Source of the DNA: a virus
Taxonomy: Duplodnaviria; Caudoviricetes
DNA length: 64,000 nucleotides
Virus record (IMG/VR): IMGVR_UViG_3300002026_000022
Span: 3,057 to 67,056 of that record
Strand: one strand, 5' to 3'
Shown: positions 1 through 64,000 of the stretch, one piece after another
Layout of the letters: every line of letters starts with the position of its first letter
How positions within the stretch are numbered: the stretch's first letter is position 1
The notes under the pieces: model-generated
Database searches by the model: none
Seen by the model: only the letters and a program-made list of their open reading frames with translations
What the model was told of the DNA's origin: nothing
Program-made: the position numbers and the translations under genes

Positions 1-582
1 CCATACAAACTAAAAGTGATGGGACTTGAAATCGTCAAGTCAAGCACACCACAAGTCGTTAGAAAAAAACTCAAGGAAGTGGTTGGTGTTATTTTTGAAA
101 AAGATGAAATTGCATTACAAGATTTTGTCGCTAACTACAGAAAAGAGTTTTCTTTGTATAGTCCAGAAGAAATTGGTTTCCCTAGAGGGGTAACAGATAT
201 AGATAAATGGGCAGCAAAGGATCATGGGTATAAAAAAGGTACTCCAATGCATGTACGAGCAGCAATACTTTATAACAAACATTATGGCGAGGATCATCAA
301 CAAGAGATTGCCAATGGAGACAAGATCAAATTTATATACATGAAATTGCCAAATCCGATTAAAGAGGACGTGTTTGGTTTCCCATCAGCAGGGAAATTTC
401 CAGAGATTGATCGGCTTTTAAAGTTTGTCGATTCAAGCGATAAAGCAGTGATTTCTTTGACAAAATATATCGATACTGATAAAATGTTCTACATGACGTT
501 CATTAGACCATTGGAATCGATTGTGAATGCTATTGGATGGTCAATAGAGAAACAAAGTACGCTCGAAGATTTCTTTGGGTGA
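1..582 (+). CDS. gp43: Family B DNA polymerase (T4 gp43-like), C-terminal part; 5' end lies outside the window
   Basis: Frame is open from base 1 (PYKLKVMGLEIVKSSTP). Contains IGFPRGV, GTPMHVRAAILYN and GDKIKFIYMKLPNPIKE, and ends in the clamp-binding tail STLEDFFG. Confidence 0.95.
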   Translation, partial: PYKLKVMGLEIVKSSTPQVVRKKLKEVVGVIFEKDEIALQDFVANYRKEFSLYSPEEIGFPRGVTDIDKWAAKDHGYKKGTPMHVRAAILYNKHYGEDHQQEIANGDKIKFIYMKLPNPIKEDVFGFPSAGKFPEIDRLLKFVDSSDKAVISLTKYIDTDKMFYMTFIRPLESIVNAIGWSIEKQSTLEDFFG

Positions 583-612
583 TTTTGTAGTGGTAGTAAT
601 TTTAACTTTAAT

Positions 613-822
613 ATGGAGAAATACAATATGAAAATCTATACAGTCAAGCGCAATGGCAGTCTCCCAAAGTCCCTCAAGGGTACATCCTTCAACAGTTATG
701 AAACCGCAAGGAGTGCAGTTCGTAAGTACATTCGTACTATGAAAAACTATTCTCCAGAGTTTTATGCAAACGACAATCCTGCGATTACTGAGTTTGGATT
801 TAGCATCAAATCAGTTAGCTAA
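613..822 (+). CDS. Small basic hypothetical protein
   Basis: 69-aa ORF filling the gap between gp43 and uvsX; no recognised motif. Confidence 0.6.
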   Translation: MEKYNMKIYTVKRNGSLPKSLKGTSFNSYETARSAVRKYIRTMKNYSPEFYANDNPAITEFGFSIKSVS

Positions 823-926
823 ATAATATACATCCTGTAATGTCGTTGGTTGTAGGTGACTACGTTAGTGGAACCTTCATTTTCAGCATGTAGCACATGC
901 TTAATCAATCAGCAAAGGAAACAACT

Positions 927-1988
927 ATGTCAAAAAATCCATTATTGGACAAGATGAAAAATGCAGGTTCGATCAAGGTAACAACTCTTTCGAATTCAAT
1001 TCTGTATAACGCAAAAGATTTCACTGTAACATCTATTCCGATTTTGAATGCCGCGTTCAGTGGTAAAGTAGATGGTGGCATGACCTCTGGTCTTACCATG
1101 ATTGCAGGTGAATCCAAGAATTTTAAATCTGGTCTTGGTCTTGTTTGTGTTGAAGCATATCTAGCCAAGTATGAAGATGCAATCTGTTTGTTCTACGATT
1201 CTGAATTTGGTATCACTGAAGATTACATTACAAATTCTAAGGTTGATCCAGATCGGGTGTTACACATTCCCATTGAACATGTTGAACAGTTGAAGTTTGA
1301 TCTGGTAAAACGATTGGAACAAATCAAGCGTGGTGATCATGTCATTATCTTTATCGACTCTATCGGAAACCTTGCATCGAAGAAAGAATTGGATGATGCT
1401 AGGGATGAAAAGTCAGTAGCAGATATGAGTCGTGCGAAACAGATCAAATCACTATTCAGAATGATTACACCACATTTCACTACTAAAGACATTCCTTGCC
1501 TCGTGGTGAATCACACGTACAAAGAAATTGGGATGTTCCCCAAAGATATTGTTGGTGGTGGAACTGGTTCATATTACAGTGCCAATACTATTTTCATTAT
1601 CTCACGAGCACAAGAAAAAGGGTCGGATGGAGATATCGATGGTTGGAACTTTACGTTGAGAGCAGAGAAGTCTAGATACGTTAAAGAGAAATCAAAATTC
1701 CCAATTCAGGTTATGTATGATGCTGGTATAAATCCATACAGTGGTCTTTTGGAACTCGCAGAAGAATCTGGTCATGTAGTGAAACCAAAAAATGGTTGGT
1801 ACGCAATTGTAGGATCTGATAAGAATTACAGAGCAAAAGCAACTAATACAAAAGAATTTTGGGAACCACTGTTAGCAGGTGAAACCTTCAAAGAGTTCAT
1901 TCGTAATAAGTATCAAATGGTTCAACGTGCAATGTTGAATGATGAAGATATGAAAGTCGAGGAAGACGACGAAGGAGATGAAGAATGA
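927..1988 (+). CDS. uvsX: UvsX RecA-like recombinase
   Basis: Walker A variant AGESKNFKS, LFYDSEFG, IFIDSIGNLASKKE, VVNHTY, VGGGTGSYYSA. Start moved to ATG 927, behind AAGGAA. Confidence 0.95.
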   Translation: MSKNPLLDKMKNAGSIKVTTLSNSILYNAKDFTVTSIPILNAAFSGKVDGGMTSGLTMIAGESKNFKSGLGLVCVEAYLAKYEDAICLFYDSEFGITEDYITNSKVDPDRVLHIPIEHVEQLKFDLVKRLEQIKRGDHVIIFIDSIGNLASKKELDDARDEKSVADMSRAKQIKSLFRMITPHFTTKDIPCLVVNHTYKEIGMFPKDIVGGGTGSYYSANTIFIISRAQEKGSDGDIDGWNFTLRAEKSRYVKEKSKFPIQVMYDAGINPYSGLLELAEESGHVVKPKNGWYAIVGSDKNYRAKATNTKEFWEPLLAGETFKEFIRNKYQMVQRAMLNDEDMKVEEDDEGDEE

Positions 1989-2290
1989 TTGCAATAAAGG
2001 CAACTGAAAAAACCATTGATAGTCATATTGAGTTGATGTTGGAAGACGAACCGTTTGCTGGCATTACCTTCTACTATGAAGGTATGAAAATGGCAGATCA
2101 AGAAAATGAAGATGGTTCAATGAATATGACGTTTGAATACTCTATCACTAGTGATAAGAGACCAGAAGATTTAGTTTTGTTTGAGCGAACATTGGGCGAT
2201 TTGATTATTCAAATTTTGACCGATCAAATGGAAAAAGGTGAAGTAGTTTATAAAGGTGGCACAAATGATGATGAGTCCAGAAAAGTATGA
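1985..2290 (+). CDS. gp40-like head vertex assembly chaperone
   Basis: Sits between uvsX and gp41 as T4 gene 40 does. The pattern PFAGITFYY...FEY...LGDLIIQIL...VVYKGG resembles this family in T4-like phages. Confidence 0.55.
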   Translation: MIAIKATEKTIDSHIELMLEDEPFAGITFYYEGMKMADQENEDGSMNMTFEYSITSDKRPEDLVLFERTLGDLIIQILTDQMEKGEVVYKGGTNDDESRKV

Positions 2291-2534
2291 GATAGCAGCA
2301 ACATTCCTCAAGTCGTTTGATCCAAAAATAACTTTGACTAGAGCAGGAATGCCAGCGATAATATGTTCATTTAATTGTGGTGACGAGATATTTCCATTGA
2401 TGGGGGTGTATTGGACCGGCGACGGTTGGATACCTCTTAGATGGACAAAAGAAGGAACATATTTAAACTCAAGTACGCATACAGGAATGGATGTTATTTT
2501 AGAACAAGACCCCACTGATAAGGAGGTAGCATGA
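2265..2534 (+). CDS. Hypothetical protein
   Basis: ORF with AAGGTGG upstream; no motif recognised. Confidence 0.5.
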   Translation: MMMSPEKYEIAATFLKSFDPKITLTRAGMPAIICSFNCGDEIFPLMGVYWTGDGWIPLRWTKEGTYLNSSTHTGMDVILEQDPTDKEVA

Positions 2535-2537
2535 TCA

Positions 2538-3941
2538 ATGACTGACAGAATCGAAAGTGTCATATTTGAAGGTCTGTTAGGAAATGATGATTATACTCGT
2601 AAAACTTTACCATTTCTGGAAGAAGAATATTTTGATTCCAGAGTAGATAAGATTCTCTTTAAGGAGATTAAAGGGTTTTACGACAAGCATAATAAATCAC
2701 CAACCAAGAAAATACTGAGGTTGTTTTTAGATGATTGTTCTGATTTAAAACAAGGTGAATTTGATGAAGCAATAGAATTAGTAGAATCGTTGGGAGAACC
2801 AGAGAATAACCAAGTCTGGTTGATGGAACGCACCGAGAAATTCTGTAGAGACAAGGCAATTTACAATGCTATTATGACTTCCATTGGAATTATGGATGGA
2901 AGAAATACTACATTGGATCGTGGTTCGATTCCTAATCTATTGTCTGATGCATTGGCAATATCATTCGACAAAACCATTGGTCACGATTACTTCACTGATG
3001 CAGATGATCGATTTAAGTTCTATCATCTGAAGGAAGAACGTGTTCCATTTGATTTGACAATGTTTAACAAGATCACCAAAGGTGGATTGCCACGCAAGAC
3101 ATTGAATGTTGCCCTTGCGGGTACAAACGTAGGTAAGTCACTATTCCTATGTCATCATGCTGCCGCAGCAATTAAGCAAGGGTTGAATGCCCTATATATC
3201 ACATTAGAGATGGCAGAGCAGAGGATTGCTGAACGCATTGACTGCAATTTAATGGATGTGACGTTGGACGAGTTGATACGCATGAAGAAAGGGGATTTTG
3301 ATAACAAACTGTCATCCCTTCAAACGAGACACCACGGCAGATTAATTGTCAAGGAATATCCAACTGCAGGTGCTCACGTTGGGCATTTCAAGGCATTGTT
3401 GGACGAGTTGAAGATGAAGAAAAATTTTGAGCCAGATATCATCTACATTGACTATATTAATATATGTGCGTCTCAAAGGTACAAGGGTGGCAATAATTAT
3501 AATTCCTACTTTGCTATTAAGGCTATTGCAGAAGAACTTCGTGGGTTAGCAGTGGAGTACGATGTGCCAATTTTGAGTGCAACACAGGCAACAAGATCTG
3601 GCAGCACAAACACTGATGTTGAAATGACAGATACCAGTGAATCGTTTGGTTTGCCAATGACCGTGGATTGGATGTTTGCTATCGTTAGAACAGAAGAACT
3701 TGACCAAATGGGTCAACTAATGATCAAACAACTTAAGTCTAGGTATAACGATGTCAATTACTACAAGAGGTTTGTAATTGGTATAGATATAGCAAAGTTC
3801 AAGTTATACGATGTGGATAATCCAACGGCAGACTTGATTGACACAGGCAAAAAGGATGATGACGTGTCAGTATTTGATTCATCTAAATTTGGATCGGAAA
3901 TGAAAAAGAGAGGGGATGTTAGCGAACTTGACTTCAGTTGA
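2538..3941 (+). CDS. gp41: Replicative DnaB-like helicase (T4 gp41)
   Basis: Walker A LAGTNVGKS, YITLEMAE, LIVKEYPT, IYIDYINIC, ATQATRSG, SESFGLPMTVD, KQLKSRY. Confidence 0.96.
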   Translation: MTDRIESVIFEGLLGNDDYTRKTLPFLEEEYFDSRVDKILFKEIKGFYDKHNKSPTKKILRLFLDDCSDLKQGEFDEAIELVESLGEPENNQVWLMERTEKFCRDKAIYNAIMTSIGIMDGRNTTLDRGSIPNLLSDALAISFDKTIGHDYFTDADDRFKFYHLKEERVPFDLTMFNKITKGGLPRKTLNVALAGTNVGKSLFLCHHAAAAIKQGLNALYITLEMAEQRIAERIDCNLMDVTLDELIRMKKGDFDNKLSSLQTRHHGRLIVKEYPTAGAHVGHFKALLDELKMKKNFEPDIIYIDYINICASQRYKGGNNYNSYFAIKAIAEELRGLAVEYDVPILSATQATRSGSTNTDVEMTDTSESFGLPMTVDWMFAIVRTEELDQMGQLMIKQLKSRYNDVNYYKRFVIGIDIAKFKLYDVDNPTADLIDTGKKDDDVSVFDSSKFGSEMKKRGDVSELDFS

Positions 3942-3944
3942 TGC

Positions 3945-3952
3945 CATAAATA
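3945..3952 (+). promoter_or_regulatory. T4-type late promoter (CATAAATA)
   Basis: Intergenic, 31 nt upstream of ORF 3983; matches the gp55-type -10 box NATAAATA. Confidence 0.7.
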
Positions 3953-3982
3953 TTAGATTGTATCATTTCAAGGTAAATCAAA

Positions 3983-4303
3983 ATGGATATAACTGATTAC
4001 ATCAAGGGTAAAGTTCAACAACTGTTCGAAGTAAAAGGTCTTAAACCAAGGAATCTTAAATCAGGGGAAGAGGTTGTTGTCGTCAATGATCCTCCTTTAG
4101 GGCATGGTGGAACAATGGGGAATAAAAAACCAAACCCTGATGATGGGGATAGGCATTTCTCTGTTATGAGTTCTACTCTTACCAAGGTTGTTGATAATGG
4201 TAAAGGGGGACTTAAGACAAGTAACGGTAGAGATATCGAAGACGTTAGAAAAAGGTTTGATATTAAACGTGCGCCAAGGGAAGAGATAAAAGATAAACCA
4301 TAA
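3983..4303 (+). CDS. Basic hypothetical late protein, possibly an internal head protein
   Basis: Follows a late promoter; Lys-rich, with an N-terminal QLFE resembling a prohead-protease site. Confidence 0.55.
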   Translation: MDITDYIKGKVQQLFEVKGLKPRNLKSGEEVVVVNDPPLGHGGTMGNKKPNPDDGDRHFSVMSSTLTKVVDNGKGGLKTSNGRDIEDVRKRFDIKRAPREEIKDKP

Positions 4304-4318
4304 GACAGGAGATATACT

Positions 4319-5788
4319 ATGAAGTGTGATATGTGTCAATCTACCAATGTTAAATCATTAGGCATTAGATTTTTTGGGAATACGAAAAAGCTAAAGTATG
4401 TGTGCAACAACTGCTCTCACGAGTTCACCACTGATCATAAAGATATACATACTCTAAAGAACAACAATGTCGTTGTTACCTCTGCAATTGACGGAGTTGC
4501 CACTAATGAAAAGTTTTTTGCCGCATTAAAACTCTACTGCGACTATCACAATGCAAAACTATTGATTTTGCCTGTCAATCATGGAAAACCATTTAATGAA
4601 GATAGATATGATGATTTGGTAAGACCTTATCTCTGTTTGGAAAACGTGTCCATGAACAACGTAACTAACATCATGGGTGCTATCAAGTTAGGGTCTACTC
4701 TTGAAAGTCCATTGCATGGTATCAATTCGTTTTCCAAAGGTAAGAACGTTGTGTTTGGTCATCCACAGGTTCAATTGAAAACTTTGCCTAGAAAAGCAGA
4801 AAAATACCCTGCCATTATCTCAACAACAGGCACAGTATCATTCCCAAAATACGGAAACAACAAGACTGCACATAAGGCGAATTTCAACCACTCATATTCT
4901 GCTTTGTTTATTGATGGTGAGAATCCAAACATCATGCGTCACCTAAACTATGACGGAGTTGGGTTCTATGATCTAGACAAGTATTTCTCTTCCACCCAAG
5001 TAGAACACAACAAGACAATTGATGCAATCGTAACTGGTGATGAACATGTATTGTTTTATGATCCAGAAGTCATGGAAGCAACTTATGGGAAATCTGGCAT
5101 TGTCAGTGCCTTAAAACCAAAACTTATTATTCGGCATGATGTGCTAGATTGCTATTCAATTTCACATCACCACAGATCGAATGTATTCACCAAGTTCGCT
5201 AAGTATATTGGTGGAACCGACTCAATCGAAAAAGAGTTGAATCAAACATTGGATTTTATTAAAGAGACTACACCTAAAGATGTCACCAGCATTATCATTC
5301 CTAGTAATCACAATAATCATTTATTGAGATGGTTACAAGAGGGAGACCCAAAGACAGACTTGGTTAATGCAAAACTCTATCATCAGTTGATGTATCTCAT
5401 GTTAAGCAAAGTTAGACTTGAGAACAACATTCCAAAATATCCTGATCCATTTCATGAGTGGGCAATGGATAAAATAGGAAAAAATATCAAGTTTTTGACA
5501 CCTGCCGAATCATTTATCATTGGAGATATCGATATCAATAACCATGGGGACTTGGGAATCAACGGATCAAGAGGATCAAATAATCAGTATCGTGATCTAC
5601 CATTGAAGTCAATCATTGGGCATAGTCATAGTCCTGGTATTGAAAAGGGATCATATCAGGTAGGTACATCCTCTAATCTTAGATTGGATTACAACAAAGG
5701 GTTGAGTAGTTGGCATCACTGCCATTGTGTGATTTACCCAAATGGTAAAAGACAACTTATTTTTATAATCGATGAACGATGGAAATAA
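4319..5788 (+). CDS. Calcineurin-like metallophosphoesterase/nuclease (T5 A1-like) with N-terminal Zn ribbon
   Basis: CxxC...CxxC at the N-terminus. Phosphoesterase motifs TGDEH, HDVLD..SISHHH, SNHNNH, NHGD, IGHSHSP. RBS ACAGGAG. Confidence 0.7.
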   Translation: MKCDMCQSTNVKSLGIRFFGNTKKLKYVCNNCSHEFTTDHKDIHTLKNNNVVVTSAIDGVATNEKFFAALKLYCDYHNAKLLILPVNHGKPFNEDRYDDLVRPYLCLENVSMNNVTNIMGAIKLGSTLESPLHGINSFSKGKNVVFGHPQVQLKTLPRKAEKYPAIISTTGTVSFPKYGNNKTAHKANFNHSYSALFIDGENPNIMRHLNYDGVGFYDLDKYFSSTQVEHNKTIDAIVTGDEHVLFYDPEVMEATYGKSGIVSALKPKLIIRHDVLDCYSISHHHRSNVFTKFAKYIGGTDSIEKELNQTLDFIKETTPKDVTSIIIPSNHNNHLLRWLQEGDPKTDLVNAKLYHQLMYLMLSKVRLENNIPKYPDPFHEWAMDKIGKNIKFLTPAESFIIGDIDINNHGDLGINGSRGSNNQYRDLPLKSIIGHSHSPGIEKGSYQVGTSSNLRLDYNKGLSSWHHCHCVIYPNGKRQLIFIIDERWK

Positions 5789-6816
5789 CAAAATCTACTA
5801 AGATAAATTTGGGAATTGCCCTAGAGTATGTCGTAGCAATTGCAACATACTCTAGGTTCAGAATTAGAGAAAAAATCCCAAGCAAAGAAAAACTTCATCC
5901 TATAAGTGCAGAAGATTTACATACTGACGTGACGTTATGTTTAACATCACGTTCAAATACATTCCATTCAACTGCTGAAAATTATGGGGTTAATAAAGAG
6001 GATTTTATTACACTCAACCTAATATACCCTCTTGGGAAAAAGCAGGAATATGTCAAGTATATTATAGAAAACAGAAAAATTCTTGAAGAAAAGGCACTAA
6101 ATTTAGTAAACGAAGTTTATACAAAATGGACAGAAGTAGCATGGACAAACCGGATTGTCAATAATATTGATATTAAGCTGTCTGGAGCAGAAGGAAAAAA
6201 AACTGATCTTGCTATATACGACAGTGCATTTACAAGAGATATGACTAGGTTGATACGTGGATATGGTAAAGATAATATTCCATCAATGGTATCAATTAAA
6301 AACGATGCATCAAAGATCAATAATTTTGGGGATATGAAAACAATAGCAACAACTCTTCAAAATACTTTAAATGAACTTGGGTTTAATATTACGGATACCA
6401 CTAGAAAAGCATCAGACAAAGAATTTCACCTACCAACAGAATCACATTTTAACCTGTTTAAAATAGCCAAAGCACAACAAGTTAAGACACCTAAATTTAT
6501 ATCATTTATCATAAAATACATGTATGGTACAAATGACGCGAACACATATGTAAAATTCACTAGTACTAAGAATTTCTCTATCGGGTCTAAAGCAAATCTA
6601 ACGAAAGCATTAAATAAAGCTAGATTGGAAGGACAGTTCAAAGGACTAATAGTTTCCACTTATAAAACTTCTGGTGCAGGAGAACCAGCACTAAAGTTTA
6701 CTTTCCCAAGTACTACTGGTGGAAAAGACCCAAATATTCTCACACTAAGATACTCAAGTAAAGCACTAATATTAGAGGTTGGAAAAGCGATAACCGACCT
6801 ACTTAATACCAAATAA
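5779..6816 (+). CDS. Hypothetical protein, possible PD-(D/E)XK nuclease
   Basis: 345-aa ORF with an ALEY...KTDL...SIK arrangement reminiscent of restriction-like nucleases; weak. Confidence 0.4.
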   Translation: MEITKSTKINLGIALEYVVAIATYSRFRIREKIPSKEKLHPISAEDLHTDVTLCLTSRSNTFHSTAENYGVNKEDFITLNLIYPLGKKQEYVKYIIENRKILEEKALNLVNEVYTKWTEVAWTNRIVNNIDIKLSGAEGKKTDLAIYDSAFTRDMTRLIRGYGKDNIPSMVSIKNDASKINNFGDMKTIATTLQNTLNELGFNITDTTRKASDKEFHLPTESHFNLFKIAKAQQVKTPKFISFIIKYMYGTNDANTYVKFTSTKNFSIGSKANLTKALNKARLEGQFKGLIVSTYKTSGAGEPALKFTFPSTTGGKDPNILTLRYSSKALILEVGKAITDLLNTK

Positions 6817-6838
6817 CCCGCTTTGCGGGTTTTGTTTT
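6815..6838 (+). terminator. Rho-independent terminator
   Basis: AACCCGC-TTT-GCGGGTT hairpin followed by TTGTTTT, directly after the 6816 stop. Confidence 0.85.
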
Positions 6839-6839
6839 A

Positions 6840-6847
6840 TATAAATA
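6840..6847 (+). promoter_or_regulatory. T4-type late promoter (TATAAATA)
   Basis: Perfect consensus just after the terminator and upstream of ORF 6880. Confidence 0.85.
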
Positions 6848-6879
6848 TTATATAATTCAGCACAACAATTAGGACACAA

Positions 6880-7503
6880 ATGAAAAATCTAGTCAATGAC
6901 ATCATGCAACAGATGGATGAGGGAAAAATCGACACTCACTCCATTCCACCTAAAGGGACTAAAAAACCACCTGCTGGCAAGCCATTGGTTAATGATCCGA
7001 AAGACCCACTTGTCCTAGTTCGTGGATTTGGCACAATGCGAGAAAAACAAGCACAGTCATTGAAGATGGATTATGAACCATATAAGTCGATGACTGAAGC
7101 AGTAGAAACAAAAATTCAAATGACCATGCCATTATTCATTCGTATTATGGAATGGGCAAAAGAAGAGGCGAAAGATGACGTGGCACTACATCAATTAGCA
7201 GAAAAACTTGCTGCTGTCAATGGTGTTGCTGATATGGATAATTATGAGTCATTGTTAGAGTCAGCTAAATCGTGGGTGAGAACTGCAGAATATGCATTAA
7301 AAAATGTTCCAGAAGGGGCAGCAAGTGCTGCATTAAATGCATTTGGAACAGGAAACCATGAAGAGGTAAAACAAGACATAAATGCTGTTAAGAGGCTATC
7401 GCATGCAGGACAGAAAGCACATGATCTAATAGCAAGAAAATTACTTGGCACAAAAGTCCCAAAGAGACCAGTAGTACCAAAATTAAAAGTAAAAACAACA
7501 TGA
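6880..7503 (+). CDS. Putative internal head protein
   Basis: Late-promoter gene; basic segments separated by MDE/MTE/LLE junctions; contains the helical motif MPLFIRIMEWAKEEAKDDVALH. Confidence 0.55.
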   Translation: MKNLVNDIMQQMDEGKIDTHSIPPKGTKKPPAGKPLVNDPKDPLVLVRGFGTMREKQAQSLKMDYEPYKSMTEAVETKIQMTMPLFIRIMEWAKEEAKDDVALHQLAEKLAAVNGVADMDNYESLLESAKSWVRTAEYALKNVPEGAASAALNAFGTGNHEEVKQDINAVKRLSHAGQKAHDLIARKLLGTKVPKRPVVPKLKVKTT

Positions 7504-7745
7504 AATCATTTAAATCCTTTATAAAACAAAGACTTGCTGATACCAGTATTCATAATGATACACTGTCAGAAATGATGACGAAGTTTAAGCATCCAAGTTC
7601 ATTAACCCATATGGGGTATCTTGATGGAAGAAAAGGAAATCCACCATCGGAAGATTTATCATCAGAGGCAAAGTATAAAGCAGCATACGAACTTGGTGTA
7701 AGACACGCGAAGGCGTTTAAGGACAAAACAGGAAAATCATTATGA
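7500..7745 (+). CDS. Small putative internal head protein
   Basis: N-terminus MKSFKSFIKQ resembles T4 IP capsid-targeting sequences; ATGA overlap with the upstream gene. Confidence 0.55.
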   Translation: MKSFKSFIKQRLADTSIHNDTLSEMMTKFKHPSSLTHMGYLDGRKGNPPSEDLSSEAKYKAAYELGVRHAKAFKDKTGKSL

Positions 7746-8713
7746 TCACGTTCAAAGAGTTCCTTGTAGAAAATACTGACTTAGAAAAACCAAATGCAGT
7801 AGACGACTTTCATAAAGAAGTCGATAAGCATTTGCTTCATGGTGAGATAATCAAACCACAATACGAAGATCTAAAACGTAGAGTTGATCGTCATGTAGCA
7901 AAATCGTCTGAAGCAGTTTCTAAAGAACATCTTTGGGGTACTGGTAACAAGTTCAATGGAACTCCATTGGAAGATTTGGCATGGTCGAATCATGGGTCAC
8001 TCAATGAGGTTGGGTCACTCAAGAAGAAACTTGATAAAGCAAAGGCATCATCAGATCATCCATTGCATAAGGCTTTATCTCAGTTACATAACACTTATTC
8101 TGGCTTACATGCAAAGATGAAAGAGTTGAAGGGTAAGATTGTTACCACAACGCAAAAACGTGCAGAAGCAAAAGAAAAGAAAGCAGTTGAGCAAAAGAAG
8201 GCATTCAGAGATTCCTCATCCCTAGTTGATACCCTCACTCAGCATCTTGAAAATTTTAAAGATGAAGCGGGTAGGAGAGCAGGTGAGAACTATGATTCGC
8301 ATATGAAGGAACTAGAGAAACATGGATGGGATATTAATAAAGCAGCACCTGCACCACATTCAAAAATGTCGAGGGAAGAGTACAGACGTGCAGCAGAAAA
8401 ACGTCATATATTGACTCAACATACTGATGGTCCAGGCACTATTCGCAAACCATCTGATGGTAAGAAGGCATTGCATATTAAAACTGCCAAAGATAATGCA
8501 CATGAAGACTATATGGCATGGGTTGGAAAGCTAACCAATAAAATTGGCAAACCAGTTGTCGATTCGAAGATGAGTGGCAATCCATGGACAGGTTCGCATC
8601 TCGTGGTTAAGACACATGACGGTGAAGAACAACATTGGCATACCCAAATGATCATCAATCATAGCAGGTATGGCAAAGGGTTTAATCAGTTTCCAACTAG
8701 GAGAAAGAAATGA
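7742..8713 (+). CDS. Putative internal head protein with capsid-targeting sequence
   Basis: N-terminus MITFKEFLVE closely matches the T4 IP CTS (MKTFKEF / MKTYQEFIAE); His/Lys-rich. Confidence 0.6.
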   Translation: MITFKEFLVENTDLEKPNAVDDFHKEVDKHLLHGEIIKPQYEDLKRRVDRHVAKSSEAVSKEHLWGTGNKFNGTPLEDLAWSNHGSLNEVGSLKKKLDKAKASSDHPLHKALSQLHNTYSGLHAKMKELKGKIVTTTQKRAEAKEKKAVEQKKAFRDSSSLVDTLTQHLENFKDEAGRRAGENYDSHMKELEKHGWDINKAAPAPHSKMSREEYRRAAEKRHILTQHTDGPGTIRKPSDGKKALHIKTAKDNAHEDYMAWVGKLTNKIGKPVVDSKMSGNPWTGSHLVVKTHDGEEQHWHTQMIINHSRYGKGFNQFPTRRKK

Positions 8714-8901
8714 GCATCAAAGAGTATTTGATAGAAAAAGTTGAACAATTGTTAAATGAAAAGTTGAGTGGAGAGGCATTGAGCACTGTCAAAACTGCAG
8801 CACTGAAAAAGATTCAGCTAGAGATTAAAAAAGGAAATTCGTCTAAAGCAGCAAAACATGCTAGATTCGTTGATAAGATCGATAAAAAACTATCAAAATG
8901 A
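8710..8901 (+). CDS. Small basic putative internal head protein
   Basis: Begins MSIKEYLIEKVEQLLNE, followed by a Lys-rich helix; ATGA overlaps on both sides. Confidence 0.55.
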   Translation: MSIKEYLIEKVEQLLNEKLSGEALSTVKTAALKKIQLEIKKGNSSKAAKHARFVDKIDKKLSK

Positions 8902-9188
8902 TCATATTAGAGAACTCTGGCATTGCGACAATTACAATGCCAGAACGAATAAATTTTAGTTATGTCACAGGATGTAGTCAGCAAATAAGGGCATGTAAAG
9001 ATCGGGATATCACTCATGTGATATTGGATTTCAAAAACACCACTTATATTGATTCATCTGGATTGGGATTGATATTAATCATACGAGATGTGATCTGTAA
9101 AGATATAGAGTTTATTAATTGCAACTTGAATTTAATAGACACATTCAAGAGTTCGAATTTTCAAAAATTGTTCCATATAAAAAGATAA
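8898..9188 (+). CDS. STAS-domain anti-sigma factor antagonist (SpoIIAA/RsbV/HsbA-like)
   Basis: 96 aa; VILDFKNTTYIDSSGLGLILIIRD carries the canonical DSSGLG phospho-Ser motif; C-terminus SNFQKLFHI. Confidence 0.88.
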   Translation: MIILENSGIATITMPERINFSYVTGCSQQIRACKDRDITHVILDFKNTTYIDSSGLGLILIIRDVICKDIEFINCNLNLIDTFKSSNFQKLFHIKR

Positions 9189-9191
9189 ATA
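9184..9191 (+). promoter_or_regulatory. Late promoter (GATAAATA), overlapping the STAS stop codon
   Basis: NATAAATA box upstream of ORF 9223. Confidence 0.6.
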
Positions 9192-9222
9192 TACAAATAA
9201 CTTGAACACAAAAGGCATTAAA

Positions 9223-10086
9223 ATGAACAAACTTTCAGACATAATAAAAACAATGGTCAATGAACTTGATGAAGCTAATGCCTTTAAATTACAAGAACCT
9301 AATTCTTTAAGACTCGCTAGAATTGGAGCAGAAGCAAGAAGAAAAGCACTTGAAATTATTGCTAAGAAAAAACAAGAAAAGAACCCTGATGATTATTATG
9401 ACAATGGTGATGATACTAAATTAAGAAGAAGAGAAATGGGTGAGAGTGTTGATACCTCAAATTCAGATGAAAGTGCATACGATATTATTAAAAGAAGATT
9501 CTCTTTATTAAAAGAAGGTGCTGGTGGTGCAGACATGAGTCTGTTTTCTAAATCAAAAAAAGACAAAATAGTCGCAAATGATCCAAAGAAAAAAGATACC
9601 AGATCATTCAAATTGTTTCCAAAAGATGAGCAAGCAAAGGTCGTTACTTTAAAAAATTCATTTGATTTATCTGACATATTAAAAAGCAGAATAGAATCAT
9701 TATTTGAAGAAGACGAAGTTCATCCATTCGGCAAGAAAAGAAAGGGTGGAGACGAAGGCAAACCATCTGTAACACAAGCAATTGTGCAAAAAGTACTTGA
9801 TCCAGAAGATAAAGAAGCAGAATCCATTCCTAAAGCAAATAGACATATGAAAATGATTCCACATCCAGAAACAATGGAATCTAGAGAAATGGTATTAAAA
9901 GGGCATGAATTACCATTTCATGTAGAAGATCACAAAGAATTTGTTGATACCATAAGAAGAGACCATAAAGGCGAATTCCTTGATTTATCTGGAAATCATT
10001 TTTCAATACATCATTCCGGTATCACATTACACGGTAAGTTTAGTGGAAAGGGGAAACGCAAATATACCCCTGCACCACGATCATAA
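9223..10086 (+). CDS. Putative internal head (poly)protein
   Basis: Charged low-complexity segments separated by LDE-A, MGE-S, LKE-G, LFEE junctions; start moved to ATG 9223. Confidence 0.55.
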   Translation: MNKLSDIIKTMVNELDEANAFKLQEPNSLRLARIGAEARRKALEIIAKKKQEKNPDDYYDNGDDTKLRRREMGESVDTSNSDESAYDIIKRRFSLLKEGAGGADMSLFSKSKKDKIVANDPKKKDTRSFKLFPKDEQAKVVTLKNSFDLSDILKSRIESLFEEDEVHPFGKKRKGGDEGKPSVTQAIVQKVLDPEDKEAESIPKANRHMKMIPHPETMESREMVLKGHELPFHVEDHKEFVDTIRRDHKGEFLDLSGNHFSIHHSGITLHGKFSGKGKRKYTPAPRS

Positions 10087-10089
10087 ATA
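10082..10089 (+). promoter_or_regulatory. Late promoter (CATAAATA)
   Basis: NATAAATA box overlapping the preceding stop, upstream of ORF 10117. Confidence 0.65.
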
Positions 10090-10116
10090 AATAACACATA
10101 TACTGATGGAATAATA

Positions 10117-10953
10117 ATGAAAAGACGATATAAGGATTTGTTGGAATCTATAAAGAACAACATTCCACCACCAACAGAAGTTCAACATATAGAAGAGGAA
10201 ATTGATCCTATTCGTGAAGCATATGTTGAAGAAAAGATATTCAAGGTTGGAGATATCGTAGAAACAAACACAGGTGACGTTGCAGAAATTATTGATCGTG
10301 GACCAAACTATGTCACATTGATCAAAGAGGGGAATACATTCAAGAAATGGATTACCGACGTTAAACCAACACAATTGGAAGAAAATGCAAAAAGAAGATC
10401 ACAAATCTACAAAGAGTCGTTCATCATCAAAGGGTACAAAACAAAACATTTTACTAGAGAACTATCAGAACAGTTTAGAGACGTTGCAAGGAAGGTGGGA
10501 GACACCTATGCTCTTTACAATTCTGTCGTGTGCTTTGATTCTTTGCTTGGACTATCTGAAGATAATCTAAAAACAGAGTTTGACGAATATCGTGTGTTCT
10601 ATGAAAGAGCACACAAATATTTCAATAAGTTTGATATCAAGGTTGAAGAGATGTCACGTATTGAAGATATATTGTTTGAGTATTCACTCGAAGAAGATAT
10701 TAAATTTGCAGCAACAGATCAAGTTAAGGTGGCATCTATTGTTGCCGCTACTGCTGGCATAGAAGCAAAAGGGTCGGCAGCAAATATTGTAAATGCCGCA
10801 GCAAGGAAAATTAAGTCTGGATCACATGCTCCTGAAGCATGGAAAATTATTGGCAGTCTGCTTAAGAAGGTAGATCAAGCAAATATAAATTGGGATCATG
10901 ATATCTTTGCAAAGAGCACTTTAAAATTTATGGGATTGGAATCCAACGAATGA
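10117..10953 (+). CDS. Conserved T4-like protein with SH3-like beta-barrel segment
   Basis: IREAYVEEKIFKVGDIVE...IIDRGPNYV...FKKWITDVK resembles the C-terminal module of T4-like phage cytidyltransferase-family proteins. No HxGH transferase domain is present. Confidence 0.5.
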   Translation: MKRRYKDLLESIKNNIPPPTEVQHIEEEIDPIREAYVEEKIFKVGDIVETNTGDVAEIIDRGPNYVTLIKEGNTFKKWITDVKPTQLEENAKRRSQIYKESFIIKGYKTKHFTRELSEQFRDVARKVGDTYALYNSVVCFDSLLGLSEDNLKTEFDEYRVFYERAHKYFNKFDIKVEEMSRIEDILFEYSLEEDIKFAATDQVKVASIVAATAGIEAKGSAANIVNAAARKIKSGSHAPEAWKIIGSLLKKVDQANINWDHDIFAKSTLKFMGLESNE

Positions 10954-11228
10954 AACATCAAGAAAGAACAAACATTAAACGTGCAGATTACATTGCTGCT
11001 GGATATGAGTGTGGGAAGGTATTTTCGGACTTCAACACATCATATTTCTTTTCAACCAGAGATGGTGTTAGAAGAAAACATACATTCACGAATACATCAA
11101 TCAAGGTGGAGGTTGTGCCTGAAGAAGTTGTTGAAGCAACAGTTGAAGAACTTCCAGTTGTTGAAGTGGTTGTTGAAGTACAACCAGAACCCATAAAAAA
11201 GAAAACAAGAAAAAAGAAAGGTGCTTAA
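10950..11228 (+). CDS. Hypothetical protein with Val/Glu-rich stretch and basic tail
   Basis: 92-aa ORF with coupled overlaps on both sides. Confidence 0.55.
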   Translation: MKHQERTNIKRADYIAAGYECGKVFSDFNTSYFFSTRDGVRRKHTFTNTSIKVEVVPEEVVEATVEELPVVEVVVEVQPEPIKKKTRKKKGA

Positions 11229-11229
11229 T

Positions 11230-12399
11230 ATGAAAGATCAATTAACTGAGGCAAGAACAATCAACTACGGTTCATACGGAAGATCTGTATATGACGATAA
11301 AAGCGGGAGTGAGGACGGTACGCCAAACGAACATGCCCCTAGTCATGAAGGACAACCAGAAAAACAACCAAAATTTGCAGTTCCAAATGATTTATTTGGG
11401 GTAAAAACCACTCCTGTAAAAGCAAACGCTGGACTGACAAGACCTGGAAAGGGTGCAACTGCTGCGGAAAAATTGGCATTCCGTAAAGCACTACAATCAA
11501 AAATGAAAGTGGAATCTTTTGATGCAATGTTTTCTCTTGACGAGAAGTTTTGTGGCAGTGATGAGTTTAGAGCAGGTATGAAAAAAGCAATTAAGATTCC
11601 AAAGAAAAGTCTTAAAGATGAAAAAGATTCTGCTAAGTTGGATGAAAGCGCATATGATGAACATAATTCCGGTGAAGCAATGAGAACCGGAGCAGGTATC
11701 GAAAGATCATCTGCTCCACGAGAAAAGACGGTTTCTCATGTCGTTATGCATCCTGAAACAAATAAACCCGTTGGTAGATATCCAAATACCACACAAGGGA
11801 AAACTCAAGCTGCATTGCATGCAGTAAAAATTAAAGGAAAAGTTAGACAGATTGCAGAAAGCATTTCCAATGGGTTTAAAACACCACCAGAAAAAGGAAC
11901 AAGAGTATCTGTAGATTATGGTCAAGGTACAAAGAAAACCGGAACTGTTATTGGATCAGACACAGAAACCAGTGGAACAAAATTCAAGACAGATAAAGGT
12001 GATATTCATGTTGCCCATCATTCATTAATGGTAAAAGAAGATATCAACGAATCTATCAAAATCAAACCAGAGACTGATGGCAAGCGTGATAATGCTGAGT
12101 TGAAAAAGAATCTAGGTAAAAAAGATCCACAGATTAAAGCAGAAAAACATCCTGTAGATAAACATACTAATGGTATTAAATGCATGGAGGGTGTTGAACT
12201 CTTTATAGTTAAAGAAGGATTCCAATATCATTACGAACTTATTTCTGACGATGAAGTAATCAAAGAAGGAATCTCTATTACAGAGAGTGGAATCTATTCA
12301 GATATTTCCCGTTTCTTTGGTTCAATCAAAGAGAATATTGTCGATAAAGAATCACAAGTAGATAGAGTTAAAACTATCATCACTAAATATACTAAGTAA
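11230..12399 (+). CDS. Putative internal head (poly)protein
   Basis: Starts MKDQLTE-A; repeated LDE-K, LDE-S, IAE-S, INE-S, IKE-G junctions between Lys-rich modules. Confidence 0.55.
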   Translation: MKDQLTEARTINYGSYGRSVYDDKSGSEDGTPNEHAPSHEGQPEKQPKFAVPNDLFGVKTTPVKANAGLTRPGKGATAAEKLAFRKALQSKMKVESFDAMFSLDEKFCGSDEFRAGMKKAIKIPKKSLKDEKDSAKLDESAYDEHNSGEAMRTGAGIERSSAPREKTVSHVVMHPETNKPVGRYPNTTQGKTQAALHAVKIKGKVRQIAESISNGFKTPPEKGTRVSVDYGQGTKKTGTVIGSDTETSGTKFKTDKGDIHVAHHSLMVKEDINESIKIKPETDGKRDNAELKKNLGKKDPQIKAEKHPVDKHTNGIKCMEGVELFIVKEGFQYHYELISDDEVIKEGISITESGIYSDISRFFGSIKENIVDKESQVDRVKTIITKYTK

Positions 12400-12463
12400 A
12401 TTGTGTAACACAGATCGAAGCATGTTGCTGAGACAGATGTCACAATAATAAAGGAGAAGTAAA

Positions 12464-13276
12464 ATGTCAATGATTTCAAATACAGTAGGTTCATATCCAT
12501 CAAAATTGCAGGGTACAATGGTTTTTGATGCGGGTGGTGCAGATGATTTCACCCCAGGCGAGACAGTAACAGGGACTGATTTTTCCGCAAAAGTATGCGG
12601 TTGGAATGCAGCAACATATACTTTAGTGCTTAAGAAGATTGTTGGTAATCCAGCATCAGGGATTACTGTTACTGGCGGCACATCAGGTGCTGCATGGGTG
12701 GTTGCAACAATTACTGAAACTACATCAGGTGGTATTGGTGTTAATACAGGTGGATGGAATATTCGTGAAACCCCATCAGGTATCACCAAGTCACAAAAAG
12801 TAGGTTCAAGAGTTAAAGTTGAAGTCATGTTGGCTAACCAAAACCTCTCAGTAACTCGTGGTGATCTTGGTACTGCTGCTACCTTTACATTGACTGGTGG
12901 TGCATGGACTGTACAAACTGATGATACATGGGACGTTTCAAACGGCGATACAATTTCGTTCTCTATCAAGTCAACAGAACCTGTTAGATTGCCTGATGGT
13001 TCAACATATGCGTTTGAAATTACTGATGCAACTGTTCCTGCTAAGACTGCAACATTGTTGTCTTCATCTGCAGATAAGATGACCCACTTGTTCAGTTACA
13101 ATGTTGTTGCTGGTGATACAACTGGAACAGACTTCACTATTACAACTGGTAACTTAGGTTTGAATGGTGGCACTGCATACGAAATTGCTGATAGTGGCGC
13201 ACGTAAGGCATTGACTGCACCAGTTGCTGTTGATGGCACATTAGCAAGCAAAACTGGCGTAACAATTCAAGCATAA
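12464..13276 (+). CDS. Virion structural protein (beta-rich)
   Basis: RBS AAGGAG; Thr/Gly-rich; GETVTG and GGWNIR...RVKVEVMLA motifs resemble T4-like virion decoration proteins. Confidence 0.55.
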   Translation: MSMISNTVGSYPSKLQGTMVFDAGGADDFTPGETVTGTDFSAKVCGWNAATYTLVLKKIVGNPASGITVTGGTSGAAWVVATITETTSGGIGVNTGGWNIRETPSGITKSQKVGSRVKVEVMLANQNLSVTRGDLGTAATFTLTGGAWTVQTDDTWDVSNGDTISFSIKSTEPVRLPDGSTYAFEITDATVPAKTATLLSSSADKMTHLFSYNVVAGDTTGTDFTITTGNLGLNGGTAYEIADSGARKALTAPVAVDGTLASKTGVTIQA

Positions 13277-13284
13277 GGTAGAAA

Positions 13285-13731
13285 ATGGCCGATAAGAAAA
13301 TTTCGGAACTAACGGCAGCAACGTCCGTCTCAACAACGGACGTTGTTCCTATTGTTCAAGGAACCACAACAAAGAAAATTACTCCTGTAGTTTTATTTGA
13401 GAACATTCCATCGTCTGTTAAATATGCTGGCGTATGCGTTGAAACTGGAACACCTGATGTTATTTCATCTGGTGCTATTTCTGTTACTACTGCAATTACC
13501 TATATAACAAACATCACTACAAGTGTTATGACAGTAACGTTAGCAGATGGAGTACAAGGGCAAGAGAAAACAATTCTCATGACTATTAGGGATACTCATA
13601 ATATGACATTAACCTGCACCAATTCGTCATTTACAAATATTACTTTCAATGGTATTGGGCAGACGGCAAAATTGAAATTCATGAATAGTAAATGGCATAT
13701 CTTATCTGTTTATGGTGCAACAGCAACTTAA
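13285..13731 (+). CDS. Fibre-like structural protein (MADKKISEL family)
   Basis: N-terminal MADKKISELTAATSV...VPIVQG is typical of phage fibre modules. Confidence 0.55.
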   Translation: MADKKISELTAATSVSTTDVVPIVQGTTTKKITPVVLFENIPSSVKYAGVCVETGTPDVISSGAISVTTAITYITNITTSVMTVTLADGVQGQEKTILMTIRDTHNMTLTCTNSSFTNITFNGIGQTAKLKFMNSKWHILSVYGATAT

Positions 13732-13740
13732 GGAAATGAA

Positions 13741-14694
13741 ATGGCAGATATAAAAGTATCTAATTTGACATTAGCCACAACTACAGATCAAAATGATCTG
13801 TTTATGATTGTTCAAAATCAAACAAACAAGAGGCTAACACTAGAAACATTGTTAGGCAATTTGAATACTAATGTCACCATAAACAGTAAATTGGAAAATA
13901 TAGACTTGTGTGTTAACGGGTCAAATAAGTCAAATTTATTGTATGTAAGTTCTGGATACAACGGTGTTGGTATAGGAACGTCAACCCCATCTGCTGCATT
14001 GCAGGTGATCGGAAATTTAAAGTTAGGCGAGAACAAAAATGTAACAAGAAATATTGTCAATGTTACTGTTGGTTCGCCAGTCGATGGGTATAAATTGGTG
14101 ACAATATTTACCTCAACAGACGAAGATAGTATTACTGGTTTGTTTAATGCTGGTGATGTTGTTTTGGTATCTGGCATAACAGAATATGATATGTCTGTGC
14201 CGTTAGATCCAGTTCTAGTTACATCAGTCGCATTAAACGGGTTCAAACAAATTCAACAAGGCAGTAACTACAGTTTTGGTTATAAGGTTCCTGAAGAAGT
14301 AATCACCGATTACATTATTACCACAGGCATGACTGCTATTGCCCATAAGAAAATTTTCAGACCTGGGGTGTTGATCAATTCGATTGAACAGATATCACAT
14401 GATGAAAACTCTGGTATATTTTTCATTGATTCAAACTATAACGTGTCTGGACTAAACATTACTGGCGATTGTATGTTTTCGATAATCGATGCGGCATTGG
14501 TTGGGCAAGAGAAGAAAATTTTCTTGAAGAGTTCGTATAGTTCTGGCGATAAGGCAACTATTTCAAATATTAATGGTGCTGGTTTTAATACAATAGTTTT
14601 AGAAACGAATGGAGACTCAGTGACACTTATGTATGAAGATGATTCGTGGGTGTGTTTAACAACATATGGGACGGTTACAGTTTCGCAAGAATGA
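13741..14694 (+). CDS. Fibre-like structural protein, paralogue of 13285
   Basis: N-terminus MADIKVSNL...FMIVQN; C-terminal GQEKKI...SVTLMY..W resembles the upstream gene; contains GVGIGTSTPSAALQVIG, a fibre-shaft motif. Confidence 0.55.
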   Translation: MADIKVSNLTLATTTDQNDLFMIVQNQTNKRLTLETLLGNLNTNVTINSKLENIDLCVNGSNKSNLLYVSSGYNGVGIGTSTPSAALQVIGNLKLGENKNVTRNIVNVTVGSPVDGYKLVTIFTSTDEDSITGLFNAGDVVLVSGITEYDMSVPLDPVLVTSVALNGFKQIQQGSNYSFGYKVPEEVITDYIITTGMTAIAHKKIFRPGVLINSIEQISHDENSGIFFIDSNYNVSGLNITGDCMFSIIDAALVGQEKKIFLKSSYSSGDKATISNINGAGFNTIVLETNGDSVTLMYEDDSWVCLTTYGTVTVSQE

Positions 14695-15056
14695 TAGAAA
14701 ACTTTGTTCAGTTTGCAATGAAGCATTACATTAATACTCATTGCACAACAGTGGAAGAATTTGAGAAAGACATAGATAAAATCAGTTATTTAAATAAACT
14801 ATTTTATCGATACTATGAGAAAGACGATTTAAACGCCCGACTGATGCTTAACCACATCATTATTCTATATAACGTGTTCGAATCAGATGCATGTACAGAA
14901 ATGCTGTTTTACAAAACGAAAGAAAAGTATTGGTCTGGTCTAAAGACATTTTTAACATATTTGAGTTATATGCCTGAATATGTTAAAAGTGTTTCAGTAC
15001 AGGATAGTAATATACCAATTGACTTAAATATAGCAGAAGAACTTAGAAAGATATAG
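14691..15056 (+). CDS. Conserved T4-like hypothetical protein
   Basis: NFVQFAMKHY...EEFEKDI..I.YLNKLF.RY...RLMLNHIIILYNVF is a recognisable T4-like core family; start moved to ATG 14691. Confidence 0.7.
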   Translation: MIENFVQFAMKHYINTHCTTVEEFEKDIDKISYLNKLFYRYYEKDDLNARLMLNHIIILYNVFESDACTEMLFYKTKEKYWSGLKTFLTYLSYMPEYVKSVSVQDSNIPIDLNIAEELRKI

Positions 15057-15058
15057 AA

Positions 15059-15574
15059 ATGATTATCGATAATGTAATTGCCCTTAGAATAATGTACTTA
15101 CTTGTACGACCATTTAAAACATGGCCAGCATGCAAGCAAGGTATTATTGATGACGAAGGCAATCTTATCAACTCAAAAAAGAAAAGTTCTGATTGGTCAT
15201 TGCTACATAAGATGGTGGCAAAATTGAAAAGATTTATTCAATTAGCCCCAGGTGGCAAATCTGTTATTGCTTCGTTGGTTGGGGCATATATGCTTGTTAA
15301 AGAGCAATATGAAAATGACATTGAATATGAAGATTTAGCAGAAAGATATGAACTGATGATGGAAATGATTACTGAAGAAGATGTTGCCAAATACACACCA
15401 CTAATTGAAGAGTTTGCTGGAACTGGTATTAGTAGTTCTGTTGGAACTAAACAAACAAATGGAGTTGGTGATCCAATAGTTAAAAGTGGAAAAGATTATA
15501 AAACTAAAAACAAGATGTTCCGTCGTCAGAATTTACCTATTCCATTCAAAGAGTTTATAAGTGACCGTAAATAA
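15059..15574 (+). CDS. Conserved T4-like hypothetical protein
   Basis: LLVRPFKTWPACKQGIIDDEG motif; this family usually neighbours the preceding one. Confidence 0.6.
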   Translation: MIIDNVIALRIMYLLVRPFKTWPACKQGIIDDEGNLINSKKKSSDWSLLHKMVAKLKRFIQLAPGGKSVIASLVGAYMLVKEQYENDIEYEDLAERYELMMEMITEEDVAKYTPLIEEFAGTGISSSVGTKQTNGVGDPIVKSGKDYKTKNKMFRRQNLPIPFKEFISDRK

Positions 15575-16295
15575 ATACTTTGTCAAAAACAGTCCTCTTG
15601 AACAGACGTTATTTCAAGGATTAGTAACTGAATCAATTCAGGTCATAGGACATGATGTATATTATTTGCCTAGAAAATTGCAGAGACTTGACCTCGTTCT
15701 AGGTGAGGATGTTCTAAGCAAGTTTGATCTTGCTATTCCAATTGAAATGTATATGAATAATGTCGCTGGCGGCGAGATGGATTTGCTATCAAAGTTTGGA
15801 TTGCAAGTTAAGGAACAAATTCATTATGAAGTGTCAAAAGAAAGATGGGTCGATGCAATTAAAACCCCATATGGTTCAACTGGCACAAACCGTTTATATA
15901 ATGATTTAAGACCACAAGAAGGTGACTTAATATATGAGTCTATGACAGATTCATTATACGAAATAATGTATGTTGATAAAGAAGCACCATACTACCAATT
16001 GGGAACAAACTACATGTTCAAATTTACATGTGAGTTGTTCAATTATAGTCATGAGGAAATTAGCACAGGAATTGCTGCAATAGATAGTATTGAGACAGAC
16101 TTCTCTGCTGATCTATTACAGTTTGAGATGTTATTAGAAGATGGAGAAACAATAACGCAAGAAAATGGCAAGTCTATTATTCAGGATGCGGAAAAATCCC
16201 CTGCTGCCCCTGAATATGACAAAACACAATCAATTAAGAGTGCTGCAGAATGGTTGGAATGGTCTGCAGATAACCCATTTGGATCGGTTAAATAA
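15561..16295 (+). CDS. gp14: Neck protein gp14
   Basis: EQTLFQGLVTESIQVIGHDVYYLPR, LSKFGLQ, RPQEGDLIY, YYQLG, CELFNYSHE. Confidence 0.92.
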   Translation: MTVNKYFVKNSPLEQTLFQGLVTESIQVIGHDVYYLPRKLQRLDLVLGEDVLSKFDLAIPIEMYMNNVAGGEMDLLSKFGLQVKEQIHYEVSKERWVDAIKTPYGSTGTNRLYNDLRPQEGDLIYESMTDSLYEIMYVDKEAPYYQLGTNYMFKFTCELFNYSHEEISTGIAAIDSIETDFSADLLQFEMLLEDGETITQENGKSIIQDAEKSPAAPEYDKTQSIKSAAEWLEWSADNPFGSVK

Positions 16296-17053
16296 TGTTC
16301 GGATACTCACCATACTATCATCAAATTATACGCAAGATGGTTATCTCGTTTGGGAAACTATTTTCTGACTTGACCATTGAAAGATTCGATTCCAATTTGG
16401 AAGTAGCACAGGTGATCAAAGTGCCAATCGCATATGGTCCAAAAGAAAAATGGTTACGTAGGCTACAAGAGAACCCAGACTTGAGCAAACAGGTCAAGAT
16501 GGAACTTCCTCGTATGTCATTCGAGATTGTAAATTATCAATACGATCCAGAGAGAAAACTTGGTCCAAACCAAAATTATTTACGTGATCTTCAAGGTAGA
16601 AAAGTATCTACTCCAATTCCATACAATATCGATATGGTGTTATACGTTGCTACCAGAACACAAGATGACATGTTAAATATCATGGAACAAATATTACCTT
16701 TCTTTGCACCGGCAGTCACTATACATGTCAAGGTGATGGACGATCCATTACAAATTATCGACGTGCCTATCACAATAAACAACATCACCAACGAAGATAA
16801 TTGGGATGAAGATTTTGAAGAATCACGAATCATCGTTACCACTATATCATTCACCATGAAGACATACATCTTTGGACCAATCATCGATCCTGCAATCATC
16901 AAGAGAACTATTACCGATATTGCACAAAGACCAGATGTCGATAAATATGACAGTCCAATGGACTCAAGGCACACTGCAGAACTTAATCCGTTTGCAGAAA
17001 CAGAAAAACCTGCTGATCCACATTCGGTCGATGAATTTTTTATTAATTGGTAA
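16295..17053 (+). CDS. gp15: Tail sheath stabiliser/terminator gp15
   Basis: YHQIIRKMVISFGKLF, KVPIAYGPKEK, LPRMSFE, EQILPFFAP. Confidence 0.93.
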   Translation: MFGYSPYYHQIIRKMVISFGKLFSDLTIERFDSNLEVAQVIKVPIAYGPKEKWLRRLQENPDLSKQVKMELPRMSFEIVNYQYDPERKLGPNQNYLRDLQGRKVSTPIPYNIDMVLYVATRTQDDMLNIMEQILPFFAPAVTIHVKVMDDPLQIIDVPITINNITNEDNWDEDFEESRIIVTTISFTMKTYIFGPIIDPAIIKRTITDIAQRPDVDKYDSPMDSRHTAELNPFAETEKPADPHSVDEFFINW

Positions 17054-17059
17054 TACACT

Positions 17060-17482
17060 ATGTCCATATATGATGCCCTCAATATTGAACCTCCAACGCA
17101 AGTAGAGGTTGTTCAGGATAATGAATCGATCATAATTCCAGATGGTGGCAATGCACCAGAAGATACTGACTTTAATTATGCTCGTGGCAACTATTATGAA
17201 ATAATTGAACAAGGTAAAGCAGCAGTCCATACGGCAATGCGTATTGCTGCAGAATCAGAGAACCCTCGTGCGATTGAAGTACTATCTGGTCTCATGAAAA
17301 ATATGGCAGATATCAACAAGCAATTGATCATGATGAGCAAAGATAAGGCAGACGTTAAAACTGCACGTGGCACAAAATCAACACAACCTATGCAACAAAT
17401 TGGTACTGTTCAACAAGCAGTATTTGTTGGTTCATCATCTGATCTTAATAAACTTTTAGCCGAAAAAGCTGTCAAGGAGTAA
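17060..17482 (+). CDS. gp16: Terminase small subunit gp16
   Basis: DFNYARGNYYEIIEQG, ESENPRAIEVLS, VFVGSSSDLNKLL; lies directly before gp17. Confidence 0.9.
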   Translation: MSIYDALNIEPPTQVEVVQDNESIIIPDGGNAPEDTDFNYARGNYYEIIEQGKAAVHTAMRIAAESENPRAIEVLSGLMKNMADINKQLIMMSKDKADVKTARGTKSTQPMQQIGTVQQAVFVGSSSDLNKLLAEKAVKE

Positions 17483-17486
17483 GTCC

Positions 17487-19127
17487 TTGATTTCACAAGA
17501 TCTTATTGATTATCTCCAGTCGTTCTCGTTTAGGTCAAACTCTAATTTAAGACCTAAAGGGGCAACAATATCCTATACAGAGGATATGATTGCAGAATTA
17601 ATAAAATGCAAGAATGATCCCGTTTACTTCATTTCGAATTATGTAAAAGTTGTGCACCCAGATAGGGGCATTGTACTCATGGAATTGTATGAGTATCAGG
17701 AACGCATGGTTCGTGCATATCATGACAATCGTCGTGTGATATTTCTGACTGCAAGACAACAAGGTAAAACAACAGTATCTGCAGCATATTTTGTTTGGTA
17801 TGTATTGTTCAATGACAACAAGTCAGTCGCTATCATGGCAAACAAACAAGCAACTGCGTTTGAAATTATGGATCGTTTTCGTCTCGCGTATGAAAATTTG
17901 CCAAAATGGATGCAACAGGGAGTAGAGACATGGAATCGTGGTTCTGTCTCATTGGAAAATGGTTCAAAAGTATTTGGTGCTGCAACAACAAGTTCTGGTA
18001 CTCGTGGTAAGACGGTTAACATCCTATACCTTGACGAATTTGCATTCGTTGATAACAACCTAGCAGAGGCATTCTTTACTGCTGTGTATCCTACAATTAC
18101 TGCCGGTAAGGATACCAAGGTATTGATGACTAGCACACCAAACGGGTTTAACCACTTCTACAAATTCTGGAATGAGGCACAAAGTGGTGTGAATGGATTC
18201 TACCCATTAAGAGTTCATTGGTATGAAACCCCAGGTCGTGATAAAACGTGGTATGAAGAACAAAAAGCAGTATTGGGTGAAATGAAAGCCGCACAAGAAT
18301 TGGATGCAGAATTTCTTGGTTCATCCCGTCAGTTATTAACTGCTGCGACGATGAGTAGATTAACATTTGATATCCCCACTCAAGAATTTAGCACTGGCGA
18401 ATACACTGGACTAAAGATATATCAATACCCAGAAAAGGGTAAGAAATACACCATGACTGTCGACGTTTCTAGAGGAAGGCACTTAGACTCGTCTGCGTTC
18501 ATGATTTTTGATGTTTCAGAATACCCACATCGTATAGTTGCTTCATACAATAATGCACAAATCGCACCACTGCAATATGCTGCATTGGTATATCACTTTG
18601 CTCTTCAATACAACGCGGCATATGTACTAATTGAGATTAATGATGTGGGCGCACAGGTTGCAGATGAAATGTACTTCACGTATGAGTATGAAGAGTTATA
18701 TTGGTCTAAATCCGGTGATGTGCTAGGTAAGAAGGGTGCAGACCCATATCCAGGTGTTCGTACTACAAAGAAGACTAAACGCATTGGTTGCGCTAATCTA
18801 AAAGACATCATAGAAAAGAATCAATTGATCGTGAATGATCAACAAGCAATTCAAGAATTATCAACTTTTGTACAGGCAGATTCTGGTTCATATGAAGCAG
18901 ATGAAGGGTTTCATGATGACATGGTGGCATGTCTGTGGTTATTTGCTTGGTTGGTTACACAACCGTGGTTTGTCGATTTATATGACAAATCTATCAGAAA
19001 TCAGATGTACAACAATGCAATTGCCAAGATGGAAGATGATTTATTGCCATTTTTTGTTCAAGATGGTAGAGAAAGATATGATGAGCAGACCCCAGAAGAA
19101 TTGGGAATGGCGATGTTGCTACATTGA
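17487..19127 (+). CDS. gp17: Terminase large subunit gp17
   Basis: Walker A ARQQGKTT, Walker B LYLDEFAF, TSTPNG, nuclease DVSRG and HDDMV; TTG start behind AAGGAG. Confidence 0.96.
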   Translation: MISQDLIDYLQSFSFRSNSNLRPKGATISYTEDMIAELIKCKNDPVYFISNYVKVVHPDRGIVLMELYEYQERMVRAYHDNRRVIFLTARQQGKTTVSAAYFVWYVLFNDNKSVAIMANKQATAFEIMDRFRLAYENLPKWMQQGVETWNRGSVSLENGSKVFGAATTSSGTRGKTVNILYLDEFAFVDNNLAEAFFTAVYPTITAGKDTKVLMTSTPNGFNHFYKFWNEAQSGVNGFYPLRVHWYETPGRDKTWYEEQKAVLGEMKAAQELDAEFLGSSRQLLTAATMSRLTFDIPTQEFSTGEYTGLKIYQYPEKGKKYTMTVDVSRGRHLDSSAFMIFDVSEYPHRIVASYNNAQIAPLQYAALVYHFALQYNAAYVLIEINDVGAQVADEMYFTYEYEELYWSKSGDVLGKKGADPYPGVRTTKKTKRIGCANLKDIIEKNQLIVNDQQAIQELSTFVQADSGSYEADEGFHDDMVACLWLFAWLVTQPWFVDLYDKSIRNQMYNNAIAKMEDDLLPFFVQDGRERYDEQTPEELGMAMLLH

Positions 19128-19133
19128 TAAATA
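19126..19133 (+). promoter_or_regulatory. Late promoter (GATAAATA)
   Basis: NATAAATA box at the end of gp17, upstream of ORF 19180. Confidence 0.6.
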
Positions 19134-19179
19134 TTATAAATTCATTATATTTCTTCAACCTTTTCTCAGAAAGTAATTT

Positions 19180-19650
19180 ATGGAACCCAAAAAAACAGAA
19201 CGAAGATCATCGCCAAGCTCACAGTTAATTGCTGAACAAGAAAAGATTGAAAAATTAATTTCTGAAGAACAAGATACTAAAGTGAAGTTGCAATTGATGG
19301 TCATGAATCGAATAAATCTTTCATTAATTGCCAATACAAACACGATACACGAAATTGGGGATAGATTAGAAGAGCATTTAGTAAATTATGAGCAACGCAC
19401 TAGAGTAGAAGATGAAATATTAAATAAGGGTAAAGGTGCATGGAAAGTTGTTGCTTGGATCGTCGGAATTGTTCAAGCAATTGGTTTGGTTTTATGGAAT
19501 GATGTTAGAACGAATATGGATCAAACACATCAACATATGTTAGAAAATAATTACGCACATTCTATTTTTGAATTAAGGGTTAAGAAAATAGAAGATTTTT
19601 GTTGTCAACTTCATCCTGTCACTCCTGCTGATAACAATGTTAAAAAATGA
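19180..19650 (+). CDS. Single-TM coiled-coil membrane protein (holin/XhlA-like candidate)
   Basis: N-terminal TERR, a coiled coil, then the hydrophobic GAWKVVAWIVGIVQAIGLVLW. Confidence 0.45.
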   Translation: MEPKKTERRSSPSSQLIAEQEKIEKLISEEQDTKVKLQLMVMNRINLSLIANTNTIHEIGDRLEEHLVNYEQRTRVEDEILNKGKGAWKVVAWIVGIVQAIGLVLWNDVRTNMDQTHQHMLENNYAHSIFELRVKKIEDFCCQLHPVTPADNNVKK

Positions 19651-20144
19651 AATATGCAGAAATTCGACCACAGATCAAATCTGGTGATATTTTAGCATGG
19701 TCACACAAAACATGGGGTTCGTTTTATGACCTTCAAGTTCAGGCAATTCGTGTCTTTACTAGATCTGAGTATCATCACATTGGCATTGCTTGGGTTGTTG
19801 GTGATAGAGTATTTGTTATAGAGGCAGTTCAACCTGAAGTAAGAATATATCCACTATCAGCACAAACACCATTTTATTGGATTCCTTGCGGTGCAGCATA
19901 TTGGGATAAACCAACAGAAGAATATGCACTATCAAAGGTAGGCGAAAAGTACTCAAAATGGGAAGCAATTAAAGGGTTTTTCAATATCTTGAAAAACGGG
20001 GAAGATGCAATATGGCAATGTGCTGAGTTGGTTAATTGCACGTTGACTGAGAGCAGAATGTTGTCTGCCACAACAAAATCAACACCTGCAGCATTAATCG
20101 AATCCTTGATGAATATGGGATTTCCTGCTTATCTAGTGTTATAA
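19647..20144 (+). CDS. Permuted papain-like NlpC/P60 (YiiX/YebB-like) protein
   Basis: IKSGDIL, YHHIGIA (His), KYSKWEAI, WQCAELV (Cys after His, i.e. the permuted order). Confidence 0.75.
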   Translation: MKYAEIRPQIKSGDILAWSHKTWGSFYDLQVQAIRVFTRSEYHHIGIAWVVGDRVFVIEAVQPEVRIYPLSAQTPFYWIPCGAAYWDKPTEEYALSKVGEKYSKWEAIKGFFNILKNGEDAIWQCAELVNCTLTESRMLSATTKSTPAALIESLMNMGFPAYLVL

Positions 20145-20147
20145 ATA
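20140..20147 (+). promoter_or_regulatory. Late promoter (TATAAATA)
   Basis: Perfect consensus upstream of the 20177/20713 operon. Confidence 0.8.
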
Positions 20148-20176
20148 TTACATTACCTAACAGTGCTGGAAATATC

Positions 20177-20716
20177 ATGAATTATGAATATGCATCAAAT
20201 CCAATATGGCGCACAAGATCCTCAATTAGTTTGATCGTTAAGTTTGTGGACCATGATTCAGAAGTACCATTCATTGCACACAGTGATGATACTGATGAAT
20301 ATAATAGAGAACTATTTACGCGAGCAGCGAATGGTGAGTTTGGTCAGATCAATAATGCCCGAATAGACGTCTTTGATGGTGTATGGAAACGCATACAAGA
20401 AATCCGAGACATAAAAACCAACAATGGTGGTTGTAAAGTAGGACCATATTGGTTTCATTCTGATACACACTCAAAACTTCAGCAATTGGCATTGGTGATG
20501 GCTGGCAGTAATTTACCAAAAAACATCATGTGGAAAACAATGACGGGTGAGAAAGTTCTAATGACACCTGACTTGGCAGTTGGTATATATTTTAGTCAGA
20601 TGATGCAAGAGCAATCTATATATGATTATGCTGAACAACTAAAGGAACAGGCAGAAAATCTGGAGTTTCCTGAGACGTTGGATATTGAAAATAATTGGCC
20701 TGAGGTGTACGAATGA
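20177..20716 (+). CDS. Tail fibre assembly chaperone-like protein (DUF4376-like C-terminus)
   Basis: NPIW...EVPFIA..D...LF..A..GEFG N-module; WKRIQEIRD...WFHSD..S C-module; coupled to the giant fibre gene. Confidence 0.6.
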   Translation: MNYEYASNPIWRTRSSISLIVKFVDHDSEVPFIAHSDDTDEYNRELFTRAANGEFGQINNARIDVFDGVWKRIQEIRDIKTNNGGCKVGPYWFHSDTHSKLQQLALVMAGSNLPKNIMWKTMTGEKVLMTPDLAVGIYFSQMMQEQSIYDYAEQLKEQAENLEFPETLDIENNWPEVYE

Positions 20717-23700
20717 CTGCATATGTTGCAACAACCAATCAAAACATTGACGAAGTAGGATACAGATTTTATGCACCAATTGTATCCTCAAGAAATACAT
20801 ATTCATCAGTAAATGGATTCACATGGACTTCTTATAGCAACGTAAATGATGCTGCTGTTGCATGGACTGGATTTGCTTTTGGTGATGAATTGGCAGTGTT
20901 TATTGCTGCAAACAGAACAGTAACGGCAACAACATCACCTGAAGCAACTGGTGGTGCAGTCAATAGAACATTAGCATTACCAGCAGGTGCAGCATGGAAA
21001 GGGTGTGCATTTGGTAATCACACCTTCGTCACTATCAACACCTCAACAACATCAGCAGCATATTTCAGACCTCGTGCAAATATAGACTGGACAGTATCGA
21101 CATTACCATCTGCGGCAGCATGGAACCTGGTTGCATTCGGTAATAACACATTCGTTACTGTTGCTGCTAGTTCAACATCAAGTGCATATTCAACAGATGA
21201 TGGTGCTACATGGAGTCCAAGTACTCTCCCTGCATCATTAAACTGGTCTGACTTGAAATACTACAACGGCACATTCATTCTGATTGCCAACGGATCAAGA
21301 GACATTTACACCAGTACTGATGGACAAAGTTGGACATTGATAACTGATGCATTGCCATCAACTGCTGCATGGTCAAAAATATCATGGGCAAGTATGGGTG
21401 GAGCAAATGGTACATGGGTTGTTGTTCCTGGGTCAGGTGATGCGTCTGCATATTCAACAGACAATGGGGCAACTTGGACTTCTACCACACTACCTGCGTC
21501 TGCTAACTGGCTCGTCGGTGGTGGCAAAGCACCTTGGGATGGTCGCCAAATGTTTGTGGCATTGACTGTTTCATCAACAAACGCCGCGTTCTCAACGGAT
21601 GGTATTAACTGGACACCATCTGTTATTACATCAGGCGTATATCTTGGTGTGTTTTGGATTGAACCAAAGATAATGACTGGTGACACAGTTCAAATCAACA
21701 ACGGTGCAATACTAACAGTCAATACAGATCAAGTAAAAGCAGTCTCTGGTGCAACAGCATGTGTAATTACAAATGGTAAATTACGCATCGAGAATACCAG
21801 CACAAGCACACCCATTCGATTCGTAACAAATAAAGTCACAACAGCAGCAGCACTAAACACAATCAATGCTGCATCTGGATTGTCTGTTGTTGAAGTTGCT
21901 GGCGACTATATTCAAATCGGTACATCTACTGGCGCATCTGGACAGACATTCACATCACCTTATGTTTATGGTGATTACATTCCAACTCTGGAAGTAGAAA
22001 CAGGTAATGGTACTGGTGTATATGAACCATGGGTCAATGTGACAGGTGCATCTGATTTCCAAACATTCAAATACATTCGTAATGGATTCAAGTCAGTTTC
22101 AAATGGCGATGCTGGCACTTGTTTCACGCAAGATTTCAATCAGTCTGCAGTTCAATATTTGAATCTAGCAAATTGTAAGTCGGTTCCAAACACTAACGTG
22201 ATCAAATGCGATTCAACTGCTGGATTAGTGCCAGGAACATGGATCACAGGTCGTGGTTTAGCAGCATTGACGTTTGTTCAAGAGATTATCAGTTCAACAA
22301 TTTTCACTACTAACCAAACAGTAAGTGCTGCCAACACATTCGCAAATATCCCCATGATTGGAATATTACCAATCTGTTCGCAATATACAACAACACTAAG
22401 ATTTGGTGATGGTACAAACGGTGCGATTCCTCCTAATGGTGCAAGGATTCGTGTTCAGAACATTCTATTGACTGACATATCAACACCAAACTTTCAAATA
22501 TCAAACTATGGTTCAACAAACGCTGGATGTTATTTCTATTCACCATTCGGTGGTGTATTCTCATTTGATAAGTGTTTGTTCGGTGAATCATATAGTAACT
22601 ATACACAAGCAGCAGCATTGACAATAACTAATTGTGGTGGTGCATATGTACCTTACGCAGCAGAATGTTATCAGGTAGTATTGAATAATGTTGCGTTTGG
22701 ATTACGACCATCTAACATGTGTTTAGCAGCAGCACCCACGGCACTTGCTGCTGGATCAGTTTCAGGCACAACTCTCACAACACCAGCAACCAATGCGTTG
22801 ATTCCTGGTGTATTGATTACAGGTACTGCAGGATTACATGCATGTGTAATTTCGTCAATTACAAACAACACTACTGCAACAATATCAGTTGCTGCTCACA
22901 CAAACGGTGCTACAACAATTTCATATTATGGTGTTTGGGTAATGCGCGAACACAGAATGAACGTGTCTAATAATCAAGCCTCTGGATCGACATTTTCATC
23001 TATAGCTTGGCCATACATTTCAAATGCATCATTCACAAATATTGTTCTGACCCATGGCGGTCATTTAATAACTGGATCAAACACAAACCCTGCTCTAGGT
23101 ACTGGTACTGGTGGTGCATTTAGTACATCATACTCAAACAATGTAACAGTCAATGGGTTGAAAGTGATTGCTGTTGGTAGTTATCCAAGAACTAGACCAT
23201 ATGCTAATGCAATTTCTACATCAGTGTCTGGATTGAATCAGACATATAGCAACATCAAAATATATAACATGTCAGACGTTTTGACTGCATCTGCTGTCAA
23301 TGGTATTACTGTTTCAAATATTACACATAAGATTGGTCTCAATAATGAAGGATACGGTTGGATTTCTGGTTATCGCGCATTCACCGATCCTGAAAACGCT
23401 ACATTCTTGGCAAATGATACAAAGTATTGGTTCAAGACAAGATCATATCGTTCGCATAATTTTGCTGATACAACCAATTATATTGACGGTATGAAAATGT
23501 GTGCTGTTATGTCAGCACCAGAAAAATATAAATTGATGCCACAGAGAATGGGTGCATTGCCTGCATGGTCAACAACCATTGCACCTACTATGGCATATGG
23601 TAATGGAGTTTGGGTTATTCTTGATGGTGCAGTTTCAGGATCGTCTTGTATAGTGTCAGAGGATGATGGTGCAACATGGACAACATACATGATGCCGCAA

Positions 23701-26700
23701 TCTGCTGGCACAACACAATGGCGGAATGTTATCTGGTGTCCAACACAAAACTATTTCATGGCAATTCAGGGTGGTGGTGTTGCATCAACGATAGTTGCAT
23801 ATTCAACCAATGGCAAAGATTGGTCAACAGTAACAACTGCTCCCGCTTCCGCAACATGGCAATCTCTTGCATTTGATAACTCACAAGCAACAAACAAATG
23901 GGTCGGCGTTGCTGGTGGTGGTGTTGCATCAACAGCAGGAACTAGAGCAACTATCACAAACGGTTCGATTGTATTTGCAGCAACAACATTGGCATCTGCA
24001 CAATGGATTGATGTTGCCTCTAGTGGTGCTGGTAGATATGTTGCAATTGCTGGTGGTTCAGCAGTTGGTACAGCAACATCATGGTCAAATGACGGTGCAA
24101 CATGGACTGCTGGTGGTGCACATGCATCAAGTTTATGGCAATCTGTCGCATATGGTAATGGCACATTTTGTGCAATATCTTCATCATCAACAACTGGTCC
24201 TACAGCATGTTCAGCAGACGGTGTGGCATGGACTGCAGGTACTGCGCCAACATTACCTGCTGGCATGGTATATAACAAGGTCATATACACTGGTACTGCA
24301 TTCGTATTATTAGCAGGAACACCACCACTCAATACTGCAAACCCAATGGTGAGTGCTGCTGTTGCATTGAATGCAAGTCAGTGCTACGTAGTATCAACAT
24401 CAAATACTGCTACATCTGTAACATGGGGATCAATCAAATATCTACCAGATTACACCCATTGGATTAGTATGACCAACAATGGTAATGCTGTTGGTGTAAT
24501 CTCTACACAGACTGGCAAGTTTGCATACACTGCTGATATTACTGCAGGCACACCAACATGGACATTGACTGAAAGTGTCTATCCAGTGTGGAACAGAATC
24601 TCATTGTTGGATCAGGCAACATCATACACAACTGCAGGTGCAACTATTGCCTCTGTTGCAACGACTGCAGGAAGCACAACAGTTACATGCACATCAACTG
24701 CAACATTATATGTCGGTGCGGTCATCACTCTTAACCAAGGTAACTGTAATGCAGCAGGAGCAGTATATTTTGGAACACCAGCAGTTGGTTCTAACGTAGC
24801 TGCGGTCATAGTTACAAGCATAACCAATGCTACAACATTTGTTATCAATAAACCAGCAATGAAAGACACTACTGGTGGAACATTGACAATCTACAAACAT
24901 GCATATCAAATATTCAGATCAACAACCGAAGGTTTCACTGCAAGAGACGAAACCACGCTATTGGGAACTACCTTAGGCACTGGTAGTACTGGTGCACTAA
25001 TTGACGATACGTTTGGTGTTGTAAAAGATACTCCATATCATTATCGAGTGAGAAAATTATCTGGCAGTCAAACTGTTGCAAACTGCTCTGGTACTGCATC
25101 AGCATCAACTATAACTACAACATTTACAAATATTCCAAACCCAACTACCGGTTTCTATTACTGGAACTATTCGTATGACATTGAAGGTAAGAATGGTACT
25201 GACATTATTTCATCACTGTCTTTCAACTTTTATGCTGTTGGTGTTATTCCAGGATCAATCGTTACAGGCGCGGGTATTCCAGTAGGAACAACTGTTGCAG
25301 AAGTAATCGACTTTGATACTGTTCGTCTCTCTGCAAACCTAACTGCTGATGTAGTTAATAGAGGCACAAATAGAACATATGTTGGTTTCAGTCCAGCACC
25401 AGATATGTATGTGTATGGTTCTAACGTCGGTATGGATTGTCAGGTTGTTTCTGTTGATAGTAACACTTCAATGACAGTTTCTGTTGCCAATACAAATACA
25501 TTTTCAAACCAAACATTGAGATTTGTTGTTGGGTTTGAATTACCAGAAATTACTTGTATTCCACAAGCACCTGTGATGTATATGAATAATGCATTACAAT
25601 CACAAGCAATAGCAACAACCCCATGGACTGCATCTGGTGTTACAGTGACAAACGCATCTGGACAACTTGCACCATATGATAACTTCCTTGGACTTAACGG
25701 TAATGCTACAGCAAGTGCTGTAGCAATGGTGGCAACTGCAAACAATGGCACAGTTACTCAAACTGTTCAAACTGGTGTTGGCACAAGTCATACATTTGCA
25801 ATCTATGCTCGTGCAAACATTCCTAACAACACTTCATACATTACGATGAAGATGGATTTAGGCACAACATCTGAAACCAAAACATTGACAAACCAATGGA
25901 CAAGATACTCAGTAACGTTTACCACAACTGCGGCAACAACAAACGCAGTAATTACAATACCTGCAATGGGATCAAACATTCAAGTTGCACATGCTACTGT
26001 CACACGCACAAGCGGAATACCAACAACGATTGCTGGTAACGCACTTGCTGCTACAACCACATATCCAATTTACTTATTCCCACAGCAGTTATTGAACCCA
26101 TCAAACGGATTATACGGATGGAATATTGATGGTGGTGGAGGTATTGAAACAAACTTACTAGCAGTACCAACATCACAACTTTGGGCGCATTTGCATCTTG
26201 GTGCAAGTTCATCATTTACACCAACAGACCAAAACCAATTGTTTAGCACTATGACTCCTGGTGCAGGTGATCCTATAATTTCTGTTGGCACTTCTGCTGC
26301 AAACGTGACAGTTTCAAATTATCAACCATACAATACAAAACAAATTCATCATGGGATGTTGGTATTAGGAACGACTGGTGCTACTAACGTAAACGTAAAA
26401 GATTCGACCTACACTATAAACGGATCTGCTGGATATATTTGCACATCATCACCAGCATACAACATGTATCTCCATAATATTGATGTCATAAACATTCGCC
26501 CATATATTACTGCGTTTTATTTAGATACTGTTAATACAACAAACGCATCTGTAGGTGTAAAATATCAAAACATTCGTTCAAATCGTCAGTCACGAAGTGC
26601 ATGGTATTCACAATCATTAGACACTCAAATGCGTGGAGTATTTGGTGCTAATCCTTATCCTATATATAACGCAAACACGTGGAACTTAAGTACAGAACCA

Positions 26701-28203
26701 ACATATAGTGGTTTGCAGATAACAAGTCAAGCAGTATATGACTCTATGTTCCATGAGTTCACGTATGGAACACAGAACAAAGGTTGCTTAGACGTAAGAC
26801 TAATAGCATCATCCAAGGCATCTAAACCATACACAATTACATCTGGTGTTCCATATTTTACCAATGACGGAAACCTCGCTTTGACAAACGCTGGAGAACA
26901 AGTTGTAATTGAATGGACTCATTTCATCAAAGGATTGACTGGATTTACCAAGAGATTACCGCATATCTACTCAACAGATTTAGGGTTGAACCTAACAACG
27001 TCATTGTGTGCATTGATTGAATATGATCTGGATAAAGGTTCTGGTTACAGTGGCACATGGAAGCAGTTAAATGGGTTTGATGGTATGAATAATCTTGCTG
27101 CTGAAACTGGTATTTCTCCATCAATAGGAGTTAAACCAAAATTCAGAATCACAGCAAGATACGGTCTAAAGTATGCAGCCAAAGTTGGTCAATTTGTTCC
27201 TGGTTGGACTATTCAAAACGCAATTACCTCACCAACAGCAACAGCAGTGGTAGTGGCAGACGAAATTGTCACAGGTGTTACGGGAACATTGATTGCAACA
27301 GACATTACTGGTGAATGGTTGCCTACAAATACCATCTATTCTGGAACAATGAATTCCACAGCAACTGCAACAACCAATGCTACTGCAACAACTACAGGTT
27401 CGAACATTACTGGCACAACCTTCACTGTTGGTACTCAGACAGGTGGTACTGTTGCTGAAGGCATGAAATTGACAGGCACAGGTGTTACTGCTGGCACATA
27501 CATCATCAGCAACATTAGTGGTTCTGGTAGTGGTAGTACATGGTTAGTAAACATTTCACATGCGGGTACAGGATCACAATCAATCACTGGAACAAATAAC
27601 CTTATCACATTAGCATCAAATGCAAACTTCTTTGTTGGATGTGGTGTTGTCTTGATTGGTGCTACATTCGGTGGTATCACATCTGGAACAATATATTATG
27701 TTTCAGAGGTGATTGGTAGTACACAAATTGCAGTTGCTACAAACTATAACAACTCATTGGTTGCAACGAACGTAGCACTGACAAATTCGTCAGGTTCTGT
27801 TCCTATTGCAGGCAGGCATTCAACAATCACTGCAGTTAATACAGCATTCGTGTTTGCTCCACAACCAACCAGTCGTTTGAACTCATTCAGATTATTCACA
27901 GAAGTTGATACTAGCACAGATTACAACTATGCATATTCAACTGCATCATTAACATTGACTGGTTTGAAAACTAATACTGAGGTTCGTGTGTATAGAACAT
28001 CAGACTTGTTTGAATTGGGTGGTACTGAGAATTCTGGTACGACATATACATTGAATTATGACTACTATGCAGATACAGAAGTTTATATTGTGATTCACTC
28101 ATTAGATTATATTCCAATCAGATTGGAAGGCATCACATTAGGGGCAAGCAATCAATCTATACCAGTTCAACAACAAAGAGACAGACAGTATCTCAATCCA
28201 TAA
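20713..28203 (+). CDS. Giant fibre/adhesin (2496 aa) with Asp-box (BNR) repeats and beta-rich domains
   Basis: Repeated S-x-D-x-G-x-T-W boxes (STDDGATWS, STDNGATWT, SEDDGATWT, SNDGATWT); very T/S/A/G-rich; Ig-like C-terminus LTLTGLKTNTEVRVY. Confidence 0.8.
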   Translation: MTAYVATTNQNIDEVGYRFYAPIVSSRNTYSSVNGFTWTSYSNVNDAAVAWTGFAFGDELAVFIAANRTVTATTSPEATGGAVNRTLALPAGAAWKGCAFGNHTFVTINTSTTSAAYFRPRANIDWTVSTLPSAAAWNLVAFGNNTFVTVAASSTSSAYSTDDGATWSPSTLPASLNWSDLKYYNGTFILIANGSRDIYTSTDGQSWTLITDALPSTAAWSKISWASMGGANGTWVVVPGSGDASAYSTDNGATWTSTTLPASANWLVGGGKAPWDGRQMFVALTVSSTNAAFSTDGINWTPSVITSGVYLGVFWIEPKIMTGDTVQINNGAILTVNTDQVKAVSGATACVITNGKLRIENTSTSTPIRFVTNKVTTAAALNTINAASGLSVVEVAGDYIQIGTSTGASGQTFTSPYVYGDYIPTLEVETGNGTGVYEPWVNVTGASDFQTFKYIRNGFKSVSNGDAGTCFTQDFNQSAVQYLNLANCKSVPNTNVIKCDSTAGLVPGTWITGRGLAALTFVQEIISSTIFTTNQTVSAANTFANIPMIGILPICSQYTTTLRFGDGTNGAIPPNGARIRVQNILLTDISTPNFQISNYGSTNAGCYFYSPFGGVFSFDKCLFGESYSNYTQAAALTITNCGGAYVPYAAECYQVVLNNVAFGLRPSNMCLAAAPTALAAGSVSGTTLTTPATNALIPGVLITGTAGLHACVISSITNNTTATISVAAHTNGATTISYYGVWVMREHRMNVSNNQASGSTFSSIAWPYISNASFTNIVLTHGGHLITGSNTNPALGTGTGGAFSTSYSNNVTVNGLKVIAVGSYPRTRPYANAISTSVSGLNQTYSNIKIYNMSDVLTASAVNGITVSNITHKIGLNNEGYGWISGYRAFTDPENATFLANDTKYWFKTRSYRSHNFADTTNYIDGMKMCAVMSAPEKYKLMPQRMGALPAWSTTIAPTMAYGNGVWVILDGAVSGSSCIVSEDDGATWTTYMMPQSAGTTQWRNVIWCPTQNYFMAIQGGGVASTIVAYSTNGKDWSTVTTAPASATWQSLAFDNSQATNKWVGVAGGGVASTAGTRATITNGSIVFAATTLASAQWIDVASSGAGRYVAIAGGSAVGTATSWSNDGATWTAGGAHASSLWQSVAYGNGTFCAISSSSTTGPTACSADGVAWTAGTAPTLPAGMVYNKVIYTGTAFVLLAGTPPLNTANPMVSAAVALNASQCYVVSTSNTATSVTWGSIKYLPDYTHWISMTNNGNAVGVISTQTGKFAYTADITAGTPTWTLTESVYPVWNRISLLDQATSYTTAGATIASVATTAGSTTVTCTSTATLYVGAVITLNQGNCNAAGAVYFGTPAVGSNVAAVIVTSITNATTFVINKPAMKDTTGGTLTIYKHAYQIFRSTTEGFTARDETTLLGTTLGTGSTGALIDDTFGVVKDTPYHYRVRKLSGSQTVANCSGTASASTITTTFTNIPNPTTGFYYWNYSYDIEGKNGTDIISSLSFNFYAVGVIPGSIVTGAGIPVGTTVAEVIDFDTVRLSANLTADVVNRGTNRTYVGFSPAPDMYVYGSNVGMDCQVVSVDSNTSMTVSVANTNTFSNQTLRFVVGFELPEITCIPQAPVMYMNNALQSQAIATTPWTASGVTVTNASGQLAPYDNFLGLNGNATASAVAMVATANNGTVTQTVQTGVGTSHTFAIYARANIPNNTSYITMKMDLGTTSETKTLTNQWTRYSVTFTTTAATTNAVITIPAMGSNIQVAHATVTRTSGIPTTIAGNALAATTTYPIYLFPQQLLNPSNGLYGWNIDGGGGIETNLLAVPTSQLWAHLHLGASSSFTPTDQNQLFSTMTPGAGDPIISVGTSAANVTVSNYQPYNTKQIHHGMLVLGTTGATNVNVKDSTYTINGSAGYICTSSPAYNMYLHNIDVINIRPYITAFYLDTVNTTNASVGVKYQNIRSNRQSRSAWYSQSLDTQMRGVFGANPYPIYNANTWNLSTEPTYSGLQITSQAVYDSMFHEFTYGTQNKGCLDVRLIASSKASKPYTITSGVPYFTNDGNLALTNAGEQVVIEWTHFIKGLTGFTKRLPHIYSTDLGLNLTTSLCALIEYDLDKGSGYSGTWKQLNGFDGMNNLAAETGISPSIGVKPKFRITARYGLKYAAKVGQFVPGWTIQNAITSPTATAVVVADEIVTGVTGTLIATDITGEWLPTNTIYSGTMNSTATATTNATATTTGSNITGTTFTVGTQTGGTVAEGMKLTGTGVTAGTYIISNISGSGSGSTWLVNISHAGTGSQSITGTNNLITLASNANFFVGCGVVLIGATFGGITSGTIYYVSEVIGSTQIAVATNYNNSLVATNVALTNSSGSVPIAGRHSTITAVNTAFVFAPQPTSRLNSFRLFTEVDTSTDYNYAYSTASLTLTGLKTNTEVRVYRTSDLFELGGTENSGTTYTLNYDYYADTEVYIVIHSLDYIPIRLEGITLGASNQSIPVQQQRDRQYLNP

Positions 28204-28206
28204 ATA
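28199..28206 (+). promoter_or_regulatory. Late promoter (CATAAATA)
   Basis: Overlaps the fibre stop; upstream of RBS AAGGAG and ORF 28234. Confidence 0.7.
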
Positions 28207-28233
28207 TAACAATCATTAAAAAGGAGCACCATT

Positions 28234-29880
28234 ATGGCAGTATATAACTCAGCACCAATCACAGATCCCGATGATCTAACTTATGTAGCAGGGACAGATT
28301 TGGCGACACTGTTTGCTGCCAGTACTGTCAATGAACTTATCATTGATTACACCAATAAGAGAATTGCATTAAAAGCAGTAGGTGCAATGAATCAGGATGG
28401 GGCGACTATCAAATGCGTGTATTCAAAGTTGAAAGAAGTTTGGCGTACAGATGTAACATTGGTTAAATTTCCATTCCCAATGGGCCCAATTACTGACGAA
28501 CAATTTGAAATGGTTAATGGTTGGAACTGGGATAAGACAGAGACCTCTGGTGCTGGTTCAGCAACGACAGTTGAATTGCTAAGAACAGGTGGTTGGTCAG
28601 TCGTTAATACTTCTGGTGCTGTTACTGAAAAATGGGCAGGCATCATCACCTTGGGTGCATTTGCTGATAACACCAACCAGTCATATTTTCAACAAACCGC
28701 AGGTGGATCACCAACGAATTTCAAATTGACAAACAACGTCAATCAGGCAGTTCAAATTTATTATGATCCTAATGGCGATGGAAGCACGGTTGATGGGTTT
28801 GATTACAGTACTTATTTCAAAATCTTCTTGCGTGAATATCAAAGAACATATGCACAGTCTGCTAACACAGAAATTGGTGCTGCAACGATGACATATCAAG
28901 CATATCGTTTCCCATTATCAAACGCAGTTGACTTAAAGATCACACATGACGATACAGATGTTTCAACTTTAACTCCATACACTGAAGTCAATATCACATA
29001 CCTTCGTCATTCAGACGATACTCTCTATAATGTTCGTGGCGATTGGGTTACAGGAACAGTATATGCCGTTGCTGATGTTGTTAAGGGTACAAATAATCGT
29101 TGGTACAAGTGTATTCTTGGTCATACTTCTGATGCATCCACACAACCAATTACTGGTGGTTCATATGCAACAAATTGGTCAGCATATGAAGGTGAAAGAT
29201 TAGTTGGTTCAACATACTTCCCATTTACTGTTGTTATTGATGCAGACACTGATGTTGGTGCTACTGCATCAGGTGATGCTGTTCGTGCCCAAGTGTATGA
29301 AAAGATTCAGTATCAACTACGCCAAGCAACAGACATTGATGCTGACGCAAGTGCATCTGTTATTGGTAAAACAGCAGACCTTCTTTTACGATTCGTGGGT
29401 GACACGTTGGTTACATACAATGGTGTGTATATCGACTCATTCAATTCTGCTGACACAAACGACATTGAGTTCTATGATGCAGTTGGTACAAAAGTAACAC
29501 ACCCATATGTTGCTACAGTGACATTGAACTTCGGTGACAACTTGAAGAATGATGCAAGTGCAAAATACTGGTTGTTCTACACCACATTAACTGGTGCAGG
29601 CAATGACTATGGTGAGGATGGTGCTAAATTAGTTAAGAACAAAGACGGTACAGATATCACAGATGATATTGATGCAGCATCATCAGTAACATGGACATTT
29701 GATTACGATAATGAGACTGCAGGTGGTGATAGAACAGCAGGAACAAATGCTGGTGTGACTGCTGTTGCATTAGGTCTTTCTACTGGTCAATATGTTAAGG
29801 CAACAGGAACCATTGCTAAATCGAAAGCAAACTCAGTGTCTCTCGTTGCACCTCTTGAAAGAAATTATCAAAATATTTAA
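28234..29880 (+). CDS. Virion structural protein with internal CBM5/12-like module
   Basis: Late gene; ITDPDDL and FPFPMGPITDEQFE motifs; internal W.TG..Y...D.V...WYKC..GHTS...W. Confidence 0.6.
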   Translation: MAVYNSAPITDPDDLTYVAGTDLATLFAASTVNELIIDYTNKRIALKAVGAMNQDGATIKCVYSKLKEVWRTDVTLVKFPFPMGPITDEQFEMVNGWNWDKTETSGAGSATTVELLRTGGWSVVNTSGAVTEKWAGIITLGAFADNTNQSYFQQTAGGSPTNFKLTNNVNQAVQIYYDPNGDGSTVDGFDYSTYFKIFLREYQRTYAQSANTEIGAATMTYQAYRFPLSNAVDLKITHDDTDVSTLTPYTEVNITYLRHSDDTLYNVRGDWVTGTVYAVADVVKGTNNRWYKCILGHTSDASTQPITGGSYATNWSAYEGERLVGSTYFPFTVVIDADTDVGATASGDAVRAQVYEKIQYQLRQATDIDADASASVIGKTADLLLRFVGDTLVTYNGVYIDSFNSADTNDIEFYDAVGTKVTHPYVATVTLNFGDNLKNDASAKYWLFYTTLTGAGNDYGEDGAKLVKNKDGTDITDDIDAASSVTWTFDYDNETAGGDRTAGTNAGVTAVALGLSTGQYVKATGTIAKSKANSVSLVAPLERNYQNI

Positions 29881-29883
29881 TAA

Positions 29884-30669
29884 ATGGCATATACATTTGA
29901 TGGTATTAATAAACTAATCATACTTTCCTCTGGAACTACTACAGTCGATGCAAAAGACATGTATTCCAGATGGAAAGATTGGTTACTTGTAGATGATAAT
30001 TCAAAATATCTACAGGCAATGTCTGTACTTGGTGGTGATCCACTTCCAGGTGGTAGATACTTGGGTACTACATACTTCATCGAAAATGGTTGGAAGATTC
30101 GCCCATATGAGGGCAATCACACATTAGTGTTATCTGGCAACTTATATGCAAGAGATGGTTCTGATCCTTTTGTAAATACATTGGGATCATTTAATGTGCG
30201 TATTATGTTAACTGTATCTAATTTGGTTGATACGGTTACAACGGGTGGTGGTGTTGGTACAGTAGATGAGGTTAGAGATGCAGTTTGGAGTGATACCAAT
30301 TTTGCATCACATGGTCCAGATGCTGCAGGTACGAAACTTAATTCTGCTGGTGCTGCTGGCGATCCATGGGCATCTGACTTATCGTCATATCCATCTGGCA
30401 CTGCTGGTCATGACCTTTATACAAAACCAAGTGCGGCAGCAATTGCAGATCAAGTACGAACAGAATTAACACCTGAATTGACTGCAATCATGGCACTACA
30501 AAATGGATTAACGGAAGCACAAGCAATTATGCTTACAGAGATTTATAGAATGCATGGTTTAGATCCTACCAAACCGTTGATTGTCACTAAGACTGCAAGA
30601 ACTGTTGGTGCTGCGATACAACAACAAATTTCTGGAGATAGTAATAGTACTACTGTAACAAGGATATGA
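29884..30669 (+). CDS. Virion structural protein
   Basis: MAYTFDG.NKLI...YSRWKDW N-domain and HGLDPTKPL C-motif; in the same operon as 28234. Confidence 0.55.
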   Translation: MAYTFDGINKLIILSSGTTTVDAKDMYSRWKDWLLVDDNSKYLQAMSVLGGDPLPGGRYLGTTYFIENGWKIRPYEGNHTLVLSGNLYARDGSDPFVNTLGSFNVRIMLTVSNLVDTVTTGGGVGTVDEVRDAVWSDTNFASHGPDAAGTKLNSAGAAGDPWASDLSSYPSGTAGHDLYTKPSAAAIADQVRTELTPELTAIMALQNGLTEAQAIMLTEIYRMHGLDPTKPLIVTKTARTVGAAIQQQISGDSNSTTVTRI

Positions 30670-30869
30670 CACAATTTATCTACAACTACACTGAATGGTT
30701 AAATCAGTGTGAGCAAAGAGGTTGGAAAATACTTGAATGCCAATGTATTAAGGAAAAAGATTGCGTTTATACAAATAAGATATGTAGAGTGACAAACGCA
30801 ATTGATAATCGTGGACATATTCAAAGTATTTTCAAACATTTCATACACATGGGTACTATATATGGTTGA
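30666..30869 (+). CDS. Small hypothetical protein
   Basis: 67-aa ORF with an ATGA overlap upstream. Confidence 0.4.
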   Translation: MTQFIYNYTEWLNQCEQRGWKILECQCIKEKDCVYTNKICRVTNAIDNRGHIQSIFKHFIHMGTIYG

Positions 30870-31203
30870 CGTATTTCAAATAGCAACTCAGGGTGTGGGT
30901 CCAGGTTGGTCGACTTTTGGATTCGCTACTCAGGGATTTGGATTTGAAGTAGAGGTAATTGTTAGACCAGTTGATACTGGCGGTGGAGGTTGGTTCCCAG
31001 AGCAACGATATGAGATTATTGTTCGCATAAGATATAAAGACAAGAAGTGGGAAGAGCGTAGAGAGGTATCGGGATTAATCGGTAAGTCACTAGAAAAGAT
31101 AATTGCAACATTCAAGAAGGTAACAATTTTGAACGACATTAAAGTTTTCGTTCAAAAAACAGGCATAAATATCAAAAACATCTTTGTAAAGATAAGGAAA
31201 TAA
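30862..31203 (+). CDS. Hypothetical protein
   Basis: Repeated IATQG/FATQG at the N-terminus, basic C-terminus; start moved to ATG 30862. Confidence 0.55.
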   Translation: MVDVFQIATQGVGPGWSTFGFATQGFGFEVEVIVRPVDTGGGGWFPEQRYEIIVRIRYKDKKWEERREVSGLIGKSLEKIIATFKKVTILNDIKVFVQKTGINIKNIFVKIRK

Positions 31204-31206
31204 ACT

Positions 31207-31785
31207 ATGGCACTACTTGCAAAATTAGCACTAACTGAAAATGCTGAACTAGAATTTGGCATGGAAGTGTTCGGCACAACTGAGAAACCTGCAAAAATTC
31301 GGTTTGTGATCGAGGGTCCAGATTATGACATTGCATGTCACTGCGAAGATGTTGGTGACAGCATTAAAGTCAAAGTACCAAAGTTGAAAGGTGTGATGCC
31401 ATCTGGTGTGTATGAATCAAGATTGGAAGTCATCATCGACGGAAAAATCTTCACCCCACTGACAGAATCAATCGAGTTCGAACCATTGGTGGAATTCGAT
31501 GTGACCAAGAAAAAGACCAAATCCATAAAAGAGGGTGTCAAGGTTGAAGCGAAAAATGTGAAGATCATTGCAGAAGATTCTCGTGAGACTTCACCAAAAC
31601 AAACTGGTTTGGAAAAGAACATTCAACAATGTATCAAAGAAGGATTTGAGGTGTCAAAAGTTGGCGATAACTATATCATGAAGAAAGGCAACACCTATGT
31701 CGGAATCATTTCCGAAAAGTCAATCCTAAAATCTGAAAAGGCATATAGCACACTTACTGAATTGATCGATGGTTTAAGCGTATAA
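31207..31785 (+). CDS. Conserved T4-like hypothetical protein (Ig-like N-domain)
   Basis: LEFGMEVFG...RFVIEG...VKVPKL...LEVIIDGKIFTPL beta-sandwich pattern. Confidence 0.55.
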   Translation: MALLAKLALTENAELEFGMEVFGTTEKPAKIRFVIEGPDYDIACHCEDVGDSIKVKVPKLKGVMPSGVYESRLEVIIDGKIFTPLTESIEFEPLVEFDVTKKKTKSIKEGVKVEAKNVKIIAEDSRETSPKQTGLEKNIQQCIKEGFEVSKVGDNYIMKKGNTYVGIISEKSILKSEKAYSTLTELIDGLSV

Positions 31786-31788
31786 ATA
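31781..31788 (+). promoter_or_regulatory. Late promoter (TATAAATA)
   Basis: Perfect consensus 30 nt upstream of the tri-domain glycosyltransferase. Confidence 0.8.
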
Positions 31789-31818
31789 GTTTCGTAATTT
31801 TAATAATGGAGATTTGTT

Positions 31819-34680
31819 ATGAAAAAGATAATTGGGTTCGTCACACTTGGCATTGAGTTTAACGGTGATTCGATCAAAGAGAAGTCGTTAGGTGGTTCTG
31901 AAAGTGCCATGATTTATATGGCACGAGAATTAGCACGATTGGGCAACGAAGTTATTGTATTCTGTCCATGTGACAAACCTGGAGTTTATGGTGGAGTTCA
32001 ATATCATGACATTGAAGTGTTCAATAATCGTGCATTCATTTATTCATTTGATGTTATGGTGATCTCAAGGTTTATTGATTTTGCCACGCAACCACTTGAT
32101 TCTAAAATGAATATTCTTTGGTTACATGACATGCCTCAACCAGAGGATTTATCAAAGAAGATGTGGCAAATTGATAAAATTTTCAATATGTCACAATATC
32201 AAAAACAAATTTATATTGACAAATATCCAAGTTTCCGTGGTTATATTGATGTAACCAAAAATGGATATGATTCTGAGTTGGCAAAATTTATTTTGGCGAA
32301 CAAAGAACAACCATCAATTGATACACGATTGAAAAACTTTACATACATTTCTCGACCAGAACGTGGTCTTGGGTATCTATTGACAGAACTGTGGCCAGAA
32401 ATCCTCAAGAAAATTCCTGACGCAACACTTAACATTTGTGCATATGATTCAAATGTTAAAAATGCAAAGATGGTTATTGAACCAGAATTTTATGACATGA
32501 TCGATGCATTGGTAAAGAAGACTCCAAACATCAAGAATCATGGCAACTTGAACAAGATTGAATTGTATCGTTTACTTTCAAATTGTGGAGTTATGTTATA
32601 TCCAACAGCATTCCCAGAAATCTCGTGCATCTCTGCTATTGAAGCGCAAGGTACAGGTTGTGTGATCGTGACAACAGATGATTTTGCATTATCAGAAACA
32701 GTAAAAACAGATACATTGATTGATGCAGAAGTCGGATCAAACAAGTACAAAGACATGTTTTTAAGTAAGGTGTTTGATCTGTATGATGATAAAGAATATT
32801 GGTTTGCACAGTCTGAATTGGGCAAAGAAAAGATGGCAGACTATTCGTGGAGAGCAATTGCTGCAGATTGGAATGCTCGATTCGATAAAATGTTTATGGA
32901 CAGGTTTCACAAGAACCAAAAAGGTGTTGCGACAAAATTATTTTATAATTCAGATGTGGTTGCAGGTTATGAAGTATTTGGTGAAGAAGATATCTTGCCA
33001 GAAAAATACACATTTGGAAATTTCAAAGATTATATTGATGTAAGTGTCAATAGCAATCTTGATTATGAACAGAATTACAATCCGGTGTTTGATGCAGAAC
33101 CTGAAAAATATAACAAACGCATTGGGCATTTGGTTGAATTTTTACAGAAACATTTACCAAAGACTAGACAATATACAGTGTTAGATGTTGCATGTAACAC
33201 AGGCATGATGAGTTCTGCCGCACAACGAAATTTACCTAACATTAAAAAGGTTATTGGTGTTGATGCCCACAAACCATCACTTGATGTGTATAAGGCAAAT
33301 TGTAAATTCCCACAGAATGAATTTTATTTGCATAATGTAACGGATCTTGACTCTCTTGAAATTGAACCAGTTGATATGATTTTTGCTGGTGAGATTATGG
33401 AGCATGTGCGTGATCCATATGCGTTCATCGAAAGTATTTTGCGTAAGTGTGCAGAGAATTGTAATGTCATTTTCTCAGTGCCATATGGTCCATGGGAACA
33501 AATTTCATATACCAGAGGATATTCACCAGAAAAAGATATTAAACACATTCATCATTTTGAGTATGCAGACATTAAACATATCTTCCAAGAATTTGATGGA
33601 TTGTTTGTCACTCGTGCAGGAACACAAATGACGGGTTTGCATAATGAACCTCTTGATACTTGGACATTTGGATTTAAATATTCTCCATCTAGTCCTAGAA
33701 AGATACACAAAATCAATTACTTAGAGAAGGCATTTAAGACACGTCCATACAAGTCAATTTCTACTTGCATGATTGTCAAGAATGAGGAAGATAATCTGTC
33801 AAGATGTTTGAAGTCTGTAAAACTCATATCAGATGAAATTATCATTGTCGATACTGGTTCAACAGATTCAACAAAACAGATTGCAGCAAAATTCACAGAC
33901 AAGATTTACGACCATCGATTTGAAGAAGAAGATGGTGTCGGAAACTTCGGTGCAGCAAGAAACTTTGCAATGTCAAAGGCAACAGGAGATTGGATATTCT
34001 ATATCGATGCTGATGAAGTTGCAATGAATCCTCAGTTTCTTGGGTATTTCTCCGATACAGAATTCTTTGATGGTATTGCGATTCAGCAACGTCAAGCACG
34101 AACATCTAATGGTGATCCAGACAAAGAATTACCTGTGAGAATGTTCAAGAATAACGGAAACATCAAATTCTATGGTGTATTGCATGAACATCCTGGATAT
34201 GACATTAATTCGTTTGTTGAAGGCGCAATGTTAATGGATATGACATGGTTGAATCACTATGGATATGTCGATGACGATGTTACCAAATGGAAAATCGCCA
34301 CTCGTAATCGTCCACTTTTGATGAAAGATCTAAGAATGAATCCTGATCGAGATATCAATAAGGTATATCTGTTAATGTCAATGATTGGTGATGTATATAC
34401 CTATCCTGCAGGAAAACTAGGCATCATTGTTGATAAAATTGCAGATGTATATGTAGTATGGGATCGGTATTTCAAAGAGAAACGTGAGAATGATATTGGT
34501 TGGGAAGTGGTGAAACAAAGAGGATGGTTACAGTATCAAATGTTCCTCTATAACCTATACCAAAACAAGGAATTTGGAATCATTAAATTTGAATTCACCA
34601 AGAATGATGAAGAAAAGCATGATTACTATTTCAGAGATAATGACGAATTAATGAGTTTTCTAAGAGAACATATGACATAA
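31819..34680 (+). CDS. Tri-domain GT-B (GT4-like) / SAM methyltransferase / GT-A (GT2) protein
   Basis: GT4: LGGSESAM, YISRPERGL, YPTAFPEISCISAIEAQ. MTase: VLDVACNTG, AGEIMEHVRDP. GT2: STCMIVKNEE, IVDTGSTD, AARNFA, YIDADE. Confidence 0.88.
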   Translation: MKKIIGFVTLGIEFNGDSIKEKSLGGSESAMIYMARELARLGNEVIVFCPCDKPGVYGGVQYHDIEVFNNRAFIYSFDVMVISRFIDFATQPLDSKMNILWLHDMPQPEDLSKKMWQIDKIFNMSQYQKQIYIDKYPSFRGYIDVTKNGYDSELAKFILANKEQPSIDTRLKNFTYISRPERGLGYLLTELWPEILKKIPDATLNICAYDSNVKNAKMVIEPEFYDMIDALVKKTPNIKNHGNLNKIELYRLLSNCGVMLYPTAFPEISCISAIEAQGTGCVIVTTDDFALSETVKTDTLIDAEVGSNKYKDMFLSKVFDLYDDKEYWFAQSELGKEKMADYSWRAIAADWNARFDKMFMDRFHKNQKGVATKLFYNSDVVAGYEVFGEEDILPEKYTFGNFKDYIDVSVNSNLDYEQNYNPVFDAEPEKYNKRIGHLVEFLQKHLPKTRQYTVLDVACNTGMMSSAAQRNLPNIKKVIGVDAHKPSLDVYKANCKFPQNEFYLHNVTDLDSLEIEPVDMIFAGEIMEHVRDPYAFIESILRKCAENCNVIFSVPYGPWEQISYTRGYSPEKDIKHIHHFEYADIKHIFQEFDGLFVTRAGTQMTGLHNEPLDTWTFGFKYSPSSPRKIHKINYLEKAFKTRPYKSISTCMIVKNEEDNLSRCLKSVKLISDEIIIVDTGSTDSTKQIAAKFTDKIYDHRFEEEDGVGNFGAARNFAMSKATGDWIFYIDADEVAMNPQFLGYFSDTEFFDGIAIQQRQARTSNGDPDKELPVRMFKNNGNIKFYGVLHEHPGYDINSFVEGAMLMDMTWLNHYGYVDDDVTKWKIATRNRPLLMKDLRMNPDRDINKVYLLMSMIGDVYTYPAGKLGIIVDKIADVYVVWDRYFKEKRENDIGWEVVKQRGWLQYQMFLYNLYQNKEFGIIKFEFTKNDEEKHDYYFRDNDELMSFLREHMT

Positions 34681-34683
34681 ATA
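34676..34683 (+). promoter_or_regulatory. Late promoter (CATAAATA)
   Basis: Overlaps the GT stop; upstream of the 34713-37584 operon. Confidence 0.7.
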
Positions 34684-34712
34684 TTAGGTATCCATAACAA
34701 TAATAAAAACCA

Positions 34713-35822
34713 ATGGCACTATATCACGTTAAAACTCAAACTGTTGCTGACGGTACTGCTACATCATTAGTAAGACCGTCAGACTGGAACTCTGGTCATG
34801 CACAATATTTTACCTTTGCGGGTAATACTGCTGGTCAGAGTACTGCGTCTGGAACTAATATATATTTTGCAGGTGGCAATGGAATTACGTTAAATATGGC
34901 ACAGGGTGCTGGTGTGGCAACTATCAGCATTGTTGCTGGAAACTATTTAACAACTGCAATGCTGTCTAATGCTGGTAGTAATTTCTTACCAGTATCAACA
35001 GTCACTGCTGGCGCAAATGCATATAACGTATCTGGCACGTTTGCATCAAACGGCATCACATTGAGTGGGCAACCTAATAATGTGTCATTGTTGGGTAACA
35101 CAGTTGGTGCAAACACTGTAGCACCTTCTGCAGGTGGAACAATATATTTAAGTGGCGGTAATGGCATCACACTATCAGGCAATGGCAGCACAGTAGTCAT
35201 ATCTGCAGGTGCTGTGGGATTTACTAAAACATTCTGGCATCCATATAACGAAGCAGTAAACGTAGCAGGAATACATGGTCAAGCAACATTGGTGGTTAAC
35301 CCTATTCCACTTAATGATTATTTGTCTATGAATAGACTTGTATTTCCATTGTATTTCTCAAATGCGTCAAACTCTACTGGCACGTTATCAATTTCTTTAT
35401 ATTGGGGTGCTTATACTAAAAACGGTTCCACATTATCATCTGTTGCAACATTGAGTACTCTAATAACAATGGCATATGCTGGTAATAACTCGTCTTCAAA
35501 TCAAAGAGGAATTCGACTTCTTACAGTTCCATTTACTACGCAACTTAATCAAAATAGATATTTTGTTGCAGTAGGAATTAGAACATCAACATCTAGTCAT
35601 GGATGTTCATTCAGTCAAATTCTTGTCAGTCAATTGAATTCAAGCGTTTCCGGTCTTTGGAATCAGGCAGCGACCGCATCAATACAGTGGCCGATTGGTG
35701 TTGGTTACTTTTCTGCATCGACTACCGCACTTCCTGCCACAATCGCATTTAGCAATCTTAGAGGGAACAGTAGTCTTGCAGCAAGACCACCTTCATGGCA
35801 TGCAATATCAGGAACAGTATAA
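34713..35822 (+). CDS. Ser/Thr/Gly/Asn-rich fibre-like virion protein
   Basis: VRPSDWNSGH N-motif; internal repeat GGNGITL appears twice; beta-rich C-domain. Confidence 0.6.
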   Translation: MALYHVKTQTVADGTATSLVRPSDWNSGHAQYFTFAGNTAGQSTASGTNIYFAGGNGITLNMAQGAGVATISIVAGNYLTTAMLSNAGSNFLPVSTVTAGANAYNVSGTFASNGITLSGQPNNVSLLGNTVGANTVAPSAGGTIYLSGGNGITLSGNGSTVVISAGAVGFTKTFWHPYNEAVNVAGIHGQATLVVNPIPLNDYLSMNRLVFPLYFSNASNSTGTLSISLYWGAYTKNGSTLSSVATLSTLITMAYAGNNSSSNQRGIRLLTVPFTTQLNQNRYFVAVGIRTSTSSHGCSFSQILVSQLNSSVSGLWNQAATASIQWPIGVGYFSASTTALPATIAFSNLRGNSSLAARPPSWHAISGTV

Positions 35823-35831
35823 GGAATTAAT

Positions 35832-36203
35832 ATGACAAATTATAAAGAATCTACGGGAACATCAACATCATGGCAACGTGCATATCAAGTTGCAATTGAT
35901 AATCGACTTGGACTTACTCCACAAATCACATTTTATGAAGAAGAAGCAGTCGATATGGGTGATGGTCGTTATATGACGAAACACGTTGGACACATAAATG
36001 AAATGTTCAACGATCCAAATACAACATTCAATTTATTAAATCCAGCAACTGGAGACATCATTGGTACAAGTAATTACATGCAAGCGTATGTTCTTTTACA
36101 TTCTATATATATGTATCTAGCAAACCTTCGTGATAATCCACCTGTACCAGTTGAAGTGCCGTCTGAAGAACCACCACCTGAAGAACCACCAGTTGAACCG
36201 TAA
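35832..36203 (+). CDS. Small fibre-associated protein (possible chaperone)
   Basis: NYKES...WQRAYQV.IDN...PQITFYEEEA; Pro/Glu tail. Confidence 0.5.
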   Translation: MTNYKESTGTSTSWQRAYQVAIDNRLGLTPQITFYEEEAVDMGDGRYMTKHVGHINEMFNDPNTTFNLLNPATGDIIGTSNYMQAYVLLHSIYMYLANLRDNPPVPVEVPSEEPPPEEPPVEP

Positions 36204-36241
36204 TAAATATCTATATTATTAATTGAAGGAGCAATTAAGTT

Positions 36242-36982
36242 ATGCAAATGATGCCACAAATTATATCGTCATATGACGAAGGACAACATGGTGCGGATTT
36301 ATCCCAAACTGTAAGTCGTTTGAAAAAAGAAAAGTCTTATAAAGACATGTCGTGTATTCAAATCGTACCTGCATTTGGTCAGATTCCTACAAAGATTGTT
36401 GCCTCTTGGTTAAACATGTATCCACCACCTAATGCGAAATTCGTTAGGTTGTTTGCAATTGGTATGGAAGTGGGTGACGCATTTTCAACATGTATTCAAA
36501 GCATTTTAGATCATCCTGAACTTTCACAATTTAAGTACATATTAACACTCGAACATGACAATTTACCACCACCTGATGGTCTCGTCAAATTACTCGCGCA
36601 AATGGAAGCCCATCCTGAGTTTGCCTGCATTGGCGGATTGTATTTCACTCAAGGGCCGGGGGGATGTGCTCAAATTTGGGGCGATCCCAAGGATCCAGTA
36701 TTGAATTTTCGTCCACAATTACCTGATCCCAATGGTGGATTAGTGGAATGCGCTGGTACTGGAATGGGATTTAATGTATTCAGATTGGATATGTTCAAAG
36801 ATCCAAAACTTAGAAAACCTTGGTTTAAAACAAACACTGAAAATGGTGTCGGAACACAAGATCTTTATTTTTGGTCTGATGCAAGAAAGAATGGATATAG
36901 ATGTGCTATCGATTGTTCGGTTAAGGTTGGTCATTATGACTACGACGGCAAACGTGGTGGCATTCCTGATATGGTTTGGTAA
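36242..36982 (+). CDS. GT-A fold glycosyltransferase (GT2-like)
   Basis: ILTLEHDNLPP (DxD-like), IGGLYF, GTGMGF, QDLYFW, DCSVKVGH. Confidence 0.78.
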   Translation: MQMMPQIISSYDEGQHGADLSQTVSRLKKEKSYKDMSCIQIVPAFGQIPTKIVASWLNMYPPPNAKFVRLFAIGMEVGDAFSTCIQSILDHPELSQFKYILTLEHDNLPPPDGLVKLLAQMEAHPEFACIGGLYFTQGPGGCAQIWGDPKDPVLNFRPQLPDPNGGLVECAGTGMGFNVFRLDMFKDPKLRKPWFKTNTENGVGTQDLYFWSDARKNGYRCAIDCSVKVGHYDYDGKRGGIPDMVW

Positions 36983-36999
36983 ATAAGTGAGGTGAAAAT

Positions 37000-37584
37000 A
37001 TGGTAACGAGAAAAAAGACAGTAAAAGAAACTCCGACTTTCCTTAAATTGGATTTAGGTTGCGGTGGTAAGAAACAAGAAGGATTTGTTGGGGTTGATCA
37101 ATACAAGATGGAAGGGGTTGATGTTGTATTGGATATCGGCACTGCAAAATGGCCATGGAAAAATAACAGTGTAGATGAAGTATATGCTGCACATTTCCTT
37201 GAACATTTGACTCAACAACAACGAGTACATTTCATGAATGAACTGTATCGTGTAATGAAACCTGGTGCAAAAGCATTAATTATTACACCACATTGGGCAA
37301 GCAATCGTGCCTATGGTGATATGACACATGCTTGGCCTCCAGTTGCTGAGATGTTTTATTACTATTTGAAACAGGAATGGCGCAATACACAAGCACCACA
37401 TACTGACAAGAAATGGAATCCGAAAGGGTTTACATGCAATTTTGATGCAATTTGGGGATATTCTTATGCACCTGAGTTAGGTACTAGAAGTCAAGAATAT
37501 GTTCAATTTGCCCTAAATAATTATAAAGAGGCAGCACAAGATTTACATGCAACATTGACGAAACCCATAGTTAATGAAGAATAA
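37000..37584 (+). CDS. Class I SAM-dependent methyltransferase
   Basis: KLDLGCG, GVD, VDEVYAAHFLEHL, ELYRVMKPGA. Confidence 0.85.
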   Translation: MVTRKKTVKETPTFLKLDLGCGGKKQEGFVGVDQYKMEGVDVVLDIGTAKWPWKNNSVDEVYAAHFLEHLTQQQRVHFMNELYRVMKPGAKALIITPHWASNRAYGDMTHAWPPVAEMFYYYLKQEWRNTQAPHTDKKWNPKGFTCNFDAIWGYSYAPELGTRSQEYVQFALNNYKEAAQDLHATLTKPIVNEE

Positions 37585-37596
37585 AAATCAATAATA

Positions 37597-37604
37597 TATA
37601 AATA
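37597..37604 (+). promoter_or_regulatory. Late promoter (TATAAATA)
   Basis: Perfect consensus; RBS ACAGGAG follows. Confidence 0.8.
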
Positions 37605-37635
37605 TTATGTAGTACTCAACAACAGGAGATAAACA

Positions 37636-38067
37636 ATGGCAACATATAACAAGATTAATGACTTCACAGAACAATTGATGAAGGGTGTTCACGTTTGGCA
37701 AACACACACTTTCAGGGTTGCTCTTTCAAACAGTGCTATCACTGCTGGCACAACTATTTTGGGTGAAGTTACTCAGATTACTCAACAAAACGGTTATACA
37801 ACTGGTGGTTATCCTACATCAATTAACGCATTGTTTGAGACAACTGGTACAACTACTGTTCAGGCAGCACAAGTTGTTTATACAGCATCGGGTGGTACTA
37901 TTGGTCCTTTCCGTTATGTCGTTCTTTACAACGACAGCGCAACATCACCTGTTGATGCATTAGTTGCATGGTGGGATTATGGTTCAAGCATTTCGTTGCT
38001 CGATGGTGAAACATTCACTGTCAAGTTCAACAACGCTAACCCAGGAACGATCTTTACCCTAGCTTAA
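37636..38067 (+). CDS. Small virion protein (fibre base/adaptor family)
   Basis: MATYNK...GYTTGG...ASGGTIGPFRYVVLYND...WWDYGSS..L.DGETFTV; a recognisable phage family. Confidence 0.6.
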   Translation: MATYNKINDFTEQLMKGVHVWQTHTFRVALSNSAITAGTTILGEVTQITQQNGYTTGGYPTSINALFETTGTTTVQAAQVVYTASGGTIGPFRYVVLYNDSATSPVDALVAWWDYGSSISLLDGETFTVKFNNANPGTIFTLA

Positions 38068-38071
38068 TAAC

Positions 38072-38761
38072 ATGCCTTCTGTTGCTGATAGAGTCAAAGA
38101 GACCACTACAACAGCAGGATCAGGGACAATAACATTAGCAGGTGCTGCAACAGGGTATCGCACATTTGCTACTGCCTTTTCTGATGGTACTGTTGTTTAC
38201 TATTGTATAGTAAGTGGTAACATGTGGGAAGTAGGGTCTGGAACTTATAATTCCAGCACCCTTACTCGTTCTACTATTCTATCATCTAGTTCAGGTGGTT
38301 CAGCAATCTCATTGTCTGGAACATCTGATGTATTTTGCACACTACCTGCACAAATTCCTAAGTTGTCTGATGTGTCGTCTGCTACTACCTATTATCTAGG
38401 TATGACAACTTCAACATCTGGTACGTTTGATGATATACGGGTAGATGCATCTGACATGTATTACACTTCTGGTGATAATACATTATATGCAACAAACATG
38501 AATACTGCATCTGATGAACGTCTTAAAGAAAATATTTCTCCTATATCAAATGCTTTAGATGTTATCAAGCAGATTGAAGGTGTAAGTTTCAATTGGAAAA
38601 CTACTGGTAGAAAATCATATGGTGTGATTGCTCAACAAATTGAACAATTTTTGCCAGAATTGGTTAATGATGTTGATGATAAGAAATCAGTAAATTACAA
38701 TGCAATAATTGGGTTTTTGATTGAAGCAATAAAAGAATTAGAACTTCGTATCGAGAAGTAA
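38072..38761 (+). CDS. Short fibre protein with C-terminal peptidase S74 intramolecular chaperone
   Basis: N-terminus ADRVKETTTTAGSGTITL; SDERLKENI...GVIAQ...VNYNAIIGFLIEAIKEL. Confidence 0.85.
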   Translation: MPSVADRVKETTTTAGSGTITLAGAATGYRTFATAFSDGTVVYYCIVSGNMWEVGSGTYNSSTLTRSTILSSSSGGSAISLSGTSDVFCTLPAQIPKLSDVSSATTYYLGMTTSTSGTFDDIRVDASDMYYTSGDNTLYATNMNTASDERLKENISPISNALDVIKQIEGVSFNWKTTGRKSYGVIAQQIEQFLPELVNDVDDKKSVNYNAIIGFLIEAIKELELRIEK

Positions 38762-38788
38762 CATTGTTAAATGTGAATGAAACTATAG

Positions 38789-38812
38789 AAAGCACCGTCA
38801 TGGTGCTTTTCT
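38789..38812 (+). terminator. Rho-independent terminator
   Basis: AAAGCACC-GTCAT-GGTGCTTT hairpin followed by TCTATTTT. Confidence 0.75.
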
Positions 38813-38816
38813 ATTT

Positions 38817-38824
38817 TATAAATA
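38817..38824 (+). promoter_or_regulatory. Late promoter (TATAAATA)
   Basis: Perfect consensus after the terminator, upstream of the 3032-aa gene. Confidence 0.85.
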
Positions 38825-38852
38825 TAACATAACAATAAAAACAGACTAAAAT

Positions 38853-41800
38853 ATGTTTGGATTTACCCCTCTCTCTAGTGTTCCCATTTCTAGCACCGAT
38901 ATATCAACGGCAGCAGTAAGAACCCTATCGACTGATCCAGCGTATTTTACAGTAACTGGTTTCGACATATACGAAACCATAGCACCAGTAGGATATTCCA
39001 ATGATGCTGGTGCATTAACATTAACAGGAAATGCAAACACCAATTTATTAAGAGGATACGCAGTTGTTGCATCTGCTGGTACATTATCATTAACTGGATT
39101 TGCGAATAATCTTCCAAAAGGTTCTGTATTTAATTCTGCATCAACCACATATGCAATAAGTGGGGTAGATGCAACTTTAGAATCGACTCATACTGATCCA
39201 GCATTCCAACAAAATGCATTCCAGAATGATGCATTCCAAACACTTCAAGCAGTAGCAAAAATATTAGCATGTGATGCTACTACACTTGTTATTAATGGTG
39301 CAGATGCATTCTTAGGTTCTCCACCAAAAGAAATTAATGCAGTAAGTACAACATACCTCATAAGTGGTAATAACGGACATCTTGCTAGATCGAATCTGTT
39401 TAATTCTGCAAGCACAACATATGTAATTTCTGGACAACTTGCAAATATAGTCAAGAGTCATTCGACACTCATTGGTACAGGCACATATGCAATCAATGGC
39501 CAATTGGCAGAGATCGATGTTGCTAGAAACTTCAATGCCGCAACTACAACTTATGCCATAACTGGTCAATTGGCAGAAATTGATGCTGCTAGAAACTTCA
39601 ATGCCACAAGTACAACATATTCATTAACCGGCAATGCAAACACTTCATTCACAATTGGTCATGGTATAAATTGTGCTGCTGGTGTAACTAACTTAACTGG
39701 TCTTTCAACAAGTAACAGTATTGCAGTACGTATTAATTCTAGTGCATATGCAATCTCTGGACAACTTGCTGAAATAGATAAGCAACACTATCTACCATCA
39801 AGTCCAAGTTCATACTATCAAACTGGATACGGAACATCTAATGTAATTTCGGCAAAACTCTCCACGAGTTCTTATTCAATCACCGGATTTGCAGCAGAAA
39901 TAGATAAAGACTATTCAGTAAATGCAAACCCATCGTCATATACCCTAAGTGGTGTATCGACAAAAAATCACATTGTAAATAAATTAGTTGCTGGTTATTA
40001 TCTCATCTATAAAGATGATCCTTGGAGACAATATGTTTCTCTTGGCATGCATATGGATGGTGCAGATAATGGCACTACATTTACTGATATTACTGGAAAA
40101 ACTGTATCTAGAATAGGTACTCCAGTAACAAAAACTGGGGTTAAACGATTTGGCACAGCATCTGCATTTTTTAATGGATCGACTGATGGTTTATCTGTGC
40201 CTAATAGTACAGATTTCGACTTTGAAAATAATAGTTTTACAATACAGGCATTTGTAAATTTATCTTCTCTACCAGCACATGGCGAATATAGAACAATTGT
40301 AAGTAGAGGTGATGGTGGTGGAGCATCAACTTCATTCTGGTTTTATATTGTAAATTTTGCAGGGACGTTTTATTTAGGTCTTAGTTACGGCGACGGAGCA
40401 TCGTTACAATCTTTTGTAGCTCAAATATCAATATCACCAGATGTAACATATCATGTTTTTGTTGAAAGAGCAGGAACCACATTAGTTTTAGGATTAGAAA
40501 ACAATGTAGTTGGTATTCAAGAAAGCATAACTGCTACAATACCTATAATTAATGCACCTCTTTATATTGGTGAAGCATCAAGTGCGTATAGAATACATGG
40601 GTACATTGATGATCTTCTCATTACAAAATACATACCTAGATATTTAAATAATTTCACCCCACCAACACAAGCATTTTCAGATATTTTAGATTACACCGCA
40701 CTACTTAAATCAGGTGTAGTATCCGCAAGTTCATCATCATATGCAATCACAGGTTTCGATACAAGTCTAAGTAAAGTTGGAACCTTTATTGCTGATTCTG
40801 GTGTATATGCAATTACTGGACAACTTGCTGAACTTGATGCCGCTAGAAACTTCAATGCTGCTACTACAACATATGTTGTTACTGGTTTCAGCACTAACCT
40901 TTATTCAACCAAGTATGGTAATTTAAACAGTAGTTCATATGCAATCACTGGTCAATTAGCAGAAATTGACAAGGGATATTCTGTATCTGGTGATAGTACA
41001 ACTTATGCAATCACTGGTTTCAGCACTAACCTATATTCAACCAAATATGGCAATTTAAGTGGCACAACATATGTCATAACAGGAACACCACTTGATACAG
41101 ATACAGGTAAGGTTGAAAACAATGAACCAACTTCGTATGTCATAAGTGGATATCCAACTAACTTATATTCAACCAAGTATGGTAATTTGGTTGCTAGTTC
41201 ATATGTTATTAATGGCAACCTTGCAAATATTGTTAAGGGATATTTCACCAATGAAGTTGCTGGCGTATATGCAATCACTGGATTCGCTGCAGAACTTGAT
41301 AGTGCTAAATCAACTAATCTGAATGCTGGAACATATGTCATAAGTGGATATGCTGCAGAGATTGATAGTACTAGATTGGGTGTTGCAGCAAGTGCAAATT
41401 ATGACATAACTGGATATGCTGCAGAACTAGATAGAACGAACATATTTGTTGCTAGTGCTAGTTCGTATAATTTGAGTGGTGTTGCACAATATAAACATGT
41501 AACAACATATTTACCATATGGTCATTATGAAGTAAGTGGTGAAAGTAACTTAATACCTAATAGTATGATGGTAGGTGCTGGTATTGGAACACCGCCTACT
41601 GGATGGTCAATGGATTCTGGATCTGGAATAACTGTTTCGGTAGTAGGTGTTGGAACAGATGTTTATCCTTATATTGATATCAGATTTAATGGTACTGCAT
41701 CTGCACTTTCATATCCATCATGGAATCAAGGGTGGGATGACAATGGTCCGTTAGCAAATATTGGTGATAAGTTTGTCGCAACAATTGATTTTAAATTAAT

Positions 41801-44800
41801 TGCTGGTACTAATCCAAACTTATTATTATCAATTAGAGAAAACAATATTAATGGTGGATATGTAAGTAATCAATCAGCATTAGTTGCAGTTGATGGTAAT
41901 TGGACAAGATTTACCCATACCGCAACAATGTTGTCGACTGGAACAAGAAGATCTAACTTCCATGTTATTCGTACAACTCCACAATTTGAAGTTGTTGATT
42001 TCACTGTTCGTGTTAGATCACCGCAATTTGAACGTGGTTCAATTGCTAACACATTTATACCGACTTATGGTGCTGCAGTCGACAGAGGTCGACCAGCAGA
42101 AATAGATGTACAAAGATTAGTAACTGCAGATACATCTTCATATGTAATTAATGGACAACCTGCAGCATTTAGTTCTACCAGAACATTAAGCGCAGTTTCG
42201 ACAACGTATGCAATCAACGGACAACCAACAGATCTAGACCTTGGTTTATCTGGCGTAGCATCACCAACAGCATATGCAATCACTGGATTCAATGCTGAAC
42301 TTGATACACAAAGAAACTTCGTTGCTACCAGTACAACATATGCAATCAACGGACAACCTGCAGAACTTGATGCACAGAAATCATTTAATGCTGCATCTAC
42401 TACTTACACACTCAATGGACAACTTACAAAATTAGATCTTACAAGGGTCATTAATTCTGTAAGTACTTCATATGCTATAACTGGCGCACCACTTGATACA
42501 GATGCTGGCAAGGTCGAGAATTTACAAGCAACGACCTATGCAATAAGCGGATTCGCTGCCGAACTTGATAGTGCTAGAAAACTCAATGCAGTTTCAACAA
42601 CATATGCAATCAATGGACAACCTGCTGAAATCGATAGTGCTAGAAACTTCGTTGCTACCAATACAACATATGCAATCAACGGATTCAGTGCTGAACTTGA
42701 TGCTGTTAAAAACATTGTTGCTTCAAGCACCACATATACAATCACTGGATTCAATGTTGAAATTGATGCATTTAGAAACATCAGTGCAGTTTCGACAACT
42801 TACACAATCAATGGTCAGTTGGCAGAACTTGATACATCTAGAAACTTCACTGCATCATCTACAACATATGCAATTAATGGACAACCTGCAGAACTTGATG
42901 CACAGAAATCATTCGTTCTTGAATCTACGACTTATGCAATCAGTGGTAGATCAACTGCAAACATTATCAGTTCTAAAGAATCGCCAAGTGCATACACACT
43001 CACTGGTTTCAATGCAACGACAGTTAAAGGTTACTTCACCAATGAAGTTGCTGGCACATATGCAATCAGTGGTAACGGATTATCATCAAGTGTTGTTGTC
43101 AAGTTATTACCAACCACTTATGTAATCAATGGTACTAATCTTGATACAGATACGGGTAAAGTTGAAAATCTACAAGCAACAACTTATGCAATCAGTGGTA
43201 GATCAACTGCTAACAATATCAGTTCTGTTGAAACAAGTGGCACATATGCAATCACTGGTTATGCAGCATCGATTGTCAAAGGCAGTTCGACTACATTCAG
43301 TTCTGGCACATATGCAATTAATGGATTTGCAACTAATCTATATTCAACCAAGTATGGTAATTTGGTTGCTGGTTCATATGCTATCAATGGTACTAACCTT
43401 GATACTGATACGGGCAAGGTTGAAAATCTACAAGCAACAACTTATGTCATAACTGGATTTGCAACCAATCTATATTCAACCAAGTATGGTAATTTGGTTG
43501 CTGGTTCGTATGCCATATCTGGACAGAATGCGAATGTTGTTAAGGGATATTTTACCAATGAAATTGCTGGTGCATATTCATTAACTGGATATGACACTGA
43601 TCTAGATAGATCAACAGCATTTGTTGCAAGTGCTGGTTCGTATAGTTTGAATGGTTCAATTACTGCTAATAATTTAACAACATATTTGCCATATGGTCAT
43701 TATGAAGTAAGTGGTGAAAGTAACTTAATACCTAATAGTATGATGGTAGGTGCTGGTATTGGAACACCACCTACTGGATGGTCAATATTGACTGGCGGAA
43801 ATGGACTTACTACTAGCATAGTTGGAATAGGAACTGATGTATATCCATATATTGATATTAGAATCAATGGTACTGCTACAGGAGAAAATTATTCTGGGTC
43901 TTGGATAACTCAAAGTCCAACACCATTAACAGTTAATAATGAATTATATTCTGCAAGTATTGATTCTAAGATAATAAGTGGAAGCACACCAAAAACAATT
44001 CAATTTCATATCAGAGAACACCCATTAAATACTGTAGATTATCTATATTCAAACTCTACAAGTTTATCCCTAACTGGTTCTTGGGTTAATAATATTGTTA
44101 CAAGAAATATCTCACACCCGTTAGCAAGAAGAGTAACATTATTATTCTTTGGATATTATATTAATGGTGATGTTGTTGATGTTACATTCAGAATTAGATC
44201 ACCACAATTCAATCGTGGCACATTACAATCCTTCCTACCAACTTATGGTACTGCAGTCGACAGAGGTCGTCCAGCAGAAATAGATGCACAAAGATTAGTA
44301 ACTGCAAATACATCTTCATATGTAATCAATGGCAATGATGCAGATTTAGATAAATCTGCCACTGCCAATTTTGTATCAGGCACATATGCAATCACAGGAT
44401 TCGCAAACGGTACAAGATCAACATATGTAACAAATGCATCTAGCACTACTTACAATATCACTGGCACACCACTTGATACTGACACTGGTCTTGTTGAGAA
44501 CAATGAACCAACATCATATGTAATCACTGGTTACTCAACTAACTTATATTCAACCAAGTATGTCAATTTAAGTAGCACAACCTACACATTAACTGGTTTC
44601 AATGCTGAACTTGATAAGGGATATTCAACTCTTATCAATGCAACAACTTATGCAATCACAGGACAACTTGCAGAGATAGATGCACAAAGAAACTTCAATG
44701 CATCTACATCATCATATGTCATAAGTGGATTTGACACTGAATTTGATATATCTAGAAACTTCAATGCCACATCTACCACATATGCAATCAATGGGCAACT

Positions 44801-47800
44801 TGCAGAAATTGATGCCGCTAGAAACTTCAATGCTTCAAGCACAACATATGTAATAAATGGACAACCTGCAGAACTTGATAAAGGTTATTCAACACTAATA
44901 AGTTCTGGTTCATATGCAATTAATGGTCAACTCGCTGAACTTGATAATGCTAGAAACTTCAATGCTGCTACTACCACATATGTAATTAATGGACAACCTG
45001 CACAATTCCGTGTAACTGAAGTTCTTAGTGCTAATACCACAACATATGTAATCAACGGAATACCTGCTGAACTCAATGCAAGTACATTTGGTGTTGCAAA
45101 TCCTGGCATATTTACATTAACTGGCAACAGAATCGGTGTTGCATTAAGTGAAAAATTAGATCCAACAACAATTTCGATTGTTGGAGCAAATGCGAATGTA
45201 GTTAAGGGATACTCAACATTCCTAAATTCTGGTTCATATGCAATCAATGGAACTGCACTTGATACAGATACTGGATTGGTTGAAAATAACCAACCAACGT
45301 CATATGTAATTACGGGTTACAGTGCTAATCTTGATTCAGTACATTTTGTTAATGCATCATCTACAACATATGTAATCAACGGACAACTTGCTGAACTTGA
45401 TGCCGCTAGAAACTTCACTGCATCATCTACAACTTATGTACTCAATGGTCAAACAGCAACAACTACTGCAACTAGATTAAATGTTGCATCAAGTACTACA
45501 TACATCATCAACGGCACTGATCTTGATACTGATACAGGTAAGACCGAGAATCTGCAATCTACAACTTATGTAATTACTGGTGTATCGACTGCTAACAATA
45601 TCGGTTCAGTTGAATCTTCTGGTGTATATGTCATAACTGGTTTCGATGCAACAACAGTTAAGGGATATTCAACCCTAATCAGTTCTGGTACATACAACCT
45701 TAACGGTCAATTGGCAGAAATTGATGCAACCAGATTAATCAATAATGCACCTACGTCATATGTAATCAATGGTCAATCTACATCATTGTCAACCGTTGGT
45801 ATGTTCGATGCTGGTTCATATGTTATCAATGGTCAATTAGCAGAGATCGATGCTGCAAGAACAACATCATTAGATAATACAACATATGCGATCAATGGTC
45901 AATCTGCGAATGTAAATAAGGGTTATTCAACCTTCATTGATATAGCATCATATACAATCAATGAGGTTGCTGCAGAGATTGATGCGACCAGATTACTTAG
46001 TGCATCAAGTGGTTCATATGTCATTAATGGAACTACACTTGATACTGACACCGGTCTAATTGAGAATAATGAACCAACAACATATGTTATAACTGGTCAA
46101 GCAACTGATATTGATGTTGCTAGAATAATTAGCAATGCACCAACAACTTATATAATTACAGGGTACGATGCATCAACTGTCAAGGGATATTCAACTCTAA
46201 TCAGTTCTAGTACATACACAATTAATGGTCAAGCAATCGACATTGATGTTGCCAGATTATTAAATAGTGCTAGTGGCACATATGTAATCAATGGATATCT
46301 TGCTTCATTAGGTGCTGCAAGTGCTGCAGACTCTGGAAATTATACATTAACTGGTTTCAATGCAACACTCAATGTAACAAGACAAACATCGTTAGATGCA
46401 ACCACATATACATTAACTGGTCAGTTTGCAAATGTTGTTAAAGGATATTCTGCATTAATTGAATCTAGTACATATGCAATCAATGGGCAAGCAATCGACA
46501 TTGATATTTCTAGGTTGCTCAACAGTGACAGTACGACTTATGTAATTACTGGGTATTTAACTGATCTTGACACTTCGTTAATAGGCATCGCAAGTGCAAG
46601 CAATTATGTGTTAACTGGATATGACGCAGAGATTGACACAACAAGATTACTGAATTCTTCAAGTACAACATATGTAATCAATGGCGATTCTGCAAATATA
46701 GTTAAGGGATACTCAACACTAATTGGTTCTGGCACATACAATCTTAACGGTCAAGCAATCGATACAGATGTTACTAGATTACTCAATAGCACATCTACAA
46801 CATATATCATCAATGGTTATTCTGCATCATTGGGTGCTGCAAGTCTATTAGATTATGGCACATACAATATTACTGGTGCAAATCTTGGTGAATCTCTATC
46901 AGTCAAACTTGATTCAAGCACATACACATTAACTGGATTCAATGCCGCAACAGTTAAGGGTTACTCAACAATTGAATCCAGTAGCACATATACAATCAAT
47001 GGCAACAACACCAAATTTGCACTTACGTCAAATGCAAGTTCTGGCGCATATGTAATCAATGGATTCAATGCAGACCTAAGTGCAAGTATCAATGGTGTTG
47101 CAAATTCTGGTGCATACACACTTAACGGGTTTGCTGCAGAACTTGATGCACAAAGAATTCTCACATTATCATCTACCACATATGCAATCAACGGTCAAAT
47201 AGCAGAAATTGACAAGGGATATTTTGTATCCTGCAACAGTAGTTCATATGTAATAAATGCTAACAACGTCAAGGTTAATTTAGACGTTAAACTGACCTCT
47301 GGTTCATATGTAATCAATGGCATCCTTGCTGAACTTGATGCCTCAATTATTGGCATCAACACTTCTGGTTCATATACACTCAATGATGTGGATTCATCAT
47401 TAACAAAGACCTCACTTGTTAATAATGCACCTACGTCATATGTAATCAATGGTGGTGATACAAGTGTCACCCGCACTGTTAATGTTGATGTTGAATCTGG
47501 TTCATACATCATCAATGGCAGTGATATATTTGCTGAAATTATCATTGACAAGACCCTCATTGCATATCCAGATACATACATCATTAATGGATCTGACGTT
47601 GATCACAGACAGTCGTTTATATTCGATGCAGAACAAGGCACATATGTAATCGATGGCAACATTATCACTGCTCTCAGACCATATGAGTTCAATGCTGATT
47701 CTGGTGCATACCTCATCAATGGTCGTGACATCATCGAATTCAAGATCGATGATAACTACATCATCTATTACAAACCAAAACGTGAAACTGCACATTTAAG

Positions 47801-47951
47801 AAGACTTGAGAAAGATATTCCATTCAGAAAACTCCATAACATCATAGAGTTAAGACCGTTACACAACACCGTAACATTTGCCATACCAAAACACCTTATC
47901 GAGGTAAGAGAGTTAGATTTCACCATAAATAATATAAAGTTTAAGGATTAA
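38853..47951 (+). CDS. Giant 22-residue-repeat fibre (3032 aa) with one LamG-like and two jelly-roll/CBM-like inserts
   Basis: Repeat consensus Y(A/V)I(N/T)G..A(E/N)(I/L)D..R.F.A..TT. LamG-like insert at ~40020-40690 (GMHMDGADNGTTFTD, FTIQAFV). Two NLIPNS...SPQF.RG modules. Confidence 0.8.
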   Translation: MFGFTPLSSVPISSTDISTAAVRTLSTDPAYFTVTGFDIYETIAPVGYSNDAGALTLTGNANTNLLRGYAVVASAGTLSLTGFANNLPKGSVFNSASTTYAISGVDATLESTHTDPAFQQNAFQNDAFQTLQAVAKILACDATTLVINGADAFLGSPPKEINAVSTTYLISGNNGHLARSNLFNSASTTYVISGQLANIVKSHSTLIGTGTYAINGQLAEIDVARNFNAATTTYAITGQLAEIDAARNFNATSTTYSLTGNANTSFTIGHGINCAAGVTNLTGLSTSNSIAVRINSSAYAISGQLAEIDKQHYLPSSPSSYYQTGYGTSNVISAKLSTSSYSITGFAAEIDKDYSVNANPSSYTLSGVSTKNHIVNKLVAGYYLIYKDDPWRQYVSLGMHMDGADNGTTFTDITGKTVSRIGTPVTKTGVKRFGTASAFFNGSTDGLSVPNSTDFDFENNSFTIQAFVNLSSLPAHGEYRTIVSRGDGGGASTSFWFYIVNFAGTFYLGLSYGDGASLQSFVAQISISPDVTYHVFVERAGTTLVLGLENNVVGIQESITATIPIINAPLYIGEASSAYRIHGYIDDLLITKYIPRYLNNFTPPTQAFSDILDYTALLKSGVVSASSSSYAITGFDTSLSKVGTFIADSGVYAITGQLAELDAARNFNAATTTYVVTGFSTNLYSTKYGNLNSSSYAITGQLAEIDKGYSVSGDSTTYAITGFSTNLYSTKYGNLSGTTYVITGTPLDTDTGKVENNEPTSYVISGYPTNLYSTKYGNLVASSYVINGNLANIVKGYFTNEVAGVYAITGFAAELDSAKSTNLNAGTYVISGYAAEIDSTRLGVAASANYDITGYAAELDRTNIFVASASSYNLSGVAQYKHVTTYLPYGHYEVSGESNLIPNSMMVGAGIGTPPTGWSMDSGSGITVSVVGVGTDVYPYIDIRFNGTASALSYPSWNQGWDDNGPLANIGDKFVATIDFKLIAGTNPNLLLSIRENNINGGYVSNQSALVAVDGNWTRFTHTATMLSTGTRRSNFHVIRTTPQFEVVDFTVRVRSPQFERGSIANTFIPTYGAAVDRGRPAEIDVQRLVTADTSSYVINGQPAAFSSTRTLSAVSTTYAINGQPTDLDLGLSGVASPTAYAITGFNAELDTQRNFVATSTTYAINGQPAELDAQKSFNAASTTYTLNGQLTKLDLTRVINSVSTSYAITGAPLDTDAGKVENLQATTYAISGFAAELDSARKLNAVSTTYAINGQPAEIDSARNFVATNTTYAINGFSAELDAVKNIVASSTTYTITGFNVEIDAFRNISAVSTTYTINGQLAELDTSRNFTASSTTYAINGQPAELDAQKSFVLESTTYAISGRSTANIISSKESPSAYTLTGFNATTVKGYFTNEVAGTYAISGNGLSSSVVVKLLPTTYVINGTNLDTDTGKVENLQATTYAISGRSTANNISSVETSGTYAITGYAASIVKGSSTTFSSGTYAINGFATNLYSTKYGNLVAGSYAINGTNLDTDTGKVENLQATTYVITGFATNLYSTKYGNLVAGSYAISGQNANVVKGYFTNEIAGAYSLTGYDTDLDRSTAFVASAGSYSLNGSITANNLTTYLPYGHYEVSGESNLIPNSMMVGAGIGTPPTGWSILTGGNGLTTSIVGIGTDVYPYIDIRINGTATGENYSGSWITQSPTPLTVNNELYSASIDSKIISGSTPKTIQFHIREHPLNTVDYLYSNSTSLSLTGSWVNNIVTRNISHPLARRVTLLFFGYYINGDVVDVTFRIRSPQFNRGTLQSFLPTYGTAVDRGRPAEIDAQRLVTANTSSYVINGNDADLDKSATANFVSGTYAITGFANGTRSTYVTNASSTTYNITGTPLDTDTGLVENNEPTSYVITGYSTNLYSTKYVNLSSTTYTLTGFNAELDKGYSTLINATTYAITGQLAEIDAQRNFNASTSSYVISGFDTEFDISRNFNATSTTYAINGQLAEIDAARNFNASSTTYVINGQPAELDKGYSTLISSGSYAINGQLAELDNARNFNAATTTYVINGQPAQFRVTEVLSANTTTYVINGIPAELNASTFGVANPGIFTLTGNRIGVALSEKLDPTTISIVGANANVVKGYSTFLNSGSYAINGTALDTDTGLVENNQPTSYVITGYSANLDSVHFVNASSTTYVINGQLAELDAARNFTASSTTYVLNGQTATTTATRLNVASSTTYIINGTDLDTDTGKTENLQSTTYVITGVSTANNIGSVESSGVYVITGFDATTVKGYSTLISSGTYNLNGQLAEIDATRLINNAPTSYVINGQSTSLSTVGMFDAGSYVINGQLAEIDAARTTSLDNTTYAINGQSANVNKGYSTFIDIASYTINEVAAEIDATRLLSASSGSYVINGTTLDTDTGLIENNEPTTYVITGQATDIDVARIISNAPTTYIITGYDASTVKGYSTLISSSTYTINGQAIDIDVARLLNSASGTYVINGYLASLGAASAADSGNYTLTGFNATLNVTRQTSLDATTYTLTGQFANVVKGYSALIESSTYAINGQAIDIDISRLLNSDSTTYVITGYLTDLDTSLIGIASASNYVLTGYDAEIDTTRLLNSSSTTYVINGDSANIVKGYSTLIGSGTYNLNGQAIDTDVTRLLNSTSTTYIINGYSASLGAASLLDYGTYNITGANLGESLSVKLDSSTYTLTGFNAATVKGYSTIESSSTYTINGNNTKFALTSNASSGAYVINGFNADLSASINGVANSGAYTLNGFAAELDAQRILTLSSTTYAINGQIAEIDKGYFVSCNSSSYVINANNVKVNLDVKLTSGSYVINGILAELDASIIGINTSGSYTLNDVDSSLTKTSLVNNAPTSYVINGGDTSVTRTVNVDVESGSYIINGSDIFAEIIIDKTLIAYPDTYIINGSDVDHRQSFIFDAEQGTYVIDGNIITALRPYEFNADSGAYLINGRDIIEFKIDDNYIIYYKPKRETAHLRRLEKDIPFRKLHNIIELRPLHNTVTFAIPKHLIEVRELDFTINNIKFKD
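41501..41611 (+). repeat. 111-bp direct repeat, copy 1 (copy 2 at 43676-43786)
   Basis: The two copies differ at only 2 positions by eye; offset 2175 nt, in frame. Confidence 0.9.
43676..43786 (+). repeat. 111-bp direct repeat, copy 2
   Basis: Near-identical to 41501-41611. Confidence 0.9.
47924..47931 (+). promoter_or_regulatory. Possible late promoter (CATAAATA) inside the 3' end of the fibre gene
   Basis: Lies 23 nt upstream of ORF 47954 and could also serve gp13. Confidence 0.5.
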
Positions 47952-47953
47952 TT

Positions 47954-48241
47954 ATGTCACTAAGTATAAAAGACCCCGCAGAAGAGATTTACGTCACATT
48001 CGATTTTTCGACACAATATCTTGTTGTTGATACGCCAGAAGTGACTGTAAGTGCAGAGAACAAATTGGATGACATTCCTGAAATGAAGGAAGGTGTTCCT
48101 GTTATTGTTGATGATAACAAGGTAATTCAACGAATCGTGGGTGGAGTTTCTGGTAAAAAATATGACCTAAGATGCAAGGTCAATACTGAAACCACAGAAA
48201 TTGTTGTGGCAAAAGACGTTTTAATCGTCAAGAATCTGTAA
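47954..48241 (+). CDS. Small fibre-adaptor-like protein
   Basis: KDPAEEIYVTFDF...IVGGVSGKKYDLRCKVNT, a small Ig-like phage family. Confidence 0.6.
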   Translation: MSLSIKDPAEEIYVTFDFSTQYLVVDTPEVTVSAENKLDDIPEMKEGVPVIVDDNKVIQRIVGGVSGKKYDLRCKVNTETTEIVVAKDVLIVKNL

Positions 48242-48250
48242 GGAATAACT

Positions 48251-49189
48251 ATGCCAATTTACACTAGACAAGATCATGCAGACTACTGCCTAAGACAATT
48301 AGGTGGTGGGGTAATCAATATTGAAATATCAGATGAACAGATCGAAGACAACCTTGATCGTTCTTTGAAGTCATACACAGAATGGCATTTCGATGGTATT
48401 GAACGTGATTATCTAAGACATCAGATCACGGCAACCAAAATTACTGTTGCAGATATAACAGGATTCGCAGTCAATGACACACTCACCACTACACAGGGTG
48501 CAAGTGCAACTATCACTGCCATTGATGGAAATATCATCACTACTGCAAAGAATCTAGGTGAAGAATTTGCCAAGAATCAAACTATCACTAATGGTGTTGT
48601 ATCAAAGACAATTACAATAGTAGAGATCGGTGATCTCGATAATGGATTTATTGAAGTTGATGATTATGTCGTTAGCGTATTAAAGGTTCTCAATATCACT
48701 AACGTGTTCAGTTCATCCAATACATTATGGGATCCTAAATATCAACTCATGATGCAAGAGATTCGTAATCTAACGTCATCTGGTGGAACACAGTATTACT
48801 ACTCAATGATGAATTATTTGTCCCATCTTGACTTTGTTCTCAAGAAAGAAAAGTCATTCAGATTCAACCGTCGCATGAATAGAATTTATCTTGATGTAAA
48901 TTGGACAGGTGAAATGGTTGTTGGTGATTGGGTTGCGATTGAAGTTTACAAAATGCTTGATCCAGATTCATACAATGAAATTTATGAAGACCTTTGGCTT
49001 ACTAGATATACCACCGCACTGTTCAAAAAACAATGGGGTAGCAATCTTAAAAAATATTCTGGTATGCAATTGCCAGGTGGTGTTACCTATGATGGACAGC
49101 AGATTTATGACGAGGCAGTCAATGAAATTAAAGATCTAGAAATTGAAGCAAAGGAAATGAGCGCACCTCTTGAATTTATGATTGGTTAA
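48251..49189 (+). CDS. gp13: Neck protein gp13
   Basis: TRQDHADYCLRQLG..VINIE..DEQIED, WHFDG, FRFNRRMNRIYLD, KKQWGSNLKKY.GMQLPGGVT. Confidence 0.94.
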   Translation: MPIYTRQDHADYCLRQLGGGVINIEISDEQIEDNLDRSLKSYTEWHFDGIERDYLRHQITATKITVADITGFAVNDTLTTTQGASATITAIDGNIITTAKNLGEEFAKNQTITNGVVSKTITIVEIGDLDNGFIEVDDYVVSVLKVLNITNVFSSSNTLWDPKYQLMMQEIRNLTSSGGTQYYYSMMNYLSHLDFVLKKEKSFRFNRRMNRIYLDVNWTGEMVVGDWVAIEVYKMLDPDSYNEIYEDLWLTRYTTALFKKQWGSNLKKYSGMQLPGGVTYDGQQIYDEAVNEIKDLEIEAKEMSAPLEFMIG

Positions 49190-49201
49190 AGGAGATACAC
49201 A

Positions 49202-49600
49202 ATGGGATTTTTGACAAAGTTTTTCGAGATTATTGGAATTCGTGGTATAATTATCATTCTTCTACTATTGTTCATTGGTGCAGAGACATTGGTAATCAAG
49301 TCTCTTCGTGTCAAGAATAATGGGTTACAAGATAACATCATTACACTAAACACACAGATTTCTCATCTGAAAGATAAAATCAAGGATCAAAATGATGCTG
49401 TTGATAAAGCAGCAAAGGATAAAGAAGATCTTGACAATCGATTGAAACAGAATGATGGAAAAATTGCTTCTCTAAATAAAGAGAATGCTGCATTGAAAGG
49501 TAAATTGGAAAAGTCACCATTAGCAGTTGATTGTAAAGCAGCAATGGTTGAACTTAAGTCGCAATCTGATATAGCTATCAAGAACTGGAACAAGAAATGA
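49202..49600 (+). CDS. Inner-membrane spanin (Rz-like)
   Basis: N-terminal TM (IIIILLLLFIG) followed by a long coiled coil; coupled to a lipoprotein gene. Confidence 0.7.
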   Translation: MGFLTKFFEIIGIRGIIIILLLLFIGAETLVIKSLRVKNNGLQDNIITLNTQISHLKDKIKDQNDAVDKAAKDKEDLDNRLKQNDGKIASLNKENAALKGKLEKSPLAVDCKAAMVELKSQSDIAIKNWNKK

Positions 49601-49857
49601 AATATATGTTATTATTGATCCCATTTCTCTTAACTGGTTGTATCTATAATCCAACAAGAGAATGTACTGATACATGTACTGTTAAAGTACCAATTTATGT
49701 AAAACCTCAATTTAATACACCAGAACGACCTGTGTTACGAGATACTATTGATAGTACAACTGATGGTGAACTGGTTAGAGTGGTTGAATTAAATTTATTT
49801 GATTTGATCAATTACACTCTTAAACTAGAGTCCATATTGGAAGAGATTAAGAAGTAA
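49597..49857 (+). CDS. Outer-membrane spanin lipoprotein (Rz1-like)
   Basis: Signal peptide with lipobox LLTG-C; Pro-containing mature part. Confidence 0.7.
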   Translation: MKYMLLLIPFLLTGCIYNPTRECTDTCTVKVPIYVKPQFNTPERPVLRDTIDSTTDGELVRVVELNLFDLINYTLKLESILEEIKK

Positions 49858-49933
49858 TTAATTTATACCACATGCAACAGGGGACATGTAATTCTCTCAC
49901 ACTTTTATAATTATGTCAAGTATTTTTTGCGAT

Positions 49934-49962
49934 TTGACATAAATTTGTTGGTATTATACAAT
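49934..49962 (+). promoter_or_regulatory. Sigma70-type promoter for the primase operon
   Basis: TTGACA (49934)-17 nt-TACAAT (49957). Confidence 0.75.
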
Positions 49963-49989
49963 GTAGCATGATTAATTTGAGAGGTGTCT

Positions 49990-51033
49990 ATGTCATTGTA
50001 TGTCGATCAATCCTATGCTAAACAATTGTCCCCAAGGTTAGAGGGGTTCAAGCAAAAATCCAATACCCCATTTCTTGCAGAGTTTCGATGCCCTGTTTGT
50101 GGTGACTCTGCTAAAAAGAAAAACAAGAAACGTGGGTATCTATATGAATATAAAAATCAATTAGCGTTCAAATGTCACAATTGCAACGCATCTATGTCAT
50201 TTGGGAATTTCCTGAAGCACGTAGATGTTAATTTGTACGGACGATATGCTCTTGAAAATTATTCTAACAACTTCAAGCAACATACAGTAAAAGAAGCACC
50301 AGACTTTTCTGTTAAGTTTCCAGTTAAACATGTGCCAGAAACTGTTAAATATACACCAAATATACTTGAAGGTCTTAAATCTATAGACGAATTACCAGAA
50401 GGCAATGCAGTTCGTGAGTATATAGAAAAAAGACAGATACCAGAGGAATTTTGGATGCGTATGTATTTTGCCCCAAAATTCATGACTTGGGCATCACAAA
50501 ACACAGATAAATTTAAGATTACGGATCAAACAAAAGATCATCCTAGATTGGTCATTCCATGGTATTCAGAGCATGGGGTGTTATTCGCATATACAGCTAG
50601 ATCGTTTGGCAAAGAAGAACCTAGATATTATTCAATCACTCTAGACGCTAGTGTGCCTAAATTTTATGGTGAAGAACGTCTTGATGTGAATAAACCAATC
50701 TATGTTGTAGAGGGTCCAATCGATAGTATGTTTCTTCCTAATGCAGTAGCAGTCGGTACAAGTGCGATTGGTAATTTTCAAAATCGTGATGCAGATGTGA
50801 CCTATATACCAGATAGGGATGTAAGAAACAAAGAGATTATGAAGATTGTGAGAAAACTAATTTCTGAGGGTAGAAAGGTGTGTTTGTTGCCACTGAATAT
50901 TTTGGGCAAGGATATCAACGAGATGTGGTTGAAGAATTTTTGGACTAGAAAAAGGATGATGGATATAATTACTAACAATACATTTCAAGGATTGCAAGCA
51001 GAACTAGAGTTTTCGAAATGGAGTAAAACATGA
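49990..51033 (+). CDS. gp61: DNA primase gp61
   Basis: Zn finger FRCPVCGDS...FKCHNC; PRLVIPW; Toprim VVEGPIDSMF; KDINEM. Confidence 0.94.
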   Translation: MSLYVDQSYAKQLSPRLEGFKQKSNTPFLAEFRCPVCGDSAKKKNKKRGYLYEYKNQLAFKCHNCNASMSFGNFLKHVDVNLYGRYALENYSNNFKQHTVKEAPDFSVKFPVKHVPETVKYTPNILEGLKSIDELPEGNAVREYIEKRQIPEEFWMRMYFAPKFMTWASQNTDKFKITDQTKDHPRLVIPWYSEHGVLFAYTARSFGKEEPRYYSITLDASVPKFYGEERLDVNKPIYVVEGPIDSMFLPNAVAVGTSAIGNFQNRDADVTYIPDRDVRNKEIMKIVRKLISEGRKVCLLPLNILGKDINEMWLKNFWTRKRMMDIITNNTFQGLQAELEFSKWSKT

Positions 51034-51296
51034 CAGATATATGGAAAATGAAACATCAGATTGATAAAGATCGTAGAGAATTTGAACGTGAAGCAATGAA
51101 AGATTATGACCGTGATGTGTATTATCCTGCTAGAAAGAAATTGGTTGAGGAATGTCGAACAGTAGTGGGGCATGTTGTGGGAAGTTATCATGATAATGGA
51201 TTGGGATGGACATTTTTGTATTGTAGTAAATGTGGTGCTGTTATGAAAAAGTTTGGACCGGATGATAAAGTGTTAATTGAGGGTATCGATTTTTAA
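51030..51296 (+). CDS. Hypothetical protein
   Basis: 88 aa; C...H...CSKCG possible Zn site. Confidence 0.55.
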   Translation: MTDIWKMKHQIDKDRREFEREAMKDYDRDVYYPARKKLVEECRTVVGHVVGSYHDNGLGWTFLYCSKCGAVMKKFGPDDKVLIEGIDF

Positions 51297-51307
51297 GGAG
51301 AAGTGAA

Positions 51308-51580
51308 ATGATTAAGACATATACGTTTGAATGTTATGATGATGAAACTGGAAACTCAACATCCAAAGTTGTTCGCATTAATGATGAGATTGATTCTTGG
51401 ACGGGATATGAAGGACCAATGTGGCAATTTTTTGATTTCTTGAAAGGGTGTGGTTTTGTGTTTCATCACAATGCAGAAATTGGTGTGATGGATTACGACA
51501 AAGATAAATTTGTGAGTGCCGCAGACCCATTGTATGACTCACAAGTTTCTTTTAGTTGGGGCGAAGAAGAAAATGAGTGA
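51308..51580 (+). CDS. Hypothetical protein
   Basis: RBS AAGGAG; QFFDFLKGCGF motif. Confidence 0.6.
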   Translation: MIKTYTFECYDDETGNSTSKVVRINDEIDSWTGYEGPMWQFFDFLKGCGFVFHHNAEIGVMDYDKDKFVSAADPLYDSQVSFSWGEEENE

Positions 51581-52226
51581 GGTTAAAATTGTAGCAGTCA
51601 CTGTTCCAGTAATAGACGGTATTGAAACACCAGAAGAATTTGTTGCATATGCTGCACGAGTGTCAAATCCAACCGCACAGATCAATAATGAAACTGCACC
51701 AAGATTGCTTCGTTATCTATTGAAGAATAAACATTTCAGTCCATTTGAAATGGTTGATGTATGTTTAGAAATTAAAACTACTCGTGATATTGGTCGTCAA
51801 ATTTTGAGACACAGATCATTCGTGTTTCAAGAATTCAGTCAGAGATATGCTGCAGTCACTGATCAATTTGAGTTTCGTGAAGCACGTTTGCAAGATGAAA
51901 AGAATCGTCAAAATAGTGTTGAAACTGATGATCCTGAATTGTCTGAAGAATGGACTGGTTATCAAGAATTGGTTGAACGTCAAGCAAAAGAAGCATATGA
52001 GTGGGCATTAGAGCATGGTATTGCAAAGGAACAAGCACGAGCAGTGTTGCCAGAGGGCATGACAAAAACTACAATGTATATGAAGGGGTCACTCCGTTCA
52101 TGGATTCATTATTGCGAACTTAGATGTGGTAATGGCACACAGAAAGAGCATCGTGAGGTTGCATTGAAGTGTTGGGACATTATAGCAAAAGAGTTCCCAA
52201 GTATTGCAGAATTGATAACTGAGTAA
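51573..52226 (+). CDS. thyX: Flavin-dependent thymidylate synthase
   Basis: ARVSNP, HFSPFEM, QILRHRSF.FQEFSQRY, EQARAVLP, GTQKEH. Confidence 0.95.
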   Translation: MSEVKIVAVTVPVIDGIETPEEFVAYAARVSNPTAQINNETAPRLLRYLLKNKHFSPFEMVDVCLEIKTTRDIGRQILRHRSFVFQEFSQRYAAVTDQFEFREARLQDEKNRQNSVETDDPELSEEWTGYQELVERQAKEAYEWALEHGIAKEQARAVLPEGMTKTTMYMKGSLRSWIHYCELRCGNGTQKEHREVALKCWDIIAKEFPSIAELITE

Positions 52227-52227
52227 C

Positions 52228-52235
52228 TATAAATA
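52228..52235 (+). promoter_or_regulatory. Late promoter (TATAAATA)
   Basis: Perfect consensus between thyX and dut. Confidence 0.7.
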
Positions 52236-52263
52236 AGTCGCACAACTAAATTATGGAGACATT

Positions 52264-52815
52264 ATGGAACATCTGACTGTAGGAAATATTCAATTTGGAC
52301 CAGAAACCAAATTTGCCAATCAACCGCAACAAATGCCACAAATGCCTGAGTTCATTGAACCACCAATGATGCCACCAGTTCAGGTAAAAATTTATTCGGA
52401 GTCCAAACACGGATTGCCACAATATGAAACAAGTGGTGCATCAGGTATGGATTTAAAGGCAAATGAAGACGTTAAAATATATCCACATGAAACAACGACT
52501 GTAGGGACAGGCATATATATTGAATTAGCAAATGCGTTGGAATTTCAGATTAGACCTCGATCAGGTCTTTCGTTGAAAACAAAAATGAGAGTAGCAAATT
52601 CTCCTGGTACTATTGATTCCTGTTATCGTGGAGAGATTCGAATTATTGTAGAAAATACTGGTAATGATCTTATCACTATTAATGACGGTGATCGTATTGC
52701 TCAAATGGTTTTGGTTCCTGTGTTGAAGTGCTCATGGAAACAAGTTGAAACAAAGGAATCTCTGTCTGCAACAGATAGGGGAGAAGGTGGATTCGGATCT
52801 ACCGGAACAAAATAA
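52264..52815 (+). CDS. dut: Trimeric dUTPase
   Basis: GASGMDL, QIRPRSGL, NSPGTIDSCYRGEI, GDRIAQMV, RGEGGFGSTG; Pro/Gln/Met-rich N-extension. Confidence 0.95.
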   Translation: MEHLTVGNIQFGPETKFANQPQQMPQMPEFIEPPMMPPVQVKIYSESKHGLPQYETSGASGMDLKANEDVKIYPHETTTVGTGIYIELANALEFQIRPRSGLSLKTKMRVANSPGTIDSCYRGEIRIIVENTGNDLITINDGDRIAQMVLVPVLKCSWKQVETKESLSATDRGEGGFGSTGTK

Positions 52816-52830
52816 GAATAGGGAGCAATT

Positions 52831-54690
52831 ATGACAATGGACGTAACACAAAGTATTTTATCTGACATTACCGTATTTAACAAATATGCGAAATGGATTC
52901 CAGAGATAAATCGTAGAGAAACATGGGATGAACTTTGCGAAAGAAACATGGCAATGCACATCCGAAAATATCCTGCGATTAAGGAAGAAATCAAAGAGGT
53001 TTATCGTAATTTTGTATTTACTAAAAAAGTGTTACCGTCCATGCGATCAATGCAATTTGGTGGTCGCCCAATTGAGTTGAGCAATAACCGAATGTTCAAT
53101 TGTGCATATGCTCCTGTAGATCATATTGACATTTTCAAAGAAGTGATGTTTTTGTTACTTGGTGGGTCTGGTGTAGGGTATTCAGTACAAAAACATCATA
53201 TCGCAAAATTGCCAGAAGTTACCGGTCCAAAGGAAAAGACAAGACGTTTCCTTGTCGGAGATTCTATTGAAGGTTGGGCAGACGCAATTAAGATTATCAT
53301 TGAAGCGTATTTTTTAAACAAGTCTGATCCAGAATTTGATTATCGTGATATTCGCCCAAAGGGTGCTAGATTAATTACCTCTGGTGGTAAAGCACCTGGA
53401 CCTGACCCATTGCGTATTTGTATTGAACAAATTCGTGCAAAGTTGAATGGATCAGTTGGCAGGAAACTACAACCAATCGAAGCACATGATATTCTTTGTC
53501 ATATTGCAGATGCAGTATTGTCCGGTGGTATTCGTCGTGCGGCAATGATTGCAGGTTTTAGTCGTGATGATATGGACATGATGACATGCAAGTCTGGTGC
53601 ATGGTACGAACTTAATCCGCAACGTGGTCGTGCAAATAATTCCGTTGTATTGCACCGAGACCATATATCAAAAGAAGAGTTCTTTGATATTTGGGAACGC
53701 ATTCAATTTTCTGGTGCTGGCGAACCTGGGATTTTCTGGACAAACAATTATGATATCTTCACAAATCCATGTGCAGAAATTTCATTGAATCCACATCAAT
53801 TTTGTAACTTGACAGAAATTAATTCTAGTGATATTGAATCTCAGGAAGACTTGAATGCAAGATCAAAGGCAGCAGCATTCATTGGAACACTTCAAGCAGG
53901 ATATACTGATTTCCATTATCTTCGTGAAGTGTGGAAAGAGACTACAGAAAAAGAAGCATTGATTGGTGTTGGTCAAACTGGTATTGCATCTGGTGCAGTA
54001 CTTGGATTGAATTTGATTGAAGCAACAGACTTTGTTCTTAAAGAAAATGAACGGGTTGCCAATTTGATTGGGGTTAATGTTGCCGCCCGTACTACTACAG
54101 TTAAACCATCTGGCACTTCAAGTTTAGTACTTGGTTCATCATCAGGAATTCACGCATGGCACAATGATTATTATATTCGTCGTATGCGTGTAGGTAAGAA
54201 TGAAGCATTGTATGGTTATATGTTGGAAAACTTTCCAACATTGGTTGAGGATTGTTATTTCAAACCACACATTGAAGCAGTAATGTCATTCCCACAAAAA
54301 GCACCTGAGAATGCAATCATGAGAACAGAGTCATTCTTACATTTACTTGAAAGAGTCAAGAAGTTTAATATTGAATGGGTTCGTGCCGGTCATAGAAGTG
54401 GAGACAATCATCATAATGTGAGTTGCACAATCTCTCTTAAGGTTGGTGAATGGCATAGAGCAGGTGCATGGATGTGGAAAAACAAAGAGTTCTATAATGG
54501 AATCAGTGTGCTTCCATATAACGGTGGAACATATATTCAAGCACCATTTGAAGATTGTACAGAAGATGTATTTCAACTTATGGTAAAACAACTTCATGCA
54601 ATTGATTTAACTGGTGTTAAAGAAGTTGAGGACAACACCGCATTAACAGACCAAGCAGCATGTGCCGGTGGCGCATGTGAAGTAAAATAA
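52831..54690 (+). CDS. nrdJ: Class II (AdoCbl-dependent) ribonucleotide reductase
   Basis: RRETW, LPSMRSM, FNCAY, TNPCAEISL, CNLTE, TTVKPSGT, C-terminal ACAGGACEV; no small-subunit gene adjacent. Confidence 0.88.
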   Translation: MTMDVTQSILSDITVFNKYAKWIPEINRRETWDELCERNMAMHIRKYPAIKEEIKEVYRNFVFTKKVLPSMRSMQFGGRPIELSNNRMFNCAYAPVDHIDIFKEVMFLLLGGSGVGYSVQKHHIAKLPEVTGPKEKTRRFLVGDSIEGWADAIKIIIEAYFLNKSDPEFDYRDIRPKGARLITSGGKAPGPDPLRICIEQIRAKLNGSVGRKLQPIEAHDILCHIADAVLSGGIRRAAMIAGFSRDDMDMMTCKSGAWYELNPQRGRANNSVVLHRDHISKEEFFDIWERIQFSGAGEPGIFWTNNYDIFTNPCAEISLNPHQFCNLTEINSSDIESQEDLNARSKAAAFIGTLQAGYTDFHYLREVWKETTEKEALIGVGQTGIASGAVLGLNLIEATDFVLKENERVANLIGVNVAARTTTVKPSGTSSLVLGSSSGIHAWHNDYYIRRMRVGKNEALYGYMLENFPTLVEDCYFKPHIEAVMSFPQKAPENAIMRTESFLHLLERVKKFNIEWVRAGHRSGDNHHNVSCTISLKVGEWHRAGAWMWKNKEFYNGISVLPYNGGTYIQAPFEDCTEDVFQLMVKQLHAIDLTGVKEVEDNTALTDQAACAGGACEVK

Positions 54691-54702
54691 GAGGAATATA
54701 AA

Positions 54703-54846
54703 ATGCCCACAAAAGAATATCTATGCTGGAACTGTGACGTAAATTTCACAGTCAAATTACCGAAGGGACATGAGGTTACTTATTGTCCTGTATGCGGAGA
54801 ACAACTTGGTAGAGACGATGACACTATAGAATATGAGGACGAATAG
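54703..54846 (+). CDS. Small Zn-ribbon protein (47 aa; not in the ORF track)
   Basis: MPTKEYLCWNC...YCPVCG; RBS GAGGA. Confidence 0.7.
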   Translation: MPTKEYLCWNCDVNFTVKLPKGHEVTYCPVCGEQLGRDDDTIEYEDE

Positions 54847-55267
54847 CATTCCTTAGTTCATTTGCTTCAATTGGTTTAACCCATGAACGATATACCTTAC
54901 TGCGAATATTGTCATTGATCCATTGATCAGTTTCTAATGCTCCGGTAAGGTATAATGCCATTTCTTCAAGATAAACCATACTCCCCTTTCCAGAACTAAA
55001 TACCAAGATTTCTTTGGTAAAGTCGTCCACTCCATGTTCAGCAATATATTCTTTTAGCCATGGCGAACTTGACCAGTAATCTTTCCAGTCAGATTCCTTG
55101 CGGATCTTTTTCTTTTTTCCATTGACAGTTTTTGTTGCTGCTTTGGTAAGAAGTTTTTTCCCTATATATCGTCTTCCATTGGATTTTTGAGTAATCATAT
55201 AAATGAACCCAATCATTTTGTCTGGTATCATTTTGTCTGTTAATTCAGTTCCCTTGTATAACCACAT
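54824..55267 (-). CDS. GIY-YIG family endonuclease
   Basis: GFIYMIT...RRYIGKK, ESDWKDYWSSS, FTKEIL; has its own late promoter on the minus strand. Confidence 0.8.
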   Translation of the reverse strand: MWLYKGTELTDKMIPDKMIGFIYMITQKSNGRRYIGKKLLTKAATKTVNGKKKKIRKESDWKDYWSSSPWLKEYIAEHGVDDFTKEILVFSSGKGSMVYLEEMALYLTGALETDQWINDNIRSKVYRSWVKPIEANELRNAIRPHIL

Positions 55268-55298
55268 ATCAAAAATCCTTTACAAATCAAGTGTCTAT

Positions 55299-55306
55299 TA
55301 TTTATA
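55299..55306 (-). promoter_or_regulatory. Late promoter (TATAAATA) on the minus strand
   Basis: Plus strand reads tatttata; lies 31 nt upstream of the GIY-YIG start. Confidence 0.75.
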
Positions 55307-55334
55307 TTGACAAAAAGTGTCATATCTATATAAT
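55307..55334 (+). promoter_or_regulatory. Sigma70-type early promoter
   Basis: TTGACA-16 nt-TATAAT; RBS ACAGGAG downstream. Confidence 0.8.
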
Positions 55335-55367
55335 TCATTCCATCGAATCAACTCACAGGAGAGAATT

Positions 55368-55652
55368 ATGACTTTCACCACCAAAGAAAAACTGCTCATG
55401 GCTATCAACGATGGTTATATTGATAGTGCTTCTGTTATTTCGATGTGTATGAAATATATGACTGAGGAAGACGTTGAAAAGATGTGCGACGAGAACGATG
55501 TGTTTTCTTTCCTTGACGACGATTATGATCAGTCTGAAGATAACGAATATAACGATGATGGGTATGACGACTCTATGGACGGGGACTTTGACTCCGCAAT
55601 GACCTCTGCTGGTTGGGGTACTGATGAAGATTACGGTTATTATGGTGAGTGA
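55368..55652 (+). CDS. Acidic early hypothetical protein
   Basis: Start at ATG 55368 after the RBS; Asp/Tyr-rich tail ending SAGWGTDEDYG. Confidence 0.65.
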   Translation: MTFTTKEKLLMAINDGYIDSASVISMCMKYMTEEDVEKMCDENDVFSFLDDDYDQSEDNEYNDDGYDDSMDGDFDSAMTSAGWGTDEDYGYYGE

Positions 55653-55656
55653 TCAT

Positions 55657-55854
55657 ATGAAGATTATATATAAAGAAAGGGCATTAGACGACATGTCATA
55701 TGCCGCATATATTATGGATCATGGTAACAACAATGATTGGGTTATTTGTAACGGTGATACTTTGCTCGATGCAATGGAAGAGGGGTATCTTTTTAATGAG
55801 TATCTGGAGAGTTTAAATGATCAGTTCAAAAACGATTTACCAAGTCACGTCTGA
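55657..55854 (+). CDS. Hypothetical protein
   Basis: Part of a tightly packed early operon. Confidence 0.5.
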   Translation: MKIIYKERALDDMSYAAYIMDHGNNNDWVICNGDTLLDAMEEGYLFNEYLESLNDQFKNDLPSHV

Positions 55855-55999
55855 ACTTGGTGTTACTGGTAAGCCAGTTGATATTATTGTCGATTCAAAC
55901 GGTATGGTAGAAATTAAGGCATCATATCTCTATAGTATGAAAGAGTTTGATAACATTGTGCGACAACTCCATAGTGTAGTGGAAATGATGAATAAATGA
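55817..55999 (+). CDS. Hypothetical protein
   Basis: 60-aa ORF coupled to the next gene. Confidence 0.4.
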   Translation: MISSKTIYQVTSELGVTGKPVDIIVDSNGMVEIKASYLYSMKEFDNIVRQLHSVVEMMNK

Positions 56000-56214
56000 A
56001 AAGATTGTTAGATGTAGTTGCTCTTGGTGGAGCAATGATCGGATCATTTTTGATTGCTGCCAATATTGGCATGATTCAACTAGGTTATATATTTTTCTTG
56101 GCATCATCTGTAGCAAGTGTCGTGTTGTTGCGAAAATCTGATGCATCAAAATCATTGTTGATGACAAATATTTTCTTTGTTATAATGAATTGTATTGGAT
56201 TGTGGAGATATTGA
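55996..56214 (+). CDS. Small multi-TM membrane protein
   Basis: Three hydrophobic segments in 72 aa. Confidence 0.6.
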   Translation: MKRLLDVVALGGAMIGSFLIAANIGMIQLGYIFFLASSVASVVLLRKSDASKSLLMTNIFFVIMNCIGLWRY

Positions 56215-56456
56215 TGAAAACTTGGGTAGAATTTGTTGCTTCCATTTCAAAAGAGGAATGGGTTGAAATGATTGGTGATACTGAAAAATTCAGCAAGGAT
56301 GGGTTTATTGGTGAATGTTGTCTGCGACAAACAGCACAAAACTGGATGGACAACATTTATGCTACAGAACATGTGACTATGTGGATGCGCGAATTATCCT
56401 TTGAAGCATATAAATACTTTGCTTACTTATATCTTAAGGAACACAATGTTAGTTAA
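56214..56456 (+). CDS. Hypothetical protein
   Basis: GGAG upstream; packed operon. Confidence 0.5.
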   Translation: MKTWVEFVASISKEEWVEMIGDTEKFSKDGFIGECCLRQTAQNWMDNIYATEHVTMWMRELSFEAYKYFAYLYLKEHNVS

Positions 56457-57195
56457 ACTTATTTCGGATTTGCACCTCGAAGCATCACCCATGAAGTATA
56501 TTGATCATGGAGAACATGTGTGTGTTCTCGCGGGTGATATTGGTGAAGGTGAGAGAGGTCTTGCATGGGCATGGAAAAATATTCCAGATCACATTCGCGT
56601 TTTATATGTGCCAGGAAACCACGAATATTATAGCAATGATTACACAAAACTAAATGCTCATTTTAGGAAATGGAACAGGGCAAATAATCATATTACGGTA
56701 CTTCTAAATGATGTTTTTACCTCTGATAATTGGGACGTTGAATTTGTGGGAAGTACTTTGTGGACTGATTTTGATCTCTATGGTAATCAACCATTACATG
56801 CCATGGCATGGAAAAGGGGTTTGAATGACTCGTTATACATTCTGAATAAAAACAAAAAAATTCAAGCATCAGATTTTATTGGATGGAATAAAACATCGAT
56901 GAAGTTTTTGAAAAAAGTTGCCGAAACGCCAACCTATAAAACTCGTGTGCTGATTACCCACTATTGTGCGGAATTGTCGGTTCATCCAAAGTATAAGGGT
57001 GACGCATGTACGCCTGGATTTGCAACAAAAATTCCACAAGAGATTCATGAAAAATTCAAGTTTCATTTTCATGGTCACACTCATTCCAGTATGGATTATC
57101 AAATGCCATATGGTACAATTGTAAAGTGCAATCCTCGTGGATATGGGTATGAAAATAGTGGTGGGTTCAATGATGAGATGGTTTTAGATATTTAG
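56446..57195 (+). CDS. Calcineurin-like metallophosphoesterase
   Basis: ISDLHLE, LAGDIG, VPGNHEYY, LITHY, FHGHTH; RBS AAGGA. Confidence 0.9.
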   Translation: MLVKLISDLHLEASPMKYIDHGEHVCVLAGDIGEGERGLAWAWKNIPDHIRVLYVPGNHEYYSNDYTKLNAHFRKWNRANNHITVLLNDVFTSDNWDVEFVGSTLWTDFDLYGNQPLHAMAWKRGLNDSLYILNKNKKIQASDFIGWNKTSMKFLKKVAETPTYKTRVLITHYCAELSVHPKYKGDACTPGFATKIPQEIHEKFKFHFHGHTHSSMDYQMPYGTIVKCNPRGYGYENSGGFNDEMVLDI

Positions 57196-57245
57196 AATCA
57201 ACGACTTACGAAATGTGTTGTGTTTTATTGTGAATTCTGTATAAT
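57196..57245 (+). promoter_or_regulatory. Early promoter with conserved upstream element
   Basis: AATCAACGACTTACGAAATGTGTTG...TGTATAAT; near-duplicate at 59009. Confidence 0.7.
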
Positions 57246-57271
57246 GAATTCATCAAATAAAGGAGAAATAA

Positions 57272-57619
57272 ATGAAAAAACTTATTGCAGTTGCTTTGAT
57301 GGTTGCTTGTACGTCTGTTTATGCACAGCATCATCGTGGGCATCATGGTGGATATGGGGTTAGTTCTAACCACAGACCGTATCATACAGTTCCCCATTAT
57401 AATCCGTATGCTGGTTATATTGCACCGTTAATCATTGGTGGTGCGATTGGTTATGGTTTGTCCCAATCTCGTACTGTTGTGGTTGAACAACCAGTTTATG
57501 TTGAACGTACTTCGCCCATTGTTACTTATTCTGCAGGAAGTAGTTCCACCCAATATGAAGAAAAGATGTTGTTTGACAGTTCATGCAATTGTTACCGCAA
57601 GGCGTATGTGGAGAAATAA
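57272..57619 (+). CDS. Secreted Gly/His/Tyr-rich protein
   Basis: Signal peptide MKKLIAVALMVACTSVYA; IIGGAIGYG; C-terminal CNC; RBS AAGGAG. Confidence 0.65.
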   Translation: MKKLIAVALMVACTSVYAQHHRGHHGGYGVSSNHRPYHTVPHYNPYAGYIAPLIIGGAIGYGLSQSRTVVVEQPVYVERTSPIVTYSAGSSSTQYEEKMLFDSSCNCYRKAYVEK

Positions 57620-57955
57620 ATGAAAACTGAACTTGGTAAAATTTCGTCAGTCCGTTTTGGGTATTGTGGGTATCAGGATATGCAATTTGGATTGAGTTTG
57701 ACTTTTGAAGGAAAAGGATTTGGTGTTGGGCATGATATAACATATGCTTGGTCACTAGATATGGAGTGTGATAAACATTGCAAATGGACTGAAGAAGATC
57801 GTGATAAAGGTTTTGCAAGGACAATGCGTGAAATTAATGAAGTCATGCAAAAGGCAAAAGTTCATGATGTTACAAAACTAAAAGGAATTCCTGTCGAAAT
57901 CACATTCGATGGCAATATGTTGAAAACGTGGAGAGTATTGGAAGAAGTTCTTTAG
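57620..57955 (+). CDS. Conserved phage hypothetical protein
   Basis: LGKISSVRFG..GYQD...LKGIPVEITFDGN.LK.WRVLEEVL. Confidence 0.6.
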   Translation: MKTELGKISSVRFGYCGYQDMQFGLSLTFEGKGFGVGHDITYAWSLDMECDKHCKWTEEDRDKGFARTMREINEVMQKAKVHDVTKLKGIPVEITFDGNMLKTWRVLEEVL

Positions 57956-57960
57956 GAGAT

Positions 57961-58182
57961 ATGATGAAAATGTCTAACCGTTTTGATTTTGAACAACAAA
58001 TTATGGAATGCTGGACACTTTGTGATCATTTGAATACACTTACAGAAGGTATTCTTGAAAATGATATGACTCGTGATCAAATTACCAATGTGCTTATTGG
58101 GTTGAATGATCTGTATCAACTCAAGTTTAATAAATTGTTTGACATGTTTGAGCTTGGTGTTCGTGATCGTAAAATTCTATGA
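57961..58182 (+). CDS. Hypothetical protein
   Basis: RFDFEQQIMECW...Y.LKF.KLF family-like pattern; RBS TAGGAG. Confidence 0.6.
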   Translation: MMKMSNRFDFEQQIMECWTLCDHLNTLTEGILENDMTRDQITNVLIGLNDLYQLKFNKLFDMFELGVRDRKIL

Positions 58183-58439
58183 GATTAAAGACAACAACTG
58201 ATTGGCAACTGATTTATAAAAGTTTGTTGGATAACAGCAAGTCTTTATCTCCAAACGATCAATTGGATGCATTCACTATGTTGTTAAATTTGGATAACAT
58301 GATTAATGAGTTATCTAAACTTGAGGTCAGTGCTCGTCAATCTAAAAAATATCGCAATTACACTGCGGCATTAGAAAAGATTAACGAAGAAATTGACCAT
58401 GTAGAAAATTTGATTTTTATGGGAGTACTTGCGACATGA
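58179..58439 (+). CDS. Hypothetical helical protein
   Basis: Coupled overlaps on both sides. Confidence 0.55.
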   Translation: MRLKTTTDWQLIYKSLLDNSKSLSPNDQLDAFTMLLNLDNMINELSKLEVSARQSKKYRNYTAALEKINEEIDHVENLIFMGVLAT

Positions 58440-58723
58440 TGAGATGGTTTTGGAAATGGATACACAAAAAAATTGAGAAAGCACTTAATGATGATAGTAG
58501 TATGAAAATTCGTAGCATTGATTGTACTGTTGTATCACGAAATGACAATGAACGATCAATGACTTTTACTATTTCTGCAGCAGAAGGTGGTGTGATTTAT
58601 CGACAATCTCAATATGATAGACAAAAAGATCGTTCTATTGAAAGGGTTGTGATTATTCGTGATTCTGAAGATCTTGGAGAACGAGTTGGGCAATTGGTGC
58701 AAATGGGAATGATGCAAGTATGA
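58436..58723 (+). CDS. Hypothetical protein
   Basis: Coupled overlaps; FTISAAEGG...YDRQKDR. Confidence 0.55.
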   Translation: MMRWFWKWIHKKIEKALNDDSSMKIRSIDCTVVSRNDNERSMTFTISAAEGGVIYRQSQYDRQKDRSIERVVIIRDSEDLGERVGQLVQMGMMQV

Positions 58724-59010
58724 TCAAAGTCGGTCGTGGTATGGTTCCTATAACAACTCCACCTTATGCAAGTGGCGTAATGTATCGTGACGGTCAAAAT
58801 GGAAAAACTGTTGTTATTGATCCAAACACAAACACAAGAAACGATTTTTATGATCCAGTGATTGAACTTGATACTGAAGTGATTGAAATTTTAATATGGG
58901 CGGGTCGAAAGATGGTGATGGAGAAAGAATTGAATAAACAGATTGAAAACAATCCAGCAGTACAGGAAGCATATAACAACCTACAATTATTGTTAACTTT
59001 ATCAAGGTAA
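58720..59010 (+). CDS. Hypothetical protein
   Basis: Ends NPAVQEAYNNLQLLLTL. Confidence 0.55.
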   Translation: MIKVGRGMVPITTPPYASGVMYRDGQNGKTVVIDPNTNTRNDFYDPVIELDTEVIEILIWAGRKMVMEKELNKQIENNPAVQEAYNNLQLLLTLSR

Positions 59011-59058
59011 TCAACAACTTACGATATGTATTGATTATTAAACAAATCCGTGTAGAAT
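59009..59058 (+). promoter_or_regulatory. Early promoter with conserved upstream element
   Basis: AATCAACAACTTACGATATGTATTG...TGTAGAAT, same spacing as 57196. Confidence 0.7.
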
Positions 59059-59081
59059 GAATTTATCGAATAGGAAATTAT

Positions 59082-59405
59082 ATGAAAACAGTTGCCAGAT
59101 TTGTTACCCGTTTGCAAGGAAAAGGTGATGGTTTGTTTATTGGTGCAATGATGCAAGAAGGAGCATTCAAACCAAACACTGTTTATGAAATTAAAGAAAT
59201 TATGGGTGAATATATTATTTCAGAAGTTGGAATGGCAGCAGGAGCAGGTTCTGATAATTGTGTAAGTAATTCTATGAGTGAAAACAAAACTATGTTTCAT
59301 TGGGTATGTGATATTGGAAATATTATTGCAGTTCATGGCAAGCATTTGTTTTTAACACTGAAAGAACTTCATTCTTTGAATAAGGAGAAATCGCAAAATG
59401 AGTAA
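59082..59405 (+). CDS. Hypothetical protein
   Basis: First gene after the early promoter; RBS TAGGA. Confidence 0.55.
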   Translation: MKTVARFVTRLQGKGDGLFIGAMMQEGAFKPNTVYEIKEIMGEYIISEVGMAAGAGSDNCVSNSMSENKTMFHWVCDIGNIIAVHGKHLFLTLKELHSLNKEKSQNE

Positions 59406-60501
59406 AACAGTTTCACAAAACCGCACGGTATCCATCAGTCAGGCAAAGTCTGCTATTAAGCGTTGTGTTAAAGTCAAGCGTCCCTTGTTTTTGTGGGGAC
59501 CGCCTGGGGTTGGAAAATCTGATGCGGTAAAACAGATTTGTAATGAGATGGGTGGTTTGCTTGTTGACATTCGTTTGTCACTTATGGAACCTACTGATCT
59601 TCGTGGGATGCCTTATTACAATAAGGAAACAAACAGGATGGAATGGGCAGCACCTATTGATCTTCCTGATGAAGCACTTGCATCACAATATCCTATTATA
59701 TTTTTGTTGTTCGATGAAATGAACAGTGCCGCACCTAGTGTGCAAGCGGCATGCTATCAAATTTCGTTGAACCGTCGTGTTGGCACATACAAACTTCCAG
59801 ACAATGTAGTGATTATTGCTGCAGGAAACCGTGATGGTGACAAGGGTGTGACTTATCGTATGCCTACTCCATTGGCAAACCGTTTCGTGCATTTGGAACT
59901 GAATGTAGATTTCAATGATTGGGAAGATTGGGCAACAGAAAATCGCATTCATAAGGATGTGGTTGGTTTCCTCAATTTCTCGAAAAATGATCTGTATGAT
60001 TTTGATCCTTCTAGTCCTAACAAGTCATTTGCAACACCTCGTTCTTGGGAATTCGTGAGTCAATTGTTGGATGATGATGAAGATGAAATCACCATGACTA
60101 ACATTATTGCTGGCACGATTGGTGAAGGTCTTGCATTGAAATTTGCAGCACATCGTAAGACTGCTGGCAAGTTGCCAAAACCTACTGATATTCTTCATGG
60201 TAAAGTTGATGAACTCAAGGTGAAAGAAGTGTCAGCACATTTCAGTCTTGCCGTGTCATGCGCGTATGAACTTAAAGACTTGTTCGATAAGTTGGGCGGG
60301 AAACCTGATGAAAAATGGCATTCATATGCAGATAACACTCTTGGGTTTATGATGAAGTGTTTTACCACTGAGGTTGTTGTAATGAGTATGCGTATGATGT
60401 TAAATAAACAAAAACTTCCATTTGATCCTAAGAAACTCAAGAACTTTAAAGAGTTTTATGAAAAGTATGGTAAACTCATCCTCAAAGCAGCAAGTGTCTA
60501 A
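59398..60501 (+). CDS. MoxR-like AAA+ ATPase
   Basis: Walker A GPPGVGKS, EPTDLRGMP, Walker B LLFDEMN, AAGNR, Arg finger LANRF. Confidence 0.9.
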   Translation: MSKTVSQNRTVSISQAKSAIKRCVKVKRPLFLWGPPGVGKSDAVKQICNEMGGLLVDIRLSLMEPTDLRGMPYYNKETNRMEWAAPIDLPDEALASQYPIIFLLFDEMNSAAPSVQAACYQISLNRRVGTYKLPDNVVIIAAGNRDGDKGVTYRMPTPLANRFVHLELNVDFNDWEDWATENRIHKDVVGFLNFSKNDLYDFDPSSPNKSFATPRSWEFVSQLLDDDEDEITMTNIIAGTIGEGLALKFAAHRKTAGKLPKPTDILHGKVDELKVKEVSAHFSLAVSCAYELKDLFDKLGGKPDEKWHSYADNTLGFMMKCFTTEVVVMSMRMMLNKQKLPFDPKKLKNFKEFYEKYGKLILKAASV

Positions 60502-60673
60502 GCAAACTCCCCTGCAATATGCTAATATGATGGCAATGAAGGAAGATATGGTGTGGGGGATGATTCGTAGGCAAGCAAAGAATGACCCCATACTGCAAAG
60601 TATGCTTGATGAAGTGATTATGTGGTGGACACTTAAATATGACAACGACAGTAGCAGCAAAGAAAAATGGTGA
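60494..60673 (+). CDS. Small hypothetical protein
   Basis: Open frame bridging the AAA and VWA genes; start uncertain. Confidence 0.35.
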   Translation: MSKQTPLQYANMMAMKEDMVWGMIRRQAKNDPILQSMLDEVIMWWTLKYDNDSSSKEKW

Positions 60674-61880
60674 TGTAGTTTCTGATCCTAAACGAGATTC
60701 AGAGGCAGTTGAACGTTTGGTTTTGTCTCGCATTTCATTGCTCATGAAACAACCATTTTTTGGCAACATAGCAACTCGTATGACAATTAAAAATGCCAAT
60801 GAGTGGTGTGACACTTGCGCTACTGATGGTCGGCATTTCTATTACAACACCGAATTTGTTTTGAAGTTACAACAAAGGGAACTTGATTTCGTGTTTGGAC
60901 ATGAAGTTCTGCATGCGTGTTATGATCACGTCGGACGGTTTGAAGGACGTATTTTAGAGATTGCAAACATTGCTGCGGATTATGTTGTCAATGCAGATCT
61001 TGTTGATCAAAACATTGGAGTAAAACCTACTACAGTTCCTGTTCTCTATGACCACAAATATTTTGGTTGGTCATTTGAACAAGTGTATGATGATTTGATG
61101 AAGAATGTCAAAACCATTACCATGTCCGAATTATCAAAAATGTTATTGGATGATCACTTAAACGGTGACGGTGACGGTGACGGTGAGGATGGAGAAGGCG
61201 ACGGTTCTGGCAGACCAAAATTTAGTCCTAGCGAACTTCAACAAATCAAGGATGAAATTAAAGAAGCAATGTTGAGTGCAGCACAAGCAGTTGGTGCTGG
61301 CAATACACCTGCTGGTGTTCAACGTATGCTCAAAGATTTAACAGAACCAAAAATGAATTGGAAGGAATTGCTTCAACAACAAATTGAGAGTTGTGTCAAG
61401 ACAGATTTTACATGGATGAAACCTAGTCGTCGTGGGTGGCACTGTGATGCCATTATGCCTGGAATGCGTAATGGTGATGCGCTCAACATTGCTGTTGCTA
61501 TTGATACCTCTGGTTCTATTTCATCAGAAATGCTCAACGATTTTTTAAGTGAAGTGCATGGCATCATGCAACAGTTTACAGAATATAAAATCGACATCTG
61601 GTGTTTTGATGTTGCTGTGCATAACCCACAACAATTCAGTCACGATAGCGGTGATGATCTTTTAACCTATAAGGTAACAGGTGGTGGTGGAACAGCATTT
61701 AGTGTTAATTGGCAATATATGAAAGATGTTGATCTAGTACCGAAAAAACTTGTGTTCTTCACTGACATGGATTCATTTGATGGTTATGGTGATCCTGATT
61801 ATTGTGATGTGATATGGATTGTGCATAATCCTTATTGGAAGGGTGAAGCTCCACATGGAATTGCGGTGACATATGGGTAA
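60639..61880 (+). CDS. HExxH metallopeptidase-like domain fused to a VWA domain
   Basis: TCATDG, GHEVLHACYDH, acidic Gly linker, MIDAS AIDTSGSIS, GGGGT, FTD. Confidence 0.88.
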   Translation: MTTTVAAKKNGDVVSDPKRDSEAVERLVLSRISLLMKQPFFGNIATRMTIKNANEWCDTCATDGRHFYYNTEFVLKLQQRELDFVFGHEVLHACYDHVGRFEGRILEIANIAADYVVNADLVDQNIGVKPTTVPVLYDHKYFGWSFEQVYDDLMKNVKTITMSELSKMLLDDHLNGDGDGDGEDGEGDGSGRPKFSPSELQQIKDEIKEAMLSAAQAVGAGNTPAGVQRMLKDLTEPKMNWKELLQQQIESCVKTDFTWMKPSRRGWHCDAIMPGMRNGDALNIAVAIDTSGSISSEMLNDFLSEVHGIMQQFTEYKIDIWCFDVAVHNPQQFSHDSGDDLLTYKVTGGGGTAFSVNWQYMKDVDLVPKKLVFFTDMDSFDGYGDPDYCDVIWIVHNPYWKGEAPHGIAVTYG

Positions 61881-62103
61881 ATATGACGATTTAATTGCTG
61901 TACTTGGTGGTGACGCAATAGTGCATGATGAAAAAGTTTATGTGCCGATGGATGCAATTTTGATTTCATTCATTGACAATAAAACTGTGGTCAGTGGCAG
62001 TTTAGGAAAGACCAAAGTGTTCTCACTTGAAACATTTTTTACTGGTCGTGGTGATACAATCACAATAAATCTTGATGGGTTCATCAAAGCAAATGTCACA
62101 TAA
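61873..62103 (+). CDS. Hypothetical protein
   Basis: 76-aa ORF in a packed operon. Confidence 0.45.
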   Translation: MGKYDDLIAVLGGDAIVHDEKVYVPMDAILISFIDNKTVVSGSLGKTKVFSLETFFTGRGDTITINLDGFIKANVT

Positions 62104-62302
62104 AATCATCAAATGGACTGACGACCTATGGGACTATTGGAATGCAGTATCGTGGTGTAGGGATAACTGCCCATCATATCAAGGGTTTGATTTTATTGAT
62201 ATGTCCGATATTAGTTCGTGGAATGGGGCAGCAGATACAGGGTATGAATTTTCATTTCTCGATGAACAAGATGCACTAATGTTTGCCCTTAGATATCAAT
62301 AG
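62093..62302 (+). CDS. Hypothetical protein
   Basis: WCRDNC...F.F.DEQDALMFALRY pattern typical of small phage proteins. Confidence 0.55.
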   Translation: MSHKIIKWTDDLWDYWNAVSWCRDNCPSYQGFDFIDMSDISSWNGAADTGYEFSFLDEQDALMFALRYQ

Positions 62303-62311
62303 GTTGCGATT

Positions 62312-62343
62312 TGTATTGCATTTCATCCTGATTCATGTAAAAT
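62312..62343 (+). promoter_or_regulatory. Early promoter
   Basis: TGTATTGCAT...TGTAAAAT, with the same TTG-N17-TGTA spacing as 57196 and 59009. Confidence 0.65.
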
Positions 62344-62368
62344 GCACTCATCAAATAAGGAACCGGAC

Positions 62369-62554
62369 ATGACTTACAAATATACTGTTGCTCTAATCAA
62401 CTCTTTCGGGTGTGATCTTGGTGTCGAATCGTTTGACACGATTGCTGAAGTTCGTAAGTATGTGAGTGACTATCTGTCCATCATGGTTGATGGTGATCAG
62501 ATGGTGTTTGGTGTTAATGAAGAACTTGACTTTGGACGTGAAGAAAATGAATAA
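62369..62554 (+). CDS. Hypothetical protein
   Basis: RBS AAGGA; ATG 62369. Confidence 0.5.
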   Translation: MTYKYTVALINSFGCDLGVESFDTIAEVRKYVSDYLSIMVDGDQMVFGVNEELDFGREENE

Positions 62555-62876
62555 ACTTTATACAGAATTGCTCGAAGGGTTTGGTGAATGCCCCATTTGT
62601 AATGGTACAGGTAGGAAACCCTGTCCTGACGAAGAAACTCGTCACTATGGGATTAAAAATGGTTGGTCTGGTTATGACAAAGAGACTGATACCGTACATT
62701 GCACTAATTGCGGTGCTCAATATATGTATTCAAAACCTCGTGGTGTCGTGAGACTTCGTAAAGATAATGCTCAACCTTGTGTTCATGAATATGAAGGTTG
62801 GAATGCTGGCCGTTGCTATACGAAATATTTGTGTAAGCATTGCGGTGATCAATATGGAATTGATAGTGGAGATTAA
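62547..62876 (+). CDS. Cys-rich Zn-binding hypothetical protein
   Basis: CPICNGTG, HCTNCG, C..H...C...CKHCG. Confidence 0.6.
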   Translation: MNKLYTELLEGFGECPICNGTGRKPCPDEETRHYGIKNGWSGYDKETDTVHCTNCGAQYMYSKPRGVVRLRKDNAQPCVHEYEGWNAGRCYTKYLCKHCGDQYGIDSGD

Positions 62877-63041
62877 ATGATTACCATACTTTATCTACTC
62901 GTAGGTTCTGGTTTCATATATGCTGGTCAATACAATACACCAGAGGCATGTCATGCTGCTGTTGCAGTGTTACAGAAACATACCATGACTGGCATTCGTA
63001 ATCATCAATGCATACAACAAATGACAGGTGAAGCGAAATGA
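62877..63041 (+). CDS. Small hypothetical protein with hydrophobic N-terminus (not in the ORF track)
   Basis: MITILYLLVGSGFIYAGQY...; 54 aa; coupled to the next gene. Confidence 0.45.
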   Translation: MITILYLLVGSGFIYAGQYNTPEACHAAVAVLQKHTMTGIRNHQCIQQMTGEAK

Positions 63042-63226
63042 ACGAACGAATTAAAGAATTCGCAGAAGAAGCAAATATACTTCGTAAAGGATGTTCACCA
63101 GTTGGACTACAAGGAGAACAATTGGAAAAGTTCGCTGAATTGATCATTCAAGAATGTATTAAAATCGTTGAACCTGACGCACCAATATCCGCAATGTATA
63201 TTGAAAATCATTTTGGAGTTGAATGA
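63038..63226 (+). CDS. MNERI-family hypothetical protein, paralogue 1
   Basis: MNERIKE...EKFAELIIQEC...HFGVE. Confidence 0.65.
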   Translation: MNERIKEFAEEANILRKGCSPVGLQGEQLEKFAELIIQECIKIVEPDAPISAMYIENHFGVE

Positions 63227-63438
63227 TGAACGAACGAATTAGAGAACTTGTTGAAAAGAGTGGTTTATTTTATCTCAGTAGTGTGCCTCCAAGTTTGATT
63301 GAAAAGTTTGCTGAATTGATTGTCAAGGAATGCACTAACATGCTTCCCGAAGATAGTGTGCGTGATGAAAATGGAGTGCATATGTATTATGTTATTCGGG
63401 AGCATTTTGGCGTAACACCAATGAGAGGTGAAGAATGA
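63223..63438 (+). CDS. MNERI-family hypothetical protein, paralogue 2
   Basis: MNERIRE...EKFAELIVKEC...HFGV. Confidence 0.65.
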   Translation: MMNERIRELVEKSGLFYLSSVPPSLIEKFAELIVKECTNMLPEDSVRDENGVHMYYVIREHFGVTPMRGEE

Positions 63439-63632
63439 CACCAGAACAAAAGAAATGGATTGATGAATCGCCGTATGAAACATTACTTGCACATTGGAGA
63501 TTTTCTACTTTTGGTGATCCAATGTTTCAAGGTGATACGGGTGAGTATTACGGTAAGATAATGTTTGAGAAAAGATCTGCCCTGCCAGATAGGGGCGTGA
63601 GTGCAAGCAAGAACATTGGGTGGGATAAATGA
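63435..63632 (+). CDS. Conserved small phage hypothetical protein
   Basis: KWIDESPYETLLAHWRF...GDPMFQGDTGEYY...ASK.IGW. Confidence 0.6.
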   Translation: MTPEQKKWIDESPYETLLAHWRFSTFGDPMFQGDTGEYYGKIMFEKRSALPDRGVSASKNIGWDK

Positions 63633-63859
63633 TGAACGAACGAATGGAAGCCGTTGGTAGGAAAGTTGGGTTAGTGGTCATTGGCGATGGTGTTTTTGGA
63701 CAACGGTGGTATTCTAGTAAGTGTGGATTGGATGTTACTGAGTACGAGCAATTGGTCACAGAGATTGTCAAGGAGTGTGCTAGTATTTTTCCAGAAACCG
63801 ATGGTGATGTAAATGGCACTTACCGTGATCAAATTTATGATTATTTCGGAGTTGAATGA
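63629..63859 (+). CDS. MNERI-family hypothetical protein, paralogue 3
   Basis: MNERME...EIVKEC...YFGVE. Confidence 0.6.
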   Translation: MMNERMEAVGRKVGLVVIGDGVFGQRWYSSKCGLDVTEYEQLVTEIVKECASIFPETDGDVNGTYRDQIYDYFGVE

Positions 63860-64000
63860 TGAAATTTAGTGAGATTCTTGAAGAATATTTAGAAGAGTGG
63901 GATCGTCAGCACAGTGATTATTACGATAATAAGATGATAGGTTCATCTCGTAATGGTCGTGAACGTATGGAAGAATTAGCAAAAGAAATGGACACAATGT
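63856..64000 (+). CDS. Partial hypothetical protein running off the window
   Basis: MMKFSEILEEYLEEW...; open to base 64000; ATGA overlap upstream. Confidence 0.45.
   Translation, partial: MMKFSEILEEYLEEWDRQHSDYYDNKMIGSSRNGRERMEELAKEMDTM

Follow-up and report, generated by a model that had tools for sequence, protein, structure and literature searches.

A T4-like phage, so far uncultured and originating from a microbial mat, encodes two enzyme units that, on balance and judging from sequence, would glycosylate and methylate proteins of its own particle, a 369-aa fibre-like protein being the likely acceptor of the second unit. The window, i.e., the whole 64,000-nt stretch analysed, belongs to a 67-kb record that was examined throughout and represents ~32% of the phage genome. 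The T4-like nature proposed in the initial annotation is confirmed by the presence of gp14, gp15, gp16, gp17, UvsX and gp41; a megablast search with the region returned no match among 50,697 phage genomes, and there is no close cultured relative. Among sequencing runs, a microbial-mat metagenome, which may be the source, is the only one to contain the full stretch, and no RNA run was listed for it. The enzyme genes sit within the fibre island of this phage fragment. They comprise, as annotated, three glycosyltransferase (GT) and two SAM-methyltransferase domains distributed over three genes (starts at 31819, 36242 and 37000).

Both units would be made late in the host cytoplasm and act before or during particle assembly. 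In the first, a 953-aa fusion, the GT2 domain would draw on a host nucleotide-sugar to place the first sugar on a side chain of a virion protein (Ser or Thr, possibly Cys), the GT4 domain would attach a further sugar, and the methyltransferase domain would methylate the glycan. The second is a putative mobile module consisting of the Ser/Thr-rich fibre-like protein (369 aa), a GT-A enzyme (246 aa) and a methyltransferase (194 aa), in which the two enzymes would put a methylated sugar on the neighbouring fibre-like protein. The methyl capping and the use of host NDP-sugars put forward in the initial annotation would both belong to this pathway, and the glycans might serve the shielding, host-surface mimicry or adhesion suggested there. 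Genes for sugar-nucleotide synthesis, previously reported to be lacking from the window, were not found anywhere in the 67-kb record (about a third of the genome).

The genes, all on the + strand, are preceded by T4-type late-promoter motifs (GTATAAATA) at 31782-31788 (37 nt before the 953-aa gene), 34677-34683 (36 nt before the 369-aa gene), 36203-36209 (39 nt before the 246-aa gene) and 37598-37604 (38 nt before the gene of a 143-aa protein), so that ATAAATA precedes the starts at 31819, 34713, 36242 and 37636 by 36-39 nt. ATAAATA as such occurs no more often than chance would give (20 copies vs. 23.8 expected), and the motif is informative in its strand and position only: 19 of the 20 copies lie on the + strand, and 16 of these 19 are found at most 60 nt upstream of a start, such positions accounting for only 6.8% of all positions (binomial 2e-16). 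The earlier assignment of late promoters to all three enzyme genes holds directly for those starting at 31819 and 36242, but the 194-aa methyltransferase gene has no motif of its own and would be transcribed together with the 246-aa GT gene, which it follows after an 18-nt gap. Given this missing motif, the 18-nt gap and the position of the only convincing terminator, an intrinsic-terminator-like hairpin at 38788-38810 (+), the segment 31819-38761 is regarded as one nested late unit. The enzymes are soluble, stand behind late-promoter motifs and are located within virion gene modules, so that this part of the earlier description is upheld; membrane-spanning segments were absent from the proteins checked, in which the highest Kyte-Doolittle mean over 19 residues was 1.35.

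The three-domain fusion

The 953-aa protein (31819-34680) combines a GT4-like GT-B domain, a class I methyltransferase domain and a GT2 domain, identified by Pfam, homology and family-profile searches. The N-terminal GT-B domain (residues 1-355; 31819-32883) yields only Pfam scores under the cut-offs when the single sequence is used. It shares 30% identity with a phage GT (E 4e-27), and the profile of the fusion family matches the GT4 structures GlgM (1e-10) and MshA (1.7e-7). With this significant GT4 match and an EX7E pair, of which E267 is at least 90% conserved and E275 invariant, the domain has the hallmarks of retaining GT-B enzymes of the GT4 class. The methyltransferase domain (residues 434-592; 33118-33594) is recognized by Pfam (E 2.6e-11) and by the family profile. 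The GT2 domain (residues 642-850; 33742-34368), recognized by Pfam over residues 648-789 (E 2.9e-21) and by the profile, is GmaR/SunS-like and carries a DxD motif (D730/D732). About 60 clusters show the same three-domain architecture, and catalytic motifs are kept in all three domains: the DxD is invariant, and the EX7E and the SAM-binding Gly are at least 90% conserved.

Among solved GT2 enzymes, the closest to the DxD-containing domain are GmaR, ThuS and SunS (family-profile matches of 1e-49, 4e-29 and 2e-27), while TarS, the next-scoring GT2 structure, reaches only 1e-10. The single sequence matches GmaR at 1.3e-34, with a near-identical nucleotide-binding half. The domain thereby groups with protein and peptide glycosyltransferases, a similarity that suggests, but does not by itself prove, a polypeptide acceptor. 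The best NCBIfam model is that of the SunS family (TIGR04195); assignment as a SunS equivalog was rejected, as the score of 64.4 bits against a cut-off of 350 bits indicates a related protein rather than an equivalog. In a Pfam-type domain search, neither a TPR nor a peptide-binding region was matched in the 953-aa protein. TPRs are found in bacterial relatives of the fusion, and in one phage relative a neighbouring gene encodes a TPR protein of its own. The GmaR-like domain is a well-defined candidate phage protein O-glycosyltransferase that lends itself to expression.

The genomic position of the fusion homologues differs between lineages. T4-like relatives have the GT gene between the fibre genes and gp13-gp20, just before gp13. 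In nine sipho-like loci of an unrelated lineage, the homologue directly follows the major capsid gene and precedes the head-tail adaptor. The acceptor of the 953-aa enzyme could be a fibre protein, as first proposed, but equally well a capsid or neck protein; in another lineage, the gene follows the capsid gene.

The fibre-like module

The 246-aa protein (36242-36982) has no Pfam or NCBIfam match and only a weak PHROG match, and searches with its family sequences against solved structures returned nothing, leaving the fold search as the informative one. Its AlphaFold model (pLDDT 83) adopts a GT-A fold with 203 PDB matches at E <= 0.001; the top matches listed are GT-A enzymes, led by STIV A197 (E 6e-9) and followed by the protein-glycosylating ColGalT1, LH3 and ppGalNAc-T. 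A metal-site-like motif, E104-H105-D106, is conserved in the family (E104 and D106 invariant, H105 at least 90%). Taken from the model, the Rossmann-like fold and the acidic metal-binding motif after strand 4 place the protein in the GT-A class. The co-transcribed gene downstream (37000-37584) encodes the 194-aa class I SAM methyltransferase (Methyltransf_11, phrog_6636). A complex prediction for the two enzymes scored 0.03 against a mark of 0.32, which says nothing either way.

All 80 related viral loci have the 246- and 194-aa genes side by side; in most, the two abut or overlap (-29 to +25 nt). The related loci compared here are IMG/VR loci and, for this pair, are not independent samples. 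Within two genes upstream of the pair, 63 of 75 loci encode a protein that reaches both 200 aa in length and 24% Ser+Thr, vs. ~9% of other ORFs. Homologues of the 369-aa protein occur in 55 loci, mostly at position -1 or -2 relative to the pair. The co-occurrence of GTs with fibre genes, suggested earlier as a check, is thus borne out for the 246/194-aa pair: in many phages, this pair is tightly linked to a gene for a Ser/Thr-rich, fibre-like homologue of the 369-aa protein. However, adjacency alone could mislead, because fibre genes are generally Ser/Thr-rich and accessory genes gather nearby. Among related loci, the fibre-like proteins are ~30-45% identical and the enzymes 60-82%, so there is no obvious co-evolution of the enzymes with one acceptor.

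The proposed acceptor (369 aa; 34713-35822) is Ser/Thr/Asn/Gly-rich and fibre-like. The model consists of a repeat shaft (residues 1-170) and a C-terminal CBM-like beta-sandwich (residues 166-369); given the low confidence of the N-terminal 170 residues, no fold is claimed for the shaft. The C-terminal domain resembles cyanophage A4 gp25 (Z 11.9), a capsid cement protein (PMC12002296). The 369-aa protein has no mucin-like tract, and an excess of N-x-S/T sequons was rejected (10 vs. 7.9 expected). Ser+Thr amounts to 24% in this protein and equally in the 2496-aa (20713-28203) and 3032-aa (38853-47951) giant proteins, which are classed as Ser/Thr-rich from their composition. The two giants were also put forward as acceptors in the initial annotation, but nothing ties either of them to the enzymes.

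A 123-aa small protein with a Pro/Glu-rich tail (35832-36203) is not conserved in related loci and is left out of the conserved module, as phmmer found no homologue there and tblastn a single match (locus L117). Downstream of the enzymes lie the genes of a 143-aa Thr-rich protein (37636-38067; phrog_644), whose homologues immediately precede the fibre gene in some related loci, and of a 229-aa mini tail fibre with a C-terminal S74 intramolecular chaperone (38072-38761), assigned from domain matches.

More tentatively, and with some doubt, the fibre-like protein, the GT-A enzyme and the methyltransferase may form a self-contained mobile glyco-fibre cassette, with the three-domain enzyme as a second, independent line of protein priming. 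Such a cassette would be common to T4-like myoviruses, ~40-kb phages and jumbo phages, its enzymes retaining the 60-82% identity given above. Virion self-glycosylation would then be a widespread, so far unrecognized trait of aquatic phages and not a peculiarity of actinophages. The GT-A protein family comprises more than 5,000 sequence clusters (90% identity) in metagenomes. The fibre-GT-methyltransferase module is small enough for a co-expression test in E. coli that requires no phage culture.

Alternative targets

The enzymes might modify host structures instead of the virion, either surface proteins (e.g., flagellin, pilin, S-layer) or intermediates of LPS, capsule or teichoic acid synthesis in the cytoplasm, thereby blocking superinfection or keeping progeny off cell debris. 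Multi-domain GT and methyl-capping enzymes do occur in bacterial O-antigen synthesis. Among solved structures, the nearest relative of the GT2 domain is GmaR, whose substrate, flagellin, is a host surface protein (PMC9638930). In the freshwater-phage literature, phage GTs are routinely proposed to act on the cell wall or on DNA (PMC10202952). A host target nevertheless appears unlikely: membrane segments are missing from the enzymes, neither a Gtr-type flippase nor a membrane partner accompanies them, late-promoter motifs precede the genes in a lytic T4-like phage, the position in virion modules is conserved in several unrelated lineages, and the link to a fibre-like gene is tight. O-antigen glucosylation of the Gtr type was rejected: no GtrA/GtrB/GtrC arrangement and no hydrophobic segment were found, and there is only a weak, partial match to phrog_841. 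It is quite unlikely, too, that the virion is glycosylated on capsid, tail tube, sheath or neck, with the neighbouring fibre genes uninvolved and simply part of a hypervariable island. In the sipho-like lineage, the three-domain gene comes after that of the major capsid protein, cassettes lie between capsid and adaptor genes in a complete podovirus and in mycobacteriophage Pound, the C-terminal domain of the 369-aa protein resembles the cement protein gp25, and the targets in mycobacteriophages are the capsid and the tail tube (PMC11600133). Against these observations stand the constancy of the Ser/Thr-rich fibre-like gene as neighbour of the 246/194-aa pair, whatever the phage type, and the absence of a capsid gene near the pair within the 64-kb window.

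A non-protein product with an effect on host physiology, such as a polysaccharide, a methylated oligosaccharide (free or lipid-linked) or a small-molecule glycoside, is very unlikely. It would accord with the generic nature of GT4, GT2 and class I methyltransferase domains, with the resemblance of the methyltransferase domains to small-molecule O/N-methyltransferases, with a weak match to the mycofactocin oligosaccharide methyltransferase and with the sulfotransferase, APS-kinase-like and epimerase/dehydratase genes that relatives carry near the homologues. The specific closeness of the GT2 domain to protein and peptide GTs, and the location of the genes in late structural modules linked to a fibre-like gene, argue against it. 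Glycosylation and methylation of the phage DNA, as a hypermodification against restriction, is extremely improbable. T4 does glucosylate its own DNA. Diverse phage GTs are also described as decorating 5hmC or 5hoC DNA (bioRxiv 10.1101/2023.12.21.572611; PMC13326640). However, the initial annotation had listed no base-hydroxymethylase gene in the window, and the 67-kb record likewise yielded no hydroxymethylase (PF00303), TET/JBP (PF12851, searched without a positive control) or C5-methyltransferase (PF00145) gene in the ~32% of the genome that it covers, while the ThyX present fits ordinary thymidylate synthesis. In addition, neither a hydroxymethylase nor a TET gene is annotated in the complete 42.6-kb podovirus genome, where the same enzymes are encoded downstream of the capsid gene, and the genes studied here are late, lie in structural modules and show no similarity to the T4 alpha- or beta-GT. 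Modification of virion proteins by the two units is the preferred reading. Glycans on the particle could influence how phages adsorb, how stable and protease-resistant they are and how host defences recognize them. If the enzyme sets do decorate fibres and capsids, current models of host range and phage ecology overlook an abundant kind of surface chemistry.

Relation to known systems

To our knowledge, glycosylation of virion proteins by a virus has so far been shown only in mycobacteriophages and giant algal viruses. In mycobacteriophages, glycans on the particle alter antibody recognition. PMC11600133 (citing Freeman 2023) describes mycobacteriophage cassettes of GTs and an O-methyltransferase that modify capsid and tail tube. 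Since such cassettes are already known, the system proposed here is not wholly undescribed, contrary to what was first claimed. According to PMC11600133 and PMC12582341, these cassettes (the Cluster O Corndog type and others) consist of soluble phage GTs and an O-methyltransferase in or beside a structural operon, and the present locus similarly has phage GTs and methyltransferases in or next to a structural module. Gp15 of mycobacteriophage Pound, encoded in a GT/methyltransferase cassette between capsid and adaptor genes, is a distant homologue of the 246-aa GT (one weak match, 23% identity, E 1e-6). Unlike the mycobacteriophage examples, the present phage is a T4-like myovirus from a microbial mat known from genes alone, its GmaR-like GT2 is fused to a GT4 and a methyltransferase, and its likely acceptor is fibre-like rather than a capsid or tail-tube protein. 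The archaeal virus enzyme STIV A197 (PDB 2c0n) is, like the 246-aa protein, a small soluble viral GT-A (Foldseek E 6e-9, TM 0.57/0.71) but shares only 16% identity with it, with no sequence-level match.

GmaR, the flagellin O-GlcNAc transferase of Listeria monocytogenes, and the peptide S-glycosyltransferases SunS and ThuS are homologous GT2 enzymes in which the DxD is kept. All three act on polypeptide acceptors, the GT domain of GmaR placing GlcNAc on flagellin (PMC9638930). The fusion differs in having no in-cis TPR/peptide-recognition region of the kind those enzymes use for their substrates, in joining its GT2 to a GT4 and a methyltransferase, and in falling well short of the score required of a SunS equivalog. 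As an analogy, the comparison made in the initial annotation with PBCV-1 A064R is accurate (PMC9614988). A064R is absent among the best 60 of 133 solved-structure matches, and the resemblance is one of architecture only: in both viruses, two GT domains and one methyltransferase domain are joined in a single soluble enzyme, which is accompanied by a second, separate methyltransferase (in PBCV-1, the stand-alone A061L). However, the domain order is GT-MT-GT here and GT-GT-MT in A064R, and the folds are GT-B plus GT2 as opposed to two GT-A-like domains. In its eukaryotic host, A064R (together with A061L) builds and methylates the end of the capsid-protein glycan (PMC9614988); A064R extends a glycan and does not prime one.

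Phage background and predicted late transcription

The window covers the greater part of a 67-kb viral contig from IMG/VR, which has an estimated completeness of ~32%. It encodes UvsX, a gp41-like helicase, ribonucleotide reductase, and gp14, gp15 and gp16, and its large terminase shares 44% identity with those of cyanomyoviruses and of Methylophilales phage Melnitz. The assignment of the phage as T4-like is based on UvsX, the helicase, gp14-gp16 and the terminase similarity. No close cultured relative was found, and the full-length stretch is present in a single sequencing run, a microbial-mat metagenome. The genes for gp14, gp15, gp16 and gp17 (15561-19127) are followed by a ~30-kb island of fibre and enzyme genes in place of gp18-gp20, and a second match to a gp13-type PHROG (phrog_211) lies 3' of the island at 48251-49189. 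T4-like phages do not usually show this gene order. A nucleotide-metabolism block (ThyX, dUTPase, ribonucleotide reductase; 51516-54690) comes right after the structural region.

The late motif ATAAATA is no more frequent in the window than expected by chance (20 copies, 23.8 expected), and its placement is highly uneven. Nineteen of the 20 copies are on the coding strand, and 16 of these 19 lie within 60 nt 5' of a start codon, mostly at 29-42 nt, while such upstream positions make up 6.8% of the total (binomial test, 2e-16). Copies are found 36-39 nt upstream of the starts at 31819, 34713, 36242 and 37636; the gene for the 194-aa methyltransferase (MTase) has none of its own. A convincing terminator was found only at 38788-38810. 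The gene ending at this sole strong terminator of the region (38072-38761) encodes a 229-aa mini fibre, comprising a short shaft, an S74 intramolecular chaperone domain (E = 2.4e-17) and little else. Given the motif placement and the lone terminator, the genes from 31819 to 38761 are predicted to form one nested late unit. This fits, in substance, the operon proposed in the initial annotation, with the MTase gene starting after an 18-nt gap behind that of the 246-aa glycosyltransferase (GT). The two giant Ser/Thr-rich proteins noted there as flanking the locus (2496 aa, 20713-28203; 3032 aa, 38853-47951) are linked to the enzymes by proximity and composition only.

The three-domain enzyme

All three genes and all five GT and MTase domains originally proposed are present. 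The first gene (31819-34680, + strand) encodes a 953-aa fusion, in which Pfam places a class I MTase domain at residues 434-592 (E = 2.6e-11) and a GT2 domain at residues 648-789 (E = 2.9e-21). The N-terminal GT-B domain scores below the Pfam cut-offs; it shares 30% identity with a glycosyltransferase from a phage (E = 4e-27), and a profile of 33 family members matches the GT4 structures GlgM (1e-10) and MshA. The EX7E pair of this domain is kept, with E267 present in at least 90% of the members and E275 in all. The full GT4-MTase-GT2 architecture is common to ~60 metagenome sequence clusters (28-42% identity), some of them on contigs of 106-159 kb, and catalytic motifs are conserved across all three domains.

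The decisive evidence on the predicted function is the closeness of the GT2 domain to GmaR, ThuS and SunS. The family profile of the fusion matches these structures at 1e-49, 4e-29 and 2e-27, respectively, the next GT2 structure being TarS (1e-10). The window's own domain matches GmaR at 1.3e-34, with the first hundred residues near-identical, and its best NCBIfam model is the SunS family, far under the equivalog cut-off. The GT domain of GmaR puts GlcNAc on flagellin (PMC9638930), and NCBIfam and the PDB name SunS a peptide S-glycosyltransferase. TPR repeats are present in GmaR and in bacterial relatives of the domain but absent from the phage fusion.

As judged from gene order, the context of the enzyme points to the virion. 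In the T4-like relatives (loci L002, L004 and L018), the gene has fibre-like genes on one side and those for gp13, gp14, gp15, gp16, gp17 and gp18 on the other. A second, unrelated lineage (nine loci) has the order portal, protease, scaffold, major capsid, with or without HNH, three-domain enzyme, head-tail adaptor, neck and tail. Several of these sipho-like loci contain an HNH endonuclease gene between the major capsid and three-domain genes (L010, 9468-9998, and equivalents), an insertion missing in L011 and L013-L015. In the closest T4-like relative (L002, 7856-13239), the enzyme has as its neighbours a sulfotransferase (PF13469), a TPR protein of 455 aa and a P-loop protein resembling APS kinase, which hints at sulfation of the glycans or at a TPR subunit that provides recognition in trans. 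Locus L019 (10016-16243) encodes a shorter, 882-aa relative whose GT-B part alone matches the window protein (32%). The genes after it specify an epimerase resembling GDP-mannose dehydratase, a Methyltransf_11 protein and a GT4 protein of 678 aa, so that sugar-nucleotide tailoring is encoded by some of the carriers themselves. These neighbours and the structural placement thus make the three-domain enzyme part of flexible glycan islands within structural modules.

The GT-A/MTase pair and its fibre-like neighbour

The 246-aa protein (36242-36982) has no sequence match in Pfam, NCBIfam or solved structures. Its AlphaFold model (pLDDT 83) has a GT-A fold, most similar to archaeal-virus A197 (E = 6e-9) and then to ColGalT1, LH3, Mimivirus R699 and ppGalNAc-T2. 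In its E-H-D motif (residues 104-106), E104 and D106 are invariant and H105 occurs in at least 90% of sequences. The 194-aa protein (37000-37584) is a class I MTase with a DLGCG SAM-binding motif. Metagenomes contain 5,109 clusters (at 90% identity) of the GT and 2,144 of the MTase, with top identities to the window proteins of 89% and 82%. Among 80 IMG/VR loci retrieved by presence of the GT, the MTase gene is always the next gene, overlapping or abutting in most (-29 to +25 nt). None has a three-domain gene within 10 kb of the pair, and the two units are therefore separable.

In 63 of 75 loci, one of the two genes upstream of the pair codes for a protein of 200 aa or more whose Ser+Thr content is 24% or higher, compared with ~9% of other large ORFs in these loci being equally rich, although the nominal P overstates the case because the loci are related to one another. 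Homologues of the window's 369-aa protein (34713-35822) occur in 55 loci (phmmer), mostly at position -1 or -2, and those of a 143-aa protein (phrog_644) just 5' of the fibre gene in five. The former retain the first 60 residues and the C-terminal domain, and range from 369 to >800 aa through one to three extra tandem copies of a ~150-residue internal unit (L085-L094). Only two stretches of the 369-aa model are confident (residues 170-305 and 330-369); together they make up a beta-sandwich domain. The best structural matches to this domain are a Bxb1 tail-tip chain (Z = 12.2) and, from the cyanophage A4 capsid, a chain of 201 residues (Z = 11.9), followed by one at 8.2. From its length, we infer the A4 chain to be gp25, a trimeric auxiliary cement protein in which a carbohydrate-binding module is joined to an N-terminal anchor (PMC12002296). 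On these matches, the 369-aa protein is best described as a putative fibre-like component of the virion, on either tail or head, whose tip is lectin-like. Neither a mucin-like tract nor an excess of N-x-S/T sequons is seen in it.

Carriers of the pair include contigs of ~40-45 kb, where it lies a few kb downstream of an HK97-type capsid gene. Its identity to the window reaches 82% on ~40-kb contigs and is 62-65% on two jumbo-sized viral contigs (L119, 447,763 bases; L150, 148,085 bases), suggesting that the module may move horizontally between phage types. The complete 42.6-kb podovirus genome MW202524 carries homologues of both enzymes (GT 56%, MTase 52% identity) in the order capsid, several GTs, a 598-aa uncharacterised protein, a methyltransferase, the GT and the MTase.

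Proposed activity and known systems

We propose, with moderate confidence, that both units act in the cytoplasm late in infection, where they glycosylate and methylate proteins of the virion. The pair would most likely modify the neighbouring fibre-like protein. The three-domain enzyme would most likely prime a protein side chain via its GmaR-like GT2 domain, its GT4 domain would extend the glycan, and the glycan would then be methylated; candidate acceptors are fibre, capsid and neck proteins. It is rather unlikely that the enzymes instead modify surface proteins or envelope intermediates of the host; the 953-, 246- and 194-aa proteins contain no hydrophobic segment. It is also unlikely that the capsid or tail tube is glycosylated with the fibres as bystanders. 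In mycobacteriophages, cassettes of GTs and O-methyltransferases are established to modify capsid and tail tube proteins (PMC11600133, PMC12582341). The sole cultured-phage match to the 246-aa GT, mycobacteriophage Pound gp15 (23% identity, E = 1e-6), belongs to a cassette that lies between the capsid and adaptor genes and comprises five GTs, a kinase and a methyltransferase.

A non-protein product is improbable, and DNA glycosylation is highly improbable. ThyX is encoded in the window, and directed searches of the 67-kb record, about one-third of the genome, found no thymidylate-synthase-type hydroxymethylase, TET/JBP or C5-MTase. Almost every ORF of at least 100 aa was also compared with Pfam and PHROG, and no sugar-nucleotide enzyme was among them; these are results of limited weight because two-thirds of the genome lies outside the record. 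The annotation of MW202524 likewise lists no hydroxymethylase or TET gene.

The comparison with chlorovirus PBCV-1 A064R drawn in the initial annotation is accurate as an analogy (PMC9614988). A064R and A061L together provide a GT/GT/MTase fusion and a second, stand-alone methyltransferase, like the set in the window (PMC9614988). The likeness is one of architecture, and A064R is not among the 60 solved-structure matches listed, out of 133, for the family profile of the 953-aa fusion. Three features are new: the setting in a T4-like phage, the fusion of a GmaR/SunS-type domain with GT4 and methyltransferase domains, and the strict association of the GT-A/MTase pair with a fibre-like gene in phages of very different types.
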